The notes beneath the pieces were generated by a model. It saw only the letters and a program-made list of their open reading frames with translations. It made no database searches and had not been told where the DNA came from. Of a stretch of DNA of 64,000 bases, positions 1-64,000 are shown piece by piece. The number at the start of each line of letters is the position of its first letter. The first letter of the stretch is position 1. The stretch lies in assembly GCA_017848635.1 (NCBI GenBank), contig JAFIHK010000010.1, forward strand, positions 5,539-69,538, read 5' to 3'. This stretch comes from Bacteroidales bacterium (GTDB lineage: Bacteria; Bacteroidota; Bacteroidia; Bacteroidales; UBA932). The position numbers and the translations under genes are program-made.

Positions 1-720
1 ACCCGGCACTATGCGTCTCCGGAGTTGATAGAGAGTAAAGATCCCGATCAAAGAAGTGATATCTACTCTTTTGGAGTTATTTTAGAGGAGATATGTTCTG
101 AGATACATATGCCCGGATATTTCTCAAAACTTGCAAAAAAATGTTCCGCACACAATGTGGAGAATAGAATCAGCGAATCAGGTCAAATAAAATTATACTA
201 TGATAAATTAAAGAGAGTCGCAGAGTTTAAAAAGAGAATGCTGTGGTTCTCAATTCCAATATTGGCGGGTATATTAGTAATTGTTATCCAATTTGCCGGA
301 TCGAAAACAAAACAGAGTTCAACGCCTGCTAAATCAATAATTGACACATCTGCACAAGTAGTGGCGCTCCCCGCGATATCAAAAGGATATATTAATACCA
401 ACAGCCAAGCTTCAGAAAATAATGCCGTCAATATTAAGAGAAATCCCGATGAGTCATATTATGAGAGTTACAGAATTATTGAAACCCAGATTGATTCATT
501 TCGTAGGAGAGAAATAGAAAAAATGGGAAACGGAGAGTTCTCTTTATCCGGGTTTTCTGCTGATAGTTCCAAAATTTCAAATCAATTAAGGGGCGTGGTT
601 AAAAAAGAGTTCAGCGGCAACGAAGACTCCTGGCAGATGCACAGTTGTATAGAGTGGATAGATAAGTGCTTAAAAAAAATATCTGCCGGAATAAGAGATG
701 GCTCTTTAACCGGCAGATAG
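1..720 (+). CDS. Ser/Thr protein kinase, C-terminal part (5' end lies outside the window), with one TM helix and an extracytoplasmic tail
   Basis: The frame is open from base 1 (TRHYASPELIESKDPDQRSDIYSFGVIL), matching Hanks kinase subdomain VIII-IX motifs (APE-like, DIYSFG). A hydrophobic segment MLWFSIPILAGILVIVIQFAG follows. Confidence 0.7.
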   Translation, partial: TRHYASPELIESKDPDQRSDIYSFGVILEEICSEIHMPGYFSKLAKKCSAHNVENRISESGQIKLYYDKLKRVAEFKKRMLWFSIPILAGILVIVIQFAGSKTKQSSTPAKSIIDTSAQVVALPAISKGYINTNSQASENNAVNIKRNPDESYYESYRIIETQIDSFRRREIEKMGNGEFSLSGFSADSSKISNQLRGVVKKEFSGNEDSWQMHSCIEWIDKCLKKISAGIRDGSLTGR

Positions 721-739
721 ATGATTTAACTGATGATAT

Positions 740-2884
740 CTATTTTACAATATTCATCTCTTTGAGCAGATGGCCTGCGCCACCAAACTTGTCGATGATG
801 AAGAGTGTATAGCGGATATCTACATTTATACAGCGTTGGAGCTGCGGTTCGAATACGATATCGCCGCTCATAGCCTCCCAGTTCCCGTCAAATGCTGTTC
901 CGATAAGTTCACCTTTAGCATTAAGTACAGGGCTTCCTGAGTTACCTCCTGTGATATCGTTAGTGGTTATAAACGCTACCGGAAGTTTGCCGTTAGGCAT
1001 TGCGTACTGGCCATAATCCCTGGCTTTGTACAGCTCTTTTAGTTTGGCAGGAACAACGAATTCCCAATTGTTCGGATCTTCCTTCTCCATAACGCCGTCG
1101 AGAGTAGTTACATAATCATAAACAACTGCATCTTTTGGAGAGTAACTCTTAACCTGGCCGTAGGTCATACGCATTGTAGAGTTTGCATCGGGGTACATAT
1201 CCTTACCCTGTTTCATCTCGATAAGTCCGGCGATGTATGCCTTTTGACCTTCATTAAAGAGGGCATTGCTATGCATGATTTTTCTTTGAATAGGCAGTGC
1301 AACAGGAGCAAATGTTTTGAATAGCTGGAATGCAGGGTCTGTCAGAATCTGCTCAGGAGAGCTCTGAAGAGTTGCCTGAATTTTCGCATAGTCGCAGAAT
1401 ATCGATTTCTCGAAAAGATCGTTGACATAATTCTCGATGCTCCCGCCGAACTGAGTATCGATTGTATTGTATACAGCCGGCAGATTCTCTTTTTTCACCT
1501 TCTCTTTGTAAACTTTTAGCATTGCAATGGCAACCTTTTTGTCGGTAGGAGCATTGTAGTTTACAAAGAAATTCCTGACTCTTCCGTCGAGTTGCTGAGC
1601 CAGTTTGATAGCCTCCTCCTTATTCCCTTTCTCAAGAGAAGCTGCAACATCTTTGTATTGAGCGGCTATTGAAGAGATCTCAATATTAGCAAGAGTCTCA
1701 TTAAGATACAGGTATGTATATTGAGGATCCTTTCTCATTTCGACAGCCTTCTTGATCTGCTCAAGTGCCTTTCCATATTTTTCAACTCTTGCTGGGTCTG
1801 CGTTCACCCATTCTGTGAATGCTTTCTCCTCCTCGATTCTTCTCTCTTTTACCTTTAACCTTGCAACAGCCTGGTTCATCCCGATTGAGTTTTTCCAGTA
1901 GTTTGAAGAACTTGCAAATTTACTTGAATACTGAAGTCTAACCTTTGGATCGGCAAGCATATCCTCCTGGAGAACATCCTGTCTTACACCTCTTGCGTGA
2001 ATTCTTACTGCGTTAAGAACATCTGTTCTCTCTTCGAGTTCGAAAGATGTCATATAGCGGTAGGTTCTGCCTGGATATCCGATAACCATTGAGAAGTCAT
2101 TTGGCTGGATGCCTTTTAGAGAGATGGTTAGAGACTTCTTTGGTTTGTATGGAACATTATCCTTTGAATATGGAGCAGGATTGTTGTCCTTATCGGCATA
2201 TACGCGGAAGATCGAGAAGTCTCCGGTGTGACGTGGCCATACCCAGTTGTCGGTATCATAGCCGAACTTACCGATTGATGAAGGGGGTGCTCCTACAAAA
2301 CGAACATCGCTGAAAGTTTTGGTTACTATAAGGTAATATGAATTACCGCTGAAGAACGATGAGACTTTTGCCTCAAGATATTTCTTTCCCTCAACGGCCT
2401 TTGTCTCAAGTTCAGATGTGATTTTTCGCAGAGCCTCCATTCTTTCGCCCGGAGTCTTTGCAGCTGCAGTTGCGTTATTTATCTGCGCTGTAACATCTGT
2501 AAAACTCTCCAGAAATGTAACTGTTAAACCTGCAGGGAGCTCCTGCTCGCGATTCATAGCCCAGTATCCATCCTGCAGATAGTCGTGCTCTACGGTACTG
2601 AGTTTCTGAATTGCTCCGTAACCGCAGTGGTGATTGGTAAGAACGAGCCCTTCGTTAGATATAATCTCGGCAGTACACCCGCCACCAAAATGAACAACGG
2701 CATCTTTTAGGCTTGAGTTGTTAATATCGTAAATATCTTTCGCAGTGAGCTTAAAGCCAAGCTCCTTCATCTTCTTGCTATTGAGCTTTTCAATCAGTGG
2801 CAACAGCCACATTCCCTCGTCGGCCAAAACCGGAGTCACCGAAAGTGTGAAGCTTAAAAGCAGTAATAAACTGATTTTTTTCAT
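740..2884 (-). CDS. S46 family dipeptidyl-peptidase, DPP7-type
   Basis: Signal peptide followed by the DEGMWL N-terminus typical of S46. His motif LTNHHCG and Ser motif GGNSGSPV are present. The residue 18 positions after the catalytic Ser is Gly (AFDGNWE), as in DPP7, rather than the Arg of DPP11. Confidence 0.88.
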   Translation of the reverse strand: MKKISLLLLLSFTLSVTPVLADEGMWLLPLIEKLNSKKMKELGFKLTAKDIYDINNSSLKDAVVHFGGGCTAEIISNEGLVLTNHHCGYGAIQKLSTVEHDYLQDGYWAMNREQELPAGLTVTFLESFTDVTAQINNATAAAKTPGERMEALRKITSELETKAVEGKKYLEAKVSSFFSGNSYYLIVTKTFSDVRFVGAPPSSIGKFGYDTDNWVWPRHTGDFSIFRVYADKDNNPAPYSKDNVPYKPKKSLTISLKGIQPNDFSMVIGYPGRTYRYMTSFELEERTDVLNAVRIHARGVRQDVLQEDMLADPKVRLQYSSKFASSSNYWKNSIGMNQAVARLKVKERRIEEEKAFTEWVNADPARVEKYGKALEQIKKAVEMRKDPQYTYLYLNETLANIEISSIAAQYKDVAASLEKGNKEEAIKLAQQLDGRVRNFFVNYNAPTDKKVAIAMLKVYKEKVKKENLPAVYNTIDTQFGGSIENYVNDLFEKSIFCDYAKIQATLQSSPEQILTDPAFQLFKTFAPVALPIQRKIMHSNALFNEGQKAYIAGLIEMKQGKDMYPDANSTMRMTYGQVKSYSPKDAVVYDYVTTLDGVMEKEDPNNWEFVVPAKLKELYKARDYGQYAMPNGKLPVAFITTNDITGGNSGSPVLNAKGELIGTAFDGNWEAMSGDIVFEPQLQRCINVDIRYTLFIIDKFGGAGHLLKEMNIVK

Positions 2885-2953
2885 AAAAGTGAATTGATGT
2901 ATTAATGTAAATTGTGTATTTTTAACAAAAATAGTAAAAAAGGGCTCTTTTTA

Positions 2954-4144
2954 ATGAAAATTGTAATTGCCTGTGACAAATTCAAGGGGAGTCTCACTTC
3001 ATCCGAGGCAAATGAGTCAATTAGCTGCGGATTTTTCGATTATTTTGAGAGAGAAAAAGTGTCTCCATTTGTAAAGAGGCCCGAGATATCATCTCTTATT
3101 ATGGCCGACGGAGGAGAAGGCACTCTGGAGATTTTCGCCGCAAATAAAAAACCGGGTGGAGGGGAGGTTGAAGAGATAATTCTGTCGGTAAAGGATCCGC
3201 TTTTGAGAGATATCAGTGCAAAATATCTTATGTGCGGGAGAAGAGCATATATTGAGATGGCGAAAGCATCGGGACTTGCCCTGCTGAACCCTTCGGAGTA
3301 TGACCCACTGCGGGCCTCAACTTACGGATTTGGGCAGATGATTGCCGATGCCATTGAGCGTGGTGCAGAGGAGATAGTGTGTGGAATAGGGGGGAGCGCT
3401 ACGAATGACGGCGGGGCGGGAATGCTTGCAGCGTTGGGGTTTGAGCTTGTTGGACGGAGTGGCTTCTCTGTCGAGCCCGGGGGTGTCGGATTGCTGGATC
3501 TGATTGAAATTCGATGTAGCCCCGCCTCCCGGAGTCTTGCCTCGATAAAGTTTATTACTGCTTGCGATGTTAATAATCCTCTCCTAGGTGCCGAAGGGGC
3601 AACCAGAGTCTATTCTGCACAAAAGGGTGCCGGAGAGCGCGAAATGGCCATTCTGGAGAGAGCTCTGGAGAACTTCTCCGGAGTTGTATGCGAGTTTGCC
3701 GGAGAGGATTTTAGAGGCCATCCCGGAGCAGGGGCTGCCGGAGGAACGGGGTTTGCGATGTTGTCGCTTTTGGGAGCTGAGCTGAGGCCAGGATGGCAGG
3801 TTATGGCTGAGGCGGCCGGCCTGGAGGAGCGAACATCCTCCTGCGATCTTGTGGTTACCGGGGAGGGGTCGCTCGACAAGCAGAGCCTGCACGGCAAGGT
3901 TGCAAGCGGGGTGGCAGATACCGCCGGCCGCCACAACAAACCCCTCTGGATCTTCTGTGGAGTAAACAGACTTGCCCCCGAAGAGGCAGAGTTGTTGGGG
4001 AAAAGTGTTAAAGTCTTCTCTCTTGAAGAAATCGCACCTGATCCTCAAACCTCTCTCAAAGAGGCTAAAGGACTTTTAAGAAAAATATCTGCACAAGCTG
4101 CAACTTTTTTAAAAGAGATTGAGTCTAACCTGCAAAACCAATAA
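2954..4144 (+). CDS. glycerate kinase
   Basis: The N-terminus MKIVIACDKFKGSLTSSEA, the GIGGSATNDGGAGMLAALG motif and the VVTGEGSLDKQSLHGK motif are typical of the GlxK/GarK family. I prefer the ATG at 2954 over the TTG at 2912 given in the ORF track. Confidence 0.9.
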   Translation: MKIVIACDKFKGSLTSSEANESISCGFFDYFEREKVSPFVKRPEISSLIMADGGEGTLEIFAANKKPGGGEVEEIILSVKDPLLRDISAKYLMCGRRAYIEMAKASGLALLNPSEYDPLRASTYGFGQMIADAIERGAEEIVCGIGGSATNDGGAGMLAALGFELVGRSGFSVEPGGVGLLDLIEIRCSPASRSLASIKFITACDVNNPLLGAEGATRVYSAQKGAGEREMAILERALENFSGVVCEFAGEDFRGHPGAGAAGGTGFAMLSLLGAELRPGWQVMAEAAGLEERTSSCDLVVTGEGSLDKQSLHGKVASGVADTAGRHNKPLWIFCGVNRLAPEEAELLGKSVKVFSLEEIAPDPQTSLKEAKGLLRKISAQAATFLKEIESNLQNQ

Positions 4145-4155
4145 ATTAAAGAGTT

Positions 4156-4521
4156 ATGGAAGAGACAATCGGAATGGTCGCAGTTATTCTGCCATTCGTT
4201 ACAGCGGTTATAATCCTGCTGATAATATTTGTAACAAAAGTTATGAGAGACCGCTCAAGGAACCAGGTTATAATGAAAGCTATTGAAGCAGGGAAGGAGA
4301 TATCTCCCGATATGTTCACTACTCCCGAAACAGAAAAGAAGAGCGATCCTCTAACATCGGCACTTGTCTCAATTGGAGTAGGTGTGGGAATGTTCGGAGC
4401 ATTCTACTTCTTTTTCGGAGGTCTTAAATTTGCAGCCTTCGGCTTAATCCCGTTCTTCATTGGAGTTGGACAGCTGGTTGCATACTTTGTGAATAAAAAC
4501 AGAAAGGATACACAATTGTAA
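4156..4521 (+). CDS. small integral membrane protein, first gene of an ECF sigma operon
   Basis: Two or three hydrophobic helices. It ends 1 nt before the sigma factor gene, which suggests translational coupling. Confidence 0.55.
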   Translation: MEETIGMVAVILPFVTAVIILLIIFVTKVMRDRSRNQVIMKAIEAGKEISPDMFTTPETEKKSDPLTSALVSIGVGVGMFGAFYFFFGGLKFAAFGLIPFFIGVGQLVAYFVNKNRKDTQL

Positions 4522-4522
4522 A

Positions 4523-5026
4523 GTGGCAAAGCCGGGCTTTGAACAACTTGTGAAAGAGAATCAGGAGCCGCTCAGGCGGTTCCTGTTGAATCTTTGCGGA
4601 GGGGACTCCTCCCTTAGCGACGACATTGCTCAGGAGGCGTTTCTTAAAGCATATCTGAACTTTTCATCGTTTAAGGGCGATGCAAAATTCTCAACATGGC
4701 TCTTCCGTATAGCTTGCAACTCATTTTATGACCACCTGAGAAAGAGGCAACTACCGGTTGAGGAGATGTCCCGTCCTGGAGTTATATACTCAGCCTCCTC
4801 AGAGCAGATTCACTCTCCAGGGCTCAGGAATCAGGAGCTCTATCTGGCCCTTAGCCAGTTAAAGATAGAGGAGAAAACAGCTATACTGCTCTTTTATATG
4901 GAGGATAGAACTCTTAAAGAGATTTCAAAAATTACCGAAATGCCCGAAAATACGGTAAAGTCACACCTCTTCAGGGCTAAATCAAAAATGTCGGACTATT
5001 TAAAAAGAATTGGATATGAACGATGA
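4523..5026 (+). CDS. ECF-type RNA polymerase sigma-70 factor
   Basis: Region 2 (DIAQEAFLKAY, FSTWLFRIACNSFYDHLRK) and a region 4 HTH (LKEISKITEMPENTVKSHLFRAK). GTG start. Confidence 0.85.
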   Translation: MAKPGFEQLVKENQEPLRRFLLNLCGGDSSLSDDIAQEAFLKAYLNFSSFKGDAKFSTWLFRIACNSFYDHLRKRQLPVEEMSRPGVIYSASSEQIHSPGLRNQELYLALSQLKIEEKTAILLFYMEDRTLKEISKITEMPENTVKSHLFRAKSKMSDYLKRIGYER

Positions 5027-5351
5027 GCAGATAAAGAAATTTTTCGGGGAGCATAAAGAGTCAATAGAGGACAGGGGTTTCGAAGCAAGGCTTTTGGAGA
5101 CAGTTAAATATCTGCCCAAACCAAAGAGAGCGGGGAGTTTTTCTCTTCGCGACAGAATCGTTGCAATATCAGCAATGACGGGGGTTCTCCTCTTTGTTCT
5201 ATTCGGAGGGGCCGATGCGTTAGTTTCGGGAATATTTACAACTCTATCTGCCGTAACTATAAAGCAGTTGTTCTCTCCCGAAATAATTGCGACGGCACTT
5301 TTCCTCTTTGTTCTTCTTTTCGGAATCGGACGCGCAGCATATAGCGATTAA
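5010..5351 (+). CDS. putative membrane-anchored anti-sigma factor
   Basis: Overlaps the 3' end of the sigma gene by 17 nt. Short cytoplasmic N-terminus followed by two TM segments. No recognisable catalytic motif. Confidence 0.45.
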   Translation: MDMNDEQIKKFFGEHKESIEDRGFEARLLETVKYLPKPKRAGSFSLRDRIVAISAMTGVLLFVLFGGADALVSGIFTTLSAVTIKQLFSPEIIATALFLFVLLFGIGRAAYSD

Positions 5352-5411
5352 AATTCTCTCCAATTATTAAAAAATTAAGGATTTAGAAAGGATTTTGATT
5401 TTTATAAGAAT

Positions 5412-5419
5412 TAATTTTG
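5412..5419 (+). promoter_or_regulatory. candidate Bacteroidota -7 promoter box (TAatTTTG)
   Basis: Matches the TAnnTTTG consensus 33 nt upstream of the ATG at 5452. Confidence 0.3.
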
Positions 5420-5451
5420 TATATCTATACATGCTAAAACTTATTTTTTAT

Positions 5452-7092
5452 ATGAAAAGATTTCTTGTTCTTATTTTAATAATTACTTCTTGTCAGAAAG
5501 TCGATGACGAAATGACTGAAGCAAATGACAGAAAAAATATTGCGGAAATTTCAAAGGCAATGAACTGGTTTCAGGCAAATGTTATTAAAAATCAGGTATC
5601 TAATGATCCTCAGGTAAAGAGTAATGGCATTTATAGTGAATGGGACCCTGTCTGGGAAGATGCCATTACAGATGAAAACAGTTACTATAAGGTTGTTGAG
5701 GTACCTCTGAAATTTTTGAAGCAGCGCGTATTTCTGATGAAGGAGTGTGAAAATAAATATCTGTCAAGTAATGATACCAGATACTTATATAATAATCAGA
5801 AGCTAGTTATTCAGACAAACAAAAGAACAGGAGAGATGTATGGCTTCTTCATGTCATTTGTTCCTTCTTTGAAATATATTGAGAGTAATACAAATGAGAA
5901 TAATTATCTAGATAAAAAAGACTTTGACGGATATCTTTTATTTACTAATTTCTCAGGTGATTTGATTAATGGCTGGAAATATAAGGATGGAAAAATTGCA
6001 AATAAACTGAAACCTATACTTAAGAAAAATACAGCAAATACAAAATCCAGTGAATATTATGTTTGTCAAACAACATATGATATCTATTATATTGTCTGGA
6101 GGAATAATAAAAACAATGATATTTCGATTCAAATCACAGGTATCGAGGAGAGTACGGTGTGCTTTGAACTTATGGATGCTTTGGAGAACAATGATGGAGG
6201 AGGTGGTTCTGGAGGTGAGCCCGGTTATGTTAATGAGATTTACACAGTTTCAGTTAATCAAAATGGAGGAGGAATAGTTGATGGGTCTGGTAATTATTTA
6301 GTTAATAGTACTGTGACAATAACAGCAACCCCTTCAAGCGGGTTTGTTTTTGGAGGTTGGATCGATAATACCTACCCAACAAAAGAGTTTATTTGTCACA
6401 GTAAAGCATATTCGTTTCAGATTAAGGATAATAGATCGTTCATAGCCTTTTTCTACTCTGATACATCGGCCTGTGCAAAGCTTGCCAAAGTAATTAATGA
6501 TGACTCTCTAAGTAATTATATAAGCAGATTGCGATCAAAAATGAAATATAGTAATTCTGTAGAGTATGGAGATTTAAGAAGAATAGACGGAAGCCTGTAT
6601 CCAAAAAACGGCCAGGAACATAGTTCTTCATTTGTTTTAGAAAATGGTGTAAAATACACTGAATCACATCACACGCACCCAAGTGGCTGCAATGTCCCAA
6701 GCGGAAAGGATATCATCGCTTTAAAAAAATTATATATGAAAGGGGCAATGTATAACGTAAATGATTTTAAATATGGCATAATTACCGATTCATCAGGAGC
6801 GTGTATTATCCAGATTGAAAATGAGTCTTTGTTCAGTAATTATATTCAGAAAAACATGGTAGATGAAGATTCTTATAATGATAATTATTTAGCATACATA
6901 ATAAATGGCGAAGAAGGAGGAGATGGAACAAAGGGAGTAATATTTAGAATTTTAAATAAATTGGAGGGGTCTGGATTAAAAATTATATCATCAACGATGT
7001 TTAACAATAATGATGATAAAAGAATAGAGCAGTGGAACGAATTAACATTAGATAACAATCAGCTGTATTATAAAAACTGTATAAATTTATGA
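5452..7092 (+). CDS. exported lipoprotein with a Gly-rich linker, a Listeria-Bacteroides (InlB B-type) repeat and a C-terminal JAB/MPN+ (JAMM) metallopeptidase-like domain
   Basis: Lipobox MKRFLVLILIITSC at the ATG at 5452. NDGGGGSGGEPG linker. YTVSVNQNGGGIVDGSGNYLVNSTVTITATPSSGFVFGGWID repeat. A complete H-x-H-x7-S-x2-D motif (HTHPSGCNVPSGKD) lies downstream of a Glu (VEYGD). Confidence 0.75.
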   Translation: MKRFLVLILIITSCQKVDDEMTEANDRKNIAEISKAMNWFQANVIKNQVSNDPQVKSNGIYSEWDPVWEDAITDENSYYKVVEVPLKFLKQRVFLMKECENKYLSSNDTRYLYNNQKLVIQTNKRTGEMYGFFMSFVPSLKYIESNTNENNYLDKKDFDGYLLFTNFSGDLINGWKYKDGKIANKLKPILKKNTANTKSSEYYVCQTTYDIYYIVWRNNKNNDISIQITGIEESTVCFELMDALENNDGGGGSGGEPGYVNEIYTVSVNQNGGGIVDGSGNYLVNSTVTITATPSSGFVFGGWIDNTYPTKEFICHSKAYSFQIKDNRSFIAFFYSDTSACAKLAKVINDDSLSNYISRLRSKMKYSNSVEYGDLRRIDGSLYPKNGQEHSSSFVLENGVKYTESHHTHPSGCNVPSGKDIIALKKLYMKGAMYNVNDFKYGIITDSSGACIIQIENESLFSNYIQKNMVDEDSYNDNYLAYIINGEEGGDGTKGVIFRILNKLEGSGLKIISSTMFNNNDDKRIEQWNELTLDNNQLYYKNCINL

Positions 7093-7631
7093 AAAGATTG
7101 ATTTTTGTGCTATCTCTGATATTAGTGTCATCGGGGATACAATCGCAAGGCTATACAGCCAATCTTGACTTCTTTGTAGGGACATGGAAGTATATAAATG
7201 AAGCAACAAACGAAGAGTTTACTCTTAAACTTAGAAAATCGGCATATATAAATCCGTTAGACAAATACCAAGACGAAAAGGCATGTCTTGTAGGTGCATA
7301 CATCTATATATTGAATGGAGATATAATTACAGATACAATGAATGAGTTTGGATCCGATAAATATGCACTTAAAATGCCCATTATGGCAACAAATTTTGTC
7401 CGTAATATTTCCAAGCTTGATTCTCAGAAATTGCGACTAACATTTAATGATCGCAAATACAACAAGAATACTCTAAGCAGCTCTCTGGAAATTGTCTCCA
7501 CCTCTCCTGCAAAGATCCGCTGGACATTGACTGAGGATGAAGGAGAGGAGGTCTATTCACCCGGTGAGACGATCAAGCCAAATGGATTTTCAGTTCCTGT
7601 AAATATGGTTCTCACAAAAGTTTCAGAGTAG
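7089..7631 (+). CDS. secreted small protein, paralogue 1 of 4 (lipocalin-like GTW motif)
   Basis: SPase I signal peptide (VSSGIQS/QG). Conserved DFFVGTWKYINE N-terminus and SPAKI.W.LTEDEGEEVYSPGETIKP.GFSVPVNM.LTKVSE C-terminus. The start overlaps the upstream stop (ATGA). Confidence 0.75.
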   Translation: MKRLIFVLSLILVSSGIQSQGYTANLDFFVGTWKYINEATNEEFTLKLRKSAYINPLDKYQDEKACLVGAYIYILNGDIITDTMNEFGSDKYALKMPIMATNFVRNISKLDSQKLRLTFNDRKYNKNTLSSSLEIVSTSPAKIRWTLTEDEGEEVYSPGETIKPNGFSVPVNMVLTKVSE

Positions 7632-7681
7632 AACCGTGAGGTAGAAACTACATTTGAACATTTGCATAGATTTATGAGAAA

Positions 7682-8224
7682 ATGAGAAAAATAGTATTTA
7701 TTCTATTCCTGATGCTGCTCTCATCGGAGATACGATCGCAGGGCTATACAGCCAATCTGGATTTTTTCGTCGGAACCTGGATATACACAAATGAAGTTAC
7801 CAATGAAGAGTTTACACTTAAACTTAGAAAATCGGTATATATAAATCCGTTAGATAAATACCAGGACGAAGAAGCTTGTCTTGTAGGAGTGTACACCTAC
7901 AAAGTGAATGGAATAATAGTTACAAATACAATGGATGAATTTGGATCCGATATACATGCGCTTAAAATGCCTGTTATAGCAACAAATTTTGTGCGAGATA
8001 TTTCCAAGCTTAATTCTCAGAAATTGTGGCTTATGTTTAACGATCGTAAATATAATAAATATACACTGAGTAGTTCTCTGGAGATTGTATCCGTCTCTCC
8101 AGCCAAGATTCATTGGGTATTGACCGAAGATGAGGGGGAGGAGGTATATTCGCCTGGAGAGACGATAAAACCGTCGGGATTTTCGGTGCCGGTCAATATG
8201 ATTTTAACGAAAGTTTCAGAATAG
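7682..8224 (+). CDS. secreted small protein, paralogue 2 of 4
   Basis: Same length and architecture as paralogue 1. Conserved ends with a divergent centre. Confidence 0.75.
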   Translation: MRKIVFILFLMLLSSEIRSQGYTANLDFFVGTWIYTNEVTNEEFTLKLRKSVYINPLDKYQDEEACLVGVYTYKVNGIIVTNTMDEFGSDIHALKMPVIATNFVRDISKLNSQKLWLMFNDRKYNKYTLSSSLEIVSVSPAKIHWVLTEDEGEEVYSPGETIKPSGFSVPVNMILTKVSE

Positions 8225-8306
8225 AAAGGAAGCTGGAAATTATCTTTTGTGCCTTGGTGTATGGTCTGCCGGATTTCGTTAAGTAAATTAATAGTTGTAA
8301 GAATTT

Positions 8307-8822
8307 ATGAAAAAAATGATTATCATATTATCTCTGATTTTAGTGTCATCAGGGATAAAATCACAGGGCTATACAACAAATCTTGACTTCTTTGCCGGGA
8401 CTTGGCAGTATATAAATGAAACAACTAACGAAGAGTTTACTCTAATACTTAAGAAATCAGTATATATAAATGAAGAAGAAATTGCATGTCTAGTAGGGGT
8501 ATACACCTATAAGGTTAATGGAGCTGTAGTTACAGATACAATGGATGAGTTTGTGTTAAATAAATATGCACTGAAAATGCCAGTAATTATTCGAGAAATG
8601 GCGATATCGGATTCTAATAAATTCAGGTTAATGATAAATGATCGTAAATTTAATAAGTTTACAGTCGGGAGCGTAATTGAAATTGTATCCACCTCTCCTG
8701 CAAAGATCCACTGGACATTGACCGAAGATGAGGGGGAGGAGGTATATTCGCCTGGAGAGACGATAAAACCGTCGGGATTTTCGGTGCCGGTCAATATGAT
8801 TTTAACGAAAGTTTCAGAATAG
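8307..8822 (+). CDS. secreted small protein, paralogue 3 of 4 (shorter, internal deletions)
   Basis: Lacks the PLDKYQDE segment of paralogues 1 and 2. Its last ~105 nt are identical to those of paralogue 2. Confidence 0.75.
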   Translation: MKKMIIILSLILVSSGIKSQGYTTNLDFFAGTWQYINETTNEEFTLILKKSVYINEEEIACLVGVYTYKVNGAVVTDTMDEFVLNKYALKMPVIIREMAISDSNKFRLMINDRKFNKFTVGSVIEIVSTSPAKIHWTLTEDEGEEVYSPGETIKPSGFSVPVNMILTKVSE

Positions 8823-8904
8823 AAAGGAAGCTGGAAATTATCTTTTGTGCTTTGGTGCATGGTCTGCCGGATTTCGTTAAGTAAATTAATAGTTGTATGA
8901 ATTT

Positions 8905-9432
8905 ATGAAAAAATTGATAATCATATTATCCTTGATAGTAATGTCTTCAGGGATAAAATCACAGGGCTATACAGCTAATCTTGACTTTTTTGTTGGGACA
9001 TGGAAGTATATAAATGAAGCAACAAACGAAGAGTTTATACTAAAACTTAGGAAATCAGTATACTTAACTAGATATGAAATCGCCTGTCTAGTTGGAATAT
9101 ACATGTATAAAGTTAATGGAGATGTGGTAATAAATACAATGGATGAATTTGATTCAGATAAATATGCTCTAGATATGCCCGTTATGGCAACAAATTTTGT
9201 ACTTGATAGATCATTGCTCAATTCCCAGAAGCTGAGAATAATGTTCGATGATCGTAAATATAATAAATATACAATGAGTAGTTCTCTGGAGATTGTATCC
9301 GTCTCTCCAGCCAAGATTCATTGGGTATTGACCGAAGATGAGGGTGATATAGTATATTTGCCTGGAGAGACAGTAAAACCGTCGGGATTTTCGGTGCCGG
9401 TCAATATGATTTTAACGAAAGTATCAGAATAG
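8905..9432 (+). CDS. secreted small protein, paralogue 4 of 4
   Basis: The ATG at 8905 sits exactly one 598-nt repeat period after the ATG of paralogue 3. The TTG at 8893 in the ORF track is probably not the start. The 3' end overlaps the rnhB stop convergently. Confidence 0.72.
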   Translation: MKKLIIILSLIVMSSGIKSQGYTANLDFFVGTWKYINEATNEEFILKLRKSVYLTRYEIACLVGIYMYKVNGDVVINTMDEFDSDKYALDMPVMATNFVLDRSLLNSQKLRIMFDDRKYNKYTMSSSLEIVSVSPAKIHWVLTEDEGDIVYLPGETVKPSGFSVPVNMILTKVSE

Positions 9433-10056
9433 GAGAGGATCCGGCAGGAGTTTGTAGGATTTGCGATGATACGGAGAGATTCCGAACTCCGCTATTGCCC
9501 TACGGTGGTTGGCGGTAGGGTAGGCCATATTCCTATCCCATCCGTATTGAGGAAACTCCTTTGCTATTTTGTGCATATACTCATCTCTGTGGGTCTTTGC
9601 CAATACCGATGCTGCGGCTATAGAGGCGTAGAGAGAGTCCCCTTTGACGATACATTTGTGCGGAATATCTTTATATGAGATAAAACGGTTCCCGTCGATA
9701 ATAAGGAAGCCCGGCATTTGGGAGAGCTTCTCCACAGCCATCTGCATGGCAAGGATTGATGCTCTGAGAATATTGATTTCATCTATTTTTTCAGCTTCTA
9801 CCGAGGCAACAGCCCATATACTGTTTTTTTCAATATACTCTCTGAGAAGATCTCTCTGTTTAAGCGAGAGCTGTTTAGAGTCATTCAGCATCGGATGGTT
9901 GAAGCCCTCCGGAAGTATTACTGCTGAGGCAAAAACCGGACCTGCCAGCGCTCCCCTCCCCGCTTCGTCGCAACCGGCCTCTGTATATTGATTCTGGAAT
10001 CGGGTAAATAGATCTTTACGCTCTTTCATCTTGAAATTTTGGGCCAAATTACTCAA
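9424..10056 (-). CDS. rnhB: ribonuclease HII
   Basis: GCDEAGRGALAGPVFASAV catalytic motif, IIDGN motif and SIAAASVLAK motif. Confidence 0.93.
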   Translation of the reverse strand: MSNLAQNFKMKERKDLFTRFQNQYTEAGCDEAGRGALAGPVFASAVILPEGFNHPMLNDSKQLSLKQRDLLREYIEKNSIWAVASVEAEKIDEINILRASILAMQMAVEKLSQMPGFLIIDGNRFISYKDIPHKCIVKGDSLYASIAAASVLAKTHRDEYMHKIAKEFPQYGWDRNMAYPTANHRRAIAEFGISPYHRKSYKLLPDPLLF

Positions 10057-10460
10057 TATTTCCCGTTTTTCTCCTTCTCCTCCTTGAGAAGCCCGATAAT
10101 TCTCTCTTTGGTCTCTATTGATGTTCTAAGCTGCTTTATCTCTCCCTCAAGTTCTGCGACAATTAGTTTGTATTTTCCGATAATGTCTGAAAGCTCTCTG
10201 CCGTGTTTTTTTTCAATCTCCTCAATTCTTTTGTCGTAGCTCTCAAGTTGTGCAGAGTTCCCGGTTAAAAGCTCTTCGGGGGATATTCCGAGTAGTTCTC
10301 CGATCTTAACTATACGCTTATTTACTAATTTGGTAGATCCGTTTTCGATTTCGCGGTATGAATTAACCGAAATACCAATCTGTCGGGCCATCTCCTCCTG
10401 AGTGAGCCCAACTCTTTTTCTGTTAATCAGGATTCTTTCGCAGATGCTCTTTTCGTCCAT
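10053..10460 (-). CDS. XRE-family helix-turn-helix transcriptional regulator with a C-terminal coiled coil
   Basis: HTH sequence LTQEEMARQIGISVNSYREIENG. The C-terminus is Glu/Lys/Ile-rich with a heptad-like pattern. 4-nt overlap with rnhB. Confidence 0.8.
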   Translation of the reverse strand: MDEKSICERILINRKRVGLTQEEMARQIGISVNSYREIENGSTKLVNKRIVKIGELLGISPEELLTGNSAQLESYDKRIEEIEKKHGRELSDIIGKYKLIVAELEGEIKQLRTSIETKERIIGLLKEEKEKNGKY

Positions 10461-10595
10461 AGTTCAAAGTTACATCACGAAAGAGGTCGTTAATAACAGG
10501 TAAAAATATCAAAATACAATATAAAACCTTATATATTTAATTTTAAAAAGAGATAAAAATATTTCAAAATCGTAAAAACATATATAAAAGGATTG

Positions 10596-10623
10596 TTTGA
10601 CAACAGCCCACAGCCTATTTTTG
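10596..10623 (+). promoter_or_regulatory. candidate Bacteroidota promoter (-33 TTTG, -7 TAttTTTG)
   Basis: TTTG at 10596-10599 and TATTTTTG at 10616-10623, with a 16-nt spacer. It faces the EF-G-2 gene. Confidence 0.35.
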
Positions 10624-10684
10624 AAATTAAAAAATGGAAAACAGGGTTCACTTAATTGAAGAGTTCTGGCAGATGCTAGAAGTT

Positions 10685-10720
10685 CGGGGTGTATGGATGC
10701 TCCCACTCCCGCTCTTTTTT
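10685..10720 (+). terminator. candidate intrinsic terminator or attenuator hairpin
   Basis: Imperfect stem of about 10 bp (cggggtgtatgga / tcccactcccg) followed by ctcTTTTTT. It lies about 60-90 nt downstream of the candidate promoter and 200 nt upstream of the EF-G-2 start. Confidence 0.3.
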
Positions 10721-10925
10721 ATAGCTCTTTTTTATGGTGAGGAACGAGTAGAAATGTACTCATCTGCACTTAGATATGAATTCGGAATTTCTGCGAAACA
10801 GCTAATTGTTATTTACAGGCGACAATTCCTAAAAAAAATGGTGGTATATATTAGATTTTTTTTTATAATTTTGGGATACTAAAAGCGTTAAATATCGTAA
10901 ATTACTAATTATAACTATATTAAAC

Positions 10926-13079
10926 ATGAAAATCTATCCTACGCAGAACATTCGTAATGTAGTCTTGCTCGGAAGCCCAAAATCCGGGAAAACGACTTTG
11001 GTGGAGACTATGTTGTATGAAGGTAAAGTCATTGACCGCAGGGGCAGCGTCGAGGCAAAAACAACGGTGAGCGATAATACTGAAATTGAGCAGATCTATC
11101 AACGCTCAATCTATCCGACTCTTCTGTACACCGAATTTATGGACAATAAACTTAACATCATCGATACTCCGGGTTCCGACGACTTCGTAGGTGGTGTTAT
11201 TTCGGCTTTTAAAGTTGCCGATTCAGGAATTTTGGTGGTAAACGCTCAACAGGGGGTTGAGGTCGGAACGGAGATCTTTGCTCGTTATGCCGATAAACAT
11301 AAAAAACCTTTGGTAATTGGGGTTAATCAGCTTGACCACGAAAAGGCCAACTGGGATAGTACAATTGAATCGCTAAAACAGGCTTTTGGAAACAAAGTCG
11401 TTCTTATTCAATATCCGATAGAGACCGGTCCTGGTTTCAACGCATTTATCGATGTGTCAAAAATGAAGATGTATCGATTTAAAGACGATAACGGTACAAG
11501 AGAGGAGCTGGATATTCCTGCCGATCAAAGGGCCACTGCCGAAGAGCTGCACGCAAAATTGGCAGAGATGGCTGCAGAGAACGATGAGTCTCTCATGGAG
11601 ATCTTCTTCGAGAAGGGAGAACTCTCCGACGAGGAGATCCGTAAAGGTCTAAGGCTGGGTCTTGCCAAAACAGATATTATGCCTGTATTTTGCCTCTCGG
11701 CAAAGAAAGATATCGGAGTTAAGAGAATTATGGAATTTCTTATTAACGTATGTCCTACTCCCGATATGAGTAAACATCTGCTTAAAGATGGAACAGAGAT
11801 TGCCTGTGACTCAAACGGTCCTCTCTCAATTTTCATATATAAGACAGCTCTTGAGCAGCACCTCGGTGAGGTGTCATATTTCCGCGTAATGTCCGGTAAA
11901 CTTAAAGAGGGTGACGATATTACTAATCCTGAAACAGGTACCAAAGAGAGAGTATCAATCATATATGCGGTAGCAGGTAAAAAGAAAGAGAAGCTTACCG
12001 AGATTGTTGCCGGTGATATAGGTTGTACTGTAAAACTGAAGAGTGTTAAAACCAACCAGACTCTTAACGGAGGAAATAAAGAGTGGGTCTTCCAACCAAT
12101 TCAATTCCCTCCTTCAAAATTCAGAACTGCCATTAAGGCGAAAGTAGAGAAAGATGAGGAGAAACTTGGTGAGATTCTGAACAAAGCAAATGCAGAGGAT
12201 CCAACAATAGTAATCGAGTACTCAAAAGAGCTTAAGCAGACAATTCTAAGCGGTCAGGGAGAGCACCATATCAATATATTGAAGTGGCATCTTACAAATA
12301 CTCATAAAATCGAGATAGACCTTTTCCCTCCAAAAATTCCATACAGAGAGACCATCACTAAGGTTGCCGTTGCCGATTACAGACACAAAAAACAGTCTGG
12401 TGGTGCAGGTCAGTTTGGTGAGGTTCACCTGCTTATAGAGCCTGTTGTTGAGGGTGTTCCTGCAAACAACAAGTTTAAGGTAGATGGAAAAGAGGTTGTT
12501 TTGAATGTGAAGGGTAAAGAGGAGTATCCTCTCGATTGGGGTGGAAAGCTGGAGTACTACAACTGTATTGTCGGTGGAGCAATCGATGCAAGGTTTATGC
12601 CTGCAATCCTCAAGGGTGTTATGGAAAAGATGGAGGAGGGTCCTCTTACAGGATCATATGCCCGCGATATCAGAGTATTTGTTTATGATGGTAAAATGCA
12701 CCCTGTTGACTCAAATGAAATTTCATTTAAACTCGCAGGCCGTAATGCTTTCAAAGAGGCCTTCAAAAAGGCAGGTCCTAAGATTATGGAGCCTATCTAC
12801 AATGTTGAGGTAATGGTTCCAAGTGACTGTATGGGCGATGTTATGAGTGACCTTCAAAACCGCAGGGCAATGATTGAAGGTATGAGCAGTGAAAAGGGTT
12901 TTGAGGTGCTTAAAGCCAGAGTTCCGCTTGCAGAACTTCACAAGTACTCTACAACTCTTAGCTCTCTGACATCGGGAAGGGCAACCTTTACAATGAAGTA
13001 TGCCGAATATCAGCAGGTTCCTGCTGAGGTTCAGGATAAGCTTCTGAAGGATTACGAAGCGAGCGAAAAAGAGGAGTAA
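10926..13079 (+). CDS. elongation factor G paralogue (EF-G-2 type translational GTPase)
   Basis: G1 motif [10 protein letters not shown]3 motif DTPGSDDF and G4 motif NQLD. Full five-domain EF-G length (717 aa). The N-terminus closely resembles the Thermus EF-G-2 pattern (GxxGSGKTTLxEAxLY ... DxPGYxDF). Confidence 0.85.
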
Positions 13080-13084
13080 TCTTA

Positions 13085-13738
13085 ATGATAAGAGCCGAAA
13101 ATATTAAAAAATCATTCGGCAACCTTCTTGTTCTTAAAGGTGTATCCTTTGAAGCAAGAACATCGGAGGTTGTTAGTATAGTTGGAGCAAGCGGGGCGGG
13201 TAAGTCCAGCTTGCTCCAAATTCTTGGTAGTCTCTCCCTCCCCGATACCGGGAAGGTATTTATTGATGATACCGACATTTTCTCATTATCGAAGGATAAG
13301 CTGGCTGAATTCAGAAATCAGAGGATCGGATTTGTCTTTCAATTTCATCATCTTCTTCCGGAATTTACAGCTTTGGAGAATGTAATGATTCCCGCCCTTA
13401 TTGCCAAAAAGAGTAAGAGGGATGCCGCAATAAGAGCAACAGAGCTTCTTACCGATCTCGGGCTGGGGGAGCGACTCTCCCACAAGCCGGACGAACTGAG
13501 CGGAGGTGAGCAGCAAAGAGTGGCTATTGCACGGGCCTTAATGAATAACCCCTCTGTGATCTTTGCCGATGAACCTTCGGGGAATCTCGATACTAAGACG
13601 AAAAGAGAGATTCATAATCTCTTTTTTGAATTAAGGGACAAATATGGTCAGACTTTCATTATAGTAACTCATGACAAAGAGCTCGCTGCAATGAGTGACC
13701 GATGTATGGAGATGAAGGATGGGGAGTTTTTACTTTAA
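13085..13738 (+). CDS. ABC transporter ATP-binding protein, LolD/MacB-like
   Basis: Walker [10 protein letters not shown], signature LSGGEQQR and Walker [12 protein letters not shown]. Confidence 0.88.
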
Positions 13739-14486
13739 GAAATTTACCGTAAAACAGGAGCGTTCTGCAATGAAGGTGAATACCGACGGGGTTCTGCTGG
13801 GAGCCTGGGTCGGTATCTCTGGAATATCCGGAGAGAATCTCTTGAGGGTTGCAGATATAGGAACAGGTACAGGAGTGATATCTCTGATATTGGCTCAAAG
13901 AATAAGCGAAAGCGGTAGAGCGTTCAAAATATCGGCAATTGATATAGATAGTGACTCCGGAGCTGAGGCTTCGGAGAACTTCAGCGATAGCGAATGGAGG
14001 GAGTCGATATTCTCCCACATAGTTGATGCCCGGGAGTTCTCGGTAGCATCAAAATTGAACGGAGAAAAATTCGATCTTGTTATCAGCAATCCTCCATATT
14101 TCATCAACTCTCTAAAGCCCGACTGTGACCGCCGCCTGCTCTCCAGGCACAGCGATAACTCTCTTTCACCTTGTAATTTAGCTATGGTGGCAGATAATAT
14201 GTTGTCGGAAAATGGTATATTTGCCGTGATTTTGCCGGTCGAAGAGGAGGGGCTTCTCTTCGATCAGATGTCCATTCAGGGGTTTTACTGTAAAAGAAGA
14301 TGTTTCGTAAAAACCACTCCCGATAGACAGCCAAAAAGGGTTATGTCTGAATATATAAGGGCTGGAGGACTCTCAAAGAAGAGGAGAAGTGACTGTGAAG
14401 ATGAGGAGCTTATAATACAAGAAAAAAGCGGCGAATTCACCGCCGCTTATAAGAATCTGACAAAGAGCCTATACTTAAGGTTTTGA
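13719..14486 (+). CDS. tRNA1(Val) (adenine37-N6)-methyltransferase (YfiC/TrmN6 family)
   Basis: [21 protein letters not shown]-terminal signature, SAM-binding [11 protein letters not shown] and NPPYF catalytic motif. Confidence 0.78.
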
Positions 14487-14945
14487 GTTTTTTAACTGTT
14501 GTAGCAGTTTTACTCTGAAGTCCTCCTCCGCTTTATAAAATGCAACTTGCTTCTTAATCGGGAGAATCTTTTGAATCTCTAAGTAGAAAGATTTGTCGAG
14601 CTTAACAATTGCTTCATCGTAGAATGAAAAGAGATCCAAAAGAGTCTTTACTCCTCTTTCGTTCATAGTTTTGTTTCTACCGTCCATATAATTATTAAAC
14701 CCGGTTATACATGAACGACGTTTCGCTGTGTATAGTTCTCTGGTTTCCAGATATTTTAAATATACCGGCCAAAATAAATCCGCCTCTTTTTGGGTGAGAT
14801 CCAGAACGCTTTTGAGGTATGCAGTTTTTGCCATTGTTACCTCTTTAATTTTTGAAATCTCAGCCCCATTATTGTTGGACCTGTTTTGGGCAAACCCGTA
14901 GAGAGAGATTAATCCGGAGATTAAAATCAAAGTAAACTTTTTCAT
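14475..14945 (-). CDS. secreted or periplasmic helical protein, third gene of an ECF sigma operon
   Basis: Signal peptide. Contiguous with the upstream anti-sigma-like gene (no intergenic gap). Confidence 0.5.
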   Translation of the reverse strand: MKKFTLILISGLISLYGFAQNRSNNNGAEISKIKEVTMAKTAYLKSVLDLTQKEADLFWPVYLKYLETRELYTAKRRSCITGFNNYMDGRNKTMNERGVKTLLDLFSFYDEAIVKLDKSFYLEIQKILPIKKQVAFYKAEEDFRVKLLQQLKNSKP

Positions 14946-14946
14946 C

Positions 14947-15342
14947 CTAATCGATTAATCCAATTGCAGATACATCAATTTCATTATGTTTGAGATACTC
15001 AATTATTTCGTCTGGAGTAAGCTCCGACATCTCTTTTTGAGGTTCGGATCCTGTAACAGCGTCGCTGTTATACTCTTTGTATATTTCATTATGCGCCTGC
15101 TCGGCAGATTCGTTACCGAACTTTAACATTGAGATCGTCCCAAACACAAAGACCAAAGCCGCTGCAGCAGATGTAATGAGTGCATAGCGGATACCCGACC
15201 TTCCAAAAACCTTTGGCTTCGGGTTGGAGACCTTTTTCATAACATTTCGTTCCAGTTGGTCAAAGTAACCATCGGGGACTGAAAAAGGATTCTCTTTTAA
15301 ATGTTTGTTATCAATATTGTTTTCCATCATACTATTTGACAC
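14947..15342 (-). CDS. putative single-pass anti-sigma factor
   Basis: Sits immediately downstream of the ECF sigma gene. One central TM helix (YALITSAAAALVFVFGTISML). Confidence 0.45.
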   Translation of the reverse strand: MSNSMMENNIDNKHLKENPFSVPDGYFDQLERNVMKKVSNPKPKVFGRSGIRYALITSAAAALVFVFGTISMLKFGNESAEQAHNEIYKEYNSDAVTGSEPQKEMSELTPDEIIEYLKHNEIDVSAIGLID

Positions 15343-15359
15343 TTATTGTTTTAAAAAGA

Positions 15360-15899
15360 TTAAAGAAGGCCCTTCATTTCCTCCTCAATTTTGGAGTGAG
15401 CGTGATGGTACGATGCCTTAAGCGCTCCCACTGAGGTGTTTAAAATTTCGGACATATCTTCATACTTCATCTCCTCGAAATACCTCAAATTGAATACCAA
15501 ACGCTGTTTTTCCGGTAGTTTTAGGATAGCTTTATGCAGAGCTTTCTGTGCTTTGTCTCCATTAAACCATGAGTCAGCCTCAAGCGCGTTTTCAAGTTGC
15601 TTTGAAATTTCATCGAGAGATATAAAGTTGCGTAATTTTTTTCGTTTTAAAAAGGTTAATACTTCATTTGTTGCAATTCTGTACAGCCAGGTGTAAAGCC
15701 TGCTCTCCTCCCGAAATTCGGGAAGTGCATTCCAGGCTTTTAACAGGGTGTTCTGAGTGAGATCATTCGCATCTTCGTGGCAGATCACCATTTTACGGAT
15801 ATGCCAGTAGATACGTTCGCTGTATTTTTTGACGATAAGACCATAGGCGTATTCGCGCCTACCATCCCTAAAAAGGGTTAACAGATCTTTATCGTCCAT
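15360..15899 (-). CDS. ECF-type RNA polymerase sigma-70 factor
   Basis: Region 2 (DANDLTQNTLLKAW, LYTWLYRIATNEVLTFLKRK) and region 4 (YEDMSEILNTSVGALKASYHHA). Confidence 0.85.
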   Translation of the reverse strand: MDDKDLLTLFRDGRREYAYGLIVKKYSERIYWHIRKMVICHEDANDLTQNTLLKAWNALPEFREESRLYTWLYRIATNEVLTFLKRKKLRNFISLDEISKQLENALEADSWFNGDKAQKALHKAILKLPEKQRLVFNLRYFEEMKYEDMSEILNTSVGALKASYHHAHSKIEEEMKGLL

Positions 15900-15915
15900 A
15901 AGGTCTGCGGTTTTT

Positions 15916-16878
15916 TTATTTTTTACTTAAAACTCTTTGTACAGCTTTAATAATATCTGCAGAACCGAGGTTATATGCCTTCATCAACTCAGAAGGTTCT
16001 CCGCTCTGCCCGAACCGGTCATCAACAGCCACATGCTCGGTAAATACCGGATAGTTGCCTGACAAAAAGTCGCTTACAGCCTCTCCCAAACCACCGGCAA
16101 TAAGATGCTCTTCGGCAATTACCACCGCTTTTGTCCTGGACGCAGATTCTAAGACTGCATTTTTATCCAAAGGTTTAATTGTATGAATATTTAAAATATC
16201 GGCAGATATTCCCGCTTTCTCAAGCTCGATTCCCGCCTGTATTGCCTCCCACACCAGGTGCCCTGTTGCAATAATTGTCACATCGTTTCCATCGGCCAGT
16301 TTTATTGCTTTTCCGATTTCAAAGGATTGGTTCTCGGGGGTGAAATTCGGAACGGAAGGTCGTCCGAAACGAAGATATACAGGACCATTATGCTTGGCTA
16401 TGGCAATTGTTGCCGCTTTTGTCTGATTATAGTCGCAGGGATTAATAACTGTAAGACCGGGCAGCATTCTCATTAACCCGATATCCTCCATAATCTGGTG
16501 TGTTGCACCATCCTCTCCAAGAGTAATTCCTGCGTGCGAAGCGCAGATCTTGACATTTGTGTGAGAGTATGCCACTGCCTGACGGATCTGGTCATAAACC
16601 CTGCCGGTGGCGAAGCTGGCAAAAGATCCGGCAAAAGGGATTTTCCCGCTGAGAGCCAATCCGGCTGAAAGTCCTATCATATTTGCCTCAGCAATACCAC
16701 ATTCGTAAAAACGATCCGGAAACTCTGCCGCAAAAGCATCCATTTTAAGTGACCCAACCAAATCGGCACAAAGTGCAACAACATTAGGATCCATCTTTCC
16801 GGCCTCCAGCAGTCCTGCCCCAAAACCGGAGCGCGTATCTTTATTTCCTGTATTTATATACTCTTTCATAATACTCAT
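15916..16878 (-). CDS. transketolase, C-terminal (pyrimidine-binding) subunit
   Basis: CGIAEANMIGLSAGLA and EDGATHQ motifs. Adjacent to the gene for the N-terminal subunit. Confidence 0.9.
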   Translation of the reverse strand: MSIMKEYINTGNKDTRSGFGAGLLEAGKMDPNVVALCADLVGSLKMDAFAAEFPDRFYECGIAEANMIGLSAGLALSGKIPFAGSFASFATGRVYDQIRQAVAYSHTNVKICASHAGITLGEDGATHQIMEDIGLMRMLPGLTVINPCDYNQTKAATIAIAKHNGPVYLRFGRPSVPNFTPENQSFEIGKAIKLADGNDVTIIATGHLVWEAIQAGIELEKAGISADILNIHTIKPLDKNAVLESASRTKAVVIAEEHLIAGGLGEAVSDFLSGNYPVFTEHVAVDDRFGQSGEPSELMKAYNLGSADIIKAVQRVLSKK

Positions 16879-16879
16879 T

Positions 16880-17725
16880 TTAAAAATCTCCCAAAGTCTC
16901 TTCTAGTTGTGCAAGTGCTTTAACAGTTTGATCGGCGTTTGGAGCCTTGCCGTGCCAGTGGTGGGTGCCCGACATAAAGTCGACACCTTTGCCCATGACT
17001 GTTTTCATAAGCAGCATTTTCGGTTTTCCGTTCCCGGCAGATGATTTTGCTTTTGCAAAAGCCTCAGATATCTGCTCGAAATTATGGCCATCTGCTTCAA
17101 TACACTCCCAACCGAATGCCTCCCACTTGGCTCTCAAATCTCCAAGATTCATAACCTCGCCAACAGGTCCGTCAATCTGCTGTCCGTTGTAATCGGTAAT
17201 TACAATCAGATTATCAACTTTTTTATGAGCTGCAAACATCGCTGCTTCCCATATCTGCCCCTCCTGACTCTCACCGTCTCCAATAAGAGCGTAAACGAAG
17301 TTCTTATCGTTGTTAAGTTTTTTTGCAAGTGCTGCTCCTGTCGCTACAGAAAGTCCCTGACCAAGTGAGCCTGTTGAGATGTGTACCCCCGGAACACTCC
17401 ATTCAACCGATGGGTGGCCCTGAAGTCTTGAGCCGAATTTTCTGAATGATGCAAGTTCCTCTTTGCCGAAATAGCCGCTCCTTGCCAACACACTGTAGTA
17501 AACAGGTGAGAGGTGCCCTGCCGAAAGAAAGAACATATCGTACCCTACGCCGTCGGCTTTCCAGCCCGAAGGGTTATGATTCATTACTTTGAAAAAGAGA
17601 GTAGTGAGCACATCGGTGCTGCTTAGCGATCCTCCCGGGTGTCCGGAAGCTGCTGCATTAACCATTCGGATAATGTCGCGCCTTACCTGTGAGGCGATTT
17701 TTGATAAATTGTCTATATTTTTCAT
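16880..17725 (-). CDS. transketolase, N-terminal (thiamine diphosphate-binding) subunit
   Basis: SGHPGGSLS, GSLGQGLS and GDGESQEGQIWEA motifs. Confidence 0.9.
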   Translation of the reverse strand: MKNIDNLSKIASQVRRDIIRMVNAAASGHPGGSLSSTDVLTTLFFKVMNHNPSGWKADGVGYDMFFLSAGHLSPVYYSVLARSGYFGKEELASFRKFGSRLQGHPSVEWSVPGVHISTGSLGQGLSVATGAALAKKLNNDKNFVYALIGDGESQEGQIWEAAMFAAHKKVDNLIVITDYNGQQIDGPVGEVMNLGDLRAKWEAFGWECIEADGHNFEQISEAFAKAKSSAGNGKPKMLLMKTVMGKGVDFMSGTHHWHGKAPNADQTVKALAQLEETLGDF

Positions 17726-17788
17726 TACGATTTCTGTGCTGAATAATCAGCAAAGATACTTCAAACAGATTATTATGGCAATTTTATT

Positions 17789-17796
17789 TATCTTTG
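17789..17796 (+). promoter_or_regulatory. candidate -7 promoter box (TAtcTTTG) for lepA
   Basis: TAnnTTTG match 28 nt upstream of the lepA ATG. Confidence 0.3.
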
Positions 17797-17823
17797 CACA
17801 AGTTTTAACGCACTAACGCTAAT

Positions 17824-19611
17824 ATGAAGAATATAAGGAACTTTTGTATAATTGCCCACATAGATCATGGAAAAAGCACACTGGCCGACAGATTGCTCGA
17901 GTGTACCAATACTCTCAACGAAAGGGAGATGGAAGCACAGGTACTCGACTCTATGGATCTCGAAAAGGAGAAGGGGATAACAATCAAAAGTCACGCAATA
18001 CAGATGGAGTATTTTCATGAGGGAGAGAAGTATATTCTTAATCTTATCGACACTCCTGGCCACGTAGACTTCTCCTATGAAGTTTCAAGGGCAATAGCAT
18101 CGTGTGAAGGGGCCCTGCTGGTTGTTGATGCTACCCAGGGGATTCAGGCTCAGACAATATCAAATCTCTACCTTGCTCTGGGGCACGATCTGGAGATTAT
18201 CCCAGTACTGAATAAGATAGATATGGATGCTGCAATGATAGAGTCCGTTAAAGATCAGATAATTGATCTTATAGGCTGTGATGATGAAGATATTTTACTG
18301 GCAAGCGGAAAGACAGGCGTTGGAGTACCGGAAATTCTGGAGGCAATTGTAAAGAGAGTTCCTGCTCCCAAGGGAGAAGAGGATGCTCCGCTTCAGGCTC
18401 TTATTTTTGACTCTGTTTTTAACTCCTTCAGGGGTATCATAGCATATTTTAAGGTTGTTAACGGAGTAATCCGAAAAGGGGACAAAGTTAAGTTCTTCAA
18501 TACCGGTAAAACATACGATGCCGACGAGGTCGGAATATTGAGGCTAAAGATGGTACCTACCGGAGAGGTGAGAACAGGCGATGTGGGTTATATAATTTCG
18601 GGAATTAAAACGGCAAGCGAGGTAAAGGTGGGAGATACTATCACCCACGTGGAGAGACCCTGTTCAAAGTCTATTGCAGGATTTGAAGAGGTAAAACCTA
18701 TGGTTTTTGCCGGGGTGTATCCCGTTGTGGCAGATGAGTATGAGGATCTTAGAACTTCTCTCGAAAAGCTTCAGCTTAACGATGCTTCTTTGGTTTTTGA
18801 ACCGGAATCGTCACTTGCTCTCGGTTTTGGTTTCAGATGTGGTTTCCTGGGGCTCCTTCATATGGAGATTGTGCAGGAGAGGCTCTACAGAGAGTTTGAT
18901 ATGGATGTTATAACCACTGTTCCCAACGTTTCATATAAAGTATATACCACACAGGGAGAGACTCTGGATGTTCACAATCCTTCGGGACTACCGGCCGTTA
19001 CTCTTATTGACTACATTGAGGAACCCTATATTCGTGCTCAGGTAATCTCCAAATCGGAGTATTTTGGTGCGATTATGAAGCTCTGTCTCGATAAAAGAGG
19101 TATTCTCGTGAGCCAGCATTTCCTCACAAGTGAAAGGGTAGAGCTCAATTTCGATATGCCTCTTGCTGAGATTGTTTTCGATTTTTACGATAAACTTAAG
19201 TCTGTTTCCAGAGGATATGCCTCATTTGATTATCATGTAACAGGCTATAAGGAGGCAGAGCTTGTAAAACTAGATATTCTGCTGAACTCTGAACAGGTTG
19301 ATGCTCTCTCCAGTCTTATTCATCGTGATCACGCCTATGACTTTGGCAGGAGGATGTGTGAAAAACTTAAAGAGCTTATTCCCCGCCAGCAGTTCGATAT
19401 AGCCATTCAGGCTGCAATCGGAGCAAAGATTATTGCTCGTGAGACAGTCAAGGCCGTGAGAAAGGATGTAACTGCAAAATGCTACGGTGGAGATATCTCG
19501 CGTAAAAGGAAACTTCTCGAAAAGCAGAAAAAGGGTAAAAAGCGTATGAGGCAGATCGGTAATGTAGAGGTGCCTCAAAGTGCTTTTATGGCCGTTCTAA
19601 AACTGGACTAA
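17824..19611 (+). CDS. lepA: translation elongation factor 4
   Basis: [28 protein letters not shown] and NKID motifs, plus the LepA-specific C-terminus ([22 protein letters not shown]). Confidence 0.95.
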
Positions 19612-21956
19612 TTGACAGTATAACTCTTTGAGAATGGGGTTCCATCAGAAAGGAATCCCTCAACTTTTATATTGAGTTGGTTCTCTTTGTCGTCTGTATA
19701 AAATTCAAAGAGGGAGACCCCTAGTAAATCTAAATTCAAGCTGGGGTTCCAGTATAAGGTTCTCCGATAGTCAGGAATAGGTGAGTGGAGCCTTTCGTAT
19801 GACTTATAATTTGGTGCCGAAAATCGCTTCTCGGGTTGATAACCCAGGGGATAGATCTTTCTGATATTGGTGGCGCTCTTCTTCTCCAGTCCTCTTCCTC
19901 TCCTTGTGGTGATCAGTATGGCCCCATTTGAGGTCTTAAACAGTGATGCCGAATTTCCCCTCAGATATGCGATATTCTCAGCATCCTGAACCTGCATTCC
20001 ATATTGAAAGAGTAGTTCGGTACTGCTCCACTGCATATTATCTACAAAAAGTAACGGCTCTGTAGGTCCGTTTAGTGTGTTGCCCCTTGTGGAGTATAGA
20101 ACCTCACCCGATTTATACAATCCGGGGAATGCAATTACAAGATAATCAGCAATCATCATGTGGTCAAACTCCTGAAGTTCGGTTCTGTTTTTCAGTTGAG
20201 ACTTATTAAATGTACTGAGGTAGGGAGATGGATTGTATCTGGGGTTCATGTTGTACTTTTCGCCCTTTACATATATCTCCTTCAGATTTCTTTTGGTAAC
20301 CCCCTTCTCCTCACTATCCGATTTTAAGAGAGAGTCGTTCGAACCGGGGATGGCTGTTCGTTTAAAATCGGGAAGTCTTCGTTGCCAGCGGGCAAATGAG
20401 GGGAAGCGCTCTTCATCAATTTCGAGAGAGTATAACTGCCCTCCGTTTTTCCCAGAGGTAGCCAGTAAAAATGAGGTACTGTCGGGGAAATCGAGTCCCT
20501 CAATTTTAAACCTTGAGTCATTAAGCACATATGCCTGCTTGAGATTTATCGAAGGAGCATATAGCATCAGAACCTTATTTTTTACTGCTCTGTTGAACAT
20601 TCCCGTAACTCTGCCGGATATAGTTTGAGAGTACTCCCGTTCGAACGGAGTAACCTCGGGGGTGAAGTTGCGCAGTGCAGATGTCATCATCAACAGATCC
20701 ATATATCGCTCTCTATCCGGATTGGCATCGTTGAAATAGTAACCCGGATCAACCACCTCATCCGAGAGGTGCGAAGAGAGCATGGTGAAGGAGTATAGAT
20801 TTTCGGCATTGGGATCCTGTTTCTCACTTTTTAGATTTGTTACAGATACCGAAAAGTTACCTGTGAGCGGTTTAAGCTCACCGTCATTGACAGATACCCG
20901 CACCTCGACCCTCTCTCTCTTGTCATAACTATTTTTGTTAGTCGAGATTACAATGTTGGGTCTGGTTTTGTCATAAATATAAAAGAGTCTTCTTGAGATA
21001 ACACTGTCACTTCTGTCGCAGATATCTGCACAGTTTATTCCAGGAGGTAACCCCCCCTTGTCAAGGATGAATATCTGCCCGCTGTTTGCGATCTCTTTTG
21101 AGAAGTATACGAGATTTTGGCTTGATAGTTTTACAGTCAGTCCCTCTCTGACAGAGTCTGGCAGATTTCTGAACTTTACAGTAAGTGCTACTCTGTTGCC
21201 TATGTTATTCAAAGATATCGCTGCTCCGGATGTTTCCGGATCGGGAAGTTTAAAGCGTTGAATTTCACCCGATTTGTTTCTGGCTAAAATATAATAACCG
21301 CTTACTGGATTGTTTATTGACAGCACACCCATTCCGCTGTGTTTCGTATATACTGAATCTATAAAGGTTCCCTCGGGGCTGTAGAGTGCTCCGGATAAAT
21401 CTAAAGGGTTCTCGAATTCATCTTTTATGCTGAATGCCACTTTTGATACCTCTCCCGCAAAGTATCTGCCCCCCTCCGGAAAGTACCTTATAGTAAATCC
21501 ACTGTTTTGTGTTTTGGATACCGGAGTGTTGTTGCCCTGTGCGCTGGAAGGGGTAATTACCGGTATCTCCTTGGCGTAGATATAGTTGTTTGGAAAGTTC
21601 TGCATCCATCGGGTGTAGGCTCTTAAAATGTAGAGGCCCCTTTTCAAAGTATCAGGAATTTTGAAACTGCCTGCAAAACCACTCTCACTTAATTTGATCT
21701 TTATTTTATTTTCAAAATTATCTCCACGAAGCTCCACATATATGAACCTGCTGTTTTCCAAAGTCGAATCAGGATTTGCATTAAAGAGGTAACCTTTAAA
21801 CCAGATCTCCTCTCCGGCAAAGTATGTAGTTTTATCGGTGTGCAGATAGAGTTTTTCACCGGTATCTATGTAAGAGGCTCTTTTTGTTTGGGAGTTAATA
21901 AGAGATGAAGAGAGGCAAATGATAGTAATTATTGCCAGTTTCTTTGCGAAAAGCAT
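19608..21956 (-). CDS. large exported protein with an MG2-like N-terminal region and a TonB-plug-like C-terminal region (paralogue A)
   Basis: Signal peptide from the ATG at 21956. [25 protein letters not shown] resembles macroglobulin MG2. [27 protein letters not shown] resembles the TonB-dependent receptor plug motif. No beta-barrel-length sequence follows. Confidence 0.6.
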
Positions 21957-22140
21957 AGGATTATAAATATTTAACTCAAAAGTAATCAATATGTTTGAAC
22001 ATTACAATTTATATAACTTTAGTTTATAATAATTCAACAAATTTGAAGTTAAAATAATTAAGGAGGCTTAAGTAATTATATAATAGAATGATAGATGGAT
22101 TTTGTCAGGTTTAATTATTTGAATAGGTAATAATTATTAA

Positions 22141-22148
22141 TATATTTG
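22141..22148 (+). promoter_or_regulatory. candidate -7 promoter box (TAtaTTTG) with TTTG at 22118-22121
   Basis: The TAnnTTTG box ends 7 nt before the ATG at 22156, which implies a very short or absent leader. Confidence 0.3.
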
Positions 22149-22155
22149 TCCCATT

Positions 22156-23373
22156 ATGAAACGTATTATCATTTTAGGAGATGGGATGGCCGATGAACCA
22201 TTGGAGGCTCTCGGGGGCAAAACTCCGCTTGAGTATGCCCGGACTCCCAATATGGATATGCTGGCAAAGTTGGGGGTAAACGGAACATTGGAAACGGTTC
22301 CTCAAGGTTTTGCCCCCGGCAGTGAAATTGCAAATATGACTTTGCTGGGTTACGATGTTGAGAACGAATTTGAGGGTAGAGGATCTCTTGAGGCTGCAAG
22401 TATCGGAGTAGATTTAGAAGCGGGAGATATGGCGCTCAGGTGTAATCTTATTACCATATCTAATGGGTTGATAAAGAATCATTCGGCGGGTCATATATCA
22501 ACGGAAGAGGCTGGTGTACTTATAGATTTTCTAAATGATAAACTTGCCAATGATAAAATAAGATTTTACAAAGGAGTTGCATATCGGCATCTGCTGGTGA
22601 TAGCTGGAGGGGATAAAAGAGTTATCTGCACACCTCCACACGATGTCCCCGGTACTCCGTTTAGTGATGTAATGATAAAAGCAACAGATAGCTCGGCTGG
22701 TCAGACGGCTGAGGTTCTCAATTCATTGATAATTAGATCTCAAAAGCTACTGGAATCGCACCCCGTTAATATAGAGAGGATTAAATTGGGGAGGGATCCT
22801 GCAAACAGCATATGGCCATGGTCTCCCGGGTATCGTCCGGCAATGAAGAGCATTCCGGAGAAGTTCCCCTGGATCGGCAGCGGCAGCGTCATTTCTGCAG
22901 TTGATCTCATTAAGGGTATAGGTGTTTACGCCGGACTTGAATCAATTGAAGTTGACGGTGCTACCGGACTCTATGATACAAATTATGAGGGTAAGGCTGC
23001 CGCTGCTATTGAAGAGTTAAGGAGAAAAGATTTTGTTTTCCTTCATATTGAAGCGAGCGACGAGGCGAGTCATGAGGGGGATATTGCATTAAAAATTAAA
23101 ACGATAGAGGACCTGGACAGAAGGGTGGTGGGTCCGCTTTTCGAAGCAGTTAAGAATTTTGACGATGCTGTCTCAATCGCAGTTCTTCCCGATCATCCGA
23201 CATACTGTCGTTTAAAAACACACGTTAGAGAGTGTGTTCCATTTTTGATCTACAACATAGATCTTGAGCCGGATTCCGTTATGCAGTATAATGAAAGGGC
23301 TGCTCGGAACGGGTCTCTGGGAAGTCTTAAAGGCAGCGAATTCATAGAACTTTTTTTGAAACAGGGTATTTAG
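22156..23373 (+). CDS. cofactor-independent phosphoglycerate mutase (ApgM) family protein, proposed alternative homoserine kinase
   Basis: N-terminus IILGDGMADEP, plus LHIEASDEASHEGD and LPDHPT metal-site motifs of the alkaline-phosphatase-superfamily mutases. It ends 1 nt before thrC. Confidence 0.8.
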   Translation: MKRIIILGDGMADEPLEALGGKTPLEYARTPNMDMLAKLGVNGTLETVPQGFAPGSEIANMTLLGYDVENEFEGRGSLEAASIGVDLEAGDMALRCNLITISNGLIKNHSAGHISTEEAGVLIDFLNDKLANDKIRFYKGVAYRHLLVIAGGDKRVICTPPHDVPGTPFSDVMIKATDSSAGQTAEVLNSLIIRSQKLLESHPVNIERIKLGRDPANSIWPWSPGYRPAMKSIPEKFPWIGSGSVISAVDLIKGIGVYAGLESIEVDGATGLYDTNYEGKAAAAIEELRRKDFVFLHIEASDEASHEGDIALKIKTIEDLDRRVVGPLFEAVKNFDDAVSIAVLPDHPTYCRLKTHVRECVPFLIYNIDLEPDSVMQYNERAARNGSLGSLKGSEFIELFLKQGI

Positions 23374-23374
23374 T

Positions 23375-24700
23375 ATGAAATATTACAGCACATCGGGGAG
23401 CGCTCCCCTTGCCACTCTCGAAGAGGCGGTTGTAAACGGGCTCGCTCCCGACAAGGGGCTATATCTGCCCGTGAGTATACCGCAGATAGATAGGGCTTTT
23501 TTAAGAGAACTCCCACACCTCTCTTTGCCCGAAGTTGCATATGGGGTTGCAACTGTATTATTTGGTGATGATATTGATAAATCGGAACTTAAAAGAATAG
23601 TCTTCGAAACGATGAGTTTCGATATTCCACTCACGACGGTGGAAAAGAATATCTATTCACTCGAACTTTTCCACGGCCCCACAGCTGCATTCAAAGATGT
23701 CGGGGCCAGGTTCATGGCAAGAGTTCTCGGATATTTCACCAGGAAGGAGAGAGAGAGGAGGATAACAGTGCTGGTTGCAACTTCGGGAGATACCGGTAGT
23801 GCTGTGGCCAATGGGTTTCTCGGCGTCCCGGGGGTAGATGTGATTGTACTTTATCCCGAAGGGCTTGTAAGCGATATCCAGGAGAAGCAGTTTACCACAT
23901 TGGGACAGAATGTAACAGCGCTTGAGGTTAGGGGCACTTTTGACGATTGTCAATCAATGGTAAAGAGCGCCTTTATGGATTCCGAACTTAAAAAGAGCCT
24001 GAATCTGACATCGGCAAATTCAATAAATATTGCCAGGTTCCTCCCTCAGTCGTTTTACTACTTCTATGCCTATGGGCAGATTAAATCAATTTTCGATAAA
24101 AGAGATATCAGCGAGATTCCGGAGGTTGTATTTTCAGTTCCGAGCGGAAATTTCGGGAATCTTTGTGCCGGACTTGTTGCAAAAAGAATGGGGCTCCCTG
24201 TCAAACGGTTTATTGCTGCTAATAACTCAAATGACATAGTATGCAAGTATCTGGAGTCGGGTAAGTTTGAGCCAAGAGCCTCGGTTGCTACTATTGCAAA
24301 TGCTATGGATGTAGGTAATCCCAGCAATTTTGAGAGGATTCTCGATCTATGTTCAGGATCTCATGAGGCTGTAAAGATGGAGATATCCGGAAAAGCGTAC
24401 AGCGACAGCCAAATTGCCGAGACCATTACCGGATTGTATAATAGAACTGGATATTTGGCCGATCCTCACGGTGCCTGTGGATACAGGGCTTTAAGTGAGA
24501 GCCTCTCCAATGGGGAGGTGGGACTCTTTCTTGAGACTGCTCATCCGGCAAAATTCAGAGATACAATACTTGATATTGCAGGTTTAGAGGTTGAGATACC
24601 CGAACGTTTAGCCGCATATATGCGCGGCAAAAAGCAGAGCATACCGATTTCTGCCGGATACGACGCCCTCAGGAGTTTTCTAAAACAATCTCATAGGTGA
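23375..24700 (+). CDS. thrC: threonine synthase
   Basis: N-terminus YYSTSG and PLP-lysine motif GPTAAFKDVGARF. Length of 441 aa is typical. Confidence 0.92.
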   Translation: MKYYSTSGSAPLATLEEAVVNGLAPDKGLYLPVSIPQIDRAFLRELPHLSLPEVAYGVATVLFGDDIDKSELKRIVFETMSFDIPLTTVEKNIYSLELFHGPTAAFKDVGARFMARVLGYFTRKERERRITVLVATSGDTGSAVANGFLGVPGVDVIVLYPEGLVSDIQEKQFTTLGQNVTALEVRGTFDDCQSMVKSAFMDSELKKSLNLTSANSINIARFLPQSFYYFYAYGQIKSIFDKRDISEIPEVVFSVPSGNFGNLCAGLVAKRMGLPVKRFIAANNSNDIVCKYLESGKFEPRASVATIANAMDVGNPSNFERILDLCSGSHEAVKMEISGKAYSDSQIAETITGLYNRTGYLADPHGACGYRALSESLSNGEVGLFLETAHPAKFRDTILDIAGLEVEIPERLAAYMRGKKQSIPISAGYDALRSFLKQSHR

Positions 24701-25088
24701 TTGTCATCGCTTTTTTGTAAACGGCAGATACTCCGCAATATCTCTCCTGGGAGAGCTCGATAGCCTTCTGGATCTTCTCCCGGTCAAGATCTTTACCGCG
24801 GAACTTGTATATAACATTCATTTTGTTGTAGTGCTTAGGATGTTCCTCGGTTACATCCGCTTCGATTTTTATATCGAAATCTTCTATTTCGACTCTCATC
24901 TTATTCAGAATTGATATTACATCTATTCCCGTACATCCGGCCAATGCTGCAAGCATAAGCTGTTTCGGCCTTGCGCCGCTGTCGCCTCCTCCGATGCTCT
25001 CGTCGGCGTCCATAGCAATTTTGTGTCCACCTACATTTGCCTCAAATGCAAAACCTTTATTCCATTTAGTTTCTACTGTATGTTTCAT
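24669..25088 (-). CDS. OsmC family peroxiredoxin-like protein
   Basis: About 140 aa, with PKQLMLAALAGCTGIDV and ERYCGV Cys motifs. Confidence 0.85.
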   Translation of the reverse strand: MKHTVETKWNKGFAFEANVGGHKIAMDADESIGGGDSGARPKQLMLAALAGCTGIDVISILNKMRVEIEDFDIKIEADVTEEHPKHYNKMNVIYKFRGKDLDREKIQKAIELSQERYCGVSAVYKKAMTITYEIVLENS

Positions 25089-25177
25089 TGCAAAAATGTT
25101 TAATCTCTGTTGTAAAGATATAGTTTTGTTTATAATGTGAAGAATTTTGGTTACTTTTAATAAAATGATTCACTGAT

Positions 25178-27625
25178 ATGAAGTGCTGTATATGCCTTAT
25201 CGCACTATTGTTCCTTGGAACAGTTGAAGGGTATTCTTCGGGTAGAGATTCGCTCCGCAAAGCGCCCCTTGCCGGAGGAGAGAAACTCTATCTGCATACG
25301 GATAAAAATAGATATCTGCCTGGAGATACTATATGGATGAGGGGCTATCTTTTAAACTCCTCTTTATCTCATCAGGAGATTCTCAGCGGATTCATTTATG
25401 TAGAGTTGTACGGTGAAAATTTTGTTAAAAGAGTAAAGATCAAAGACTCAGAAAATGGATTCTCCGGCTTTTTGAGTATTCCCGACACATTGAGCGGAGG
25501 AAACTACAGACTGAGGGCATATACACGCAGAATGCTCAACTTTCCAGCGGACTTCATTTATCAGAAGGTAATAGTTGTAAAGGAGCAGAAGGAGAGGGTA
25601 TTACAGGTTTTAAGCGATAAAGATTTTGATCTTCAGTTTCTGCCTGAAGGGGGCAGATTTTTTTCCGGAATTCCGGCCAGAATTGCCTTTAAGGGGATTA
25701 AGAGTGATGGGTTCCATGCAGATATATCTGGGGTATTGTATAGCAAAGAGGGGCAGAAGATACTCTCCTTCGCTTCGGTGTACAACGGAATGGGCTTGAT
25801 ACAGCTTCCAAATCCGGATACATCGGGATATTATGTAATGGCATCCGTAAATGGCGGGCCTCCTGTAAGATTTGAGTTTCCTTCACCCGAAAATAGCGGA
25901 GTCTCCGTTATGGTTTCAAAAAGGGGCGGAAGAATACTCACAGACTTTGTCTCATCGGGAGTGGATGTGGAAGGTATGACTCTGGAGCTATCTAACGGAG
26001 AGGATATCCTGTATTCAAAAGTTATCGGGAATGGTAGCGAACGCTGTATGTTCGATCCTAATTTGATCCCTTATGGAGTGAACAGTATTGCCGTTAGACA
26101 TAAAAACGGTGATATTCTGGCCGAGAGATTGTTCTTTAACTATACTTCGCGGAATATTAATCTGTTGCACAATCTGAACAAAGAGAATTTTGGCGTAAGA
26201 GATTCTGTCGGAGTTAGATTTCTGATGAAGGGACTCTCGGGAGATACTCTCAATGGAAATTTTTCGGTTTCTGTCGCCGAAGTTAACTCTTCCGGAGTAA
26301 AGCCGGCAGATGAAAATATTCTCTCCTATATGGAGTTATCGGGTAAGGTCAAAGGATATGTTGAGGATGCCGGGTTCTATTTTTATGATATTACCCCCGA
26401 GAAGGAGAGAATGATGGATCTCCTTATGATGACTCAAGGGTGGCGATACTATTGCCAAACAACGACTTTTCTGTATGAAAAAGAGCTCTCTCAGTCGATA
26501 TCGGGTACTCTGAGCGGGCTGTTTTCAAAAGATGTAAAAAACGCCATTCTTATGGTAATTGCTCCTCAGATCAATTTCAGACAGGCATATATTATGGATT
26601 CCGATAACAGGTTTAAAATTGAGGGTCTGGATTTTCATGACAGTACCTCTTTCATTGCCGGGGTGAGCGGACGCAGGGGTGGACAGCTTTACGGTCTGAC
26701 TCTCGACAGGGAGGAGTTTCCGTCTGTACTGAAGATAAGAGAACGAATAGTAGTTAAAAACAGGATTGGAGATACTCTCAATAAGGTTGAAATTAAGGAT
26801 GACCCTTCGGTTGAAAAGAGAAAGCTCAACGAAATTTATGTTAAGAGTGATGCAAAAAACCGGATTACTCCAAAGTACAATCCTTCGATAATGCTCTCCT
26901 CCTTTTCAAGGACTCAGTTGAAAGAGAGGGAAGAGCTCTCAAACTTTGATCAGATGGCGCTTATGGATTATCTTGTATATGCTTATCCCGGTCTAATTAT
27001 TGGAGACGCCGGCCAGATTGTCAGGGCAGATTTTAAAAACAGCACACAGTCTGCAGGAATCAGTTCTAAAGACTCTACATCCGGCGGCCCAATAAACGAT
27101 TCTCCGTCATATTCCGGAAGAGTATTGTTATCCACAAGGCAAACAAATATGCTGGGGCCGCAGGAGCCAATGTTATATGTAGATAATATTCAATGGAATT
27201 CAACTGCTCAACTTGATGAGATTGGGATGACGGTAAATGATGTTGAGAGTGTGGCTTTTTTAAGAGGAACTTCAGGCGCTATGTATAACACCCTTAGCGG
27301 AGTGATTTTGATTACAACAAGGAGGGGGCGGGGTGTTTCTGAAAAAAGGGGTACAAATATAGACAAGGTTATACCACTTGGTTACCAGACAAATGTCAGG
27401 TTCTATTCGCCTAAATACTCAACATATCAGGAGATGTCAAATTCAAAGCCGGATGAACGGAGAACTCTTTACTGGAACCCTTGTATTAAAACCGATATCG
27501 GTTCCGGAGAGGCTAAATTCGGGTTCTTTACAGGGGATAAGAGGGGAGAATTCGGTGTGCAGATAGAGGGATTATTAAATTCAGGAGAGTCTTTTGTAAA
27601 TTATTTTAAAATTATTGTCAATTAA
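25178..27625 (+). CDS. large exported protein with an MG2-like N-terminal region and a TonB-plug-like C-terminal region (paralogue B)
   Basis: Collinear with the 19608-21956 protein ([25 protein letters not shown] ... MDLLMMTQGWRYY ... [27 protein letters not shown]). Confidence 0.6.
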   Translation: MKCCICLIALLFLGTVEGYSSGRDSLRKAPLAGGEKLYLHTDKNRYLPGDTIWMRGYLLNSSLSHQEILSGFIYVELYGENFVKRVKIKDSENGFSGFLSIPDTLSGGNYRLRAYTRRMLNFPADFIYQKVIVVKEQKERVLQVLSDKDFDLQFLPEGGRFFSGIPARIAFKGIKSDGFHADISGVLYSKEGQKILSFASVYNGMGLIQLPNPDTSGYYVMASVNGGPPVRFEFPSPENSGVSVMVSKRGGRILTDFVSSGVDVEGMTLELSNGEDILYSKVIGNGSERCMFDPNLIPYGVNSIAVRHKNGDILAERLFFNYTSRNINLLHNLNKENFGVRDSVGVRFLMKGLSGDTLNGNFSVSVAEVNSSGVKPADENILSYMELSGKVKGYVEDAGFYFYDITPEKERMMDLLMMTQGWRYYCQTTTFLYEKELSQSISGTLSGLFSKDVKNAILMVIAPQINFRQAYIMDSDNRFKIEGLDFHDSTSFIAGVSGRRGGQLYGLTLDREEFPSVLKIRERIVVKNRIGDTLNKVEIKDDPSVEKRKLNEIYVKSDAKNRITPKYNPSIMLSSFSRTQLKEREELSNFDQMALMDYLVYAYPGLIIGDAGQIVRADFKNSTQSAGISSKDSTSGGPINDSPSYSGRVLLSTRQTNMLGPQEPMLYVDNIQWNSTAQLDEIGMTVNDVESVAFLRGTSGAMYNTLSGVILITTRRGRGVSEKRGTNIDKVIPLGYQTNVRFYSPKYSTYQEMSNSKPDERRTLYWNPCIKTDIGSGEAKFGFFTGDKRGEFGVQIEGLLNSGESFVNYFKIIVN

Positions 27626-27706
27626 ATTATCTGACACATAGTAGAATAGGATAAAATGTAATACAACAGGTAAAATTAAATTTGCGAAGTTAACGAGCTA
27701 TTGTAT

Positions 27707-27714
27707 TATTTTTG
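27707..27714 (+). promoter_or_regulatory. candidate -7 promoter box (TAttTTTG) for the ECF sigma/SusCD locus
   Basis: TAnnTTTG match 19 nt upstream of the ATG at 27733. Confidence 0.3.
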
Positions 27715-27732
27715 TTAAGGTTCGCCATTGCT

Positions 27733-28287
27733 ATGGATAAGATCAAATCATTTGTTGAAGGTGTAAATTCTCGCTCTTTAAGTGCGTTTGATGTACTATT
27801 CAAGCTGCACTACAGAGAGTTGGTTTACTTTTCGAGTATCATCTGCGGCTCGGTACAGGACGCCGAGGATATTGTGCACGATGTTTTGATCCAGTTGTGG
27901 GAGAGCGCATATAAATTTGAAAATCATATAGCCTTACGTTCGTTCCTCTATACAAGCACAAAAAACAGAACTATAAATTTTGTCAAAAGGCACAATAAGC
28001 AGCTCAATGATATATCATTTCTTGATCTCCGGGATAATAACGAATCCATAATCGTAGCAATTACCGATGCCGAGGTGCTGTCGCTCATAAATCTGGCTAT
28101 TACAAGACTCCCGTCGGAGTGCGCAAAAGTGATGAAGCTTATTCTTCAGGGGTATTCATCGGCAGAAATAGCTGTGATGCTCGATCTGGCGCAGAGTACT
28201 GTGAGGGCACAGAAGAGAAGGGGGATCTCTCTGTTACGTAAATATCTGCCCAAGGAGGCATTTCTCTTTTTTATCACATTTTTTTAA
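27733..28287 (+). CDS. ECF sigma-70 factor (FecI-like, PUL-associated)
   Basis: Region 2 (DAEDIVHDVLIQLWE) and region 4 (SSAEIAVMLDLAQSTVRAQKRRG). Followed by a FecR-like gene and a SusC gene that carries a signalling domain. Confidence 0.85.
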   Translation: MDKIKSFVEGVNSRSLSAFDVLFKLHYRELVYFSSIICGSVQDAEDIVHDVLIQLWESAYKFENHIALRSFLYTSTKNRTINFVKRHNKQLNDISFLDLRDNNESIIVAITDAEVLSLINLAITRLPSECAKVMKLILQGYSSAEIAVMLDLAQSTVRAQKRRGISLLRKYLPKEAFLFFITFF

Positions 28288-28343
28288 AATTATATAGTCA
28301 TTTCTCCGGGCTCGATTGCTCTATTCAAAAGAGATCGGATTTT

Positions 28344-29480
28344 ATGACTGGTTTTGAAAAAATATCTGAATCGGCACTTCGTTGCTTCAAGCGGTTAATG
28401 CTTGGCGAGGAGGGGGCTGAAGATTATGAGATCTCAGATAGTGAGAGAAGAATAATCGAAAAGTATTCCGATGAGAGTAGTTTAAACAGAGAGTTAGATA
28501 TATTCAACTCTATAGACTATTCGAAGGCCTATTCAAAATTTTTAAATGCAGTTAGAAAGTCCAAGCGGGAGCGGAGGTCAAAATTGTTCTTAAGAGCAGC
28601 AGCAGGTATTGCTGCCGCTGCCGTAATCGCTGTCGCCTTAGTCATCGGGGGAGTTTTCAGATATAGCGGAGGGGTGACTATTATAAATAAATATGCTGTC
28701 GGTGACAGCAAGAGGGTATTGCTTATAACTCCGGATGGTGAGACATATTCAACTTCCGGAGATATAAAGGTCGAAGGCCAAAAGGTGATTGCCGCTAAAA
28801 GAGATCTGCTCTCCAAAAATGAAACAGAGCCTAGGGTGTCAAAAATAAATGAGTTGATTACTCCCGAAGGTGTCAGGCAAAAGATTACACTTCCCGACGG
28901 ATCGGTGGTTTGGCTCAATGCAGGGAGTTCGCTCAAGTTCCCTTCGGAATTTGAAGATTCTGCCAGGGTGGTTGCACTATCGGGAGAGGCCTTTTTTGAT
29001 GTCACAAAATCTGCAAAACGATTCATTGTAAAGATTGCAAATGCCGATGTAAGGGTTTACGGAACAACCTTTAACATCTCCTCATATAGTAACGCTTCTG
29101 TTTCCAATGTATCTCTCTATACAGGGTCTGTAGGTCTAAGAAGCGAAAGGGGATCGCTGATGCTCTCCCCCGGCTTTTATGCAGAATTGAACAATATCAA
29201 TCTCACTATTTCCGAACCGAAAGAGAACTTTTCAGATTCGCCTGACTGGATGCGAGGCAGAATGGAGTTCTTCTCTCAGCCGCTAAACAAGGTCTTTGAA
29301 GTCATTGGAAGGTGGTATAATATTGATTATGAGCTAATGAATGGCGCCGAAGATCTTGAGGTTACAATAACTATCTCCGATAAAACCAGCCTGGAAGAGT
29401 TGATAGAACTGTTTAAGATGACGCAGAATATTTCGGTATTGCGGAACGACAAAAAATTAATAATTGCAAAGAACAGATAA
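28344..29480 (+). CDS. FecR family anti-sigma factor
   Basis: Central TM helix (AAAGIAAAAVIAVALVIGGVF). FecR-type periplasmic domain (LPDGSVVWLNAGSSLKFP, GEAFFDVTKSAKRFIVK, VRVYGTTFNI). Confidence 0.85.
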   Translation: MTGFEKISESALRCFKRLMLGEEGAEDYEISDSERRIIEKYSDESSLNRELDIFNSIDYSKAYSKFLNAVRKSKRERRSKLFLRAAAGIAAAAVIAVALVIGGVFRYSGGVTIINKYAVGDSKRVLLITPDGETYSTSGDIKVEGQKVIAAKRDLLSKNETEPRVSKINELITPEGVRQKITLPDGSVVWLNAGSSLKFPSEFEDSARVVALSGEAFFDVTKSAKRFIVKIANADVRVYGTTFNISSYSNASVSNVSLYTGSVGLRSERGSLMLSPGFYAELNNINLTISEPKENFSDSPDWMRGRMEFFSQPLNKVFEVIGRWYNIDYELMNGAEDLEVTITISDKTSLEELIELFKMTQNISVLRNDKKLIIAKNR

Positions 29481-29561
29481 AAAAAGATGTAACTGATGTG
29501 CAGATCAGTTACATCCGGAAAACAGATCTGAATAACCTATAATCAAATCTTTAACAAAACT

Positions 29562-32500
29562 ATGAAAAAAAAGCCATTAATTATTAACTGCACCGTAAAA
29601 CTGGCATCATTTCTTCTGATGTTTCTATTGCTCTCTCCCGGGAAAGCCTATGGGAAAGATGTTACAACAGAATCGTCGCAGCAAAAGGTAACCCTCAACA
29701 TAAAAGAGGAGACCCTTACAAATGTGATCCAGTCTATTATCAAACAATCGGGTTGCGAAATTGTTTTTTTCACAGCCCAAACATCTGCGGTCAAGTGCCG
29801 CAACATTTCACTAACCTCCGAAACTGTCGACAAAGCACTTGAGATTGTTCTCAGGGGAACAGGGCTTTCGTTCCGGAATCAAAACGGAAAGTATGTAATT
29901 ATCCAGGCACCTGCCGATACCGGCCAAAAGGATAAACCCGTAAAAGAGATCACCGTATCGGGAAGAGTTACGGACTCTGGAGGAGAGCCCCTTCCTGCGG
30001 TAAATATAGCAGTGAAGGGAACAAAGAGAGGCACAAATACCGATATCGACGGTAAGTACAAATTAAGTGTGCCGGCAACAGGAATCACCCTTCAGTACTC
30101 GTTTGTAGGGATGGAAACCAAGGAGGTTAAAATAGCCGCCACTTCAAATACAACACTGAATATAATACTCAGAGAATCTGAGAATACTCTTAAAGAGCTC
30201 ACATTCGTATCTACCGGTTATCAGAAAATGAACAAACGGGATATGGTTGGGGCTCTTTCTACTATTAAGGCCGATGATGTACTTCGTCCGAATTATGTCT
30301 CTATCGACCAGATGCTGCAGGGGGTAGTTCCGGGAATGATTGTAACAAATTCCAGCGCACGTGTTGGAACCGCACCAACTATTCAGATCCGCGGTACCTC
30401 TACACTTCTCGGAGACTCATCACCTCTTTGGGTAGTAGATGGAATTATTCAGGAGGATCCTATAAAAATCACAGCAGCTACTGTACTCTCCGATGATATG
30501 AAAAATATCATAGGGAATCAGGTTTCCTGGCTCAATCCTCAGGATATCGAAACAATTACCGTTCTTAAAGATGCCTCGTCGACTGCAATATACGGCTCAA
30601 AGGCATCTAACGGAGTCATTGTTATTACGACAAAACAGGCAAAAGGGAGTAGCGACAGACTCACAGTAAACTATACCGGAAGTGTAACGGTAAATGCAAG
30701 ACCAAATTATGGTCAGTTCAATATGATGAACTCCCAAGAGAGAATTCAGTTTTCCGATGAGGTATTTGCCTCTGGAGTCCCATACTCTTCGGTCCCTTAT
30801 TATGACTATTATAGCTATGAGGGAACAAAAAGGCTTCTAATCGAGGGGTATATTAATCAAAGCGAGTTCAATGCAAAGAGAACCTTTTTTGAAACTGCAA
30901 ATACAGATTGGCTTAAACTGCTTACAAGAAATGCGATAAGCCAGAATCACAATATAAGTATGTCCGGAGGTTCAAATAAGATGAGCTTCACAGCATCACT
31001 TGCGTACTCAAACCAACAGGGGCAGGAGATAGGTAACGACTCAGAAAGATACTCCGGCAGATTGGCTACAACTTATAAAATAAGCGAGAGAGCCAGATTG
31101 AATATATCTATGTCGGGAAGTTTTGTGGAAAACACAGGGTTCGGGTATGGTGTAAATCCGTTGAGTTATGCCATAAGCACCAGCAGAGCTATTCCGGCGT
31201 ATGATGAGAACGGGGACCTTGCATATTACCAAAAGTCTAGAACATATAAATATAATACTATCCAGCCTTCTTTAGGGTATAACATTATTAATGAGAGGAA
31301 TAATTCATCTACCAATAGTGTAAATATGAGATATTCGGCAAATGCCGATTTGACCTGTAACATCCTTCCGTGGTTAACTTACAATTTTACCGGCGGATAT
31401 AACTATTCCAGCACCAACCTCTCCACATATATGTCGGAGAAGACATACTATATCGCAAATAACTACAGAGGGTATGACTTCGGAACGGCTCTCCCTGACT
31501 CAGATTTCTTCAAGGCTGCAATCCTTCCTTTCGGAGGGGAGTACTTTACCAATGATTCTAGACAAAATACATATAATATCCAGAATAAATTTTCTATGTT
31601 CTGGAACTTTAAAAATAACAGCAGGCTTAATGTTCTTATGGGGCACGAACTAAGATCTGCCCAGAATATTTCATTAGCCAATACGGTTTGGGGCTACTCT
31701 AAAGAGAGAGGTGAGATAATTATAAAACCGACACTGCCTACCGAACTTGTACCAACTGCAGGTTCTATATATACATATACCGGATACGGGATACTAGATA
31801 ATATATACTCGAACAGATGGAGGAAAACTAATCAGACAAATAATTTTATGTCTCTGTTTGCAACTCTGGCCTACACATTTGACGAGAAATATGTTCTGAA
31901 TGCAAGCATCAGAAATGATTTTTCCAATAGATTCGGTCAGGATGTAAACAGAAGAGTCGACCCAACATACTCTTTTGGAATCTCCTGGAGAGTTGCCGAT
32001 GAAAAGTTTATAAAAAAACATCTTCCACAGATTACTCAGTTGAATATTCGCGCTACATACGGTATTCAGGGTAATGCCCTGACTAACGAGAGTCCGGAAC
32101 TATTGCTCTACAAACAATCTAAAAAGAGTATATTCAATCAATACCACTCGACTATCAGCAAGATCCCAAATCCTAATCTTTCGTGGGAGAGAACTACAAA
32201 CTGGAATCTTGGCGCCGATATTATGCTTTTCAATAAGTTAAGCCTGGTGGTGGATTACTACTCAAGAAGATCCAATGCGGTAATCAGCCAGAATATTCCT
32301 TATGAGTACGGTATCACTTCAACTACCATGAATGGTGGAATTATCTACAACAAAGGTATTGAAGCCACATTCTCGTTCTCTCCAGTAAATACCAGAGATA
32401 AAGGTTTCAGCATAAGCCTTAATACATCTAAGAACTGGAACACGACAGGTCCGGCAATCACCACTACAACCCTTCAACAGTATCTGACAGGAAGGTCCGG

Positions 32501-33188
32501 AGTGATTATCAAGGAGGGATACCCTTTAAATGCATTTTGGTCATACTCCTTTGCAGGACTTGATCCAACAAACGGAAATCCAAAATTCAACCTTCTGGAT
32601 ACCGATCCTGCTTTAGCAAAAGCCGATCCTACATCTTTTCTGGTCTATTCTGGAGAGACATCTCCATCATTTACAGGTGGTATTAATCTGAATTTCAGGT
32701 ATAAATCATTCTCGCTTGGAACAAATTTCTCTATGCTGCTCGGAGGAAAGACAAGATTGGCTAATCCATATGCCGACTTCTCATCGGGCTTAAAGCTCCC
32801 AACAAGCGAGAGTAATGTAAACCGTCTGTTACTTAACAGATGGAAAAAATCGGGTGATGAACTACACACGAATATTCCTTCGATAAATCCTTCAACTACT
32901 GTGCTTACAAGCCTTCCAAACGGCTCTTCCGGCTATCTGGTAGATTTTTGGTCGAATTCGGATGCTCAGGTTGTGGACGCCTCATTCCTTAGATGCAGGA
33001 GCATAGATTTAAGCTGGAGGTTGAAAAAGAGCTCTCTTGATTATCTAGGACTTAAGAGCTTATCAGTTACAACTTCACTGAATAATATTTTTGTGATTGC
33101 ATCAAAAAGGTTTAACGGATTTGACCCCGAGCTAAAAAACAGCGTTTTGCCAAAATCTTTTTCGGTAGCAATATCAATCGGACTATAA
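29562..33188 (+). CDS. SusC/RagA family TonB-linked outer membrane transporter with an N-terminal STN signalling extension
   Basis: STN-like segment (LNIKEETLTNVIQSIIKQSGCEIVF). Carboxypeptidase-regulatory-like domain (VSGRVTDSGGEPLPAVNIAVKGT). Plug motifs (VSTGYQKM, IQIRGTSTL, LKDASSTAIYGSKASNGVIVITTK). 1208 aa in total. Confidence 0.92.
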   Translation: MKKKPLIINCTVKLASFLLMFLLLSPGKAYGKDVTTESSQQKVTLNIKEETLTNVIQSIIKQSGCEIVFFTAQTSAVKCRNISLTSETVDKALEIVLRGTGLSFRNQNGKYVIIQAPADTGQKDKPVKEITVSGRVTDSGGEPLPAVNIAVKGTKRGTNTDIDGKYKLSVPATGITLQYSFVGMETKEVKIAATSNTTLNIILRESENTLKELTFVSTGYQKMNKRDMVGALSTIKADDVLRPNYVSIDQMLQGVVPGMIVTNSSARVGTAPTIQIRGTSTLLGDSSPLWVVDGIIQEDPIKITAATVLSDDMKNIIGNQVSWLNPQDIETITVLKDASSTAIYGSKASNGVIVITTKQAKGSSDRLTVNYTGSVTVNARPNYGQFNMMNSQERIQFSDEVFASGVPYSSVPYYDYYSYEGTKRLLIEGYINQSEFNAKRTFFETANTDWLKLLTRNAISQNHNISMSGGSNKMSFTASLAYSNQQGQEIGNDSERYSGRLATTYKISERARLNISMSGSFVENTGFGYGVNPLSYAISTSRAIPAYDENGDLAYYQKSRTYKYNTIQPSLGYNIINERNNSSTNSVNMRYSANADLTCNILPWLTYNFTGGYNYSSTNLSTYMSEKTYYIANNYRGYDFGTALPDSDFFKAAILPFGGEYFTNDSRQNTYNIQNKFSMFWNFKNNSRLNVLMGHELRSAQNISLANTVWGYSKERGEIIIKPTLPTELVPTAGSIYTYTGYGILDNIYSNRWRKTNQTNNFMSLFATLAYTFDEKYVLNASIRNDFSNRFGQDVNRRVDPTYSFGISWRVADEKFIKKHLPQITQLNIRATYGIQGNALTNESPELLLYKQSKKSIFNQYHSTISKIPNPNLSWERTTNWNLGADIMLFNKLSLVVDYYSRRSNAVISQNIPYEYGITSTTMNGGIIYNKGIEATFSFSPVNTRDKGFSISLNTSKNWNTTGPAITTTTLQQYLTGRSGVIIKEGYPLNAFWSYSFAGLDPTNGNPKFNLLDTDPALAKADPTSFLVYSGETSPSFTGGINLNFRYKSFSLGTNFSMLLGGKTRLANPYADFSSGLKLPTSESNVNRLLLNRWKKSGDELHTNIPSINPSTTVLTSLPNGSSGYLVDFWSNSDAQVVDASFLRCRSIDLSWRLKKSSLDYLGLKSLSVTTSLNNIFVIASKRFNGFDPELKNSVLPKSFSVAISIGL

Positions 33189-33204
33189 TTTAAATAGCAT
33201 TAAA

Positions 33205-34713
33205 ATGAAAAAAATACTTTATATATCGATTATTTTGATTGTAGCCTCTTGCTCAAAATTTTTGGAACCGCAATCTCAAACCGAGTATGTGCCTAGGGAT
33301 ATCAATGCCCTTAGTGAATTGCTAATCGGGGAAGCCTATCTGGACCCTACCAATACAGCTTTTTCTGCATTCGGGTATAATGAAATACTCACTGATGATT
33401 GGGCTTGCACGATTGAGAATTGCGTAAATACCAATAATGAATCTAGATATACAAAATACAAGGCTATTTTCGCATGGCATCCTGATATGTTTAAATTGTC
33501 AAATGATCTAGGAGTGTATTATAATATCTGGAAAACCTATTATGAGTATATATTGGGTTGTAATGCCGTACTGGATTATCTTGATAAAGTCGAGGGAAGC
33601 ATAGATGAAAAGAATTATGTTAAGGGTCAGGCACTTGCTCTTCGATCATTCTATTATTTCAATCTGGTAAATCTATTCGGGGAGCCCTATAATTACAATA
33701 AAAAAGCACTGGGAGTTCCATTGAAACTCAACAGTAATCTGGATGTAAACTACCCTTCACGAGCTACTGTAGAGGAGGTATATACACAAATGGTAAAAGA
33801 TCTTAATGAGGCGGAGGCAGCTTTTAGTTTACTGCCGAATAATAAACAGTTCATCAAGGACGGGCGTGTTACTATGCCAATGATCCAATTGATGCAGGCT
33901 AGAGTTGCCCTGTTTATGGAGGATTACGACAAGGTCATTACATATGGAAATAAGGTGATCAACGAATGGGGTCTTAAACTATTGGACCTCAATTCATTTG
34001 TTTCAACTCCGGCTCAGCCATACTATTCATTTACCAACTATAGCAATCCTGAGGCAATATGGCTTTTTGGATGTAGCCAAGATATGTACAAGTTTACGAC
34101 AGAGTATATCTATAAATTGCCAAACTCAACTTCTCAGACAAGGAGAATGTTCAATGCGTCACCATCGCTTTTGAACTCTTTCGAGACCTCCGACCTGAGA
34201 AAGAACAACTACATTCTAAAGGAGAGTACTACGGTTTCCAACTATGTTCCGGCAGGAAAACTTCCTGTAGGTACTACATATCTTGCCCTATCTACAGAGT
34301 TCGGACGGGCATTCAGATTATCTGAGGCGTATGTGATGCTTGCAGAGGCTTACTATATGAAAAACAGACCACAGGATGCAGTTACGATTCTGGAGTCTTT
34401 AAGAATCAAGAGGTTTAATTCAAATTCCGGGAATGAGTATAAAGTTCCTTCAGGAAGCGAAACGGGAACAGCTCTATATAACTTTATAAAATCGGAGCGC
34501 CGTAGAGAGATGTGTTTTGAAGGACTTAGATGGTACGACCTGAGAAGATGGGGAATGGAGAGCTTTTCACGTGAGTGGAAAGAGGAGGGGGTTGTTGTTG
34601 CAACCTTTACTATGGAGAAGAACGACCCGGCCTATACGCTGCCAATACCGTTCGATGTGATTGATCTAAATCCGAATCTGGTTCAAAACAAATTATCAAC
34701 TCCAAAATATTGA
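33205..34713 (+). CDS. SusD/RagB family nutrient-binding outer membrane lipoprotein
   Basis: Lipobox LIVASC and C-terminal SusD signature ERRREMCFEGLRWYDLRRWG. Positioned directly after susC. Confidence 0.9.
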   Translation: MKKILYISIILIVASCSKFLEPQSQTEYVPRDINALSELLIGEAYLDPTNTAFSAFGYNEILTDDWACTIENCVNTNNESRYTKYKAIFAWHPDMFKLSNDLGVYYNIWKTYYEYILGCNAVLDYLDKVEGSIDEKNYVKGQALALRSFYYFNLVNLFGEPYNYNKKALGVPLKLNSNLDVNYPSRATVEEVYTQMVKDLNEAEAAFSLLPNNKQFIKDGRVTMPMIQLMQARVALFMEDYDKVITYGNKVINEWGLKLLDLNSFVSTPAQPYYSFTNYSNPEAIWLFGCSQDMYKFTTEYIYKLPNSTSQTRRMFNASPSLLNSFETSDLRKNNYILKESTTVSNYVPAGKLPVGTTYLALSTEFGRAFRLSEAYVMLAEAYYMKNRPQDAVTILESLRIKRFNSNSGNEYKVPSGSETGTALYNFIKSERRREMCFEGLRWYDLRRWGMESFSREWKEEGVVVATFTMEKNDPAYTLPIPFDVIDLNPNLVQNKLSTPKY

Positions 34714-35687
34714 TTATGAAAAATATAAATAAATATATTATAATTGCTGTTGCATCTCTGTTGACACTATCCTGCTATAAAGAGGATCCGATTATTCCGT
34801 CATCTTCTGAGGGCTCCGATCGATTTACCTTTCCGCAGGGAAGCAGTGACTTCGATTCAGAAGCGGCCAAGGTTTATGATAAATTTGGAGTAAAGATCAT
34901 CTATAAGGACTACAAGGATGTTGATTTTAACCTTTCGTGGACCTCTCCGGGGTTTGGGAAAGTAGGATACGCTATTCCTCAGGATCAGCAAAAAGAGGCT
35001 GTAATGTTTGCTGTTGACCATATTTTCGGAAACCTTACACCTCAAATTACTAAAAAGGTACTCCCTCCATACTTCTATTTGGCAGATAGCGTTTATCAAA
35101 AGACTGTTGTGAGCTACCTCGAATATATTTCTGCAACAACTTACAACTATGCGGGGCTCGATTTCTGGTGTTTCACCTGGAATGGAGTTAGACCTTGGAC
35201 CAAAAACAACAGTGATGGAACGATAACATATAGCAATCAAGTTTATAGACCAAGAAACTCATTCGAATATTTTTACCGTAGAGGAGTTATGTTAAAAGAG
35301 ATCTACAAGAAAGCGGTAACAATGGGTAACATCAAGGTTCCTGAGGGTTTCAGTTCCGATTTGGATTTTGTTACTGCAGTAAAATCTGCAACAGGAACTG
35401 AGAATGATCCGAACTACTATTTGAAAAGAGGTTTTCCGGGTATTATGAATTCTGCTTTAAACTTTAATCTTAGTAAGCTATCTTCAATAACCAGTACAGG
35501 GCCTACACAAATCTTCATAGACTATATTCACCTATGTATGAGATATTCAGCAGACTCTATTGAGGTGATTTGTCCTAAAGCAAAATACCCTATTATACAC
35601 CAAAAGTATCCTATCGTAATAAATTATATGAAGGATAAATATGGAGTGGATCTTGAAAAAATATCAAAAAAACCGCAGATTCCTTAA
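34710..35687 (+). CDS. surface lipoprotein of unknown function (PUL-encoded)
   Basis: Lipobox LLTLSCYKED. The start overlaps the susD stop (ATGA). I recognise no HExxH or other catalytic motif. Confidence 0.6.
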   Translation: MIMKNINKYIIIAVASLLTLSCYKEDPIIPSSSEGSDRFTFPQGSSDFDSEAAKVYDKFGVKIIYKDYKDVDFNLSWTSPGFGKVGYAIPQDQQKEAVMFAVDHIFGNLTPQITKKVLPPYFYLADSVYQKTVVSYLEYISATTYNYAGLDFWCFTWNGVRPWTKNNSDGTITYSNQVYRPRNSFEYFYRRGVMLKEIYKKAVTMGNIKVPEGFSSDLDFVTAVKSATGTENDPNYYLKRGFPGIMNSALNFNLSKLSSITSTGPTQIFIDYIHLCMRYSADSIEVICPKAKYPIIHQKYPIVINYMKDKYGVDLEKISKKPQIP

Positions 35688-35690
35688 TAA

Positions 35691-36689
35691 ATGAAAAAAA
35701 TATTGACACTATTGGTGCTCACCGCTATTGCGGGGGGCAGTGCGACAGCTCAATTCCGACTAAATTGTAAGATAAGAGTTATAGGCTCCGTAAACATCAC
35801 GCTTACAAATCTTAACAATGATACTCTATTTAATGGAGTTGTAAAAAACGGAGAGGAGTTTACTTCAGGGGCGCTTGATATAAAGGAGGATCTCTACAGA
35901 CTTAGCATAGGAATGATAAAGAGAGATGTGATTCTTAGTAACTCTCCTATCCAGATAAAGGGTTTCGTAGATGCAAAAAATGAGAGTACATCAAATATTC
36001 AAATTATGGGTTCCCCTCTGTCGGATAGTTTGCATAATGCTTTAGGGCTATTTAAGAACTGGGGAAGAGGTGCCTGGGATTGGGCTAGGATTGAAAATAG
36101 ATTCTCGCCGGAGGTTCTCTCCTCTGTAGTAGTGTTGAATGATCATCACTTCGCTCAGAAGTATGAAGTACTTAAAATGCTGAATGATAGCTACTCATAT
36201 GAGACTAAAAGAAATCTGCTCAGCGGTAGAATAAGAGAGCTATTTACGACTGCCGATAATTTTAAGATAGGAGCAAAGTCAACTGATTTTACACTTCCTG
36301 ATAGAGATGGTGTAAAACACTCCACTTCACAAATGAGAGGGAAGCTGATTCTCGTTGATTTCTGGGCCTCTTGGTGTGGTCCATGCAGGAAGGAGATGAA
36401 GAGCCTTCAGTCAATTTATGAAGAGATTAAGGGAGACGACCTCATATTCATTAGTATATCACTGGATGATAAGAGGGAGGATTGGATCAAAGCTATGGAT
36501 ACAGATAATATTCCCTGGCTGGCTCTATGGGATGACAGCGGTTTCAAAAACACCAAATTTCAGAAACTATATGGCTTTTCTCAGATACCATTTATAATGC
36601 TTATAGGAAAAGATGGTAAGATATTGGCCAGAGGATTAAGGGGAGAAGATGTAAAAACAGAAATTTTAAAAAACAGAGATATTAAATGA
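35691..36689 (+). CDS. TlpA/AhpC-TSA family thiol:disulfide oxidoreductase (exported)
   Basis: Signal peptide. The C-terminal thioredoxin fold has LILVDFWASWCGPCRKE and the conserved IPFIMLIGKDGKI motif. Confidence 0.85.
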   Translation: MKKILTLLVLTAIAGGSATAQFRLNCKIRVIGSVNITLTNLNNDTLFNGVVKNGEEFTSGALDIKEDLYRLSIGMIKRDVILSNSPIQIKGFVDAKNESTSNIQIMGSPLSDSLHNALGLFKNWGRGAWDWARIENRFSPEVLSSVVVLNDHHFAQKYEVLKMLNDSYSYETKRNLLSGRIRELFTTADNFKIGAKSTDFTLPDRDGVKHSTSQMRGKLILVDFWASWCGPCRKEMKSLQSIYEEIKGDDLIFISISLDDKREDWIKAMDTDNIPWLALWDDSGFKNTKFQKLYGFSQIPFIMLIGKDGKILARGLRGEDVKTEILKNRDIK

Positions 36690-38425
36690 AAAAGGTTTTA
36701 ACACTATTTATAACATCAATAGCAGTAATCAGCCTGAATGCGCAGGTAACTCCTGAGGATTATGCAAAATCAAATCTAAAAAAGGGGAGCTGGTACAAAA
36801 GTGCACCGGAATCTGGCGTCTATGGGATTGACCTTGATGGGGCAAAGAGATTGGTTAAAGATAGGAAGATAAAAAAGACACCAATTGTAGCCTTGATAGG
36901 AAGTGGAATTGATGCCGAACACGAAGCACTTAAGGGCTCTTTGTGGTTCAATCCGAAGGAGAAACCGGACGGGATCGATAATGATAATAACGGATATATC
37001 GATGATATCAACGGTTGGAACTTTATAGGGTCGAAAGATGGAGCCACAATGGATTATACAACTAAGGAGGGTATTAGAGAGTGGTTGAGGCTTAAGGATA
37101 AATATGCCGATCTATTATTTGACGGAGAGAAATTCTTTAAATATGTGGATGGTAAGCGTCAATACTTAACCACTCCTGTTGATATGAATGAATATAAATA
37201 TTTTTATAATCTTGTTCTCAATAATAATGCTCCTGTTGCAAAGACATATGCGGGATTTGTTGTGGCATCTATGTTTAAAGAGTATGTGGAGAGATGGAAT
37301 GTTGAGTTGAAGGAGCGCTTCCCGAACAAAGCTATGACCGAAATTTCACTGGAAGATTTCAAACAGTTTATGGGAGAGAAGAGTATAGAGAAGGACTCTC
37401 TCCAGAATCTTGCTTTTGCATTCAGTCATATGTACGGAAGTATGGTTAAGGGATATATGAAAGAGAGCGCTGTTGACTCGAGTTGGAAGATGATCTATAA
37501 TAATTTTGCAAATAAACAGATAGGATTTTCTCTTAAAAACTATGAGAATGAGTATAAGAGAAGCGTAAATGACAACAGAGCAAGTATTGTTGGGGATAAT
37601 CCAAATGATATTAATGATTATAGATATGGTAATAATGTTCTCATGACCTCTGCATCGATGTCCGGGACTATGAACTCCGGAATTATTGCCGGAAAGGATG
37701 TAAATAATACTGGATTTTCAGGGATCTTTCCGGAAGCAAAGATTATGACATTAGTGACTACTGCTGTGGATGGAGAGCCTTATGTAAAGGATTTGGCTCT
37801 GGCTGTAAGATATGCTGTGAAGAACGGTGCTGACATAATTCTTTTGCCATTCCAGTTATCGTTCATTCCTACAGACAAGATGGATTGGCTCTATGATGCA
37901 ATTGGTGAAGCGGAAAAGCGTGGGATACTGGTTATTGCCCCTGTATGGGAAGCAGGAGAGGATCTTGCGGTTAAGAAATACTATCCATCAAAAGATGGAT
38001 ATAAGGGCAAAGCATTTAAGAATCTAATGATTGTTGCCAACTCCGACTCTACCGGTATCCCTATTCAGCTCTCCAACTATGGAAAAGAGGGGCTCGATTT
38101 ATTTGCGCCGGCTCATCTTATCTACTCGACACTTCCGGGAGATATATACAAAACTGCTTCATCATCTTCATTCGGGGCTGCTGTAACTGTCGGTTCGGCT
38201 GCATTCTTAAAAGCATACTTCCCCGAACTTAACGGAGCTCAGATTCGGGAGATTCTTGTAAAGAACTGTACCGATAGAAAAGGTGTAGAGGTTGAAAAGA
38301 GTATTAGAATTAAAGATAATTTAGAGAAAGAGATTTTTATTTTCGAACAACTGTGTGAATCTGCGGGTATTCTTAATCTTAAAAAGAGCGTGGAGGCTGC
38401 ATTAAATTTTAAAGTGAAGAAATAG
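36686..38425 (+). CDS. subtilisin (S8) family homologue with substituted catalytic residues (probable pseudopeptidase)
   Basis: S8 scaffold motifs are retained (VALIGSGIDAEHEAL, DNDNNGYIDDINGWNF, SGTMNSGIIAG, SSSFGAAVTVGSAAFL). The positions aligned to Asp32 and His64 read Gly and Ser. Confidence 0.7.
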   Translation: MKKVLTLFITSIAVISLNAQVTPEDYAKSNLKKGSWYKSAPESGVYGIDLDGAKRLVKDRKIKKTPIVALIGSGIDAEHEALKGSLWFNPKEKPDGIDNDNNGYIDDINGWNFIGSKDGATMDYTTKEGIREWLRLKDKYADLLFDGEKFFKYVDGKRQYLTTPVDMNEYKYFYNLVLNNNAPVAKTYAGFVVASMFKEYVERWNVELKERFPNKAMTEISLEDFKQFMGEKSIEKDSLQNLAFAFSHMYGSMVKGYMKESAVDSSWKMIYNNFANKQIGFSLKNYENEYKRSVNDNRASIVGDNPNDINDYRYGNNVLMTSASMSGTMNSGIIAGKDVNNTGFSGIFPEAKIMTLVTTAVDGEPYVKDLALAVRYAVKNGADIILLPFQLSFIPTDKMDWLYDAIGEAEKRGILVIAPVWEAGEDLAVKKYYPSKDGYKGKAFKNLMIVANSDSTGIPIQLSNYGKEGLDLFAPAHLIYSTLPGDIYKTASSSSFGAAVTVGSAAFLKAYFPELNGAQIREILVKNCTDRKGVEVEKSIRIKDNLEKEIFIFEQLCESAGILNLKKSVEAALNFKVKK

Positions 38426-38429
38426 AGTT

Positions 38430-39608
38430 ATGGTTAGTAATAATATGTGGTCGAGGATAACAATTACACTTTGTGTTATCCTCCTATCCCTCTCTCCGAA
38501 CAAATCGTTAGCTCAGTCTACAGTTGCAGTAATTCCTTATGAATTAACAGCTGGAAAGATGATTATCAAGATGTATCTTAATGAAAAAGAGGAGCGTTTC
38601 ATTTTTGATACGGGGGCGAGTAAAACATCTTTGTCAACCAAATATTGTCAGGAAAACAACTATATTGTTGTAGACTCTACGCTGATAAGTGATGCTACAA
38701 GCAATACGTCATACTATAAGATGACAAGAATTGCCTCTTTGCTTACAACTGATAATAAAATCAGGTTTACATCTATCCCAACACTGATTATGCCTGAGCC
38801 TTCACCACTGATGTGTCTGAACGTTATTGGAATAATTGGTAGCGATATTCTTCAGAATCTGATATGTACAATTGATCCAAATAGTAAGACAATCACTTTG
38901 ACAACTGCCGAGAAACCGGTCGCCGAGTCATTAAGATATTCTCACAGGTTTGCGGATAACGGCTTTATGCCTGTATTCTCTCTTTTTCTTAACGGAGTTG
39001 AGACAAAAGTTCTTTTTGACACCGGATGTTCTTCATTTATGGCATTGAGAGATAAAGACTTTGAAAATATGAGAAAGTTAAATGTGATAAAGATTGTTAA
39101 AGAGGGAGAGGGTGTTACCAGTATAGGACTATCCGGCAAACTCGAGTCAATCAGCAACTATCTTGTTTATATCAAAGATATGAGAGTTGGTCCGGTAAAA
39201 TTTGCGAATGTAGTCACCGAGACCTCAAATACTCCACTAACTCTTATGGGCACAAGTTTTCTCAATTTTGCCAAAGTGATTATAGATTATCCGAGGAGAT
39301 TGCTTTACTACCTGCCTTACTCATCAGAGCCAATTACACCTGTATATAAGACTACCAATTTCGGACTTACAATAAAGGATAGAAAACTTGTTGTAACCCA
39401 TATCTGGAAAAACCTTGAAGGGGTATTGTCGGAAGGGGATCTAATCACTCATATTAACGGAGTGGAGACGGGTGTATACGATTTTTGTGACCTCTGTTCT
39501 GGGATTAAAGAGTTGAGGGTGCCGGGGAAAAAGATGTTCACAATCAGAAAAAAAGATGGCAAGACTGTAGAGATAGAATACATTGTGGAGAATTTTGAAT
39601 TTAAATAA
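38430..39608 (+). CDS. exported protein with two retropepsin-like aspartic protease domains and a C-terminal PDZ-like domain
   Basis: FIFDTGASKTSL with VIGIIGSDILQNL, then VLFDTGCSSFMAL with TLMGTSFLNF. The C-terminal GDLITHINGVE resembles PDZ. Confidence 0.72.
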   Translation: MVSNNMWSRITITLCVILLSLSPNKSLAQSTVAVIPYELTAGKMIIKMYLNEKEERFIFDTGASKTSLSTKYCQENNYIVVDSTLISDATSNTSYYKMTRIASLLTTDNKIRFTSIPTLIMPEPSPLMCLNVIGIIGSDILQNLICTIDPNSKTITLTTAEKPVAESLRYSHRFADNGFMPVFSLFLNGVETKVLFDTGCSSFMALRDKDFENMRKLNVIKIVKEGEGVTSIGLSGKLESISNYLVYIKDMRVGPVKFANVVTETSNTPLTLMGTSFLNFAKVIIDYPRRLLYYLPYSSEPITPVYKTTNFGLTIKDRKLVVTHIWKNLEGVLSEGDLITHINGVETGVYDFCDLCSGIKELRVPGKKMFTIRKKDGKTVEIEYIVENFEFK

Positions 39609-39613
39609 AAGAG

Positions 39614-40888
39614 ATGAAAAAAAACATTTTATTATTAATAGTTAGCTTTTTGTCAACGACTCTATTTTCACAGGCTACTGTGACCAAGAGCGAGTCAATT
39701 ACATATAGAGAGCTTGATGGCCGGATTGTGCTTAAAGTTACTCTGAACGGAATAGAGGGCGATTTTATTCTAGATTTAGCAGGTAAATGTGCTCTCCTGC
39801 CAGAGTTTGCCCAAAAGGCAGGAATTACGGACATTCAGCCAGTAACAAATCCTATAGAGAATTATCACTATAAAAAGGTCAAGACTGCCGGAAAATGTAC
39901 GATTAATACAATTGCAATAGGAAATAACATTTTTGCGAATGCCCTGACCGCGTTTATTATTTCGGATGATTCGGCAGAATATCTCCGGAAAATGGGAATC
40001 GCAGGTACAATTGGCGGATCATTGCTGCAGAATGTTGTATTTACCATTGATAAAAAGGGGAAGAGAGTATTTGCATCTACACCCTATAAACCCGTATTTA
40101 TAAGTACAACAGAGAGAGCAAACTGTAAAATACTACCTGGAGTTACTCCCGAGTTTGAGATATATATAAACGGCAAACCGGTAAATGTAATTCTGGATAC
40201 ATGGGAAAAAGGTCTGGTTTCATTAAGTTCCGAATCACTATTGCCCGCACAGGGTATTAAGAAGGGTTCCGGAAAAATCTCCGGGAGTGGTTACAGTGCC
40301 GATATTTCAGCAGTTAAAGCGGTTAGTGCCGATGATATATCTTTTATAAATGTAAAGGTAAAAGATGGCATTGTAACCATTAACCCATCTCTTTCAAAGC
40401 CGGTTATAGGACTATCGATGCTAGATTACGGAGTTGTTTCGATCGACTACCAGAGATTCAAGATATATTTCCAATCCTATGACAAGACAATCATAAAAGA
40501 GGAGGCAAAGGCAGAATTGGCCAAAATAGAGCCAGGTAAAGTCAATCCAATCACAAAAGATGAGTTTATCGAATATATTTTCAATTACAAGAGTGGAGAG
40601 GAGTTCTCCCTTAAAGGAGATAAACCTGTGATTATAGATTTTTGGGCGACCTGGTGCGGTCCATGCAAAAAACTTCTACCTGTAATGGAGAAGCTGGCAT
40701 TAAAATATAAAGACCGGATTATTTTCTACAAGGTCAATGCCGATTTGGAGAAGGAGTTGTGTTCAAAGTACAATATTAACGCTTTACCAACATTGATTAT
40801 GGCGGCTCCGGGAAAGGCGCCGATCTTTGAAGTCGGTGATGTATCGGACAAGCTTATAGAGATTATAGAGAATAAGCTTCTTAAATAA
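39614..40888 (+). CDS. exported paralogue with two degenerate retropepsin-like domains fused to a C-terminal thioredoxin domain
   Basis: FILDLAGKCALL with IAGTIGGSLLQNVVFTID is collinear with the upstream gene, but the DTG motif is degenerate. The second lobe reads VILDTWEKG. The C-terminus has VIIDFWATWCGPCKKLLP and ALPTLIM thioredoxin motifs. Confidence 0.72.
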   Translation: MKKNILLLIVSFLSTTLFSQATVTKSESITYRELDGRIVLKVTLNGIEGDFILDLAGKCALLPEFAQKAGITDIQPVTNPIENYHYKKVKTAGKCTINTIAIGNNIFANALTAFIISDDSAEYLRKMGIAGTIGGSLLQNVVFTIDKKGKRVFASTPYKPVFISTTERANCKILPGVTPEFEIYINGKPVNVILDTWEKGLVSLSSESLLPAQGIKKGSGKISGSGYSADISAVKAVSADDISFINVKVKDGIVTINPSLSKPVIGLSMLDYGVVSIDYQRFKIYFQSYDKTIIKEEAKAELAKIEPGKVNPITKDEFIEYIFNYKSGEEFSLKGDKPVIIDFWATWCGPCKKLLPVMEKLALKYKDRIIFYKVNADLEKELCSKYNINALPTLIMAAPGKAPIFEVGDVSDKLIEIIENKLLK

Positions 40889-40919
40889 CAAACATTATAT
40901 ATAGTTACTTTGTGTGGAA

Positions 40920-40951
40920 GGGGGAGTGATCTTAGGCACTCCCCCTTTTTT
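40920..40951 (+). terminator. Rho-independent terminator ending the SusCD/redox operon
   Basis: Perfect 9-bp GC-rich stem gggggagtg / cactccccc followed by TTTTTT. Confidence 0.8.
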
Positions 40952-41066
40952 ATTGATTATAAAGAATTACATTACTAAAATTCAACAGGAAATACTCCAT
41001 TTAATACACTATATAACACATATATAATACAAGTCAATTAAATAAGAGTATTATGAACTTTAAACA

Positions 41067-41099
41067 GAGAGGCCGGCCAATAAACATGGCCGGCCTCTC
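41067..41099 (-). terminator. hairpin terminator downstream of the 41126-42772 gene
   Basis: Perfect 12-bp stem gagaggccggcc / ggccggcctctc lying 27 nt after the stop codon on the minus strand. The T-tract is weak. Confidence 0.5.
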
Positions 41100-41125
41100 A
41101 GAGTGTATTATTAAGGAATATGTGA

Positions 41126-42772
41126 TTATTGATATTTCACAAATTCGATATCGGTTTTCATTCTTTCGGCAAGGTCTTTTCTCTTTGCAGCTTTCTCTAA
41201 CCAAGACTTAACTTCAGCAGCATTACCCTTACGAGCTGCAATAACAGCTTTAATGTAAGAAGAGTGAGGGCATGCGTGAGAAGCTATAGCTTTTGCAGCT
41301 TTATCGTACTGTCCGATGAGGATGTTAGCTATACTTTCGTTAGCTTCGTTTGAGCCTTCGAGTTTGCCTGCAGCAACTGCATATTTACCTTGAAGAAGAT
41401 CAATAATTGCAGAGTTGTACTTGGCAACTGTAAGGTCCGATTTTGCAAAGTTTTCGGCAGCAGCCTTAAGATCTTTGTCGCGAAGAGCAACAACACCCAT
41501 ATTGTTGTAGTAGTATTTATCTTTTGATGTAACCTTTGTAAGAGCAACTTTTGCATCGTTGATCTTGTTAGCATTGATATAAGTAGCTGCAAGGTTGTTA
41601 TATGCACGGCTGCAGTTGAATTTATCACCTGCTTTCTTGTAAAGCATTGCTTTGGTATCGCTGTCTTTAACAAGAGTTGCCGCATAGAGTAGAGCCTCCA
41701 GATCAAGAGCATCAGGATTAGATTTTACCAGGTCAACAAGCTCTGTATCGCTAAAGTTTGTATAGTCTACATTGGCAATGAATCTTGCTCTGCGGAGTTC
41801 AGGGAGAACTTTGTCTGCAAGAATCTTGAATACTTTAGACATATTACGGATCTCTCTTTCACGAACCATAGGATCGCTGTACATAGAGAGAACTCTGAGG
41901 ATAAGCTCTTTGTCCTGAATATCTGAACCGGAAACAACCTCCTGGAATCCATCCCAGTCTTCAGCAATGGTTTTTACATTAACCGGAGAGCCGGCAGGAG
42001 TATTTTTAATCTTCCCGAAAGCCTCTTTTGCAGTTTTTCCCCTCTTGTCTGAGAGTTTGCTGTTAAGGTCCATTCCTCCGTCAGGTGATGCATAAGCAAC
42101 GATATCGGTGCTCTTAACGGCTCTCTTCTGATCTTTCTCAACGAATGCAAGGAAAGCTTCGAACTCTTTGATGTCCTCTTTTGTAAGCTCTTTCTTGTTC
42201 ACTTTGGCATCATTGATTTTGTACTTGATTTGAGCCTCTTTCTTTTCAGCAATAACTTTCTGATAGTTATGAGGAGCCATTTCAACTTCTCCTTCTGCAT
42301 GAAGAAGTTTGTAAGTAGTGTTGGCACCATCGGCTACTTTATAAGGAGCAGGGAAAGGATATTTTTTAGTCTTATTCCAAACCACAGCCCTTAGTTCGAG
42401 GTGTGATTTTTCCATTCCCGGTTTGTATGCAAATTTAACAGTTTGAGAGACCTTACCACCGGCAACAGGGACAACTTTGTGATTGTCGGTAATCTTTTCT
42501 CCCTGTAAGAAATAGAGAGGAGCAGCAACTTCGCCACCATTATAAACCAATACAGGAGTAAGTTCCAGAATTGCTTTTGGGTGGAAGTACTTCTCAGGGA
42601 AACTCATTGTGTAAGTGGCAGTAATTTCGTCGGCCACAACCTCAAGCACAGCCGGAGAGCAGGATACACTTACCAAATTTGCCTCTTTTGCCATCCTTGA
42701 TGGGTTGCTGCAGGATACCATAACCAACCCTGCAACAGCAAAAGCAAAAAATTTAATTAGATTTTTTTTCAT
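41126..42772 (-). CDS. lipoprotein with C-terminal TPR-like repeats, function unknown
   Basis: Lipobox GLVMVSCSNP. Ala/Lys-rich helical repeats at the C-terminus (YNNLAATYINANKINDAKVAL ...). Confidence 0.6.
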   Translation of the reverse strand: MKKNLIKFFAFAVAGLVMVSCSNPSRMAKEANLVSVSCSPAVLEVVADEITATYTMSFPEKYFHPKAILELTPVLVYNGGEVAAPLYFLQGEKITDNHKVVPVAGGKVSQTVKFAYKPGMEKSHLELRAVVWNKTKKYPFPAPYKVADGANTTYKLLHAEGEVEMAPHNYQKVIAEKKEAQIKYKINDAKVNKKELTKEDIKEFEAFLAFVEKDQKRAVKSTDIVAYASPDGGMDLNSKLSDKRGKTAKEAFGKIKNTPAGSPVNVKTIAEDWDGFQEVVSGSDIQDKELILRVLSMYSDPMVREREIRNMSKVFKILADKVLPELRRARFIANVDYTNFSDTELVDLVKSNPDALDLEALLYAATLVKDSDTKAMLYKKAGDKFNCSRAYNNLAATYINANKINDAKVALTKVTSKDKYYYNNMGVVALRDKDLKAAAENFAKSDLTVAKYNSAIIDLLQGKYAVAAGKLEGSNEANESIANILIGQYDKAAKAIASHACPHSSYIKAVIAARKGNAAEVKSWLEKAAKRKDLAERMKTDIEFVKYQ

Positions 42773-42843
42773 TTCTGTATGAATTTTTTAAAAAAATTGT
42801 TCTTCAAAGGTGAACTACAAACATAATAAAAAAAGGGCAGATA

Positions 42844-43593
42844 TTAAAATAGCCCCATGGCAGCGAGCATTTCGAGATCGTTCGGGGTATCTATCGCATA
42901 TGTTTTTATATCGGTTTCCGCCACCTTCACTCTGAATCCGTTCTCCAACCATCTGAGCTGTTCAAGCTTTTCACAAAGTTCCAATGTTGATTGAGGCAGA
43001 GATGAAATCGTTGGAAGAATGTCTCTCCTGTATGCGTATAGACCTATATGTTTGTAATATACAACATCCTTCGCCCACTCCTCTTTTGGAATATCTCTGC
43101 GGAAAGGTATTGCTGCACGGCTAAAGTATAGTGCCTCCATTCGCGAAGAGACAATAACCTTTGGAGTATTTTCATTATGAATATCTTCTCCGGGTTCAAA
43201 CCTTTTTACAAGTGTTGCAATTTGGGTATCTTCAGATTTAAAACAGGATACAAGAGTTTTTAGCTGGAGCGGATCTATAAACGGCTCGTCGCCCTGAACA
43301 TTGACGACAATATCAAAAACATTACCACTCTCTCTTTCAATAGTCTCAATAGCTTCCCGGCATCTGTCGGTACCGCTCTGATGTTTGTCGGAAGTCATGA
43401 CAGCACTCCCTCCGAATGAGTTGACCACATTAAATATACGAAGATCGTCGGTGGCAACATAAACATGTTCGAATGCGCTCCGGGTTTGCTCGTAAACTCT
43501 CTGAATCATTGTCTTCCCTCCGATATCGGCCAGCGGTTTTCCCGGGAACCTGCTGGAACCGAAGCGTGCCGGTATAATGGCTGCAATTTCCAT
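42844..43593 (-). CDS. kdsB: 3-deoxy-manno-octulosonate cytidylyltransferase (CMP-KDO synthetase)
   Basis: N-terminus AIIPARFGSSRFPGKPLADIGGKTMIQ and NVQGDEPFI motif. I prefer the ATG at 43593 over the upstream TTG. Confidence 0.9.
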   Translation of the reverse strand: MEIAAIIPARFGSSRFPGKPLADIGGKTMIQRVYEQTRSAFEHVYVATDDLRIFNVVNSFGGSAVMTSDKHQSGTDRCREAIETIERESGNVFDIVVNVQGDEPFIDPLQLKTLVSCFKSEDTQIATLVKRFEPGEDIHNENTPKVIVSSRMEALYFSRAAIPFRRDIPKEEWAKDVVYYKHIGLYAYRRDILPTISSLPQSTLELCEKLEQLRWLENGFRVKVAETDIKTYAIDTPNDLEMLAAMGLF

Positions 43594-43647
43594 GATAGGA
43601 TGCTTAAAATTTCTCAAAGGTATAAATTTTATCTATTTTTGCGTATT

Positions 43648-44793
43648 ATGGATTTAAGAGTAATAAAACAGAGATTTGACATAATCGGTGATAATCCGGG
43701 ACTTAACAGAGCTCTTGAAGTAGCTGTTCAGGTTGCCGGTACGGATCTCTCTGTCCTTATTACAGGAGAGAGTGGCGTTGGAAAGGAGGTCATTCCGCAG
43801 ATTATTCATCTTTACAGTCCCCGCAAGCATGGTCAATACATAGCTGTTAACTGCGGAGCGATTCCCGAAGGAACCATCGATTCTGAACTATTTGGTCACG
43901 AAAAAGGCTCATTTACAGGCGCCTACGAAACAAGAAAGGGCTATTTTGAAGTTGCCGACGGCGGAACACTCTTTTTGGATGAACTGGCTGAACTACCGCT
44001 TCCCACTCAGGCAAGGCTCTTAAGAGTTCTTCAATCCGGTGAGTTCATTAAGGTGGGCTCATCGAAAGTTCAAAAAACCAATGTACGGGTTGTTGCAGCT
44101 ACAAATAAAAATCTGCTCTCTGCCATTGAACACGGAAAGTTCAGGGAGGACCTGTATTACCGTCTCAATACTGTTCCAATAACGGTACCTCCGCTTAGGG
44201 AGAGGAGAGAGGATATTCATCTGCTCTTCAAAAAGTTCGTACTTGACTTCTCAGATAAATACAAAATGCCTCCGATAAGGTTGACCCCCGATGCGCAGCA
44301 TCTGCTTGCGTCGTACAGATGGCCGGGCAATATTCGTCAACTGAAGAGCATCGTTGAACATATATCGGTAATTGAGCATAACAGAATTATTGAGGCAGAT
44401 ATACTGCGCAAATATATACCGGCCGACACTCCCAATCAGCTTCCGGTAAGAACCGAAGGGCATACGACCGATTATATGACCGACAGAGACATTATCTTTA
44501 AGGTTCTCTACCAGCTCAGGCAGGAGATAGACGAACTTAAAAGGGAGTTGGCTCAAAAGGGTGTGGCTCCTGCAAAACAGGCTGAGATACCTGAAAACTC
44601 TGTAGTGGATTACGACTTTGAAAGCAATACCGAAGAGGAGGCCAATGCCTCATCTAACTACTCAATACAGGAGGTAAATGCAGAACTTATCAAGAGAGCT
44701 CTCGAGAAGCATAAAGGAAACAGAAAGCTTGCAGCAGCAGAGCTTGGAATAAGCGAAAGGACTCTCTACAGAAAAATCAAAGAATTGAAATAG
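43648..44793 (+). CDS. sigma-54-dependent transcriptional activator (AAA+ plus Fis-type HTH) lacking an N-terminal sensory or receiver domain
   Basis: Walker A GESGVGKE, GSFTGA (a GAFTGA variant), Walker B LFLDEL, WPGNIRQL motif and C-terminal HTH AAAELGISERTLYRKIK. The ATG at 43648 follows a TATTTTTG box at 43634-43641. Confidence 0.85.
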   Translation: MDLRVIKQRFDIIGDNPGLNRALEVAVQVAGTDLSVLITGESGVGKEVIPQIIHLYSPRKHGQYIAVNCGAIPEGTIDSELFGHEKGSFTGAYETRKGYFEVADGGTLFLDELAELPLPTQARLLRVLQSGEFIKVGSSKVQKTNVRVVAATNKNLLSAIEHGKFREDLYYRLNTVPITVPPLRERREDIHLLFKKFVLDFSDKYKMPPIRLTPDAQHLLASYRWPGNIRQLKSIVEHISVIEHNRIIEADILRKYIPADTPNQLPVRTEGHTTDYMTDRDIIFKVLYQLRQEIDELKRELAQKGVAPAKQAEIPENSVVDYDFESNTEEEANASSNYSIQEVNAELIKRALEKHKGNRKLAAAELGISERTLYRKIKELK

Positions 44794-44794
44794 G

Positions 44795-45295
44795 ATGAAA
44801 AGAACCATATTTTTGCTGATCATGACGCTTTTCGCAGTTAACTCTTGCGGAGTATATACATTTTCGGGAACCTCAATAGCCGCCGATGTAACATCAATTA
44901 CGGTTAATAATATTACAAACAAGGCGATGAGAATTAATCCGGCGCTCAGTAATCAGCTTACCGAAGCTCTGATGGATAAGTACCGGAAATTTACAAAGCT
45001 TGATACCGGTTCTCCAAACGGCGATATGGAGGTTAACGGGGTAATCACAAATTACGAACTCGTCTCCCTTGGTATCACAGCGAATGAGACAGCCTCAAAA
45101 AACAGGTTAACCGTCACAATAAGAATTACATTTGAGAACAAAAAGTACCCTAAGGAGAATTTTGAAAAGTCCTATGTGGCATTTGAGGATTACAACTCAA
45201 CAGTAAGCTTCGATTCTGCCGAGTCGACACTTGTAGACGAAATCGTAAAAAAACTGGTAAACCTTGTATTTAACGATACAGTAGCAAAGTGGTAG
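44795..45295 (+). CDS. LptE-like LPS-assembly lipoprotein
   Basis: Lipobox AVNSCGVYTFSG. Size (~165 aa) and position between the sigma-54 activator and secG are typical of Bacteroidota LptE-family genes. Confidence 0.6.
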   Translation: MKRTIFLLIMTLFAVNSCGVYTFSGTSIAADVTSITVNNITNKAMRINPALSNQLTEALMDKYRKFTKLDTGSPNGDMEVNGVITNYELVSLGITANETASKNRLTVTIRITFENKKYPKENFEKSYVAFEDYNSTVSFDSAESTLVDEIVKKLVNLVFNDTVAKW

Positions 45296-45297
45296 TT

Positions 45298-45906
45298 ATG
45301 AATGATATAATTACACTGGAAAAATTACTTGAGAAGTACCCCTGGTACTCTCTTGCTCATCTGGAGCTCTACAGGCAGATGAGTGCCCGCGGTGAGGAGC
45401 ACAGGAAGGCCTATCTTAAAATAGTAGCCTCACACATGTACTCAAGGGCCAAACTCTATGTGCCGACACACTACGAGGAACCAAAACCGGAAACACCACG
45501 AATAGTGATCCCCGATTCGGAGTTCAGCTTTGAACTGGAGGATGATACCCCTATTGATGTTCCTCAACCAGAAAAGCGGGTCTTTATATCGGGAGGAGAC
45601 TACTTCTCCAAGAGTGATTTTGCCAATCTGGACCTCCGAAACGAAGATGCAATAGATCGCTTCATTCTGGAAAAACCTTCGATATCAAAAGCAGGAGAGG
45701 TACAGGGAGAGGGGAGCGAGATAACAGGGGCTGATATCTTCGAAGATATAAACTTTTATACAGAGACACTTGCCAGAATTTATGCAGAACAGGGCTTTTA
45801 TAAAAGAGCAATAGAGGTTTACGCCAAACTTATTTTGTTATATCCGGAAAAAAGTAGTTACTTTGCAACCCTTGTGCAGGAATTAAAGAATAAAAACAAT
45901 AATTGA
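45298..45906 (+). CDS. hypothetical protein with a C-terminal TPR-like motif
   Basis: LARIYAEQGFYKRAIEVYAKLILLYPEKSSY. The ATG at 45298 lies just after the lptE-like stop. Confidence 0.55.
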   Translation: MNDIITLEKLLEKYPWYSLAHLELYRQMSARGEEHRKAYLKIVASHMYSRAKLYVPTHYEEPKPETPRIVIPDSEFSFELEDDTPIDVPQPEKRVFISGGDYFSKSDFANLDLRNEDAIDRFILEKPSISKAGEVQGEGSEITGADIFEDINFYTETLARIYAEQGFYKRAIEVYAKLILLYPEKSSYFATLVQELKNKNNN

Positions 45907-45907
45907 T

Positions 45908-46276
45908 ATGTATACAGCAATAGCCATCTTGATTGTAATAGCGAGTATATTTCTCACTCTTATAGTTTTAGTGCAAAATTCAAAAGGAGGCGGACTCGCC
46001 GCCAATTTTGCCTCTGGCAATCAAACATTTGGAGTTCGTCAAACAGCGGACTTTCTTGAGAAAGCAACCTGGACTCTTGCAATTACTATAATAGTACTCT
46101 GTGTACTTGCAACAGCCTTTGTTTCCGGAAACAAACAATCCAGCTCAGTTGTTAAGGAGAAGATTGAAAATACGGCACCTGCTCAGGATAAGGCGGTTTT
46201 CCCAACAGCAACACCTTCAGGTGATGCTCAGCAAGCGAAACCGGAACAAAAACCTGCTCAGCAGAATACAAAATAG
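45908..46276 (+). CDS. secG: preprotein translocase subunit SecG
   Basis: Two TM helices with the LVQNSKGGGLA motif. Low-complexity C-terminal tail. Confidence 0.85.
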   Translation: MYTAIAILIVIASIFLTLIVLVQNSKGGGLAANFASGNQTFGVRQTADFLEKATWTLAITIIVLCVLATAFVSGNKQSSSVVKEKIENTAPAQDKAVFPTATPSGDAQQAKPEQKPAQQNTK

Positions 46277-46299
46277 TAAAATTTTTCTTACTGAATATT

Positions 46300-46330
46300 A
46301 GCCTGTTATGAAAATAACAGGCTTTTTTTG
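46300..46330 (+). terminator. Rho-independent terminator after secG
   Basis: 10-bp stem agcctgttat / ataacaggct with a gaaa loop, followed by TTTTTT. Confidence 0.8.
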
Positions 46331-46375
46331 TTATTTTTTTGGTACTATGTGATACAAGGTAATAAAAAAAATACA

Positions 46376-46383
46376 TATATTTG
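46376..46383 (+). promoter_or_regulatory. candidate -7 promoter box (TAtaTTTG) for the PspC-PadR-PspC operon
   Basis: TAnnTTTG match 38 nt upstream of the ATG at 46421. Confidence 0.35.
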
Positions 46384-46420
46384 CAGTACCAAATTCTAAC
46401 GAAACAAGAATACTATAAAA

Positions 46421-46984
46421 ATGAAAAAAGTTGTTAATGCAGGTATAGGTGGAGTCAGTTTTACAATTGATGAGGATGCCTATAATAAACTTGACAAATA
46501 TCTTGATACTTTCAGACAAAGGACCAAGATGGGATCCCAGACGGTTGATGTAATGGAGGATATTGAACAGAGAATCGCGGAACTCTTTTTAATGGAACTC
46601 AAAACAAAACAATCGGTCGTAAACATCTCAATTGTAGACAAGGTTATTGCCCAGCTCGGTATGCCAGACGGAGAGCCAATGGATGATTTTAACGTTACAT
46701 CAAACAGCAACACATTCACTATTGCTGCAAAAAGACTCTACAGAGATCCGGACAACAAGACAATAGCCGGTGTGTGCAGCGGATTGGGGCACTACTTCAA
46801 TGTTGACATTACCCTTATTAAGATCCTATTTTTCGTCTCCCTGTTTATGGCTCTTACAGGATTTTGGGTATACATTGTAATATGGATAATAGCTCCGGAG
46901 GCAGTCACTCCTGCTCAAAAATGCGAAATGAGAGGCATGCCTGTCACAGCGGAGAATATGAGGAAGTTTTCATACTTTAAATAA
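46421..46984 (+). CDS. PspC domain-containing membrane protein (short form)
   Basis: RLYRDPDNKTIAGVCSGLGHYFNVDITLIKILF followed by a TM helix. Confidence 0.8.
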   Translation: MKKVVNAGIGGVSFTIDEDAYNKLDKYLDTFRQRTKMGSQTVDVMEDIEQRIAELFLMELKTKQSVVNISIVDKVIAQLGMPDGEPMDDFNVTSNSNTFTIAAKRLYRDPDNKTIAGVCSGLGHYFNVDITLIKILFFVSLFMALTGFWVYIVIWIIAPEAVTPAQKCEMRGMPVTAENMRKFSYFK

Positions 46985-46991
46985 GATAAAA

Positions 46992-47333
46992 ATGAACGAA
47001 TTAAATACCGATAATGTAAAGTCTCAAATGCGCAAAGGTGTGCTTGAGTACTGCATTCTGAGCATCTTAAACAATAACGATGCTTACGCCTCGGAGCTGA
47101 TTGCCGAACTGAAGGAGGCCAGGATGATAGTCGTAGAGGGGACACTATATCCTCTTTTGACAAGACAGAAGAACCAGGGGCTGTTAAGCTACCGCTGGGA
47201 GGAGTCTCCACAAGGACCTCCAAGAAAATACTACTCGATTACCGATAAGGGGAAAGAGCTTCTCCAGGAGATGGATGCTGCCTGGAAGGAGGTTGTCGAT
47301 ACTATCTCTCATATAAGAAATAAAAAGAAGTAA
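46992..47333 (+). CDS. PadR family transcriptional regulator
   Basis: LEYCILSIL, YASELI and EGTLYPLLTRQKNQGLLSYRWEESPQGPPRKYYSITDKG winged-helix signature. Confidence 0.88.
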   Translation: MNELNTDNVKSQMRKGVLEYCILSILNNNDAYASELIAELKEARMIVVEGTLYPLLTRQKNQGLLSYRWEESPQGPPRKYYSITDKGKELLQEMDAAWKEVVDTISHIRNKKK

Positions 47334-47335
47334 CT

Positions 47336-48874
47336 ATGAAAAAGGTTGTAAAGGTTAATATTGGCAATCTTGCGTTTACACTAAACGAAGATGCCTTTGA
47401 GATATTGAACCGATATCTTGACGATCTGAAGCGTCACTATAACAGTAAGCCCGGCGGGGAGGAGGTTGTAGAGGGAATCGAGGAGAGAATTGCTGAGCTG
47501 TTCGCAGAGAGGGCAGGTGCAGATAATATTATATCTGCCGAAACCACAAGCGAGGTAATTGCTATACTTGGCAGGCCCGATGATATTGATGAGGAGTCCA
47601 AGGAGAGTTCAACAGCTTCATCGGCACAACCCTCAATAAACTATATTCCCAAAAGACTTTTCCGTAATCCGGACAACAGGGTCATAGGAGGTGTTTGCGG
47701 AGGATTGGCAGCTTATTTCAATATTGATGCTGTCATTATAAGATTGATATATGTTGTTTTGACACTTGGGTTTTTTGTAATTACTCCTTTCCACTCAAGT
47801 CTTGCATTTATGACATTTCTCTATATCGTTCTCTGGATTGTAATTCCGGAGGCAAAAACTGTGGAGCAGCGATGTGCTATGTACGGAGAGAGTCCCGATA
47901 TCCACCATATACACAGGAGAGTTATGGAGGATAGCAGCAAGGCCTCACGCTCTTACAGGAGAGGGCAGAGCGCAAATTCAGGTTTACTCTCCGACATTCT
48001 TGGAGCAGTTGGAGTAGCCATTGGTGTAATTCTGACAATTGTAGGATTCTCCGGCATTATCGCTCTAAGTGTTTTTTTCCTGGGTCTTGAGGTTTTCGAC
48101 GGGTTATTCCCTGTCAATATTATAGATTTTATTTCACTTGACTCAATAGGGTCAATCTGGATTAAGATATGCGGACTCTGTGTATTGTTCATCCCATTCA
48201 TCGGAATGCTTATGGGTGGAATCCAGTTGGTATTTCGCCTAAAACGAAGCAGATTCAGGCCAGGCCTTATTCTTGCAATAGTATGGTGGGTGGCATTTTT
48301 TGCTCTTCTTACACTCGGGACTGTTTCCAGCAGAGGTTATTGGGAGGATTATACAACTGAGCAGAGCAACCCTCTTAAGTTCAACGGCGATACTCTGTAT
48401 ATAAGGTATGAATCTGCCAAACAGATGCCTGCAAAGCGAACACTATTTGAGGCCGATCTCTCCTCATCGACTCTATTTTGGTATGATAACAGTTCGGCAG
48501 ATAAAGGTTTTGTGGTATTTCCACAGGTTAAGCTTATCCGTCAGAGCGATGAAGATACACTTAAGCTCAAAACCAAGGTTCATACATTTGGAAGGACAAG
48601 AACAGAGGCTATGATGAAAGGAGAAAAGAGCCTTCCTGCATATGAGCTGAAAGACTCTCTTCTGATTATTCACGATGATTTCTACTCTAAAAAGAATAAG
48701 TGGGACGGAACATATAAAGAGGTGAGACTATATATTCCCGATAAAACTAAGGTCATAATTCAAAGTCCGGTCAAACACGGCTTCGATGATATTGTGAGGA
48801 TGAACAAGAATTGTGAAATCCGTTGGTGGGACGACGATAACCACGATTGGGATATCGACATTGACATCGACTAG
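47336..48874 (+). CDS. PspC domain-containing multi-pass membrane protein (long form)
   Basis: The N-terminus is paralogous to the 46421 gene. PspC motif RLFRNPDNRVIGGVCGGLAAYFNIDAVIIRLIYV. Several further TM helices and a C-terminal soluble domain. Confidence 0.8.
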   Translation: MKKVVKVNIGNLAFTLNEDAFEILNRYLDDLKRHYNSKPGGEEVVEGIEERIAELFAERAGADNIISAETTSEVIAILGRPDDIDEESKESSTASSAQPSINYIPKRLFRNPDNRVIGGVCGGLAAYFNIDAVIIRLIYVVLTLGFFVITPFHSSLAFMTFLYIVLWIVIPEAKTVEQRCAMYGESPDIHHIHRRVMEDSSKASRSYRRGQSANSGLLSDILGAVGVAIGVILTIVGFSGIIALSVFFLGLEVFDGLFPVNIIDFISLDSIGSIWIKICGLCVLFIPFIGMLMGGIQLVFRLKRSRFRPGLILAIVWWVAFFALLTLGTVSSRGYWEDYTTEQSNPLKFNGDTLYIRYESAKQMPAKRTLFEADLSSSTLFWYDNSSADKGFVVFPQVKLIRQSDEDTLKLKTKVHTFGRTRTEAMMKGEKSLPAYELKDSLLIIHDDFYSKKNKWDGTYKEVRLYIPDKTKVIIQSPVKHGFDDIVRMNKNCEIRWWDDDNHDWDIDIDID

Positions 48875-50058
48875 ATAACACCAAGCTCTTTTCCAACCTT
48901 TGTGAAGGCCTCGACGCATTTATCCAAATGAGCAGGCTCGTGCCCGGCAGATATCTGCACACGGATGCGGGCCTGATCTTTTGGTACTACAGGGTAGTAG
49001 AAACCAACAACATAGATGCCCTCCTCGAGGAGTCTGGATGCCATCTGCTGAGATAACTTCGCATCGTAAAGCATAACCGCGCAGATAGCTGACTGAGTGG
49101 GTTTAATATCGAAGCCGGCCATTTGCATTTTTTTAGTGAAATACTCTGTATTGGAGTGCAGTTTATCCTGAAGGTGATTGGTCTTTGACATCATATCAAA
49201 CATTGCTATTCCTGCAGCTGCAACCATTGGAGGGATTGAATTGGAGAAGAGATATGGTCTTGAACGCTGACGGAGCATTGCAATAATCTCCTTTTTACCG
49301 GTTGTAAAGCCACCAATCGCACCACCGAAAGCCTTTCCAAGCGTACCGGTTATAATCTCAACCTCTCCGCGCAGATTGTAGAGCTCTGTAGTTCCTCTTC
49401 CTGTTCTCCCGACAACTCCTGCAGAGTGAGACTCGTCGATCATTATCATGGCGTTGTATCTCCTTGCAAGCTCGTATATTTTATCTATCGGAGCAACATT
49501 CCCATCCATAGAGAATACACCGTCGGTGACGATTAATCGGAAACGCTGTGCCTGAGCAAGCTTGAGAGAGTTCTCAAGTTCCTCCATATTTGCGTTGGAG
49601 TAACGGTAGCGTTGTGCTTTGCATAGTCTCACACCGTCGATTATTGATGCGTGGTTTAGAGAGTCGGATATAATTGCATCCTCTTCATTAAGAAGTGGCT
49701 CGAAAACCCCGCCATTAGCATCGAATGCCGAAGCATACAATATAGTATCTTCGGTTCCAAAGAACTCAGCAATCCTCTTTTCAAGTTCCAGATGGAGGTC
49801 CTGAGTGCCACAAATAAATCTTACGCTCGACATACCAAAACCTCTCTCATCGAGAGCCTTTTTGGCAGCATCTGCCAGTACTTGGCTATTAGATAGCCCT
49901 AAATAGTTGTTGGCACAGAAGTTGAGTACCTCCTGACCGGTACTTACTTTTATGTCTGCCTTTTGCGGTGTTACGATTACACGCTCTTTTTTATATAACC
50001 CTGCACTTTCAATGTTTGTAAGCTCAGTGGTTAAAAATTCTTTGAAATCATTATACAT
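48871..50058 (-). CDS. kbl: 2-amino-3-ketobutyrate CoA ligase (glycine C-acetyltransferase)
   Basis: Collinear by eye with E. coli Kbl (VRFICGTQDLHLELE, DANGGVFEPLL, ISDSLNHASIIDGVRLCKAQRYRY, TGTLGKA, RSRPYLFSNS, GFYYPVVPKDQARIRVQ). Confidence 0.9.
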   Translation of the reverse strand: MYNDFKEFLTTELTNIESAGLYKKERVIVTPQKADIKVSTGQEVLNFCANNYLGLSNSQVLADAAKKALDERGFGMSSVRFICGTQDLHLELEKRIAEFFGTEDTILYASAFDANGGVFEPLLNEEDAIISDSLNHASIIDGVRLCKAQRYRYSNANMEELENSLKLAQAQRFRLIVTDGVFSMDGNVAPIDKIYELARRYNAMIMIDESHSAGVVGRTGRGTTELYNLRGEVEIITGTLGKAFGGAIGGFTTGKKEIIAMLRQRSRPYLFSNSIPPMVAAAGIAMFDMMSKTNHLQDKLHSNTEYFTKKMQMAGFDIKPTQSAICAVMLYDAKLSQQMASRLLEEGIYVVGFYYPVVPKDQARIRVQISAGHEPAHLDKCVEAFTKVGKELGVI

Positions 50059-50167
50059 ATAATTGTGATTTAATATTATTTGACCGATTTGAATTACAAA
50101 TTTACAACGAAAATGTTACGATAATACTAAGAATAAAAAACTTTTTTGGTTTTTTGAGTTTTCTGTA

Positions 50168-50175
50168 TAATTTTG
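50168..50175 (+). promoter_or_regulatory. candidate -7 promoter box (TAatTTTG) for the efflux operon
   Basis: TAnnTTTG match 21 nt upstream of the ATG at 50196. Confidence 0.3.
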
Positions 50176-50195
50176 CGGCTCAATTCAAACTGATA

Positions 50196-50798
50196 ATGGA
50201 AATAGGAGAGAGAATACTGGAGAAATCACTTGAGCTCTTTTTGAACAAAGGTTGTAAAAGCGTCACTATGGATGATGTTGCCGGAGAGAACGGTATATCG
50301 AAGAGGACACTTTATGAGCACTTTAATGATAAATCCACGCTTTTGATTGAAGTGATCCGTCTTTACGGAAAGAAGATGCGCGATACCTATGACAGCATAT
50401 CGGACAGCGCAGACAACATTTTAGACCAGTTTTTTATGCTCAACAATCTTGAAACCGAGCTCTCTATAAATCTCAAGATCAACTTCTTCTCAGACATAAA
50501 GAAATTTTATCCTGAAATTTTCGAGTCGGTGGTTAATGAGATGATCTGCAGTCACGATGAGGTGATAAAAGATGGAATTACCAGGGGGCAGCAGCAGGGT
50601 CTGTTCAGGACAAACATAAATATAGAGATAGTCTCCAAGGTTATCTCTCAGCTGGGAGGAATGGTAGATAATACGAAACTCTCAAATGAGAAGCAGTTCA
50701 CGCGAAAGGAGGTATTCAAGGAGACAATAATTAACTACATAAGAGGAATCTCAACTTTAAAAGGAATAGAAATCATAGATAATTACTTAAATAAATGA
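50196..50798 (+). CDS. TetR/AcrR family transcriptional regulator
   Basis: N-terminal HTH (VTMDDVAGENGISKRTLYEHFNDK). It leads an efflux operon. I prefer the ATG at 50196. Confidence 0.85.
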   Translation: MEIGERILEKSLELFLNKGCKSVTMDDVAGENGISKRTLYEHFNDKSTLLIEVIRLYGKKMRDTYDSISDSADNILDQFFMLNNLETELSINLKINFFSDIKKFYPEIFESVVNEMICSHDEVIKDGITRGQQQGLFRTNINIEIVSKVISQLGGMVDNTKLSNEKQFTRKEVFKETIINYIRGISTLKGIEIIDNYLNK

Positions 50799-52114
50799 AA
50801 AGGAATTTAATTTTGGCAATAATGGGCTTAGCCCTATTAGTAGCCTCGCCGGCAAATTCGCAGAATAAAGGATCTGATACACTCAAGCTTACACTTGAAC
50901 AGACTCTGGAACTTGCTTTAAATGACAACCTTACTCTTCAGGCTGCAAATATGTCGGTTGAGAGGGTGGACTACTCTCTTAAAGAGAACTGGTATGCACT
51001 TTTACCATCGCTAAGCAGTACTGCTCAATATACAAATAATATAATGAAACCGGTCTTCTTTTCGTCATTCTTCCCGGGAGGAAAGATGGAGGTTGGCTCT
51101 ACAAACAGTTATTCCGTAGCAAATACTCTTCAGCTGCCAATCTTTTCTATGGCACTCTACAAAAATATACAGCTGTCGGAACTGGAGCTGAAGGCAACTC
51201 TGGAATCTGCCCGTAGTTCAAAACTGGACCTGGTTATGCAGGTAAAGAATACCTTTTACGGCATTGTGATGCTGAAACAATCCTACGACGTGCTTATGCA
51301 GAGTTACCGGAACACCAAGGAGAGCGCCGACAATATAAGTATGAAATTCTCTCAGGGACAGGCATCGGAGTATGATAAGATCCGTTCGGAGGTAGCTCTG
51401 AGGAATCTTTCACCCTCTATCACTCAGGCGAAAAATGCTCTGGATCTTGCAAAGATGCAACTAAAAGTTTTACTCTCACTCAGGATTGATACCCCGATTG
51501 ATGTAGTGGGGAATTTTGAAAAATATGAGAATGATATTATTAATTACAGCCAGGCAGATATAGATCTTAACGGTAACAGCTCGCTCAGAAGTGCGGAGAT
51601 CCAGGTTGAGAAGATGAATAAGACACTGGAGCTGATAAATGCTCAGAGACTTCCGGTGCTTGCAGGGGCCTTAAGCCACTCCTTGCAGATGCAGAGCGAG
51701 AATTTTACATTGAACAAGACCTGGTCGAATTCTATGAGTGCTGTTATCTCCCTTCAGATTCCGATCTTCAATAAATTCTCGATCAATATGAAGCAGAAAC
51801 AGTCGCAGGTGAGTTTAAAGCAGCTGGAGATTCAGCGCGATCTGACGAGGGAGAATCTGACTCTTGCGGCGCAAAACTCTCTTAATGAGATGATCAGAGC
51901 AAAAGAGCAACTTGAATCCGATAAAGAGGCTGTCAAACAGGCTCAGAAGGGTTATGAGATTGCCAAGGTTCGCTATGCAACCGGTTCGGGAACGATTCTG
52001 GAGCTTAATGATACCGAGATTGCTCTAACCAACTCAAGATTAAATCTTAATCAAACTATATATAACTTCCTGAAAGCTCGAAATGAATTTGAGAAAACAA
52101 TAGGAAAAGAGTAA
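50795..52114 (+). CDS. TolC family outer membrane efflux protein
   Basis: Signal peptide, LTLEQTLELALNDNLTLQ start and a duplicated coiled-coil/beta architecture of ~440 aa. Confidence 0.85.
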   Translation: MKRNLILAIMGLALLVASPANSQNKGSDTLKLTLEQTLELALNDNLTLQAANMSVERVDYSLKENWYALLPSLSSTAQYTNNIMKPVFFSSFFPGGKMEVGSTNSYSVANTLQLPIFSMALYKNIQLSELELKATLESARSSKLDLVMQVKNTFYGIVMLKQSYDVLMQSYRNTKESADNISMKFSQGQASEYDKIRSEVALRNLSPSITQAKNALDLAKMQLKVLLSLRIDTPIDVVGNFEKYENDIINYSQADIDLNGNSSLRSAEIQVEKMNKTLELINAQRLPVLAGALSHSLQMQSENFTLNKTWSNSMSAVISLQIPIFNKFSINMKQKQSQVSLKQLEIQRDLTRENLTLAAQNSLNEMIRAKEQLESDKEAVKQAQKGYEIAKVRYATGSGTILELNDTEIALTNSRLNLNQTIYNFLKARNEFEKTIGKE

Positions 52115-52117
52115 ATA

Positions 52118-53167
52118 ATGAAAAACAGAAATTACAGATATATGAAAAAAATCACTTATTTAATTGTCCTGGCGACAGTTATTACTGCTTCCTGCTCTCC
52201 GAAAAAGGAGGCTGAAGCTAAAAAGGCGGATATTGCAAAAGTAAAAACAGAGGTGGCTACAACTCGCAAGATCGAACAGATTATCGATTTTACCGGGAAT
52301 ATAGAGCCTTTTGTGAAAAATAACATATCCAGCACATCTGCCCAGAGGATAGAGAAGATCTATGTGGAGATTGGGAGCAGGGTTACAAAAGGGCAACTGC
52401 TGGTTAAAATGGAAAACCCTACTTATACTCAATCCAGGATTCAGACAGAGAATCTCAAGATAGAGATGAACCGAATTGAGGCTCTGTATAAAGCAGGCGG
52501 AGTATCCCAACAACAATTCGATGATATAAAGACTCAGTATCAGGTAGCTCTCGATAATCTTACAAATCTCGATAAAAATACGAAACTTCTCTCTCCGATA
52601 AGCGGTATTGTGACTCAGAGAAACTTTGACAACGGAGACCTGACAATGGGGCAGCCGATTCTTACAGTGATGCAACTTCAACCTGTAAAGATCATAGTGA
52701 ATATCTCAGAGGAATTCTACCCGCAGACCAGAATAGGTACGCCGGTTGATATAACTCTTGATATCTATCCCGATAAATCATTCAACGGTAAGGTTAGCCT
52801 CATTTACCCTACCATTGATGCTGTAACAAGAACCTTCCAGACCCAGGTAAGTATTCCTAACGGTGACCTTAAACTCAGGCCGGGAATGTTTGCCAGAGCA
52901 AAGGTTAACTTCGGAGCCAAAGAGAGGGTTGTTATTTCCGATAAAGCTGTAATTAAACAGAACGGAACCAACGATAAGTATGTATATATACTTGACGGAG
53001 ATGCTGTAAGCTATGTAAAAGTTATACTTGGCCGGAGAGTGGGAAATATTTATGAGGTTATTTCGGGAGTTGAGGCCGGTCAACAGGTTGTGGTTGCGGG
53101 TCAATCAAAGCTGGTAGATAAAACCAAAGTAGAGGTAGTTAAAGATGGTGTTGATTTATCACTCTAA
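52118..53167 (+). CDS. efflux RND transporter periplasmic adaptor subunit (HlyD/MFP family)
   Basis: Lipobox VITASC. Lipoyl-like domain (KGQLLVKME ... LLSPISGIVTQRN) and a beta-barrel domain. The start could alternatively be the ATG at 52142. Confidence 0.85.
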   Translation: MKNRNYRYMKKITYLIVLATVITASCSPKKEAEAKKADIAKVKTEVATTRKIEQIIDFTGNIEPFVKNNISSTSAQRIEKIYVEIGSRVTKGQLLVKMENPTYTQSRIQTENLKIEMNRIEALYKAGGVSQQQFDDIKTQYQVALDNLTNLDKNTKLLSPISGIVTQRNFDNGDLTMGQPILTVMQLQPVKIIVNISEEFYPQTRIGTPVDITLDIYPDKSFNGKVSLIYPTIDAVTRTFQTQVSIPNGDLKLRPGMFARAKVNFGAKERVVISDKAVIKQNGTNDKYVYILDGDAVSYVKVILGRRVGNIYEVISGVEAGQQVVVAGQSKLVDKTKVEVVKDGVDLSL

Positions 53168-53179
53168 AACAATTAAAAA

Positions 53180-56100
53180 ATGAGTATTTACGAAAGTTCA
53201 GTAAAAAAACCGGTAACAACGGCGCTCATATTTGTTGCCATTGCTGTGTTGGGATTGTTCTCATACAGCAGGTTGTCGGTCGATCTATATCCAAAAATTG
53301 AGCTCAGTATGGCAACGGTTATGACCACATATTCTGGTGCCGCCGCCGCTGATATTGAGCAAAATATTACTAAAAGGCTTGAGTCTTCTCTTAGTACGGT
53401 TTCCAACCTTAAAAAGGTTACCTCTACCTCTAAGGATAACGTGTCTGTAATCACTCTGGAGTTTGAGTATGGAACCAATATGGACGAGGCGGTGAATGAT
53501 ATTCGCTCTGTGCTTGATATGCAGCAAAACTATCTGCCTGAAAATGCAGAGAAGCCTGTTGTTTTCAAGTTCAGTACCGATATGATGCCTGTAGCCTACC
53601 TGGCTGCACGTACAACAGGGAGTCCGACAGGGCTGTATAAGATTCTTGATGAGAAGGTTGCAAACCCTCTGAATCGTATTGACGGAGTTGCTTCGGTTTC
53701 AATTTCGGGTGCTCCTGAGAGGGAGATTCAGATACTTACCGATCCTAAAAAGCTGGAAGCCTATAAGATGTCAATCGAACAGGTTGCTGCTGTTATAGCT
53801 GCGGAGAATAAAAATATCCCCGGAGGTAGTATCGATGTGGGGTCGGAAACATATGCAGTTAAAATAGACGGAGAATTTGCAGAGAGTGATCAAATTAAAG
53901 ATATTATTGTTGGAAGTATCGGAGGTAAAAACATTTATCTGCGCGATATAGCCGTAGTAAAAGACACGCTAAAAGAGAGAGCGACTGAGGTTTATACAAA
54001 CGGGGTTCAGGGTTCTTCCATAATTATTCAGAAACAGTCAGGCGCCAATGTGGTTGAGATCTCAAAGAAAATTCGCGAGGCTCTTCCAGCTATTCAGGCC
54101 TCTCTCCCTCCGGAGATTGAACTGGAGACAGTATTCGATACATCGGAATTTATTGAGGGAAGTATCAGCTCACTCTCCGAAACAGTAATCCTTGCTGCTG
54201 TATTCGTTGTACTTGTAGTGCTCTTCTTCCTGGGACGGTGGAGAGCTACAATAATCATTATCCTCACAATCCCGGTTTCACTTATTGCGGCCTTCATATA
54301 TCTGATGATAACGGGGAATACGCTAAATATTATATCGCTCAGTTCGTTGTCTATTGCGATTGGTATGGTGGTGGACGATGCAATTGTGGTACTTGAGAAT
54401 ATAACGACACACATAGAGCGAGGCAGTAAGCCGAAAGATGCTGCGATTTATGCAACAAATGAGGTTGCTGTGGCTGTTATTGCATCTACTCTAACAATTG
54501 TTGCCGTATTCTTCCCTCTTACAATGATGACCGGTCTTGCTGGTATTATGTTCAAACAGCTAGGTTGGATTGTAACTATCGTAATTGTTGTATCTACAGG
54601 TGCTGCACTTAGTCTTACACCTATGCTCAGTGCAAAGTTGCTCAAAAAGGATCCTAAGAGAAGCAAAGCATTTCAGAGACTCTACACTCCGATTGAGAAG
54701 CTGTTGGATGGTCTGGATAATTTTTATGAGAAGACTCTCAGGTGGGCAATTCACCATAGAGTAAGAGTAGTTGTGTTTGGTTTTGCTCTGTTTATTTCCA
54801 GCCTCTTCCTTGTAGCCAGGGTAGGTACTGACTTCTTCCCCGCTACGGATAACTCCCAAATATCGGTAACCATTGAGCTTCCTGTGGGGTCAAGAGTAGA
54901 GCAGGCTAGAAAACTAAATAACTATCTGTACGAAAAATGGAGTAAGAAATATCCCGAAATTTTAGTTTACCAATCATCAATGGGAGCCTCTGACGGATCG
55001 AATATCTTTATGTCCCTCAGGAACTCAGGTACTCATATTATATCTTACACAATTAAGCTCTCAAATGTTAAGGAGCGTACAAAATCGATGTTTGATATAG
55101 CCGACGAGATGCGTGAAGACCTTAATGCGATTCCGGAAATCTACAAGTACTCTGTTATACCTGGAGGAAATCTGGGCTCAATAGGGTCCAGCAATAATAT
55201 TGAGGTGGATGTGCTAGGGTATAACTTTGCAGATGCTGAGAAGACAGCTCACCAGGTTGCCGAGATAATGAAGAAAACAGCTGGAGTAAAGGATGTTTCA
55301 CTGAGTCGTGATGCATATACACCTCAATTCAGTATAGTATTCGACAGGGCCAAACTTGCTCAGAATAACATAACTCTGTCATCGGCTGCAACATCTGTGA
55401 GAAGCAGAATCAATGGACTAACACTTTCGCAGTTCCGTGAAGAGGGTGAAGAGTATGATATCACTGTTAAGGATGATATTCAGTATCGTAAGAGCATACA
55501 GGATATCGAAGATATGGTTCTTTACAACACACAGGGTAAGCAGATAAGGCTTTCGGAAGTGGCGAGAGTTGAGGAGACAATGGCTCCTCCTACAATTGGC
55601 CACCTTGACAGAGAGAGGGTTATTACAGTAACCGGTCTTGTTTCAAAACGCTCCCTGGGAGATATTGCGGCAGATGTTCAGGCTGAGATTAATAAAATGA
55701 GTATACCTAATATGATTAGTGTAAAGATCTCCGGATCGGTTGAGGATCAAAAGGAGTCATTCTCCGATATGATGATGCTTCTTGTCCTGGTTATACTGCT
55801 GGTTTACATAGTAATGGCCGCTCAATTCGAGTCCCTCAGAGATCCGTTCATTATTATGTTCTCGCTTCCTTTTGCCTTCACGGGTGTATTGTTGCACTTT
55901 GGCTTACTGGAACATCATTGAGTCTTATTGCACTCATTGGAGCGGTGATGCTGGTAGGTATTGTTGTGAAGAACGGTATCGTACTAATTGACTACATTAA
56001 TCTGAATAAAGAGCGGGGAACCAGTATCAGGAGATCAGTTATCAAAGGTGGTAAGTCGCGTTTACGCCCGGTGCTTATGACCACAGCAACTACACTTCTT

Positions 56101-56298
56101 GGTATGCTCCCTATGGCTCTTGGTATTGGAGAGGGATCTGAAACATGGCAGCCAATGGGTATTGCAATTATCGGGGGTCTTACACTTTCGACAATTCTTA
56201 CTCTGATTGTCGTTCCGGTAATCTACACAGGATTCCACGGAAGGGATGTAAGAGCTAAGAGAAAATTATGGGCAAAACAACTTAAAGCTAACGCTTAA
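53180..56298 (+). pseudogene. RND efflux permease (AcrB/HAE1 family) interrupted by a frameshift near 55885-55890
   Basis: The 913-aa and 126-aa ORFs together make a typical ~1040-aa RND protein. The frame-1 reading FAFTGVLLHFGLLEHH* continues naturally in the other frame as IVALWLTGTSLSLIALIGAVMLVGIVVKNGIVLIDY. Confidence 0.8.
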
Positions 56299-56308
56299 AA
56301 ATTAGAAT

Positions 56309-56602
56309 ATGAAAGCAGTAATGATTATATACAATCAGGCTCACTCAGATATTGTTCTCGATATATTGAACAAATGTAATGTTCGCGGGTTTACTAAGTG
56401 GGTCGATGTTCAGGGACGAGGCTCACACAAGGGGGAACCGCATTTAGGATCCCACGCCTGGCCGGCAAAGAACATGAGTACACTCACAATGGTCGAAGAG
56501 AGTGCTATACCGGCTCTTGTATCTGAACTTAAGGCACTTAATGAAAGTGCAGAGGATCAGGGATTGAGGGTTTTTGTATGGGAAGCGGAGTCGATGATTT
56601 AA
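56309..56602 (+). CDS. small P-II-like, transporter-associated protein
   Basis: 97 aa with an alternating beta-alpha-beta pattern (MKAVMIIYNQAHSDIVLDILNKCNVRGFTKW). It follows the RND permease directly. The family assignment is from memory of small P-II-like proteins that sit after Bacteroidota RND operons. Confidence 0.5.
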   Translation: MKAVMIIYNQAHSDIVLDILNKCNVRGFTKWVDVQGRGSHKGEPHLGSHAWPAKNMSTLTMVEESAIPALVSELKALNESAEDQGLRVFVWEAESMI

Positions 56603-56620
56603 ACTTTATACAGTGTCTGA

Positions 56621-56656
56621 AACCCGGCCTTTGAACTCTTAGGCCGGGTTTTTTAT
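56621..56656 (+). terminator. Rho-independent terminator ending the efflux operon
   Basis: 10-bp stem aacccggcct / aggccgggtt followed by TTTTT. Confidence 0.8.
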
Positions 56657-56720
56657 TGTTTTGGAAAGGGGATTAAAAAAATAGTTGTATTTTTAACACA
56701 TAAAATAAGAATTTAGAATT

Positions 56721-57035
56721 ATGGCATTAAATGTAAATGACGCAAACTTTAACGACATCGTAAAAAAGTCGGATAAACCCGTATTGGTAGATTTTTGGGC
56801 AGCCTGGTGCGGCCCGTGCAGAATGATTGCTCCAATTGTAGAGGAGCTTGCAACAGAGATGGAGGGTAAGGCTGTTATTACCAAATGCGATGTAGACGCA
56901 AGTAATCTTGCAGCAGAGTATGGTATAAGAAATATTCCCACACTGCTATTCTTTAAAAACGGTGAAGTTGTGGATAAAATCGTAGGAGCGACTTCAAAAA
57001 CCGTTATAGCGGAAAAGCTAAATGCACTACTTTAA
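56721..57035 (+). CDS. trxA: thioredoxin
   Basis: 104 aa, with VLVDFWAAWCGPCRMIAP and IRNIPTLLFFKNGE motifs. Confidence 0.93.
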   Translation: MALNVNDANFNDIVKKSDKPVLVDFWAAWCGPCRMIAPIVEELATEMEGKAVITKCDVDASNLAAEYGIRNIPTLLFFKNGEVVDKIVGATSKTVIAEKLNALL

Positions 57036-57046
57036 AAAATAATATT

Positions 57047-57622
57047 ATGAAAAAGAGTCTGTTACTTTTAGTCTCACTATTGCTTGCCGCATCACTGCCA
57101 GCACAAGGGAGCTTCGGAATCAAAGCCGGGCTGAACTACACATCTTTTGATATTTCAAACGATGTTGGGGTAGAGATTAGATCATCTTCGGGATTTCACG
57201 CCGGAATTGCTTATAAGGTAAAGGTACCATTAATCGGACTCTCATTCCAACCGGAACTTCTTTACTCTCAGAAGAATTTTGATATCGATGAAGGAACCGG
57301 AACACATTCATTCAAAATCAGCTATGCCGAAGTTCCGCTCAATATTCAAATGGGCATTAACCTTTTGTTATTCAGGCCGTTTGTTTTTGCGTCACCATAT
57401 GTTTCATACGCTATATCCAAAGGTGGTGAGTTCTCAAATGTAGACTGGGATAGTCTCAACAGACTGGATTATGGAGTTGGTTTAGGAGCCGGCGTAGAGC
57501 TCTGGAAGCTTCAGGTATCAGGCAAATATAACTGGTCAATGAAAAAGCTTAACAGTAACCAAATGGATATTGGTGACGCCAAGCTTAAAGGGTTTCAGTT
57601 ATCGGTAGCCTTTTTGTTTTAG
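57047..57622 (+). CDS. outer membrane beta-barrel (porin family) protein
   Basis: Signal peptide, alternating amphipathic strands (FGIKAGLNYTSF ...) and a C-terminal aromatic residue (VAFLF). Confidence 0.7.
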   Translation: MKKSLLLLVSLLLAASLPAQGSFGIKAGLNYTSFDISNDVGVEIRSSSGFHAGIAYKVKVPLIGLSFQPELLYSQKNFDIDEGTGTHSFKISYAEVPLNIQMGINLLLFRPFVFASPYVSYAISKGGEFSNVDWDSLNRLDYGVGLGAGVELWKLQVSGKYNWSMKKLNSNQMDIGDAKLKGFQLSVAFLF

Positions 57623-57656
57623 AGAGGATAAGCTTAAATAAATATTTGTACTTTTG

Positions 57657-57676
57657 AAGCCACCAATTGGTGGCTT
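57657..57676 (+). terminator. 20-nt perfect palindrome, weak terminator candidate
   Basis: aagccaccaattggtggctt followed only by TTATATATT. Confidence 0.35.
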
Positions 57677-57688
57677 TATATATTAATA

Positions 57689-58663
57689 ATGGAAGTAAAA
57701 AATATACTGGAAGATATTTCGGGAGAGTGGCAGGAACTTCAGATTCTATTGAAGGATAGTCTTAAAAGCGACTGTTTTTTTCTGAATAAGATAAATGAAT
57801 ATCTGCTCAGCAATATGGGCAAACAGCTCCGTCCTATGCTTGGCATTCTGGCGGCAAAGACCTGCGGAGAGGTAAATGACCGCACGATAGTTGTATCCGT
57901 AGTCTCCGAGATTATTCACTGTGCCACTCTTCTGCACGACGACGTTGCAGACAACTCAGACAAGAGGAGAGGGCGGCTTACAGTTCATAAACTGTTTTCA
58001 CCGGCAGCAGCTGTACTTACCGGTGACTATTGGCTTGCAAAGGCGCTTTCGCTGGTCACAGCTCTCAATGATACCAAGTTGCTGGATTTTTACATAAAGG
58101 CAGTCGAGGGGCTCTCCGAAGGGGAACTGGAGCAGATGGATAAATCGGTTAAGATGGATACTACCGAAGCCGATTACTATAAGATTATTAACGGAAAAAC
58201 CGCAGCGCTGTTTGTTGCGGTGGTAATGTCAGCAGGTTATACGGTAGGTGCCGGGACAGAGCAGATGAAGAGACTTGAGTCATATGCAAGACATCTTGGT
58301 ATAGCATTCCAGATTCGTGATGACATTTTCGACTACACTCCAAAAATGGAGACCGGTAAGGCTGCGGGGACCGATATTAAGGAGAAAAAACTTACCCTGC
58401 CCCTGATTAAAGCTCTTGAGAACTCACCATCGGAAGAGAGATCTCTCTTCCTGTCAAGGCTCAGGGGGGTAGATGTTGTAACAGAGGATTATGTGGAGGA
58501 TGTTTTCGGTTTTGTTAATAGAAACCGTGGAGTGGAGATTGCCCAGAGTATCCTCAGTAAACACTGCAGAGAGGCCGCAGAATCACTTTCAATATTTCCG
58601 GATTCAGTCTACAGGCGACATCTTGAGGATTTAGCCAGATATGTTGGAACAAGAGAGCATTAA
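57689..58663 (+). CDS. polyprenyl diphosphate synthase (long-chain, IspB-like)
   Basis: First DDxxD motif LLHDDVADNSDKRRG and second motif FQIRDDIFD. Confidence 0.88.
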   Translation: MEVKNILEDISGEWQELQILLKDSLKSDCFFLNKINEYLLSNMGKQLRPMLGILAAKTCGEVNDRTIVVSVVSEIIHCATLLHDDVADNSDKRRGRLTVHKLFSPAAAVLTGDYWLAKALSLVTALNDTKLLDFYIKAVEGLSEGELEQMDKSVKMDTTEADYYKIINGKTAALFVAVVMSAGYTVGAGTEQMKRLESYARHLGIAFQIRDDIFDYTPKMETGKAAGTDIKEKKLTLPLIKALENSPSEERSLFLSRLRGVDVVTEDYVEDVFGFVNRNRGVEIAQSILSKHCREAAESLSIFPDSVYRRHLEDLARYVGTREH

Positions 58664-58669
58664 CCTGCC

Positions 58670-59260
58670 CTATCTTTTATCGCTGAATAATTGCTCATAA
58701 GCCTCTTCCAGAGAGTTGTAAAACTCCTCTCCAAATGCAAAGGTAAGGGGCTCTCTAAGAAACCTGAATACAGGGACTCCCTCTCTTTTCCCCTTTGCAA
58801 AGGCATCGAGGCAGATGTGCCACTGATGCATATTTAAAGCAATCATGCCGTTAGAGAGCTTTGATACTCTTATCGGATATAACCAGCAGGAGAGTGGTTT
58901 CCTAAGAGATGTTCTTCCATCTCTGTTAGCCCTCTCAATTGCACACATACAAAAGTTATCTCCCTCAAAAAATGAATAGGAGCATTCCGCTCCGGAATTC
59001 AGAGGGGTTACAAGATCTCCGTCTGAATCAATAACAAAGGGGCCTTGAATCTCAATTGATTCAAGACCCTTTGTTGTCATATAACTCTTAATTTCATCCA
59101 ACTCTCTTTCGAGGATCCGACACTCCTCCTCTTCAAGAGGAGCGCCGCTGTCACCCGAAATACAGCACTCCCCCTTACACTTTGCATAGTCGCAAATAAA
59201 CTGTTCGGTGAAGATTGCCGATGAAACAAGTATGTTCCCTATCTCAATTATTGAAGTCAA
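58670..59260 (-). CDS. Cys-rich DUF3109-like protein
   Basis: CDYAKCKGECCISGDSGAPL motif and ~195 aa length match my recollection of the DUF3109 family. Confidence 0.55.
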   Translation of the reverse strand: MTSIIEIGNILVSSAIFTEQFICDYAKCKGECCISGDSGAPLEEEECRILERELDEIKSYMTTKGLESIEIQGPFVIDSDGDLVTPLNSGAECSYSFFEGDNFCMCAIERANRDGRTSLRKPLSCWLYPIRVSKLSNGMIALNMHQWHICLDAFAKGKREGVPVFRFLREPLTFAFGEEFYNSLEEAYEQLFSDKR

Positions 59261-59261
59261 A

Positions 59262-62081
59262 TTACTTGGCCTCCTTAGCTTTACCGTTCATAACGACCTC
59301 AGAGTTGCTGGCAACCTTAAAGGTCTCATCTATGAATTTCCTGAGTTTTTCAGGAGTGATCGATTTAAGGATCTCCTCGTAATTTGTGGTGAGATCTTTA
59401 TCAATTGAATACTTATTGTTGATAATACCTAACCAGTATGAGTTCTCTCTTAGCTTTTCCGCTCTGTTCTTAGACATAAACTCAACAATCTTTGTGAAAT
59501 CCTCCTGATTGATTCCATCCTTGCGAACCTTCTCAATCTCCAGATATGCTCTGTCTAGAAGTTTATCCCTGAGGGCAACATCTGTATCAAAGCCAAAGAA
59601 GAACAGGAATGACTCCTGAGGGTAGTATACCAGATTCATTGTTACACCCACTCCGTAGGTTCCCTGTAACTCTTCACGAAGAGTCTTAGTGAATACTATA
59701 TCGAATACCTGAGACATCATATCTCCCATTATTCTGTTCTCGAGAGTGTACTTCATAGGACCTGTGTAAACAGAGTAAACGCTGGACTTAGGTGTCTGCA
59801 TCTCCTTTTCGAAGTGTGTTTTACTGCTCTTGTTGGTCAGATACATTCCTACATCCTTCCAGTTCTCTTTTTTATTCTTTTCGGCAGGCAGCGAAGCAAG
59901 ATACTTTTCAGCTAGTGGCTTAAGCATTGCAGGATCTACGTTTCCGACAAAAATGAAAGTGAAGTCCCCGGCATTTGCAAAACGCTCTTTTGCAAGTTCG
60001 AGTGTTCTGTGGTAATCAACCTGAGCAAGGAGTTCAGTGGTCATCCTCTTTGCATAAGGAGATCCTGAGTAGATAACATTCTGAAGTGAATCGGAGAATG
60101 ATGTCATAGGATCGGCAGAGAGGTTTTTCAATTGATTTTCCATTCTCGATTTAAAAGCAGCGTATGCCTCATCATCGGTTCTCAATGCGGTAAAGTTCAG
60201 ATAAATAAGTTGCAATAATGTCTCGATATCCTTAGGTGAAGATCCACCGCTCAAAGACTCAAGATTGATCGATACCCCGGCACTAACATTGGCAGTCTTA
60301 CCGGCAAGAACCTTGCGAAGATCAACGGCACTGAACGATCCCAGACCTCCGATTGAGAGGACATTGCTGATTATTTTTGTATTAGGAATCTCTTTCTTGT
60401 CAAACAGAGAGAAGCCACCACGGCTAACTGCAGAGAACAAGATTTGATCATCTTTGAAGTCGGTCTTTTTAACTACCACGGATGCACCGTTTGAGAGTTG
60501 CCAAACTTCCGACTGAGTCACCGGATCTTTTGAAACCTTAACAATTTTACCAGGGGTAGGCTCTTTGGCAACTAACGGTTCGTTTGAGAGCACCTCTTTA
60601 TATGGTTCAACTTCGTCAAGAAGCGCAGCCTTGTAAACCTCTGCAAGGTGCTCTTTTTCAGGGATTACTAACCCCTCTTTTTTAGGCATCATTACTACAA
60701 GTGCCAGATTCTCCTGTTTAGGTAGTGTCATAGCATAGCTGTTAACCTGCTCAAGTGTGATTGCAGAGTTAAGTTGCTGAGAGATCATATATAACATCTC
60801 AAGGCCCGGAGTTGCCTCTTCGTTTACAAAGTGGCTGAGTGCCTGATTTACATAGTATGAGTTTTTCTGCTTTTCGCGATCTTTGTATATCTGCTCAAGT
60901 CTGCTCATATAAGCTGCCTTTGCTCTCTCCAGTTCACTTGCAGTGAATCCAAATTTGCGAACTCTTTCGGCCTCATTGACAAGGGCTTTAATAGCTTTGT
61001 CAATTTCATTCTCTTTTGCCACCGCATCCATTTCGAGTGCAGCTTTGGTAGGAGAGACAATAAAGTCCCCGTATGATGCGGTTGCATTTGCAAATGGGGC
61101 GTTAGCCTTTTGAGTCATTTCGGTTAACCTTGAGCGGATCATTGAAACAACCAGGTTGTTCAGATAGTCAGATGCAGTAAAAGCGACTGTTTTTCTTATG
61201 TTTGCAGGGATTACATCGTTTTTGAATGCAAGAAGGATGTCGGTAGATGTTGCTTCAGGATCTGCGGCAACTGATATGAGGATATCCTTAGTGTCGGGAA
61301 CCTGAAATTCAGGTCTTGGGGCCGGATTTACCGGTTTAGGAATCGATCCGAAAAGGGTCTTGATCTTGGCCTCGATTTCGGCCGGATCAAAATCTCCTAC
61401 TACGATAATGCCTTGCAGATCGGGACGATACCATTTGTGGTAGTAGGCTCTTAATTCATCGTAAGTAAAATTGTCGATAACTTTGACCAGTCCGCCAGGG
61501 AGCCTGTTGGCATATTGGCTGTTAGGATAGATTTCGGGAAGGATATTCTCGAGCATACGCATCTGCGCACTGCTTCTTGTCCTTAGCTCCTCGCGAATTA
61601 CTCCGCGCTCTTTATCGATATCCTCGGCATCGAGATTGATTGCACAGGCCCAATCATGGAGAATAAGGAGGCAGGAGTCAATTATTCCCGGGCGTTTTAA
61701 CGGAACTGAGGAGATATTGTATACTGTTTGGTCTATGCCGGTTCCGGCATTAAGATTCTGTCCAAATTTTACACCTATTGTTTCAAGGTATGAAATTATA
61801 CTGTTTCCGGGAAAGTGCTTTGTTCCATTGAAGGCCATGTGCTCAAGAAAGTGAGCCAGTCCTCTCTGGTTCTCCTCCTCAAGTATAGCGCCTACTTTTT
61901 GAGCAATATAGAATTCAGCCTGACCTTTAGGTTCAGAATTTTTGGCGATATAGTAAGTCATTCCGTTGTCCAGCTTTCCCATTTTGATCTTAGGATCGAG
62001 AGGGAGCTGTTGCAGATTTTGCGAGTTTGCCGTTTGAAAGGCAAAAATTAGTGCAGTAAATGCAATTATAATCCGTTTCAT
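59262..62081 (-). CDS. M16 family (insulinase/pitrilysin-like) zinc peptidase
   Basis: Signal peptide from the ATG at 62081. Inverted zinc motif GLAHFLEHMAFNGT (HxxEH). Two-halves architecture of ~940 aa. Confidence 0.88.
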   Translation of the reverse strand: MKRIIIAFTALIFAFQTANSQNLQQLPLDPKIKMGKLDNGMTYYIAKNSEPKGQAEFYIAQKVGAILEEENQRGLAHFLEHMAFNGTKHFPGNSIISYLETIGVKFGQNLNAGTGIDQTVYNISSVPLKRPGIIDSCLLILHDWACAINLDAEDIDKERGVIREELRTRSSAQMRMLENILPEIYPNSQYANRLPGGLVKVIDNFTYDELRAYYHKWYRPDLQGIIVVGDFDPAEIEAKIKTLFGSIPKPVNPAPRPEFQVPDTKDILISVAADPEATSTDILLAFKNDVIPANIRKTVAFTASDYLNNLVVSMIRSRLTEMTQKANAPFANATASYGDFIVSPTKAALEMDAVAKENEIDKAIKALVNEAERVRKFGFTASELERAKAAYMSRLEQIYKDREKQKNSYYVNQALSHFVNEEATPGLEMLYMISQQLNSAITLEQVNSYAMTLPKQENLALVVMMPKKEGLVIPEKEHLAEVYKAALLDEVEPYKEVLSNEPLVAKEPTPGKIVKVSKDPVTQSEVWQLSNGASVVVKKTDFKDDQILFSAVSRGGFSLFDKKEIPNTKIISNVLSIGGLGSFSAVDLRKVLAGKTANVSAGVSINLESLSGGSSPKDIETLLQLIYLNFTALRTDDEAYAAFKSRMENQLKNLSADPMTSFSDSLQNVIYSGSPYAKRMTTELLAQVDYHRTLELAKERFANAGDFTFIFVGNVDPAMLKPLAEKYLASLPAEKNKKENWKDVGMYLTNKSSKTHFEKEMQTPKSSVYSVYTGPMKYTLENRIMGDMMSQVFDIVFTKTLREELQGTYGVGVTMNLVYYPQESFLFFFGFDTDVALRDKLLDRAYLEIEKVRKDGINQEDFTKIVEFMSKNRAEKLRENSYWLGIINNKYSIDKDLTTNYEEILKSITPEKLRKFIDETFKVASNSEVVMNGKAKEAK

Positions 62082-62167
62082 ATTTGATTTTAAAGATTTA
62101 ATGAACAAATATACAGATTATATTATTGAGCCGGCATATATTATTTGCCCTTTTTATTACTTTTTTT

Positions 62168-62175
62168 TACATTTG
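62168..62175 (+). promoter_or_regulatory. candidate -7 promoter box (TAcaTTTG)
   Basis: TAnnTTTG match 43 nt upstream of the ATG at 62218. Confidence 0.3.
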
Positions 62176-62217
62176 CCATAGACACTTTTTAATATTAACT
62201 TAAAGATCGTATCGTAT

Positions 62218-63162
62218 ATGAAAAAAATCGGAAAGATTTTAGCAACTCTTGCTATGGTGATGTTCTCAGCTACATTGAGCGCACAGGATATCGCAGCTGC
62301 AACAGAACAGTTCAACGCAGGAGTAACTGCCCTAAATGCTAAAAATTATACTCTGGCAATCGAGAGTTTCAGTAAAGCTCTCAAGATGGCAGATGGTCTT
62401 GGCGAAGAAGGCGCTTCAATTGTAAAGGATTCAAAAGATCTTTTGCCTAAGTTGTATATGTATTATGGTCAGGATCTTGCGGCTGCCGGGAAGATTGACG
62501 ACGCGATTGTTCAGTTGAATAAAGCGGTAGAGGTTGCTAAAGGGTATGGTAATGCCGAAGTTGAGAAAGAGGCTATGGCTTTGATCCCAAAGGTACTTTT
62601 TGCAGATGCCGGTAAATATTTCAACGATGCAATGTATCCAGAAGCAATTGAGGCCTACAAAAAGGTTCTTGCGCTGGAGCCAGGTAATATATCTGCTATT
62701 CTGGCACTCGGTATGTCTGAGTTGAAACTTAATAACGAAGCTGGTGCCGTTGCAGCATTTACAAAGGCCATGGAACTTGGCGACAAGGAGAATGCTCCTG
62801 CACAACTGGCTACAATCTACCTCAAAAAGGCAACAACAGCTTACTCAACTAAAAACTGGGCCGCTGTTCTCGAAAGTGCAAAGAAGGCCAATGAGATAAA
62901 AGAATCTGCAACAGCATTCAAACTCTCAGGGATTGCCGCTACAAACCTCAAGAAATATGATGAGGTAATTGCATCTCTCAATGCATATCTTGCTGCTGAA
63001 CCTACAGCTAAGGATAAGGATAATATGTATTACTATATTGCTGCTGCTTATGAGGCAAAGGCAAACACAGCCAAAGCCTGTGAGTTCTACAAGAAGATTC
63101 TTGCAAACCCTACATTCAAAGCAGCTGCTGAGTATAAAGTGAATCAGTTTAAGTGCAAATAA
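62218..63162 (+). CDS. secreted tetratricopeptide repeat protein
   Basis: Signal peptide and repeated A-x-x-x-Y/F-x-K-A-L-x-L-x-P TPR signatures (EAIEAYKKVLALEPGN ...). Confidence 0.75.
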   Translation: MKKIGKILATLAMVMFSATLSAQDIAAATEQFNAGVTALNAKNYTLAIESFSKALKMADGLGEEGASIVKDSKDLLPKLYMYYGQDLAAAGKIDDAIVQLNKAVEVAKGYGNAEVEKEAMALIPKVLFADAGKYFNDAMYPEAIEAYKKVLALEPGNISAILALGMSELKLNNEAGAVAAFTKAMELGDKENAPAQLATIYLKKATTAYSTKNWAAVLESAKKANEIKESATAFKLSGIAATNLKKYDEVIASLNAYLAAEPTAKDKDNMYYYIAAAYEAKANTAKACEFYKKILANPTFKAAAEYKVNQFKCK

Positions 63163-64000
63163 GGGAACTGGAATTACTTGCTCCGGCAAAGAATAAAGAC
63201 ATCGGCATTGCAGCAATAGATTGCGGTGCCGATGCTCTCTATATTGCCGGTCCGGCTTTCGGTGCCAGAGAGTCGGCGGGTAACTCTGTTGAGGATATTG
63301 CCGGGCTGATTGATTATGCGCACAGATATTCGGCAAAGGTGTTTATTGCTTTAAATACAATAATATACGATAACGAGATTGACTCTGCCAAAAAGATTGC
63401 CCAAGAACTGGCCGATGCCGGGGCAGATGCACTTATTATTCAGGATCTCGGATTGATAAAGGCAGGTCTTCCGAATATTCCACTCCATGCGTCGACACAG
63501 ACAAATATCAGAACTCCCGAACAGGCCGGATTCCTGGAGAGTCTGGGTTTTGAAAGATTGATACTTGCCAGGGAGCTCTCTCTTACCCAAATATCTGCAA
63601 TAAGGGATGCTGTTAGATGTGATCTTGAATTTTTCGTACATGGTGCGCTCTGTGTCTCATACAGCGGCCAATGTTACATGAGTATGAAAATGAGCGGAAG
63701 GAGTGCGAACAGGGGGGCCTGTATGCAATCGTGCCGCCTGCGATATAATCTTGAAGATAGAAACGGAAAGGTAATAATACGCGATAAACATCTGCTCTCC
63801 CTCAAGGATATGAACCTATCCGACTCAATACCGGCTCTGGTAAGATCGGGAATCACATCCTTTAAAATCGAGGGGAGGCTTAAGAATATTTCCTACATAA
63901 AAAATATAGTAAAACACTACAGGGAGAAGATCGACGAGTTTATTGCATCAGAACCGGGGTATAGAAAATCATCATTCGGATCGCTCTCCGGCGGCTTTGT
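63153..64000 (+). CDS. peptidase U32 family protein (3' end outside the window), not in the supplied ORF track
   Basis: The frame is open from the GTG at 63153 to the window end. Translation reads QIRELELLAPAKNKDIGIAAIDCGADALYIAGPAFGARESAGNS ... HASTQTNIRT ... FVHGALCVSYSGQCYMS ... SANRGACMQSCR, the typical U32 signature (E-LLAPAG, C-x-S-G-x-C, R-G-x-C-x-Q-x-CR). Confidence 0.85.
   Translation, partial: MQIRELELLAPAKNKDIGIAAIDCGADALYIAGPAFGARESAGNSVEDIAGLIDYAHRYSAKVFIALNTIIYDNEIDSAKKIAQELADAGADALIIQDLGLIKAGLPNIPLHASTQTNIRTPEQAGFLESLGFERLILARELSLTQISAIRDAVRCDLEFFVHGALCVSYSGQCYMSMKMSGRSANRGACMQSCRLRYNLEDRNGKVIIRDKHLLSLKDMNLSDSIPALVRSGITSFKIEGRLKNISYIKNIVKHYREKIDEFIASEPGYRKSSFGSLSGGF

Follow-up and report, generated by a model that had tools for sequence, protein, structure and literature searches.

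Does a zinc peptidase that leaves the cell as a lipoprotein, and whose gene is followed by a row of small exported proteins, belong to a toxin with its antidotes or to an enzyme with its helpers? The question is raised by a cassette in a 64,000-nucleotide stretch of DNA (the window) from a Bacteroidales bacterium, contig JAFIHK010000010.1, which an earlier note had interpreted as an effector/immunity-like locus. That interpretation is partly supported. We describe here the anatomy of the cassette, its intact catalytic residues and JAB fold, the strict pairing of the two protein families and the pattern in which they evolve. These data are best read, with chances that we put slightly better than even, as a peptidase toxin that acts on the cell envelope and has exported immunity proteins of the DUF6705 family.

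The large gene encodes a modular lipoprotein

The open reading frame of the large gene spans positions 5395-7092 and its likely start is the ATG at 5452. Judged from the ORF and its homologues, both near-identical and more distant, the gene (5452-7092, plus strand) encodes an exported lipoprotein of 546 aa with a C-terminal JAB/JAMM metallopeptidase head. From the ATG at 5452 the N-terminus reads MKRFLVLILIITSC followed directly by QKVDDE, and we read positions 5452-5511 (plus strand) as a signal peptide with the lipobox I-T-S-C (Cys14) and the surface-export signal C-QKVDDE. QKVDDE is near the experimentally defined consensus of the lipoprotein export signal (LES), QKDDE, for which C-X-K-(D/E)2-X is optimal (PMC5080379). 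Because of this signal the lipoprotein is predicted to be located on the surface. Lipoprotein calls were obtained for 63 of the 93 full-length members of the JAB family, 44 of these 63 having at least two acidic residues at +2 to +7. A Bacteroidota −7-type promoter-like motif, TAATTTTG, lies 33 nt upstream of the start (5412-5419, plus strand). Across the window the motif is only slightly enriched (74 found, 54 expected), so that its support for a promoter is weak.

The N-terminal domain (residues ~22-243; 5515-6180, plus strand) is family-specific and beta-rich according to the AF2 model and family comparison. Residues 22-243 match none of the Pfam or NCBIfam models; the domain, which the earlier note could not assign either, has no named family, and its model gave no significant match in the PDB. 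The pLDDT of this domain is mostly 83-95 and drops around residues 51-60 and 191-200. One BLAST component takes in 61 of 89 family N-termini. A Gly-rich flexible linker, NNDGGGGSGGEPG, follows by sequence reading (6181-6225, plus strand); it includes NNDGGGGSGGE around residues 244-258, where pLDDT is below 50, and the family consensus keeps a Gly-rich stretch. The sole Pfam assignment on the large protein is a divergent InlB B-repeat, Flg_new_2 (PF18998; residues 264-335; 6241-6456, plus strand; E 2.3e-11, 43.9 bits, cut-off 23.6), which is matched in 18 of the 93 family members. The modular order read earlier from the letters, with lipobox, Gly linker, B-repeat and JAMM domain, is thus confirmed in all its features. 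GC content is 33-37% in the cassette; the DNA directly downstream has 41-47%, and upstream the value rises to as much as 58%.

The C-terminal head has a JAB/MPN fold

The head (residues 336-546; 6457-7089, plus strand) is defined by motif, family alignment and AF2/Foldseek. Its 211 aa contain HTHPSGCNVPSGKD, an exact HxH-x7-S-xx-D JAMM motif, and the catalytic residues are E371, H407, H409, S417 and D420. E371, H407, H409 and D420 are invariant across the 93 aligned full-length members; S417, C341 and C543 are conserved in at least 90% of them. Note that Cys341 and Cys543 flank the head on both sides. Two conserved cysteines in these positions are what one expects of a protein that folds outside the cytoplasm. 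An exhaustive profile search with the head delimited a family of 291 clusters, and Pfam Prok-JAB is matched by 19 of the 93 members (best E 2e-6). The AF2 model of the large protein has a pLDDT of 83, mostly 86-97 in the head. Foldseek matched this model to CSN5 and RadC (prob 0.97-0.98), to phage JAB/MPN proteins (E 2e-4 to 4e-3, prob 0.99-1.0) and to Citrobacter BubCD. A confident model therefore assigns the C-terminal domain to the JAB/MPN fold, as had been proposed from its motif.

Four DUF6705 genes follow the JAB gene

The four tandem same-strand paralogues with signal peptides that the earlier note had described all proved to be DUF6705 (PF20448), with matches well above the gathering score. 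They are copy 1 (7089-7631, 180 aa, E 1.6e-25), copy 2 (7682-8224, 180 aa, E 8.9e-28), copy 3 (8307-8822, 171 aa, E 2.3e-23) and copy 4 (8905-9432, 175 aa, E 2.5e-27), all on the plus strand and each with an N-terminal signal peptide that by sequence reading ends in ...S-Q. Copy 1 is the candidate cognate partner: its start and the JAB stop overlap as ATGA at 7089-7092, so the start/stop coupling seen earlier holds. A TACATTTG motif at 7649-7656 is listed with copy 2, and the end of copy 4 overlaps the convergent rnhB (9424-10056, minus strand). The copies form a tandem unit of 593-625 nt with DNA identity of 60-89% and protein identity of 69-79%, a similarity that by far exceeds chance. All four are under purifying selection (omega 0.10-0.27) and are therefore functional genes. 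The C-terminal motif FS[VI]P..[VI]LTKV of DUF6705 is conserved, and in the aligned loci free-standing DUF6705 proteins stop 0-2 residues past it, P0014 having a longer tail. The label 'lipocalin-like' given to them earlier finds no support, as among 40 members a single one matched Lipocalin_4, at no better than E 0.48, and a PDB sequence search gave no match. Neither DUF6705 nor the JAB head matched the Pfam models Toxin-JAB1, DUF4329 or Imm65.

An anti-phage or mobile-element system with a JAB domain, comparable to CBASS Cap3-type or ubiquitin-like conjugation systems, could be considered on the basis of phage JAB proteins and BubCD among the Foldseek matches, a motif-level PADLOC 'JAB' match (E 0.0075, 13.7 bits) and one cassette that adjoins an integrase (L022). 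However, export of both partners sets the cassette apart from the known defence JAB domains, which are cytoplasmic; Zhang et al. 2012 (PMC3482391) describe the prokaryotic JAB domains known until then as intracellular. Moreover, E1/E2, cyclase and ubiquitin-like genes are absent nearby, none of the PADLOC models matched DUF6705 and the viral contig scan gave no relative of it. Such a system is already disfavoured and in our opinion highly improbable.

The two families are strictly paired across genomes

DUF6705 lies directly downstream in all nine informative JAB-seeded loci, with 1-4 copies each; it overlaps the JAB gene by up to 4 nt or starts at most 17 nt past the JAB stop. When informative metagenome loci were seeded with DUF6705, 19 of 24 had an adjacent JAB head or remnant. 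The pairing downstream of the JAB head is seen in unrelated neighbourhoods, as far out as members at E 1e-6 and also in Elizabethkingia anophelis, and it is general and strict. The co-occurrence on which the earlier proposal hinged is therefore conserved, and a housekeeping family unlinked to JAB genes, which would have spoken against it, does not describe DUF6705.

Pairing and arrays would also fit a protease that comes with an inhibitor or adaptor of its own. Periplasmic inhibitors adjoin serralysin-type metalloproteases (AprA/AprI, Inh), and staphostatins adjoin staphopains. The JAB head could accordingly be a non-antibacterial protease for host, dietary, environmental or own surface proteins, and DUF6705 a periplasmic inhibitor that merely silences the enzyme while it crosses the periplasm of the producer. 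Gene order, tight coupling and export of both partners agree with such self-protection, as do the constant architecture over 291 clusters, the lack of a delivery system linked to the locus and the outward display of the enzyme predicted from the LES. We regard it as unlikely, albeit with a real chance, and the evidence against it comes from strain comparison and from orphan genes.

Arrays differ between close strains and carry old alleles

Content and order of the DUF6705 array vary among strains with flanks 97-98.6% identical. The order is 1-2-3-4 in the window, 1-2-4 in the near-identical strain L001, from which copy 3 is missing, and new/4-like/3-like in L017. Between the window and L017 dS is 0.76 in the head and 1.19 in the first DUF6705, compared to 0.008-0.065 in the downstream flanking genes. 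Between strains the divergence of copy 1 (81% identity) goes along with that of the head, while copies 3 and 4 at the distal end have changed little (dS 0.10-0.12 in the window lineage). A second lineage (L007 versus L019) shows the same, with an identity of 97.5-100% for the flanking proteins, of 76% and 84% for the DUF6705 copies and of 54% for the head remnant. Old alleles of the head and of the first DUF6705 stand in young backgrounds. The high dS shows that old alleles were exchanged by recombination, and not positive selection as such (omega <0.3). Old alleles in near-identical backgrounds and reshuffled arrays point to conflict between strains rather than to self-protection, and three to four diverged inhibitors under purifying selection would be needless for one protease.

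Orphans, fusions and a single head swap

Intact DUF6705 adjoins truncated JAB genes in L019 (with IS110) and L048 and lies by ~48-aa 3' JAB remnants in L040, L041 and L026; a lone DUF6705 stands among housekeeping genes in L025 (after atpA/atpG) and L047. A pure inhibitor should vanish with its protease, but here it persists intact beside decayed JAB genes or alone. With strain-variable arrays, old alleles and orphans by decayed JAB genes, the evolution of the locus matches the pattern of a conflict locus.

Fusions of DUF6705 to larger proteins are unusual and run against a plain immunity-protein reading. On three contigs, mutually only ~55% identical, DUF6705 is the N-terminal domain of a larger secreted protein with a B-repeat and a second JAB head, two of these three heads having lost the HxH motif; in another fusion DUF6705 is N-terminal to ~850 aa of PKD-like repeats, again in a larger secreted protein. 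Both kinds of fusion, the strict pairing and the conserved C-terminal motif are consistent with a two-component surface enzyme, in which the JAB head would work together with DUF6705 proteins as exchangeable adaptors, ligand binders or substrates. The arrays would then give different specificities and the DUF6705/B-repeat/JAB fusions would be the single-chain version. However, most heads are predicted to be extracellular and free DUF6705 has a Sec signal without a surface or T9SS signal, which would place the two in different compartments. There is usually nothing to process in DUF6705, since the free protein ends so close to its motif. The loss of HxH in two of three fused heads also speaks against this reading, and orphan DUF6705 genes by JAB remnants look like retained protection rather than a lost partner. 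We consider a two-component enzyme quite improbable.

A head that varies on its carrier, as the earlier note proposed, is found in one case: L029 has a family-type carrier with a Peptidase_C39_2 head, and the small exported protein next to it differs too. This one frameshifted locus is the only example of classical head polymorphism, and the N-terminal domain/B-repeat/JAB architecture is mostly constant. Mobility of the cassette is suggested by its low GC content, by the integrase beside it in L022 and by the LysM-Tlde1 candidate toxin that it adjoins in L007.

A possible mode of action

For a toxin with exported immunity proteins we infer surface exposure, toxicity, direct binding, substrate and delivery route as follows. 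After export through Sec and lipidation at Cys14, the JAB zinc peptidase would flip onto the surface of the cell, and probably onto outer-membrane vesicles too. No delivery apparatus linked to the locus was seen. The N-terminal domain and B-repeat may present or deliver the enzyme, and the C-terminal head would be the active part, cleaving a peptide or isopeptide bond in an envelope target of neighbouring Bacteroidota. DUF6705 would reach the periplasm by its own signal peptides and there neutralise the head by binding to it. Copy 1, whose translation is coupled, would be the cognate antidote, and the further diverged copies would protect against variant heads from relatives.

Comparison with known systems

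The earlier note could not map the locus to a characterised system. The lipoprotein carrier is indeed not of the RHS type, but BSAPs (PMC12853789) and Tox-JAB-1/Imm65 (PMC3482391) are precedents. The latter is a polymorphic toxin pair of Bacteroidetes with a function predicted from genomics, and Imm65 is the exported partner with signal peptide and lipobox (PMC3482391). As in Tox-JAB-1, an exported protein of Bacteroidota ends in a divergent JAB head (E, HxH, S, D) and has a strictly associated exported partner encoded downstream, and in both cases function is deduced from genomics alone. The carrier consists of RHS repeats in Tox-JAB-1 and of a lipoprotein N-terminal domain with an InlB B-repeat here; the immunity protein bears the lipid anchor there, the toxin candidate in our cassette. 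Nuclease activity was proposed for Tox-JAB-1 by Zhang et al. (PMC3482391), which is unlikely for our head because its partner is exported. The candidate pair is distinct from Tox-JAB-1/Imm65 and from Tox-JAB-2.

BSAPs are surface lipoprotein toxins of Bacteroidales that need the LES route for killing (PMC12853789). The cassette resembles them and the CDC-like two-component toxins (PMC12853789, PMC11169675) in its predicted surface-exposed lipoprotein with an LES, the absence of a dedicated injection machine and strain-variable loci; narrow intraspecies targeting may be a further likeness. However, they are MACPF/CDC pore formers, whereas the cassette encodes a predicted metallopeptidase, and the Pfam search found no MACPF domain in it. 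BSAP producers resist by a variant receptor gene and are not known to use a soluble inhibitor.

The order of an envelope enzyme and then small signal-peptide immunity genes, with immunity in the compartment of toxin action, is shared with the periplasm-acting Serratia T6SS effectors Ssp1/Ssp2 and their Rap immunity proteins (PMC3533786). In contrast to Ssp1/Ssp2, the cassette has neither T6SS genes nor a T6SS-type carrier, its enzyme is a JAB peptidase instead of an amidase and the immunity families are unrelated. Several paralogous immunity copies per locus are a further feature that the two systems share.

Myxococcus SitA toxins carry a lipobox and end in a toxic domain, and the gene for SitI immunity lies downstream, a layout like that of our candidate and its DUF6705 genes. 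They pass between cells by outer-membrane exchange; a lipoprotein can therefore be a toxin carrier. SitA acts in the cytoplasm, where SitI is also located, and its delivery needs TraA/TraB, which are not known in Bacteroidota. In the serralysin loci (AprA/AprI, Inh), too, the gene next to that of a secreted zinc protease encodes a small protein with a signal peptide, the periplasmic inhibitor. Those loci have a single inhibitor gene, for which no orphans or arrays are known, a protease with a metzincin fold and T1SS secretion; the cassette family differs from them in its arrays, its orphans and its JAB fold. The way in which the JAB head and DUF6705 evolve suggests that they are a bacterial toxin and its antidotes, of a kind not described before.

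Organization of the cassette

The cassette consists of five genes on the + strand and lies in a low-GC stretch (33–37%; the GC content is 41–47% immediately downstream and reaches 58% upstream). The large gene, with its best-read start, extends from the ATG at 5452 to the stop codon at 7092 and encodes a lipoprotein of 546 aa. Its N-terminus reads MKRFLVLILIITSC, followed by QKVDDE after the cleavage mark, and the lipobox cysteine is Cys14. The stretch C14-QKVDDE is a near copy of the lipoprotein export signal (LES) of Bacteroidota, for which the consensus QKDDE and the optimal arrangement C-X-K-(D/E)2-X have been reported (PMC5080379). The protein can therefore be placed among LES-type lipoproteins, with surface exposure predicted; a Val inserted in the signal makes the spacing not optimal. 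Residues 22–243, the N-terminal domain, match no model of Pfam or NCBIfam. Directly after this domain the sequence has a Gly-rich linker, and residues 264–335 form an InlB-type B-repeat (Flg_new_2, E 2.3e-11), which is the sole Pfam domain recognised in the protein and corresponds to the Listeria–Bacteroides repeat named in the earlier note. The last 211 residues (336–546), here called the head, contain the exact JAMM motif HTHPSGCNVPSGKD.

Four small genes follow on the same strand: copy 1 at 7089–7631, copy 2 at 7682–8224, copy 3 at 8307–8822 and copy 4 at 8905–9432. Their products (171–180 aa) all carry a signal peptide and match DUF6705 (PF20448) over the full length of the model, with E-values from 1e-23 to 1e-28 and scores of 83.5–97.8 bits (gathering cut-off 24.4); all 40 DUF6705 relatives collected match it as well. 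The genes are tandem repeats of a unit of about 600 nt, and the four proteins share 69–79% identity. The open reading frames, the PF20448 matches and the lipobox bear out the earlier proposal of an exported JAB lipoprotein followed by four tandem signal-peptide paralogues, and the ATGA coupling of the first small gene is confirmed as an overlap with the large gene. The label "lipocalin-like" for the small proteins found no support: the profile search gave Lipocalin_4 only at E 0.48 and in one of the 40 DUF6705 members; against PDB sequences DUF6705 has no match at E ≤ 10.

Outside the cassette, we noticed that the glycerate kinase gene (window 3001–4000) is GC-rich, 51–58% as compared to about 40–45% around it.

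The JAB head

The head served as query in an exhaustive profile search. At the 50% identity level, 291 clusters reach E ≤ 1e-3, and 60 of them reach E ≤ 1e-10. Word-index searches had returned just 4, 11 and 6 proteins, falsely suggesting a tiny family. In essentially all of the 150 matches listed the head is C-terminal, and the proteins are mostly 200–620 aa long. More specifically, the only invariant columns among 93 full-length members are E371, H407, H409 and D420, while S417, Cys341 and Cys543 are conserved in at least 90%. The window protein has the catalytic motif E...HxH-x(7)-S-xx-D as E371, H407-T-H409, S417 and D420. These positions are the JAMM catalytic set, from which zinc-dependent peptidase or isopeptidase activity is predicted. 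Cys341 and Cys543 bracket the head. The pair is consistent with extracytoplasmic folding and may form a disulfide.

Among the 93 members, 19 match Prok-JAB with E ≤ 0.01 (best E 2e-6). The window head itself stays below the curated JAB cut-offs (Prok-JAB 13.8 bits, cut-off 25; RadC 13.7 bits, cut-off 22.1), and its matches among PDB sequences cover the motif only (E 0.2–1). Judged by these scores, the head family appears as a divergent, unnamed JAB clade. An AF2 model based on the 93-sequence alignment has a mean pLDDT of 83, with the head mostly at 86–97. It replaces an earlier model from five sequences (pLDDT 68, catalytic region below 50), for which the Foldseek output was meaningless. Against the PDB the head model finds predominantly CSN5 (probability 0.98), RadC (probability 0.97, TM 0.50) and Prp8 Jab1/MPN, with E-values of at least 0.02. 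Against BFVD it finds phage JAB/MPN proteins (E 2e-4 to 4e-3, probability 0.99–1.0), and the compact, JAB-only matches among these have TM 0.45–0.59 and rmsd 3–5 Å. As modelled, the head adopts the JAB/MPN (deaminase-like) fold, in agreement with the C-terminal JAB fold claimed in the earlier note. The modelled N-terminal domain is beta-rich and has no significant structural match.

By our heuristic, 63 of the 93 full-length members are lipoproteins, 44 of them with an acidic, export-signal-like stretch after the Cys; in a minority of members the N-terminus is Cys-rich or a plain signal peptide. BLAST clustering divides the N-termini into at least 17 groups (61 of 89 in one, the rest in 16 small groups).

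Pairing of the head with DUF6705

In all nine informative loci found through the JAB head, DUF6705 is directly downstream. Two further contigs (L021 and L023) end at the JAB gene and are uninformative for pairing. Wherever downstream sequence is present, DUF6705 starts between a 4-nt overlap with the JAB stop codon and 17 nt after it. There are three DUF6705 copies in each of the two loci of the window lineage (L001 and L017), two in the pig-gut lineage L007, two beside the JAB remnant of L019 and four in L050 (head E 2e-6). A single copy is found in the Bacteroidales MAGs L012 and L015 (in the latter fused to repeats), after the family members P0034 (L020) and P0061 (L051), and in Elizabethkingia anophelis (L022; head E 1e-8), with an integrase adjoining. 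Each lineage has different genes around the cassette.

For the reverse view, DUF6705 was the seed of a metagenome scan. Its 26 loci were scored with HMMs built here and then read; two had too little upstream sequence to be judged. Of the remaining 24, 19 have a JAB head, or what is left of one, next to DUF6705. The other five are two DUF6705 copies after atpA/atpG (L025), one copy amid housekeeping genes (L047), a gene with no JAB head upstream (L027), a frameshifted locus (L033) and L029, which carries a Peptidase_C39_2 head instead. The co-occurrence of the two families across genomes, on which the earlier note had let its proposal depend, is thus seen from either side. Pairing with DUF6705 is a family-wide rule of the JAB head. 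A genome scan with DUF6705 patterns gave only three loci. In one of these DUF6705 is a pseudogene with a truncated N-terminus, next to a gene that we take, judging by eye, to be peroxiredoxin-like of the Bcp type.

The same neighbourhoods bear on the idea that the cassette is an anti-phage defence system using a JAB domain. This is very unlikely: PADLOC gives just a motif-level "JAB" match of 13.7 bits and none for DUF6705, no neighbourhood contains defence partner genes, and a scan of viral contigs found no DUF6705 relative.

Several observations concern single loci. The Elizabethkingia locus (GCA_045760765.1, contig JBJDJO010000002.1, 320176–333549) contains the gene for the distant member WP_407498219.1 and its DUF6705 gene, which immediately adjoin a tyrosine integrase gene; an HTH_17 gene is found a few genes upstream. 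The arrangement points to carriage of the cassette on an integrative element in this cultivable pathogen. Small ORFs with no PF20448 match stand after the DUF6705 genes in L012 (1587–2126, 179 aa, signal-peptide-like start) and L050 (10977–11492, 171 aa), and could be very divergent DUF6705 copies or another partner family. In the pig-gut Bacteroidales locus L007, about 570 nt upstream of the cassette, the segment 5724–7430 encodes a 450-aa LysM and Tlde1_dom protein (PF10908, E 5.6e-9), then a 107-aa ORF of no family. This pair looks like a second envelope-acting toxin/immunity candidate, and the region like a small toxin island.

Decay, allele replacement and array turnover

Decay at these loci is one-sided: the JAB gene is lost and DUF6705 is kept. 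In L019 the JAB gene is cut to its last 103 codons, while two intact DUF6705 genes remain by an IS110 transposase. In L048 (1403–1834) a chimeric ORF with a nucleotidyltransferase-like N-terminal part ends in the last ~45 residues of the JAB head, directly upstream of DUF6705. Head remnants of about 48 codons stand after stop codons, between DUF6705 genes, in L040, L041 and L026. Head and DUF6705 form tandem units in L024 and L031, and arrays of two to four DUF6705 genes occur in several lineages. The loci thus have counterparts of the orphan or displaced modules of toxin tip and immunity gene, and of the poly-immunity arrays, by which polymorphic toxins are recognised. Displaced toxin-tip/immunity units are also known from cdi and rhs loci, and the remnant-bearing arrays look similar to them.

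The arrays differ even among genomes whose flanks are 97–98.6% identical to the window. Where the window has copies 1-2-3-4, L001 has 1-2-4, identical to those of the window, and in L017 the first copy is new and is followed by a 4-like (95%) and then a 3-like (98%) copy. Between the window and L017, dS is 0.008 in rnhB, 0.012 in an HTH gene and 0.065 in an EF-G-like gene, as compared to 0.41 in the N-terminal domain, 0.76 in the B-repeat plus head and 1.19 in the first DUF6705 gene; the distal DUF6705 copies are at 0.10–0.12. Along the protein, identity drops from 88–95% in the N-terminal domain to 58–70% over the C-terminal half of the head. A young background has received an old allele by exchange, and the head and the first DUF6705 copy move together. 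The L007/L019 lineage repeats this pattern, with flanking proteins 97.5–100% identical, the two DUF6705 copies 76% and 84%, and the head remnant 54%. The high dS values reflect age and recombination, not positive selection. All window DUF6705 copies are under purifying selection (omega 0.10–0.27), which marks them as functional genes rather than duplicates in decay. The locus evolves as conflict loci do.

Two side observations concern sequences that neighbour these genes. The genes for an ECF sigma-70 factor and a DUF5056 membrane protein, which we take to be anti-sigma-like, lie upstream of the cassette (window 4523–5351) and have dS of 0.22 and 0.75 against L017. As these values are raised compared to 0.008–0.065 downstream, the swapped old allele seems to begin inside the sigma gene, and in this one lineage the two regulators may be a functional part of the cassette. 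Repeated non-coding segments of about 95–280 nt flank the DUF6705 genes in L007 (7529–7799, 10280–10616) and L019 (1605–1790, 2678–2956). They are 94–98% identical within and between both loci and could be recombination substrates for array reshuffling.

Function of the head and its partner

The best-supported reading of these data is a toxin with an exported neutralising partner. The JAB peptidase, exported and probably displayed on the surface, would act on a cell-envelope target in competing bacteria and would be toxic to them; DUF6705 proteins would be its exported partners and neutralise the head, presumably by direct inhibition. The coupled first DUF6705 copy would be the cognate one, the other copies having been collected against variant heads. 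As the DUF6705 partner is exported, the head is expected to act outside the cytoplasm, a logic shared with Tox-JAB-1 and its partner Imm65, which is a lipoprotein (PMC3482391). The analogy with BSAPs, which are lipoprotein toxins (PMC12853789), suggests that delivery might occur by vesicles or surface contact. What the data show directly is the anatomy, the intact catalytic residues, the fold, the pairing and the pattern of evolution; toxicity, surface exposure, direct inhibition, delivery and substrate follow by inference.

The main rival explanation shares the molecular mechanism and differs in purpose: the protease would be non-antibacterial and DUF6705 a pure inhibitor for self-protection. 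Against it stand the orphan DUF6705 copies, the arrays of several copies, and the finding of old alleles in backgrounds that are young.

A second rival, in which DUF6705 is an adaptor or a substrate of the JAB head, draws its support from fusions. Three contigs have an ORF that joins a signal peptide, DUF6705, an InlB B-repeat and a second, divergent JAB-like head. The HxH is lost in L024 (1033–2436) and L031 (985–2403) and kept in L035 (426–1817), and in L024 and L035 another DUF6705-like gene comes after the fusion. The three proteins are only ~55% identical, which indicates that the fusion is old. In L015 (7920–11033; contig shared with L030) a protein of 1037 aa has a DUF6705 N-terminus and about 850 aa of PKD-like repeats; a T9SS sorting signal suspected by eye at its C-terminus got no confirmation from Pfam. 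Homology between the N-terminal domain and DUF6705 was considered as the cause of the fusions and rejected (hhalign probability 4%). The fusions argue for physical interaction, in one sense or another, of DUF6705 with the JAB head and are not predicted by a simple immunity model. The predicted separation of head and DUF6705 into different compartments, and the one-sided decay in which the head is lost and DUF6705 kept, speak against an adaptor or a substrate.

In L029 (1–2250) Peptidase_C39_2 (E 1.3e-8) takes the place of JAB, after an N-terminal domain of the family type (HMM E 2.5e-14, with a single frameshift near nt 160) and a Gly-rich linker. Downstream are a protein of 158 aa that has a signal peptide and belongs to no known family, DUF6705 included, and then an orphan DUF6705. 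This frameshifted gene is the single case of head replacement on the family N-terminal domain among the loci examined.

Relation to known systems

The logic of the locus is that of a polymorphic toxin/immunity locus (sensu Zhang et al. 2012): an exported protein that ends in a toxin-type domain and, immediately downstream, a gene for which an immunity role is predicted, here DUF6705. It is also like that of periplasm-acting T6SS effector/immunity pairs. Toxin-JAB1, DUF4329 and RHS do not match the window head at E ≤ 10 or any of the 93 members at E ≤ 0.01, and neither Imm65 nor NTF2-type matches are found in 40 DUF6705 proteins at E ≤ 1. By these profiles the cassette is neither Tox-JAB-1/Imm65 nor Tox-JAB-2 (DUF4329)/Imm-NTF2-2. 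The MACPF domain is absent from the window protein and the 93 family members, which sets them apart from BSAPs, and the locus has no RHS, T6SS or MACPF parts. A literature search gave no mention of DUF6705 and no experimental work on, or characterisation of, exported JAB toxins. The novelty lies in the enzyme clade, the partner family and the carrier, the logic being a familiar one.

Conclusions

Taken at its broadest, the proposal is a Bacteroidota-wide interbacterial toxin family that needs no secretion machine: a lipoprotein on the surface or in vesicles, whose JAB isopeptidase head would cut a bond in the envelope of rivals, with DUF6705 immunity genes collected in arrays. We put this forward tentatively and consider it, on balance, somewhat doubtful. 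The breadth of the family (291 clusters, with members in Bacteroidales of sediments, in gut lineages and in Elizabethkingia) makes it worth testing, and a cultivable carrier is available in the pathogen Elizabethkingia anophelis (WP_407498219.1).

JAB/JAMM enzymes are known as cytoplasmic deubiquitinase-type peptidases. If the proposal is true, they would also work outside the cytoplasm, raising the question which envelope bond is cut, and the head would be the first peptidase toxin of the JAB type that is both exported and paired with a defined partner. DUF6705 would gain a function, as would the N-terminal domain and the JAB clade, two regions that have no family name. Bacteroidota dominate guts and sediments, where strain-level competition shapes their communities. 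With the cassette, this phylum would have its first class of lipoprotein toxins that act as enzymes, a lipoprotein-borne weapon beside its pore-forming BSAP and CDC-like toxins.

Follow-up and report, generated by a model that had tools for sequence, protein, structure and literature searches.

SusC/SusD transporters linked to an ECF sigma factor and its anti-sigma factor are classically tied to the use of host glycans in Bacteroides. We have analyzed a locus of this layout in a 64,000-nucleotide stretch of Bacteroidales DNA (the window), where SusD is followed by five genes whose products resemble thiol reductases and proteases. What might such a system take up? The features described below suggest ECF-sigma/anti-sigma-controlled SusCD uptake not of a glycan but of a proteinaceous substrate with disulfides, a reading to which we assign a probability of about one half. 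A full-text literature search found no paper on this cassette.

Organization of the locus

The locus comprises nine open reading frames on the + strand within positions 27733-40949 (Table 1). The gaps along the nine genes are, in order, 56, 81, 16, 2, 3, −4, 4 and 5 nt, the last five being those of the cargo genes packed behind SusD. The terminal hairpin has a 13-bp stem with seven GC pairs, a loop of 8 nt and a T-run, and the sequence after it reads TTTTTTATT. The region has no second G+C-rich terminator on the + strand, and the terminator scan found no other + strand terminator-like site from 27000 to 40900. The same scan picked up, on the − strand, the perfect inverted repeat in the fecR-susC gap. 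Possibly this repeat serves to separate the regulator pair from the predicted transporter/cargo operon, either as a transcript boundary or as an insulator.

Table 1. Features of the locus, in window coordinates
Feature	Coordinates	Strand	Length	Basis
ECF-type sigma-70 factor	27733..28287	+	184 aa	Pfam, NCBIfam
FecR-type anti-sigma factor	28344..29480	+	378 aa	FecR, FecR_C
Perfect inverted repeat, fecR-susC gap	29485..29516	.	13 bp	Terminator scan
SusC/RagA-family TonB-dependent transporter with N-terminal STN signaling extension	29562..33188	+	1208 aa	
SusD/RagB-family surface lipoprotein	33205..34713	+	502 aa	
Surface-type lipoprotein, putative HExxH-less Peptidase_Mx1/TIGR04549 relative	34716..35687	+	323 aa	
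Periplasmic TlpA/ResA-type thiol-disulfide oxidoreductase	35691..36689	+	332 aa	Predicted
Pseudo-subtilase, S8 fold	36686..38425	+	579 aa	
Periplasmic single-chain two-lobed aspartic protease with small C-terminal PDZ-like domain	38430..39608	+	392 aa	Predicted
Fusion of degenerate two-lobed retropepsin-like module and thioredoxin domain	39614..40888	+	424 aa	
Intrinsic-terminator-like hairpin, predicted operon end	40916..40949	+		

An earlier sequence-only reading had described an ECF sigma, FecR, STN-SusC and SusD layout with five tightly coupled cargo genes and a single strong terminator. The domain matches, the gaps and the hairpin bear this out, with two adjustments. The sigma gene had been started at 27707/27712, but the start is ATG 27733, in agreement with the L001 gene call. 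ATGA overlaps had been placed at 34710 and 36686. The latter is present, but the sequence at 34710 is TTGA. This is probably unused, since orthologues and the L001 gene call place the start of the lipoprotein at ATG 34716, 2 nt past the SusD stop.

The regulators and the SusC/SusD pair

The sigma factor matches Sigma70_r2 (44.6 bits) and Sigma70_r4_2 (30.6 bits) in Pfam, and TIGR02937 in NCBIfam (76.6 bits against a cutoff of 42.9). The anti-sigma factor matches FecR (60 bits) and FecR_C (39.5 bits). SusC matches TIGR04056 with 617.5 bits and has an STN domain (41.1 bits against a cutoff of 28.4), together with CarboxypepD_reg, Plug and barrel domains. SusD has a lipobox ending in ASC, and matches SusD-like_3 (82 bits) and SusD_RagB (78.5 bits).

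Compared with solved structures, SusC scores highest with ButC of Bacteroides fragilis (PDB 8YPU/8YPT; 301 bits, E 1.7e-88), followed by RagA of Porphyromonas gingivalis (211 bits) and the glycan SusCs (about 190 bits), an order that is a ranking of scores and not a phylogeny. The best solved match of SusD is ButD (8YPT_A; 108 bits, E 5e-30), and RagB is among its weak matches (E about 5e-4). The order of the transporters is suggestive of protein or peptide import, but no stronger than that.

The cargo proteins

All five cargo proteins start with a signal-peptide-like or lipobox N-terminus, and none has a CAZyme domain in Pfam or NCBIfam, in keeping with the sequence-only reading. That reading had left the 323-325 aa lipoprotein unassigned. 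Pfam and NCBIfam indeed assign it no family, but a relative can be found from its fold. A Foldseek search of the PDB with the AF2 model (pLDDT 88) gave a sole significant match, the Peptidase_Mx1 structure 4l7a (E 5e-5, probability 1.0), with partial overlap (TM 0.35-0.41). Distant members of the lipoprotein family match PF15890 (up to 6e-11), and the family profile matches 9urd and 4l7a. Peptidase_Mx1/TIGR04549 proteins, termed ‘substrate import-associated zinc metallohydrolase lipoprotein’, are likewise encoded directly after SusC/SusD and have a C-terminal sequence block in common with the window protein. Yet the scores of the latter, 16.7 and 14.4 bits, fall far short of the respective curated cutoffs of 75 and 25.6, and its family lacks the HExxH zinc site that defines Peptidase_Mx1. 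The motif occurs in one of 108 full-length representatives, probably by chance. From sequence and model we therefore class the lipoprotein as a divergent, HExxH-less relative of Peptidase_Mx1, peptidase-like and with no CAZyme domain, and propose that it is a non-catalytic substrate-capture subunit. Its LSC lipobox is followed by YKED, fitting the K-(D/E)2 signal for surface export of lipoproteins (PMC5080379).

The second cargo protein had been taken for a TlpA-type CxxC oxidoreductase, and this stands. A signal peptide and an N-terminal domain of ~190 aa with no family match precede a C-terminal thioredoxin fold with WCGPC. The protein matches Thioredoxin_8 (73 bits), AhpC-TSA and Redoxin in Pfam, and the ResA and TlpA models of NCBIfam below their cutoffs. 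The CxxC is kept in the orthologues. No electron donor of the CcdA/DsbD type is encoded in the window.

The third was correctly seen as a catalytically degenerate subtilase. It matches Peptidase_S8 (71 bits), but alignment with 3vv3 and subtilisins shows that the catalytic Asp and His and the oxyanion Asn are replaced (D to G, H to S and N to E). The catalytic Asp is Gly in 13 of 13 aligned orthologues, and the His and Ser are variable. An insert of ~200 aa has no match in the PDB or Pfam and no detectable relative.

The last two proteins are paralogous over both lobes (26% identity, E 5e-15). The first, of 392 aa, has two retropepsin stretches (Asp_protease_2, gag-asp_proteas and RVP), in which D60-T61-G62 and D197/G199 do not vary among 24 homologues, nor among the locus orthologues. 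Its AF2 model (pLDDT 88.5) has a small beta-rich C-terminal domain. The best Foldseek match is 9iy9, a putative endopeptidase of B. fragilis (E 1.5e-13), and renin, chymosin and plasmepsins come next. Of its earlier description as a double-retropepsin-PDZ protein, the retropepsin part holds and the PDZ is weak (Pfam PDZ_6 E=0.09, PDZ E=0.18). Sequence and model point to a pepsin-like bilobal aspartic protease that is apparently active, the only one among the cargo proteins for which protease catalysis is predicted. The 424 aa protein combines a thioredoxin domain (85.5 bits) with two weaker Asp_protease_2 stretches. Here D-L-A-G and D-T-W replace DTG. The orthologues share this degeneracy and also keep the CxxC, as WCGPC in most of them and as WCIPC and WCAPC in two. 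It is thus a degenerate double-retropepsin-thioredoxin fusion, as had been thought, and we propose that it is a peptide-binding disulfide reductase. The arrangement is analogous to DsbC/DsbG and eukaryotic PDI, where a CxxC thioredoxin fold accompanies a separate peptide-binding domain, although their binding module is not homologous to the dead two-lobed aspartic-protease cleft of the fusion.

Conservation of the cassette

The association of these genes seen in the window is strongly conserved in other genomes. The cassette is found in the same order in Bacteroidaceae, Odoribacteraceae, Rikenellaceae, Paludibacter, Muribaculaceae-labelled MAGs and Pedobacter; named carriers include Bacteroides congonensis, Butyricimonas, Pedobacter cryotolerans and Bacteroidales bacterium CF. 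Loci sharing the gene order come from many lineages with protein identities of 24-60%, and the nine-gene arrangement is conserved far beyond chance. A thioredoxin-fold gene follows the lipoprotein in 61 of 64 loci with enough flank, and all four periplasmic genes are present in 24 of 33 with at least 6.6 kb of flank, though many metagenome loci represent one gut Bacteroides lineage and are hence not independent observations. All genes of the locus are under purifying selection, with dN/dS of 0.04-0.14 for every gene including the pseudoenzymes (0.105 for the pseudo-subtilase and 0.054 for the fusion).

The cassette is nonetheless variable in composition. The ECF sigma and FecR genes lie upstream in most related loci, and this pair and TlpA are frequent parts but not universal. 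TlpA is missing in Pedobacter and two Rikenellaceae loci, and short-form loci contain only the lipoprotein and thioredoxin-fold genes, so that the protease-like genes and TlpA are separable. Variant loci contain or adjoin extra peptidases (TldD/PmbA-like, and a DUF4953 Met-zincin), which supports a proteinaceous substrate.

Relationship to known systems

ButCD imports the ubiquitin homologue BfUbb, a folded, disulfide-containing small antibacterial protein that is not its established native substrate (PMC11467351). Like the locus in the window, the ButCD locus has no CAZymes and an adjacent predicted peptidase (PMC11467351). In contrast to the window locus, only that peptidase, a zinc metalloprotease, lies beside susCD, and the description of the ButCD locus mentions no ECF/FecR pair, TlpA, thioredoxin fusion, pseudo-subtilase or aspartic protease. 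The similarity of the proteins is remote, amounting to a few hundred bits across about 980 aa. RagAB (PDB 6SLI and related) is a pair of the SusCD type whose substrates are peptides instead of glycans. To our knowledge the ragAB locus has neither dedicated periplasmic reductase or protease cargo nor ECF/anti-sigma/STN signaling. The closeness of the window transporter to ButCD and then RagA is suggestive of a proteinaceous substrate, but only that.

Loci of the form SusC-SusD-DUF4843-PKD-like-TlpA, common in Bacteroidota and described by annotation only, resemble the window locus in having an STN-SusC, SusD, lipoproteins, a terminal TlpA-family reductase and no CAZymes. They differ in their lipoproteins (DUF4843 and PKD_2, where that of the window locus is Mx1-like) and lack the pseudo-subtilase, aspartic protease and thioredoxin-fusion genes. 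One such locus adjoins the cassette in L022, and TlpA-family genes are common beside SusCD pairs in Bacteroidota generally. Our literature search found no characterization of this arrangement.

What does the system import?

Could the locus be a glycan or glycoprotein utilization system after all, with its CAZymes elsewhere or just outside, and with reductases and protease that strip the protein part or perform envelope housekeeping? Its regulation is of the kind associated with host glycans, its SusD still matches many ‘carbohydrate-binding’ SusD structures, and in the gut Bacteroides lineage the next gene after the cassette, ~160 bp further along the same strand, encodes a GH20 beta-hexosaminidase (L015, L020/L021 and L026). 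We think this rather unlikely, because CAZymes are missing from the window cassette and from most lineages, the related gut loci L024 and L025 have no GH20, the lipoprotein is neither CBM-like nor GH-like, the genes that vary with the cassette are peptidases and the closest solved transporters carry proteins or peptides. Alternatively the STN-SusC might sense and import a disulfide-stabilized antimicrobial or toxin (defensin-, bacteriocin- or BfUbb-like), to be inactivated by induced periplasmic reductases and the aspartic protease, the benefit being protection and not nutrition. Envelope stress responses are typically under ECF sigma factors, ButCD is the entry route of just such a protein, and the cargo is made up of reductases and a protease, without catabolic or inner-membrane transporter genes downstream. 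But importing a toxin for destruction would be costly and without known precedent, and the cassette is not confined to gut taxa but is also carried by organisms from soil, glaciers and digesters (Pedobacter cryotolerans, Bacteroidales bacterium CF), which suggests a widespread substrate. This too is unlikely, although its biochemistry would be identical to that of nutritional uptake and sequence analysis cannot distinguish the two.

It is quite improbable that the substrate is a non-protein thiol or disulfide compound or cofactor, with the protease-like proteins as scaffolds unrelated to peptide binding. In its favor, catalysis is lost in three of the four protease-like modules, the short-form loci retain only the lipoprotein and thioredoxin-fold proteins, and SusCD-like and TonB systems exist for other non-glycan cargo such as vitamin B12. 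Against this, one protease has both catalytic DTG motifs invariant, the dead modules keep peptide-cleft folds under purifying selection, and the additional genes of variant loci are again peptidases. Finally, the aspartic protease could be a dedicated site-1 protease for FecR, encoded in the same locus, rather than a degrader of substrate. In other cell-surface signaling systems, anti-sigma factors are processed by periplasmic proteases with PDZ domains. Yet in Rikenellaceae the protease is present at L018 and L019, where no ECF sigma or FecR was detected upstream and SusC is shorter (1130/1163 aa, compared with 1208 aa), the PDZ assignment is weak, and we know of no such protease in the vast majority of ECF/FecR/SusC loci. 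We regard this role as very improbable.

Uptake of a disulfide-containing polypeptide would proceed as follows. The substrate would be captured at the surface by SusC, SusD and the Mx1-like lipoprotein. Ligand binding would signal through STN to FecR, freeing the ECF sigma factor to switch on the operon from susC to the thioredoxin fusion. After TonB-dependent import into the periplasm, the disulfides would be opened by the two reducing thioredoxin-fold proteins, TlpA and the retropepsin-fused thioredoxin, the dead subtilase and dead retropepsin module would bind or hold the peptide, and the unfolded chain would be cut by the single intact pepsin-like protease. Given the reductases, one apparently active protease, three dead look-alikes and no sugar-degrading enzymes, the most likely function of the system is to import disulfide-bonded proteins or peptides and take them apart. 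In gut Bacteroides the downstream GH20 makes a glycopeptide or glycoprotein possible, and there glycans may be part of the substrate.

Organization of the predicted operon

Nine open reading frames lie on the forward strand between 27733 and 40888. The sequence-only reading had described the first four as an ECF sigma factor, a FecR anti-sigma factor, a SusC with an STN extension and a SusD, and each of these domains is called by Pfam or NCBIfam profiles. The STN domain (PF07660, 41.1 bits, cutoff 28.4) occupies residues 76-115 of SusC, before the CarboxypepD_reg and Plug domains. The sigma gene begins at the ATG at 27733 rather than at 27707 as first proposed, and its product is 81% identical to that of Bacteroidales bacterium CF (locus L003).

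The gap between the sigma and fecR genes is 56 nt and that between susC and susD is 16 nt. From susD through the five cargo genes the gaps are 2, 3, -4, 4 and 5 nt. The tight coupling proposed for the cargo genes is therefore real, but an ATGA overlap placed at 34710 is not, as the lipoprotein gene starts with the ATG at 34716. A hairpin with a 13-bp GC-rich stem and a T-run follows the last gene, and a scan of 27000-40900 revealed no terminator-like site on the + strand, in agreement with the single strong terminator that had been assigned to the operon. A perfect 13-bp inverted repeat is located between fecR and susC, lacking a T-run on the + strand. It may keep the operon driven by the ECF factor apart from a constitutive transcript of the sigma and anti-sigma genes.

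The neighbors of the cassette are housekeeping genes (threonine synthase, phosphoglycerate mutase, KdsB, a sigma-54 activator, LptE and SecG). Two large paralogous-looking proteins of 793 and 815 aa are also encoded nearby, each with only a sub-threshold N-terminal match to MG2 (alpha-2-macroglobulin-type); the gene for the latter is directly upstream of the sigma gene on the same strand, with a gap of 108 nt. A gene for a 548-aa lipoprotein of no Pfam family is convergent with the cassette, and was not found beside it in any other locus, including the flank of L003. Elsewhere in the window there are S46 and M16 peptidases, which fit a peptide-consuming lifestyle of the host.

Coordinates of the cassette, of nearby features of the window and of features of related loci (L-numbers)
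Feature	Sequence	Coordinates	Strand	Remarks
ECF sigma factor	window	27733-28287	+	PF04542 (Sigma70_r2) 44.6 bits, PF08281 (Sigma70_r4_2) 30.6 bits, TIGR02937 76.6 bits, all above cutoffs
FecR anti-sigma factor	window	28344-29480	+	PF04773 (FecR) 60 bits, PF16344 (FecR_C) 39.5 bits
Inverted repeat	window	29485-29516
SusC/RagA transporter	window	29562-33188	+	1208 aa; TIGR04056 617 bits; STN
SusD	window	33205-34713	+	SusD_RagB, SusD-like_3
Lipoprotein	window	34716-35687	+	323 aa; lipobox; no family above threshold
TlpA/ResA-type thioredoxin-fold protein	window	35691-36689	+	Thioredoxin_8 73 bits, WCGPC
Peptidase_S8 homologue	window	36686-38425	+	PF00082 71 bits
Protein with two retropepsin-type domains	window	38430-39608	+	392 aa; Asp_protease_2, RVP
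Protein with two weaker retropepsin stretches and thioredoxin	window	39614-40888	+	424 aa; Thioredoxin 85.5 bits
Terminator-like hairpin	window	40916-40949	+	13-bp stem, GC-rich, T-run
Peptidase S46	window	740-2884	-	dipeptidyl-peptidase 7/11 type, 840 bits
Protein with sub-threshold MG2 match	window	19608-21989	-	793 aa
Protein with sub-threshold MG2 match	window	25178-27625	+	815 aa
Convergent lipoprotein	window	41126-42772	-	548 aa
M16 peptidase	window	59262-62108	-
TldD/PmbA-like insert	L012	10933-14232
TldD/PmbA-like insert	L011	10930-14264		split into two ORFs
DUF4953 Met-zincin	L013	72-2451		upstream of the sigma gene, as in L014, L016 and L017
DUF4953 Met-zincin	L008	15544-18093
Duplicated aspartic protease	L015	10742-13046		also in many loci among L032-L066
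Duplicated aspartic protease	L026	2175-4479
GH20 beta-hexosaminidase	L015	14514-16943		809 aa
GH20 beta-hexosaminidase	L020/L021	14344-16773
GH20 beta-hexosaminidase	L026	5948-8377
Second SusCD locus	L022	14343-21743	-	STN-SusC / SusD / DUF4843 / PKD_2 / DUF4369-TlpA
Atypical flank of the pseudo-subtilase	L025	1-2400

The lipoprotein

The N-terminus of the lipoprotein has the lipobox LSC followed by Y-K-E-D. A K-(D/E)2 export signal routes lipoproteins of Bacteroidetes to the cell surface (PMC5080379), and Y-K-E-D matches it. The AlphaFold model is confident (pLDDT 88), and its sole significant match to a solved structure is 4l7a, a Peptidase_Mx1 'putative zinc-binding metallopeptidase' from Bacteroides caccae (E 5e-5, probability 1.0), the match being partial with TM 0.35-0.41. 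The C-terminus gives the same weak match in three sequence libraries (TIGR04549, PF15890 and 4l7a), with scores against the curated Peptidase_Mx1/TIGR04549 thresholds of 16.7 bits (cutoff 75) and 14.4 bits (cutoff 25.6). Like the lipoproteins of those families, it is encoded directly 3' of SusC/SusD.

An exhaustive profile search collected a family of 500 cluster representatives (50% identity) at E <= 1e-3, 96 of them at E <= 1e-30. Some of its distant members match PF15890 at 6e-11, and the broader family profile matches 9urd, named 'substrate import-associated zinc metallohydrolase lipoprotein'. The HExxH zinc-binding motif is absent from the window protein and from a 32-member alignment, and occurs in one of 108 full-length representatives. 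The weak Mx1 matches together with the missing motif point to a peptidase-like, non-catalytic relative of a family known beside SusCD pairs, and the protein is probably surface-exposed. It had earlier been called an unassigned lipoprotein; a lipoprotein it is, but the fold match to 4l7a and the matches to PF15890 relate it to Peptidase_Mx1.

The TlpA protein and the subtilase homologue

The TlpA-type protein, which the sequence-only reading took for a CxxC oxidoreductase, is a putative one: it has a Thioredoxin_8 domain, a signal-peptide-like N-terminus and a conserved CxxC, which is WCGPC in most orthologues and variant in three. Its first 190 aa match no family, and it scores below the equivalog cutoffs of both ResA (68.6 bits, cutoff 170) and TlpA (59.5 bits, cutoff 230). 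The window contains no ccm, res or sco genes near it, and no CcdA/DsbD electron-donor gene was found within the 64 kb. Judged by inspection, all four non-lipoprotein cargo proteins have signal-peptide-like N-termini.

The 579-aa subtilase homologue retains a fold-level match to the S8 family although the catalytic triad and oxyanion Asn are not intact. Alignment to deseasin (3vv3) and subtilisins shows replacement of Asp by Gly, His by Ser and the oxyanion Asn by Glu, while the Ser position is kept. All 13 orthologues have Gly in place of the catalytic Asp and are variable at His and Ser, so that the degeneracy suspected from the sequence is upheld. An insert of ~200 aa (residues ~119-323, between the Asp and His regions) has no significant Pfam or PDB profile match, and no CBM-like signal was seen in it.

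The retropepsin-type proteins

The 392-aa protein shares D60-T61-G62 and D197-x-G199 with all of 24 homologues; the second-lobe motif is DTG in the locus orthologues except for two with DSG. The model (pLDDT 88.5) has as its top Foldseek match 9iy9, a 'putative endopeptidase from Bacteroides fragilis' (E 1.5e-13), followed by renin, chymosin, plasmepsins and single-chain HIV protease. The invariant motifs and structural matches indicate a single-chain, two-lobed pepsin-like aspartic protease, which on this evidence is probably active. A small beta-rich domain makes up its C-terminal 90 residues. Both retropepsin lobes of the 'double-retropepsin-PDZ protein' of the sequence-only reading are thus present with their DTG motifs, but the PDZ label is tentative, since Pfam matches to it are sub-threshold and the Foldseek matches are dominated by the protease lobes.

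Two cysteines, C129 in the first lobe and C353 in the PDZ-like domain, are also invariant in the 24 homologues; the more divergent paralogues lack the first. They could form an inter-domain disulfide, and redox-gating of the protease by the co-encoded reductases is a possibility.

The 424-aa protein is paralogous to the active-type protease over both lobes (26% identity, E 5e-15). It has D-L-A-G and D-T-W in place of D-T/S-G, and this degeneracy is kept across orthologues. Its C-terminal thioredoxin retains the CxxC, as WCGPC in most orthologues and as WCIPC and WCAPC in two. The description of this protein as a fusion of a degenerate double retropepsin with thioredoxin therefore stands.

Conservation of the gene set

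With the lipoprotein as anchor, a scan of 185,579 species-representative genomes gave 18 loci. A metagenome scan added 58, and look-ups anchored on subtilase homologues a further 7. Genes in the order FecR-SusC-SusD-lipoprotein-TlpA-pseudo-subtilase-protease-fusion, with protein identities of 24-60%, are found in Bacteroidales bacterium CF, MAGs labeled Muribaculaceae and Paludibacter, Pedobacter cryotolerans, Butyricimonas species, Bacteroides intestinigallinarum, B. congonensis and Rikenellaceae. A thioredoxin-fold gene lies downstream of the lipoprotein gene in 61 of the 64 loci with at least 1.3 kb of flank, and is immediately next in 58. Where at least 6.6 kb beyond the lipoprotein could be read (33 loci), all four periplasmic genes are present in 24. 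Three lack TlpA only (Pedobacter and two Rikenellaceae), four have a 'short form' with thioredoxin-fold genes only (Odoribacter, Butyricimonas and two metagenome loci) and two have partial gene content. The gene set is thus conserved as a unit across many lineages, as had been put forward for checking across Bacteroidota. Since many of the metagenome loci represent one gut Bacteroides lineage, the independent lineages number closer to a dozen. The B. congonensis subtilase homologue occurs in 262 blocks of the assembly collection, so the cassette is common in human-gut data.

Between the window and a near-identical contig of GCA_029974885.1 (L001) there are 64 differences in 21.7 kb; these are too few for an informative pN/pS, and dN/dS was therefore calculated against Bacteroidales bacterium CF, the closest complete genome found. 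It is 0.04-0.14 in every gene and 0.05-0.11 in those of the dead enzymes, and such low values indicate that the three pseudoenzymes are maintained and not decaying. Decaying pseudogenes were rejected on these values and on the intact reading frames in all lineages; chance adjacency was rejected on the preserved gene order. The value of dS over 28344-40888 is very uneven (lipoprotein 0.45, TlpA 0.63, fecR and the thioredoxin fusion ~2.4), which suggests recombination or mosaic ancestry inside the cassette.

Variant loci

Several loci depart from the common arrangement. Loci L011 and L012 carry a secreted double TldD/PmbA-like metallopeptidase of 1099 aa between the lipoprotein and TlpA genes; L012 lacks both retropepsin genes and continues directly into another FecR-SusC system. 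A DUF4953 Met-zincin flanks the cassette in Pedobacter and Butyricimonas, together with DUF5117/5118 in Pedobacter. Genes resembling DUF4369-TlpA flank it in Butyricimonas and Odoribacter. The flanking genes are a further pairing of a protease with TlpA. The short-form loci encode TlpA and a Thioredoxin_7/DsbH-like protein.

Other lineages have a single gene for the two-lobed aspartic protease; the Bacteroides lineage has two overlapping paralogues of it in tandem. A GH20 beta-hexosaminidase gene follows immediately downstream on the same strand, and does so only in the gut Bacteroides lineage. It is missing from the related loci L024 and L025, in which trxB-lolA-ftsK follow on the opposite strand. 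In L025 seven small familyless reading frames stand ahead of the pseudo-subtilase (621 aa, with an N-terminal extension) in place of SusCD-lipoprotein-TlpA. This may be due to rearrangement, mobile-element insertion or misassembly.

Upstream of the Rikenellaceae loci L018 and L019 neither an ECF sigma factor nor FecR was detected, and TlpA was likewise not detected. Their SusC proteins are shorter (1130 and 1163 aa), as are their thioredoxin fusions (326-327 aa), from which the second retropepsin-like lobe is largely missing. An unassigned lipoprotein of 423 aa precedes SusC in L018. Taken together, the variants define a conserved core of SusC, SusD and lipoprotein with thioredoxin-fold and protease-like proteins. 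Apart from GH20, the accessory genes all encode peptidases.

Comparison with known SusCD systems

SusCD systems are seen for the most part as importers of glycans. To our knowledge only a handful import proteins or peptides (RagAB, ButCD and BT2261-64), none of which has a defined periplasmic processing pathway. The window SusC scores 301 bits (E 1.7e-88) against ButC (8YPU/8YPT), whose cargo is the folded protein BfUbb, 211 bits against the peptide transporter RagA, and ~190 bits or less against glycan-importing homologues. The best solved match of SusD is ButD (108 bits). The order of the SusC scores, which is not a phylogeny, is suggestive. BfUbb, the protein that ButCD imports, is a ubiquitin homologue containing a disulfide; the ButCD locus encodes a metalloprotease and no CAZymes, and ButCD-like loci were classed by the authors as probable polypeptide transporters (PMC11467351).

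Some elements of the cassette are familiar. Protein or peptide cargo, as proposed here, is already known for RagAB and ButCD; Mx1-type lipoproteins beside SusCD are a curated family, of which the cassette has an HExxH-less relative; and SusCD loci ending in a TlpA gene are common in annotation. Locus L022 has a second locus of this last kind, convergent with its cassette. The SusCD-TlpA arrangement is widespread and apparently uncharacterized. The cassette is distinctive by its combination of HExxH-less Mx1-like lipoprotein, TlpA, pseudo-subtilase, two-lobed aspartic protease and pseudo-retropepsin-thioredoxin fusion. Full-text literature searches returned no published account of it and general context only (PMC11467351, PMC5080379), consistent with the sequence-only reading, whose author was aware of no characterized SusCD system with these modules together.

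Proposed function of the cassette

The architecture of the cassette and its conservation are solid, and its function is a well-motivated inference from the sequences. We propose that a surface complex of SusC, SusD and lipoprotein captures a polypeptide. The STN domain would signal through FecR to the ECF sigma factor, inducing the operon, and the substrate would enter the periplasm by TonB-powered import. There TlpA and the thioredoxin fusion would reduce its disulfides while the dead retropepsin cleft of the fusion and the dead subtilase held the peptide chain, and the intact aspartic protease would cleave it. We assign a probability of about one half to this mechanism as a whole, comprising polypeptide import, disulfide reduction and aspartic-protease cleavage. 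More tentatively, the cassette might be a dedicated system of 'reductive proteolysis', the first SusCD pathway specialized in proteins or peptides rich in disulfides. The Mx1-type metallopeptidase, subtilase and retropepsin folds, three protease folds unrelated to one another, would then have been turned into non-catalytic substrate-binding modules, the thioredoxin-fused one serving as a PDI-like periplasmic unfoldase, and all would feed a single pepsin-like aspartic protease.

The five cargo proteins and their unassigned sub-regions contain no GH, PL, CE or CBM family in Pfam or NCBIfam, in keeping with the initial view that the operon has no glycan-degrading cargo. A polysaccharide utilization locus for glycoproteins or glycans would have its CAZymes encoded elsewhere, and the GH20 neighbor is the main support for this reading, which we consider unlikely. 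Defense or detoxification against disulfide-stabilized antimicrobial proteins would employ the same biochemistry as import and differ in its purpose; this too seems quite unlikely. The handling of a non-protein thiol or cofactor is an improbable role for the cassette. The 392-aa protein might instead be the site-1 enzyme that processes the anti-sigma factor, yet the Rikenellaceae loci keep the protease gene with no FecR or ECF sigma factor detected upstream, and we think this very improbable.

On the favored reading of polypeptide import with reduction and cleavage, the cassette is a conserved and genetically compact candidate for the periplasmic processing pathway of protein or peptide import by SusCD, with carriers that can be grown in culture (Bacteroides congonensis, Butyricimonas species and Pedobacter cryotolerans). 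It could account for the frequent occurrence of thioredoxin-fold (TlpA-family) genes beside SusCD pairs in Bacteroidota. It offers a clear example of purifying selection maintaining several protease folds in non-catalytic form, and it points to an aspartic protease of the single-chain, pepsin-like kind in bacteria, with a defined physiological context. Candidate disulfide-rich substrates include mucin domains, defensins, plant or fungal cystine-rich proteins and bacterial toxins. If the substrate is such a protein of host or microbial origin, the locus would bear on the ecology of the gut and on antagonism between bacteria.
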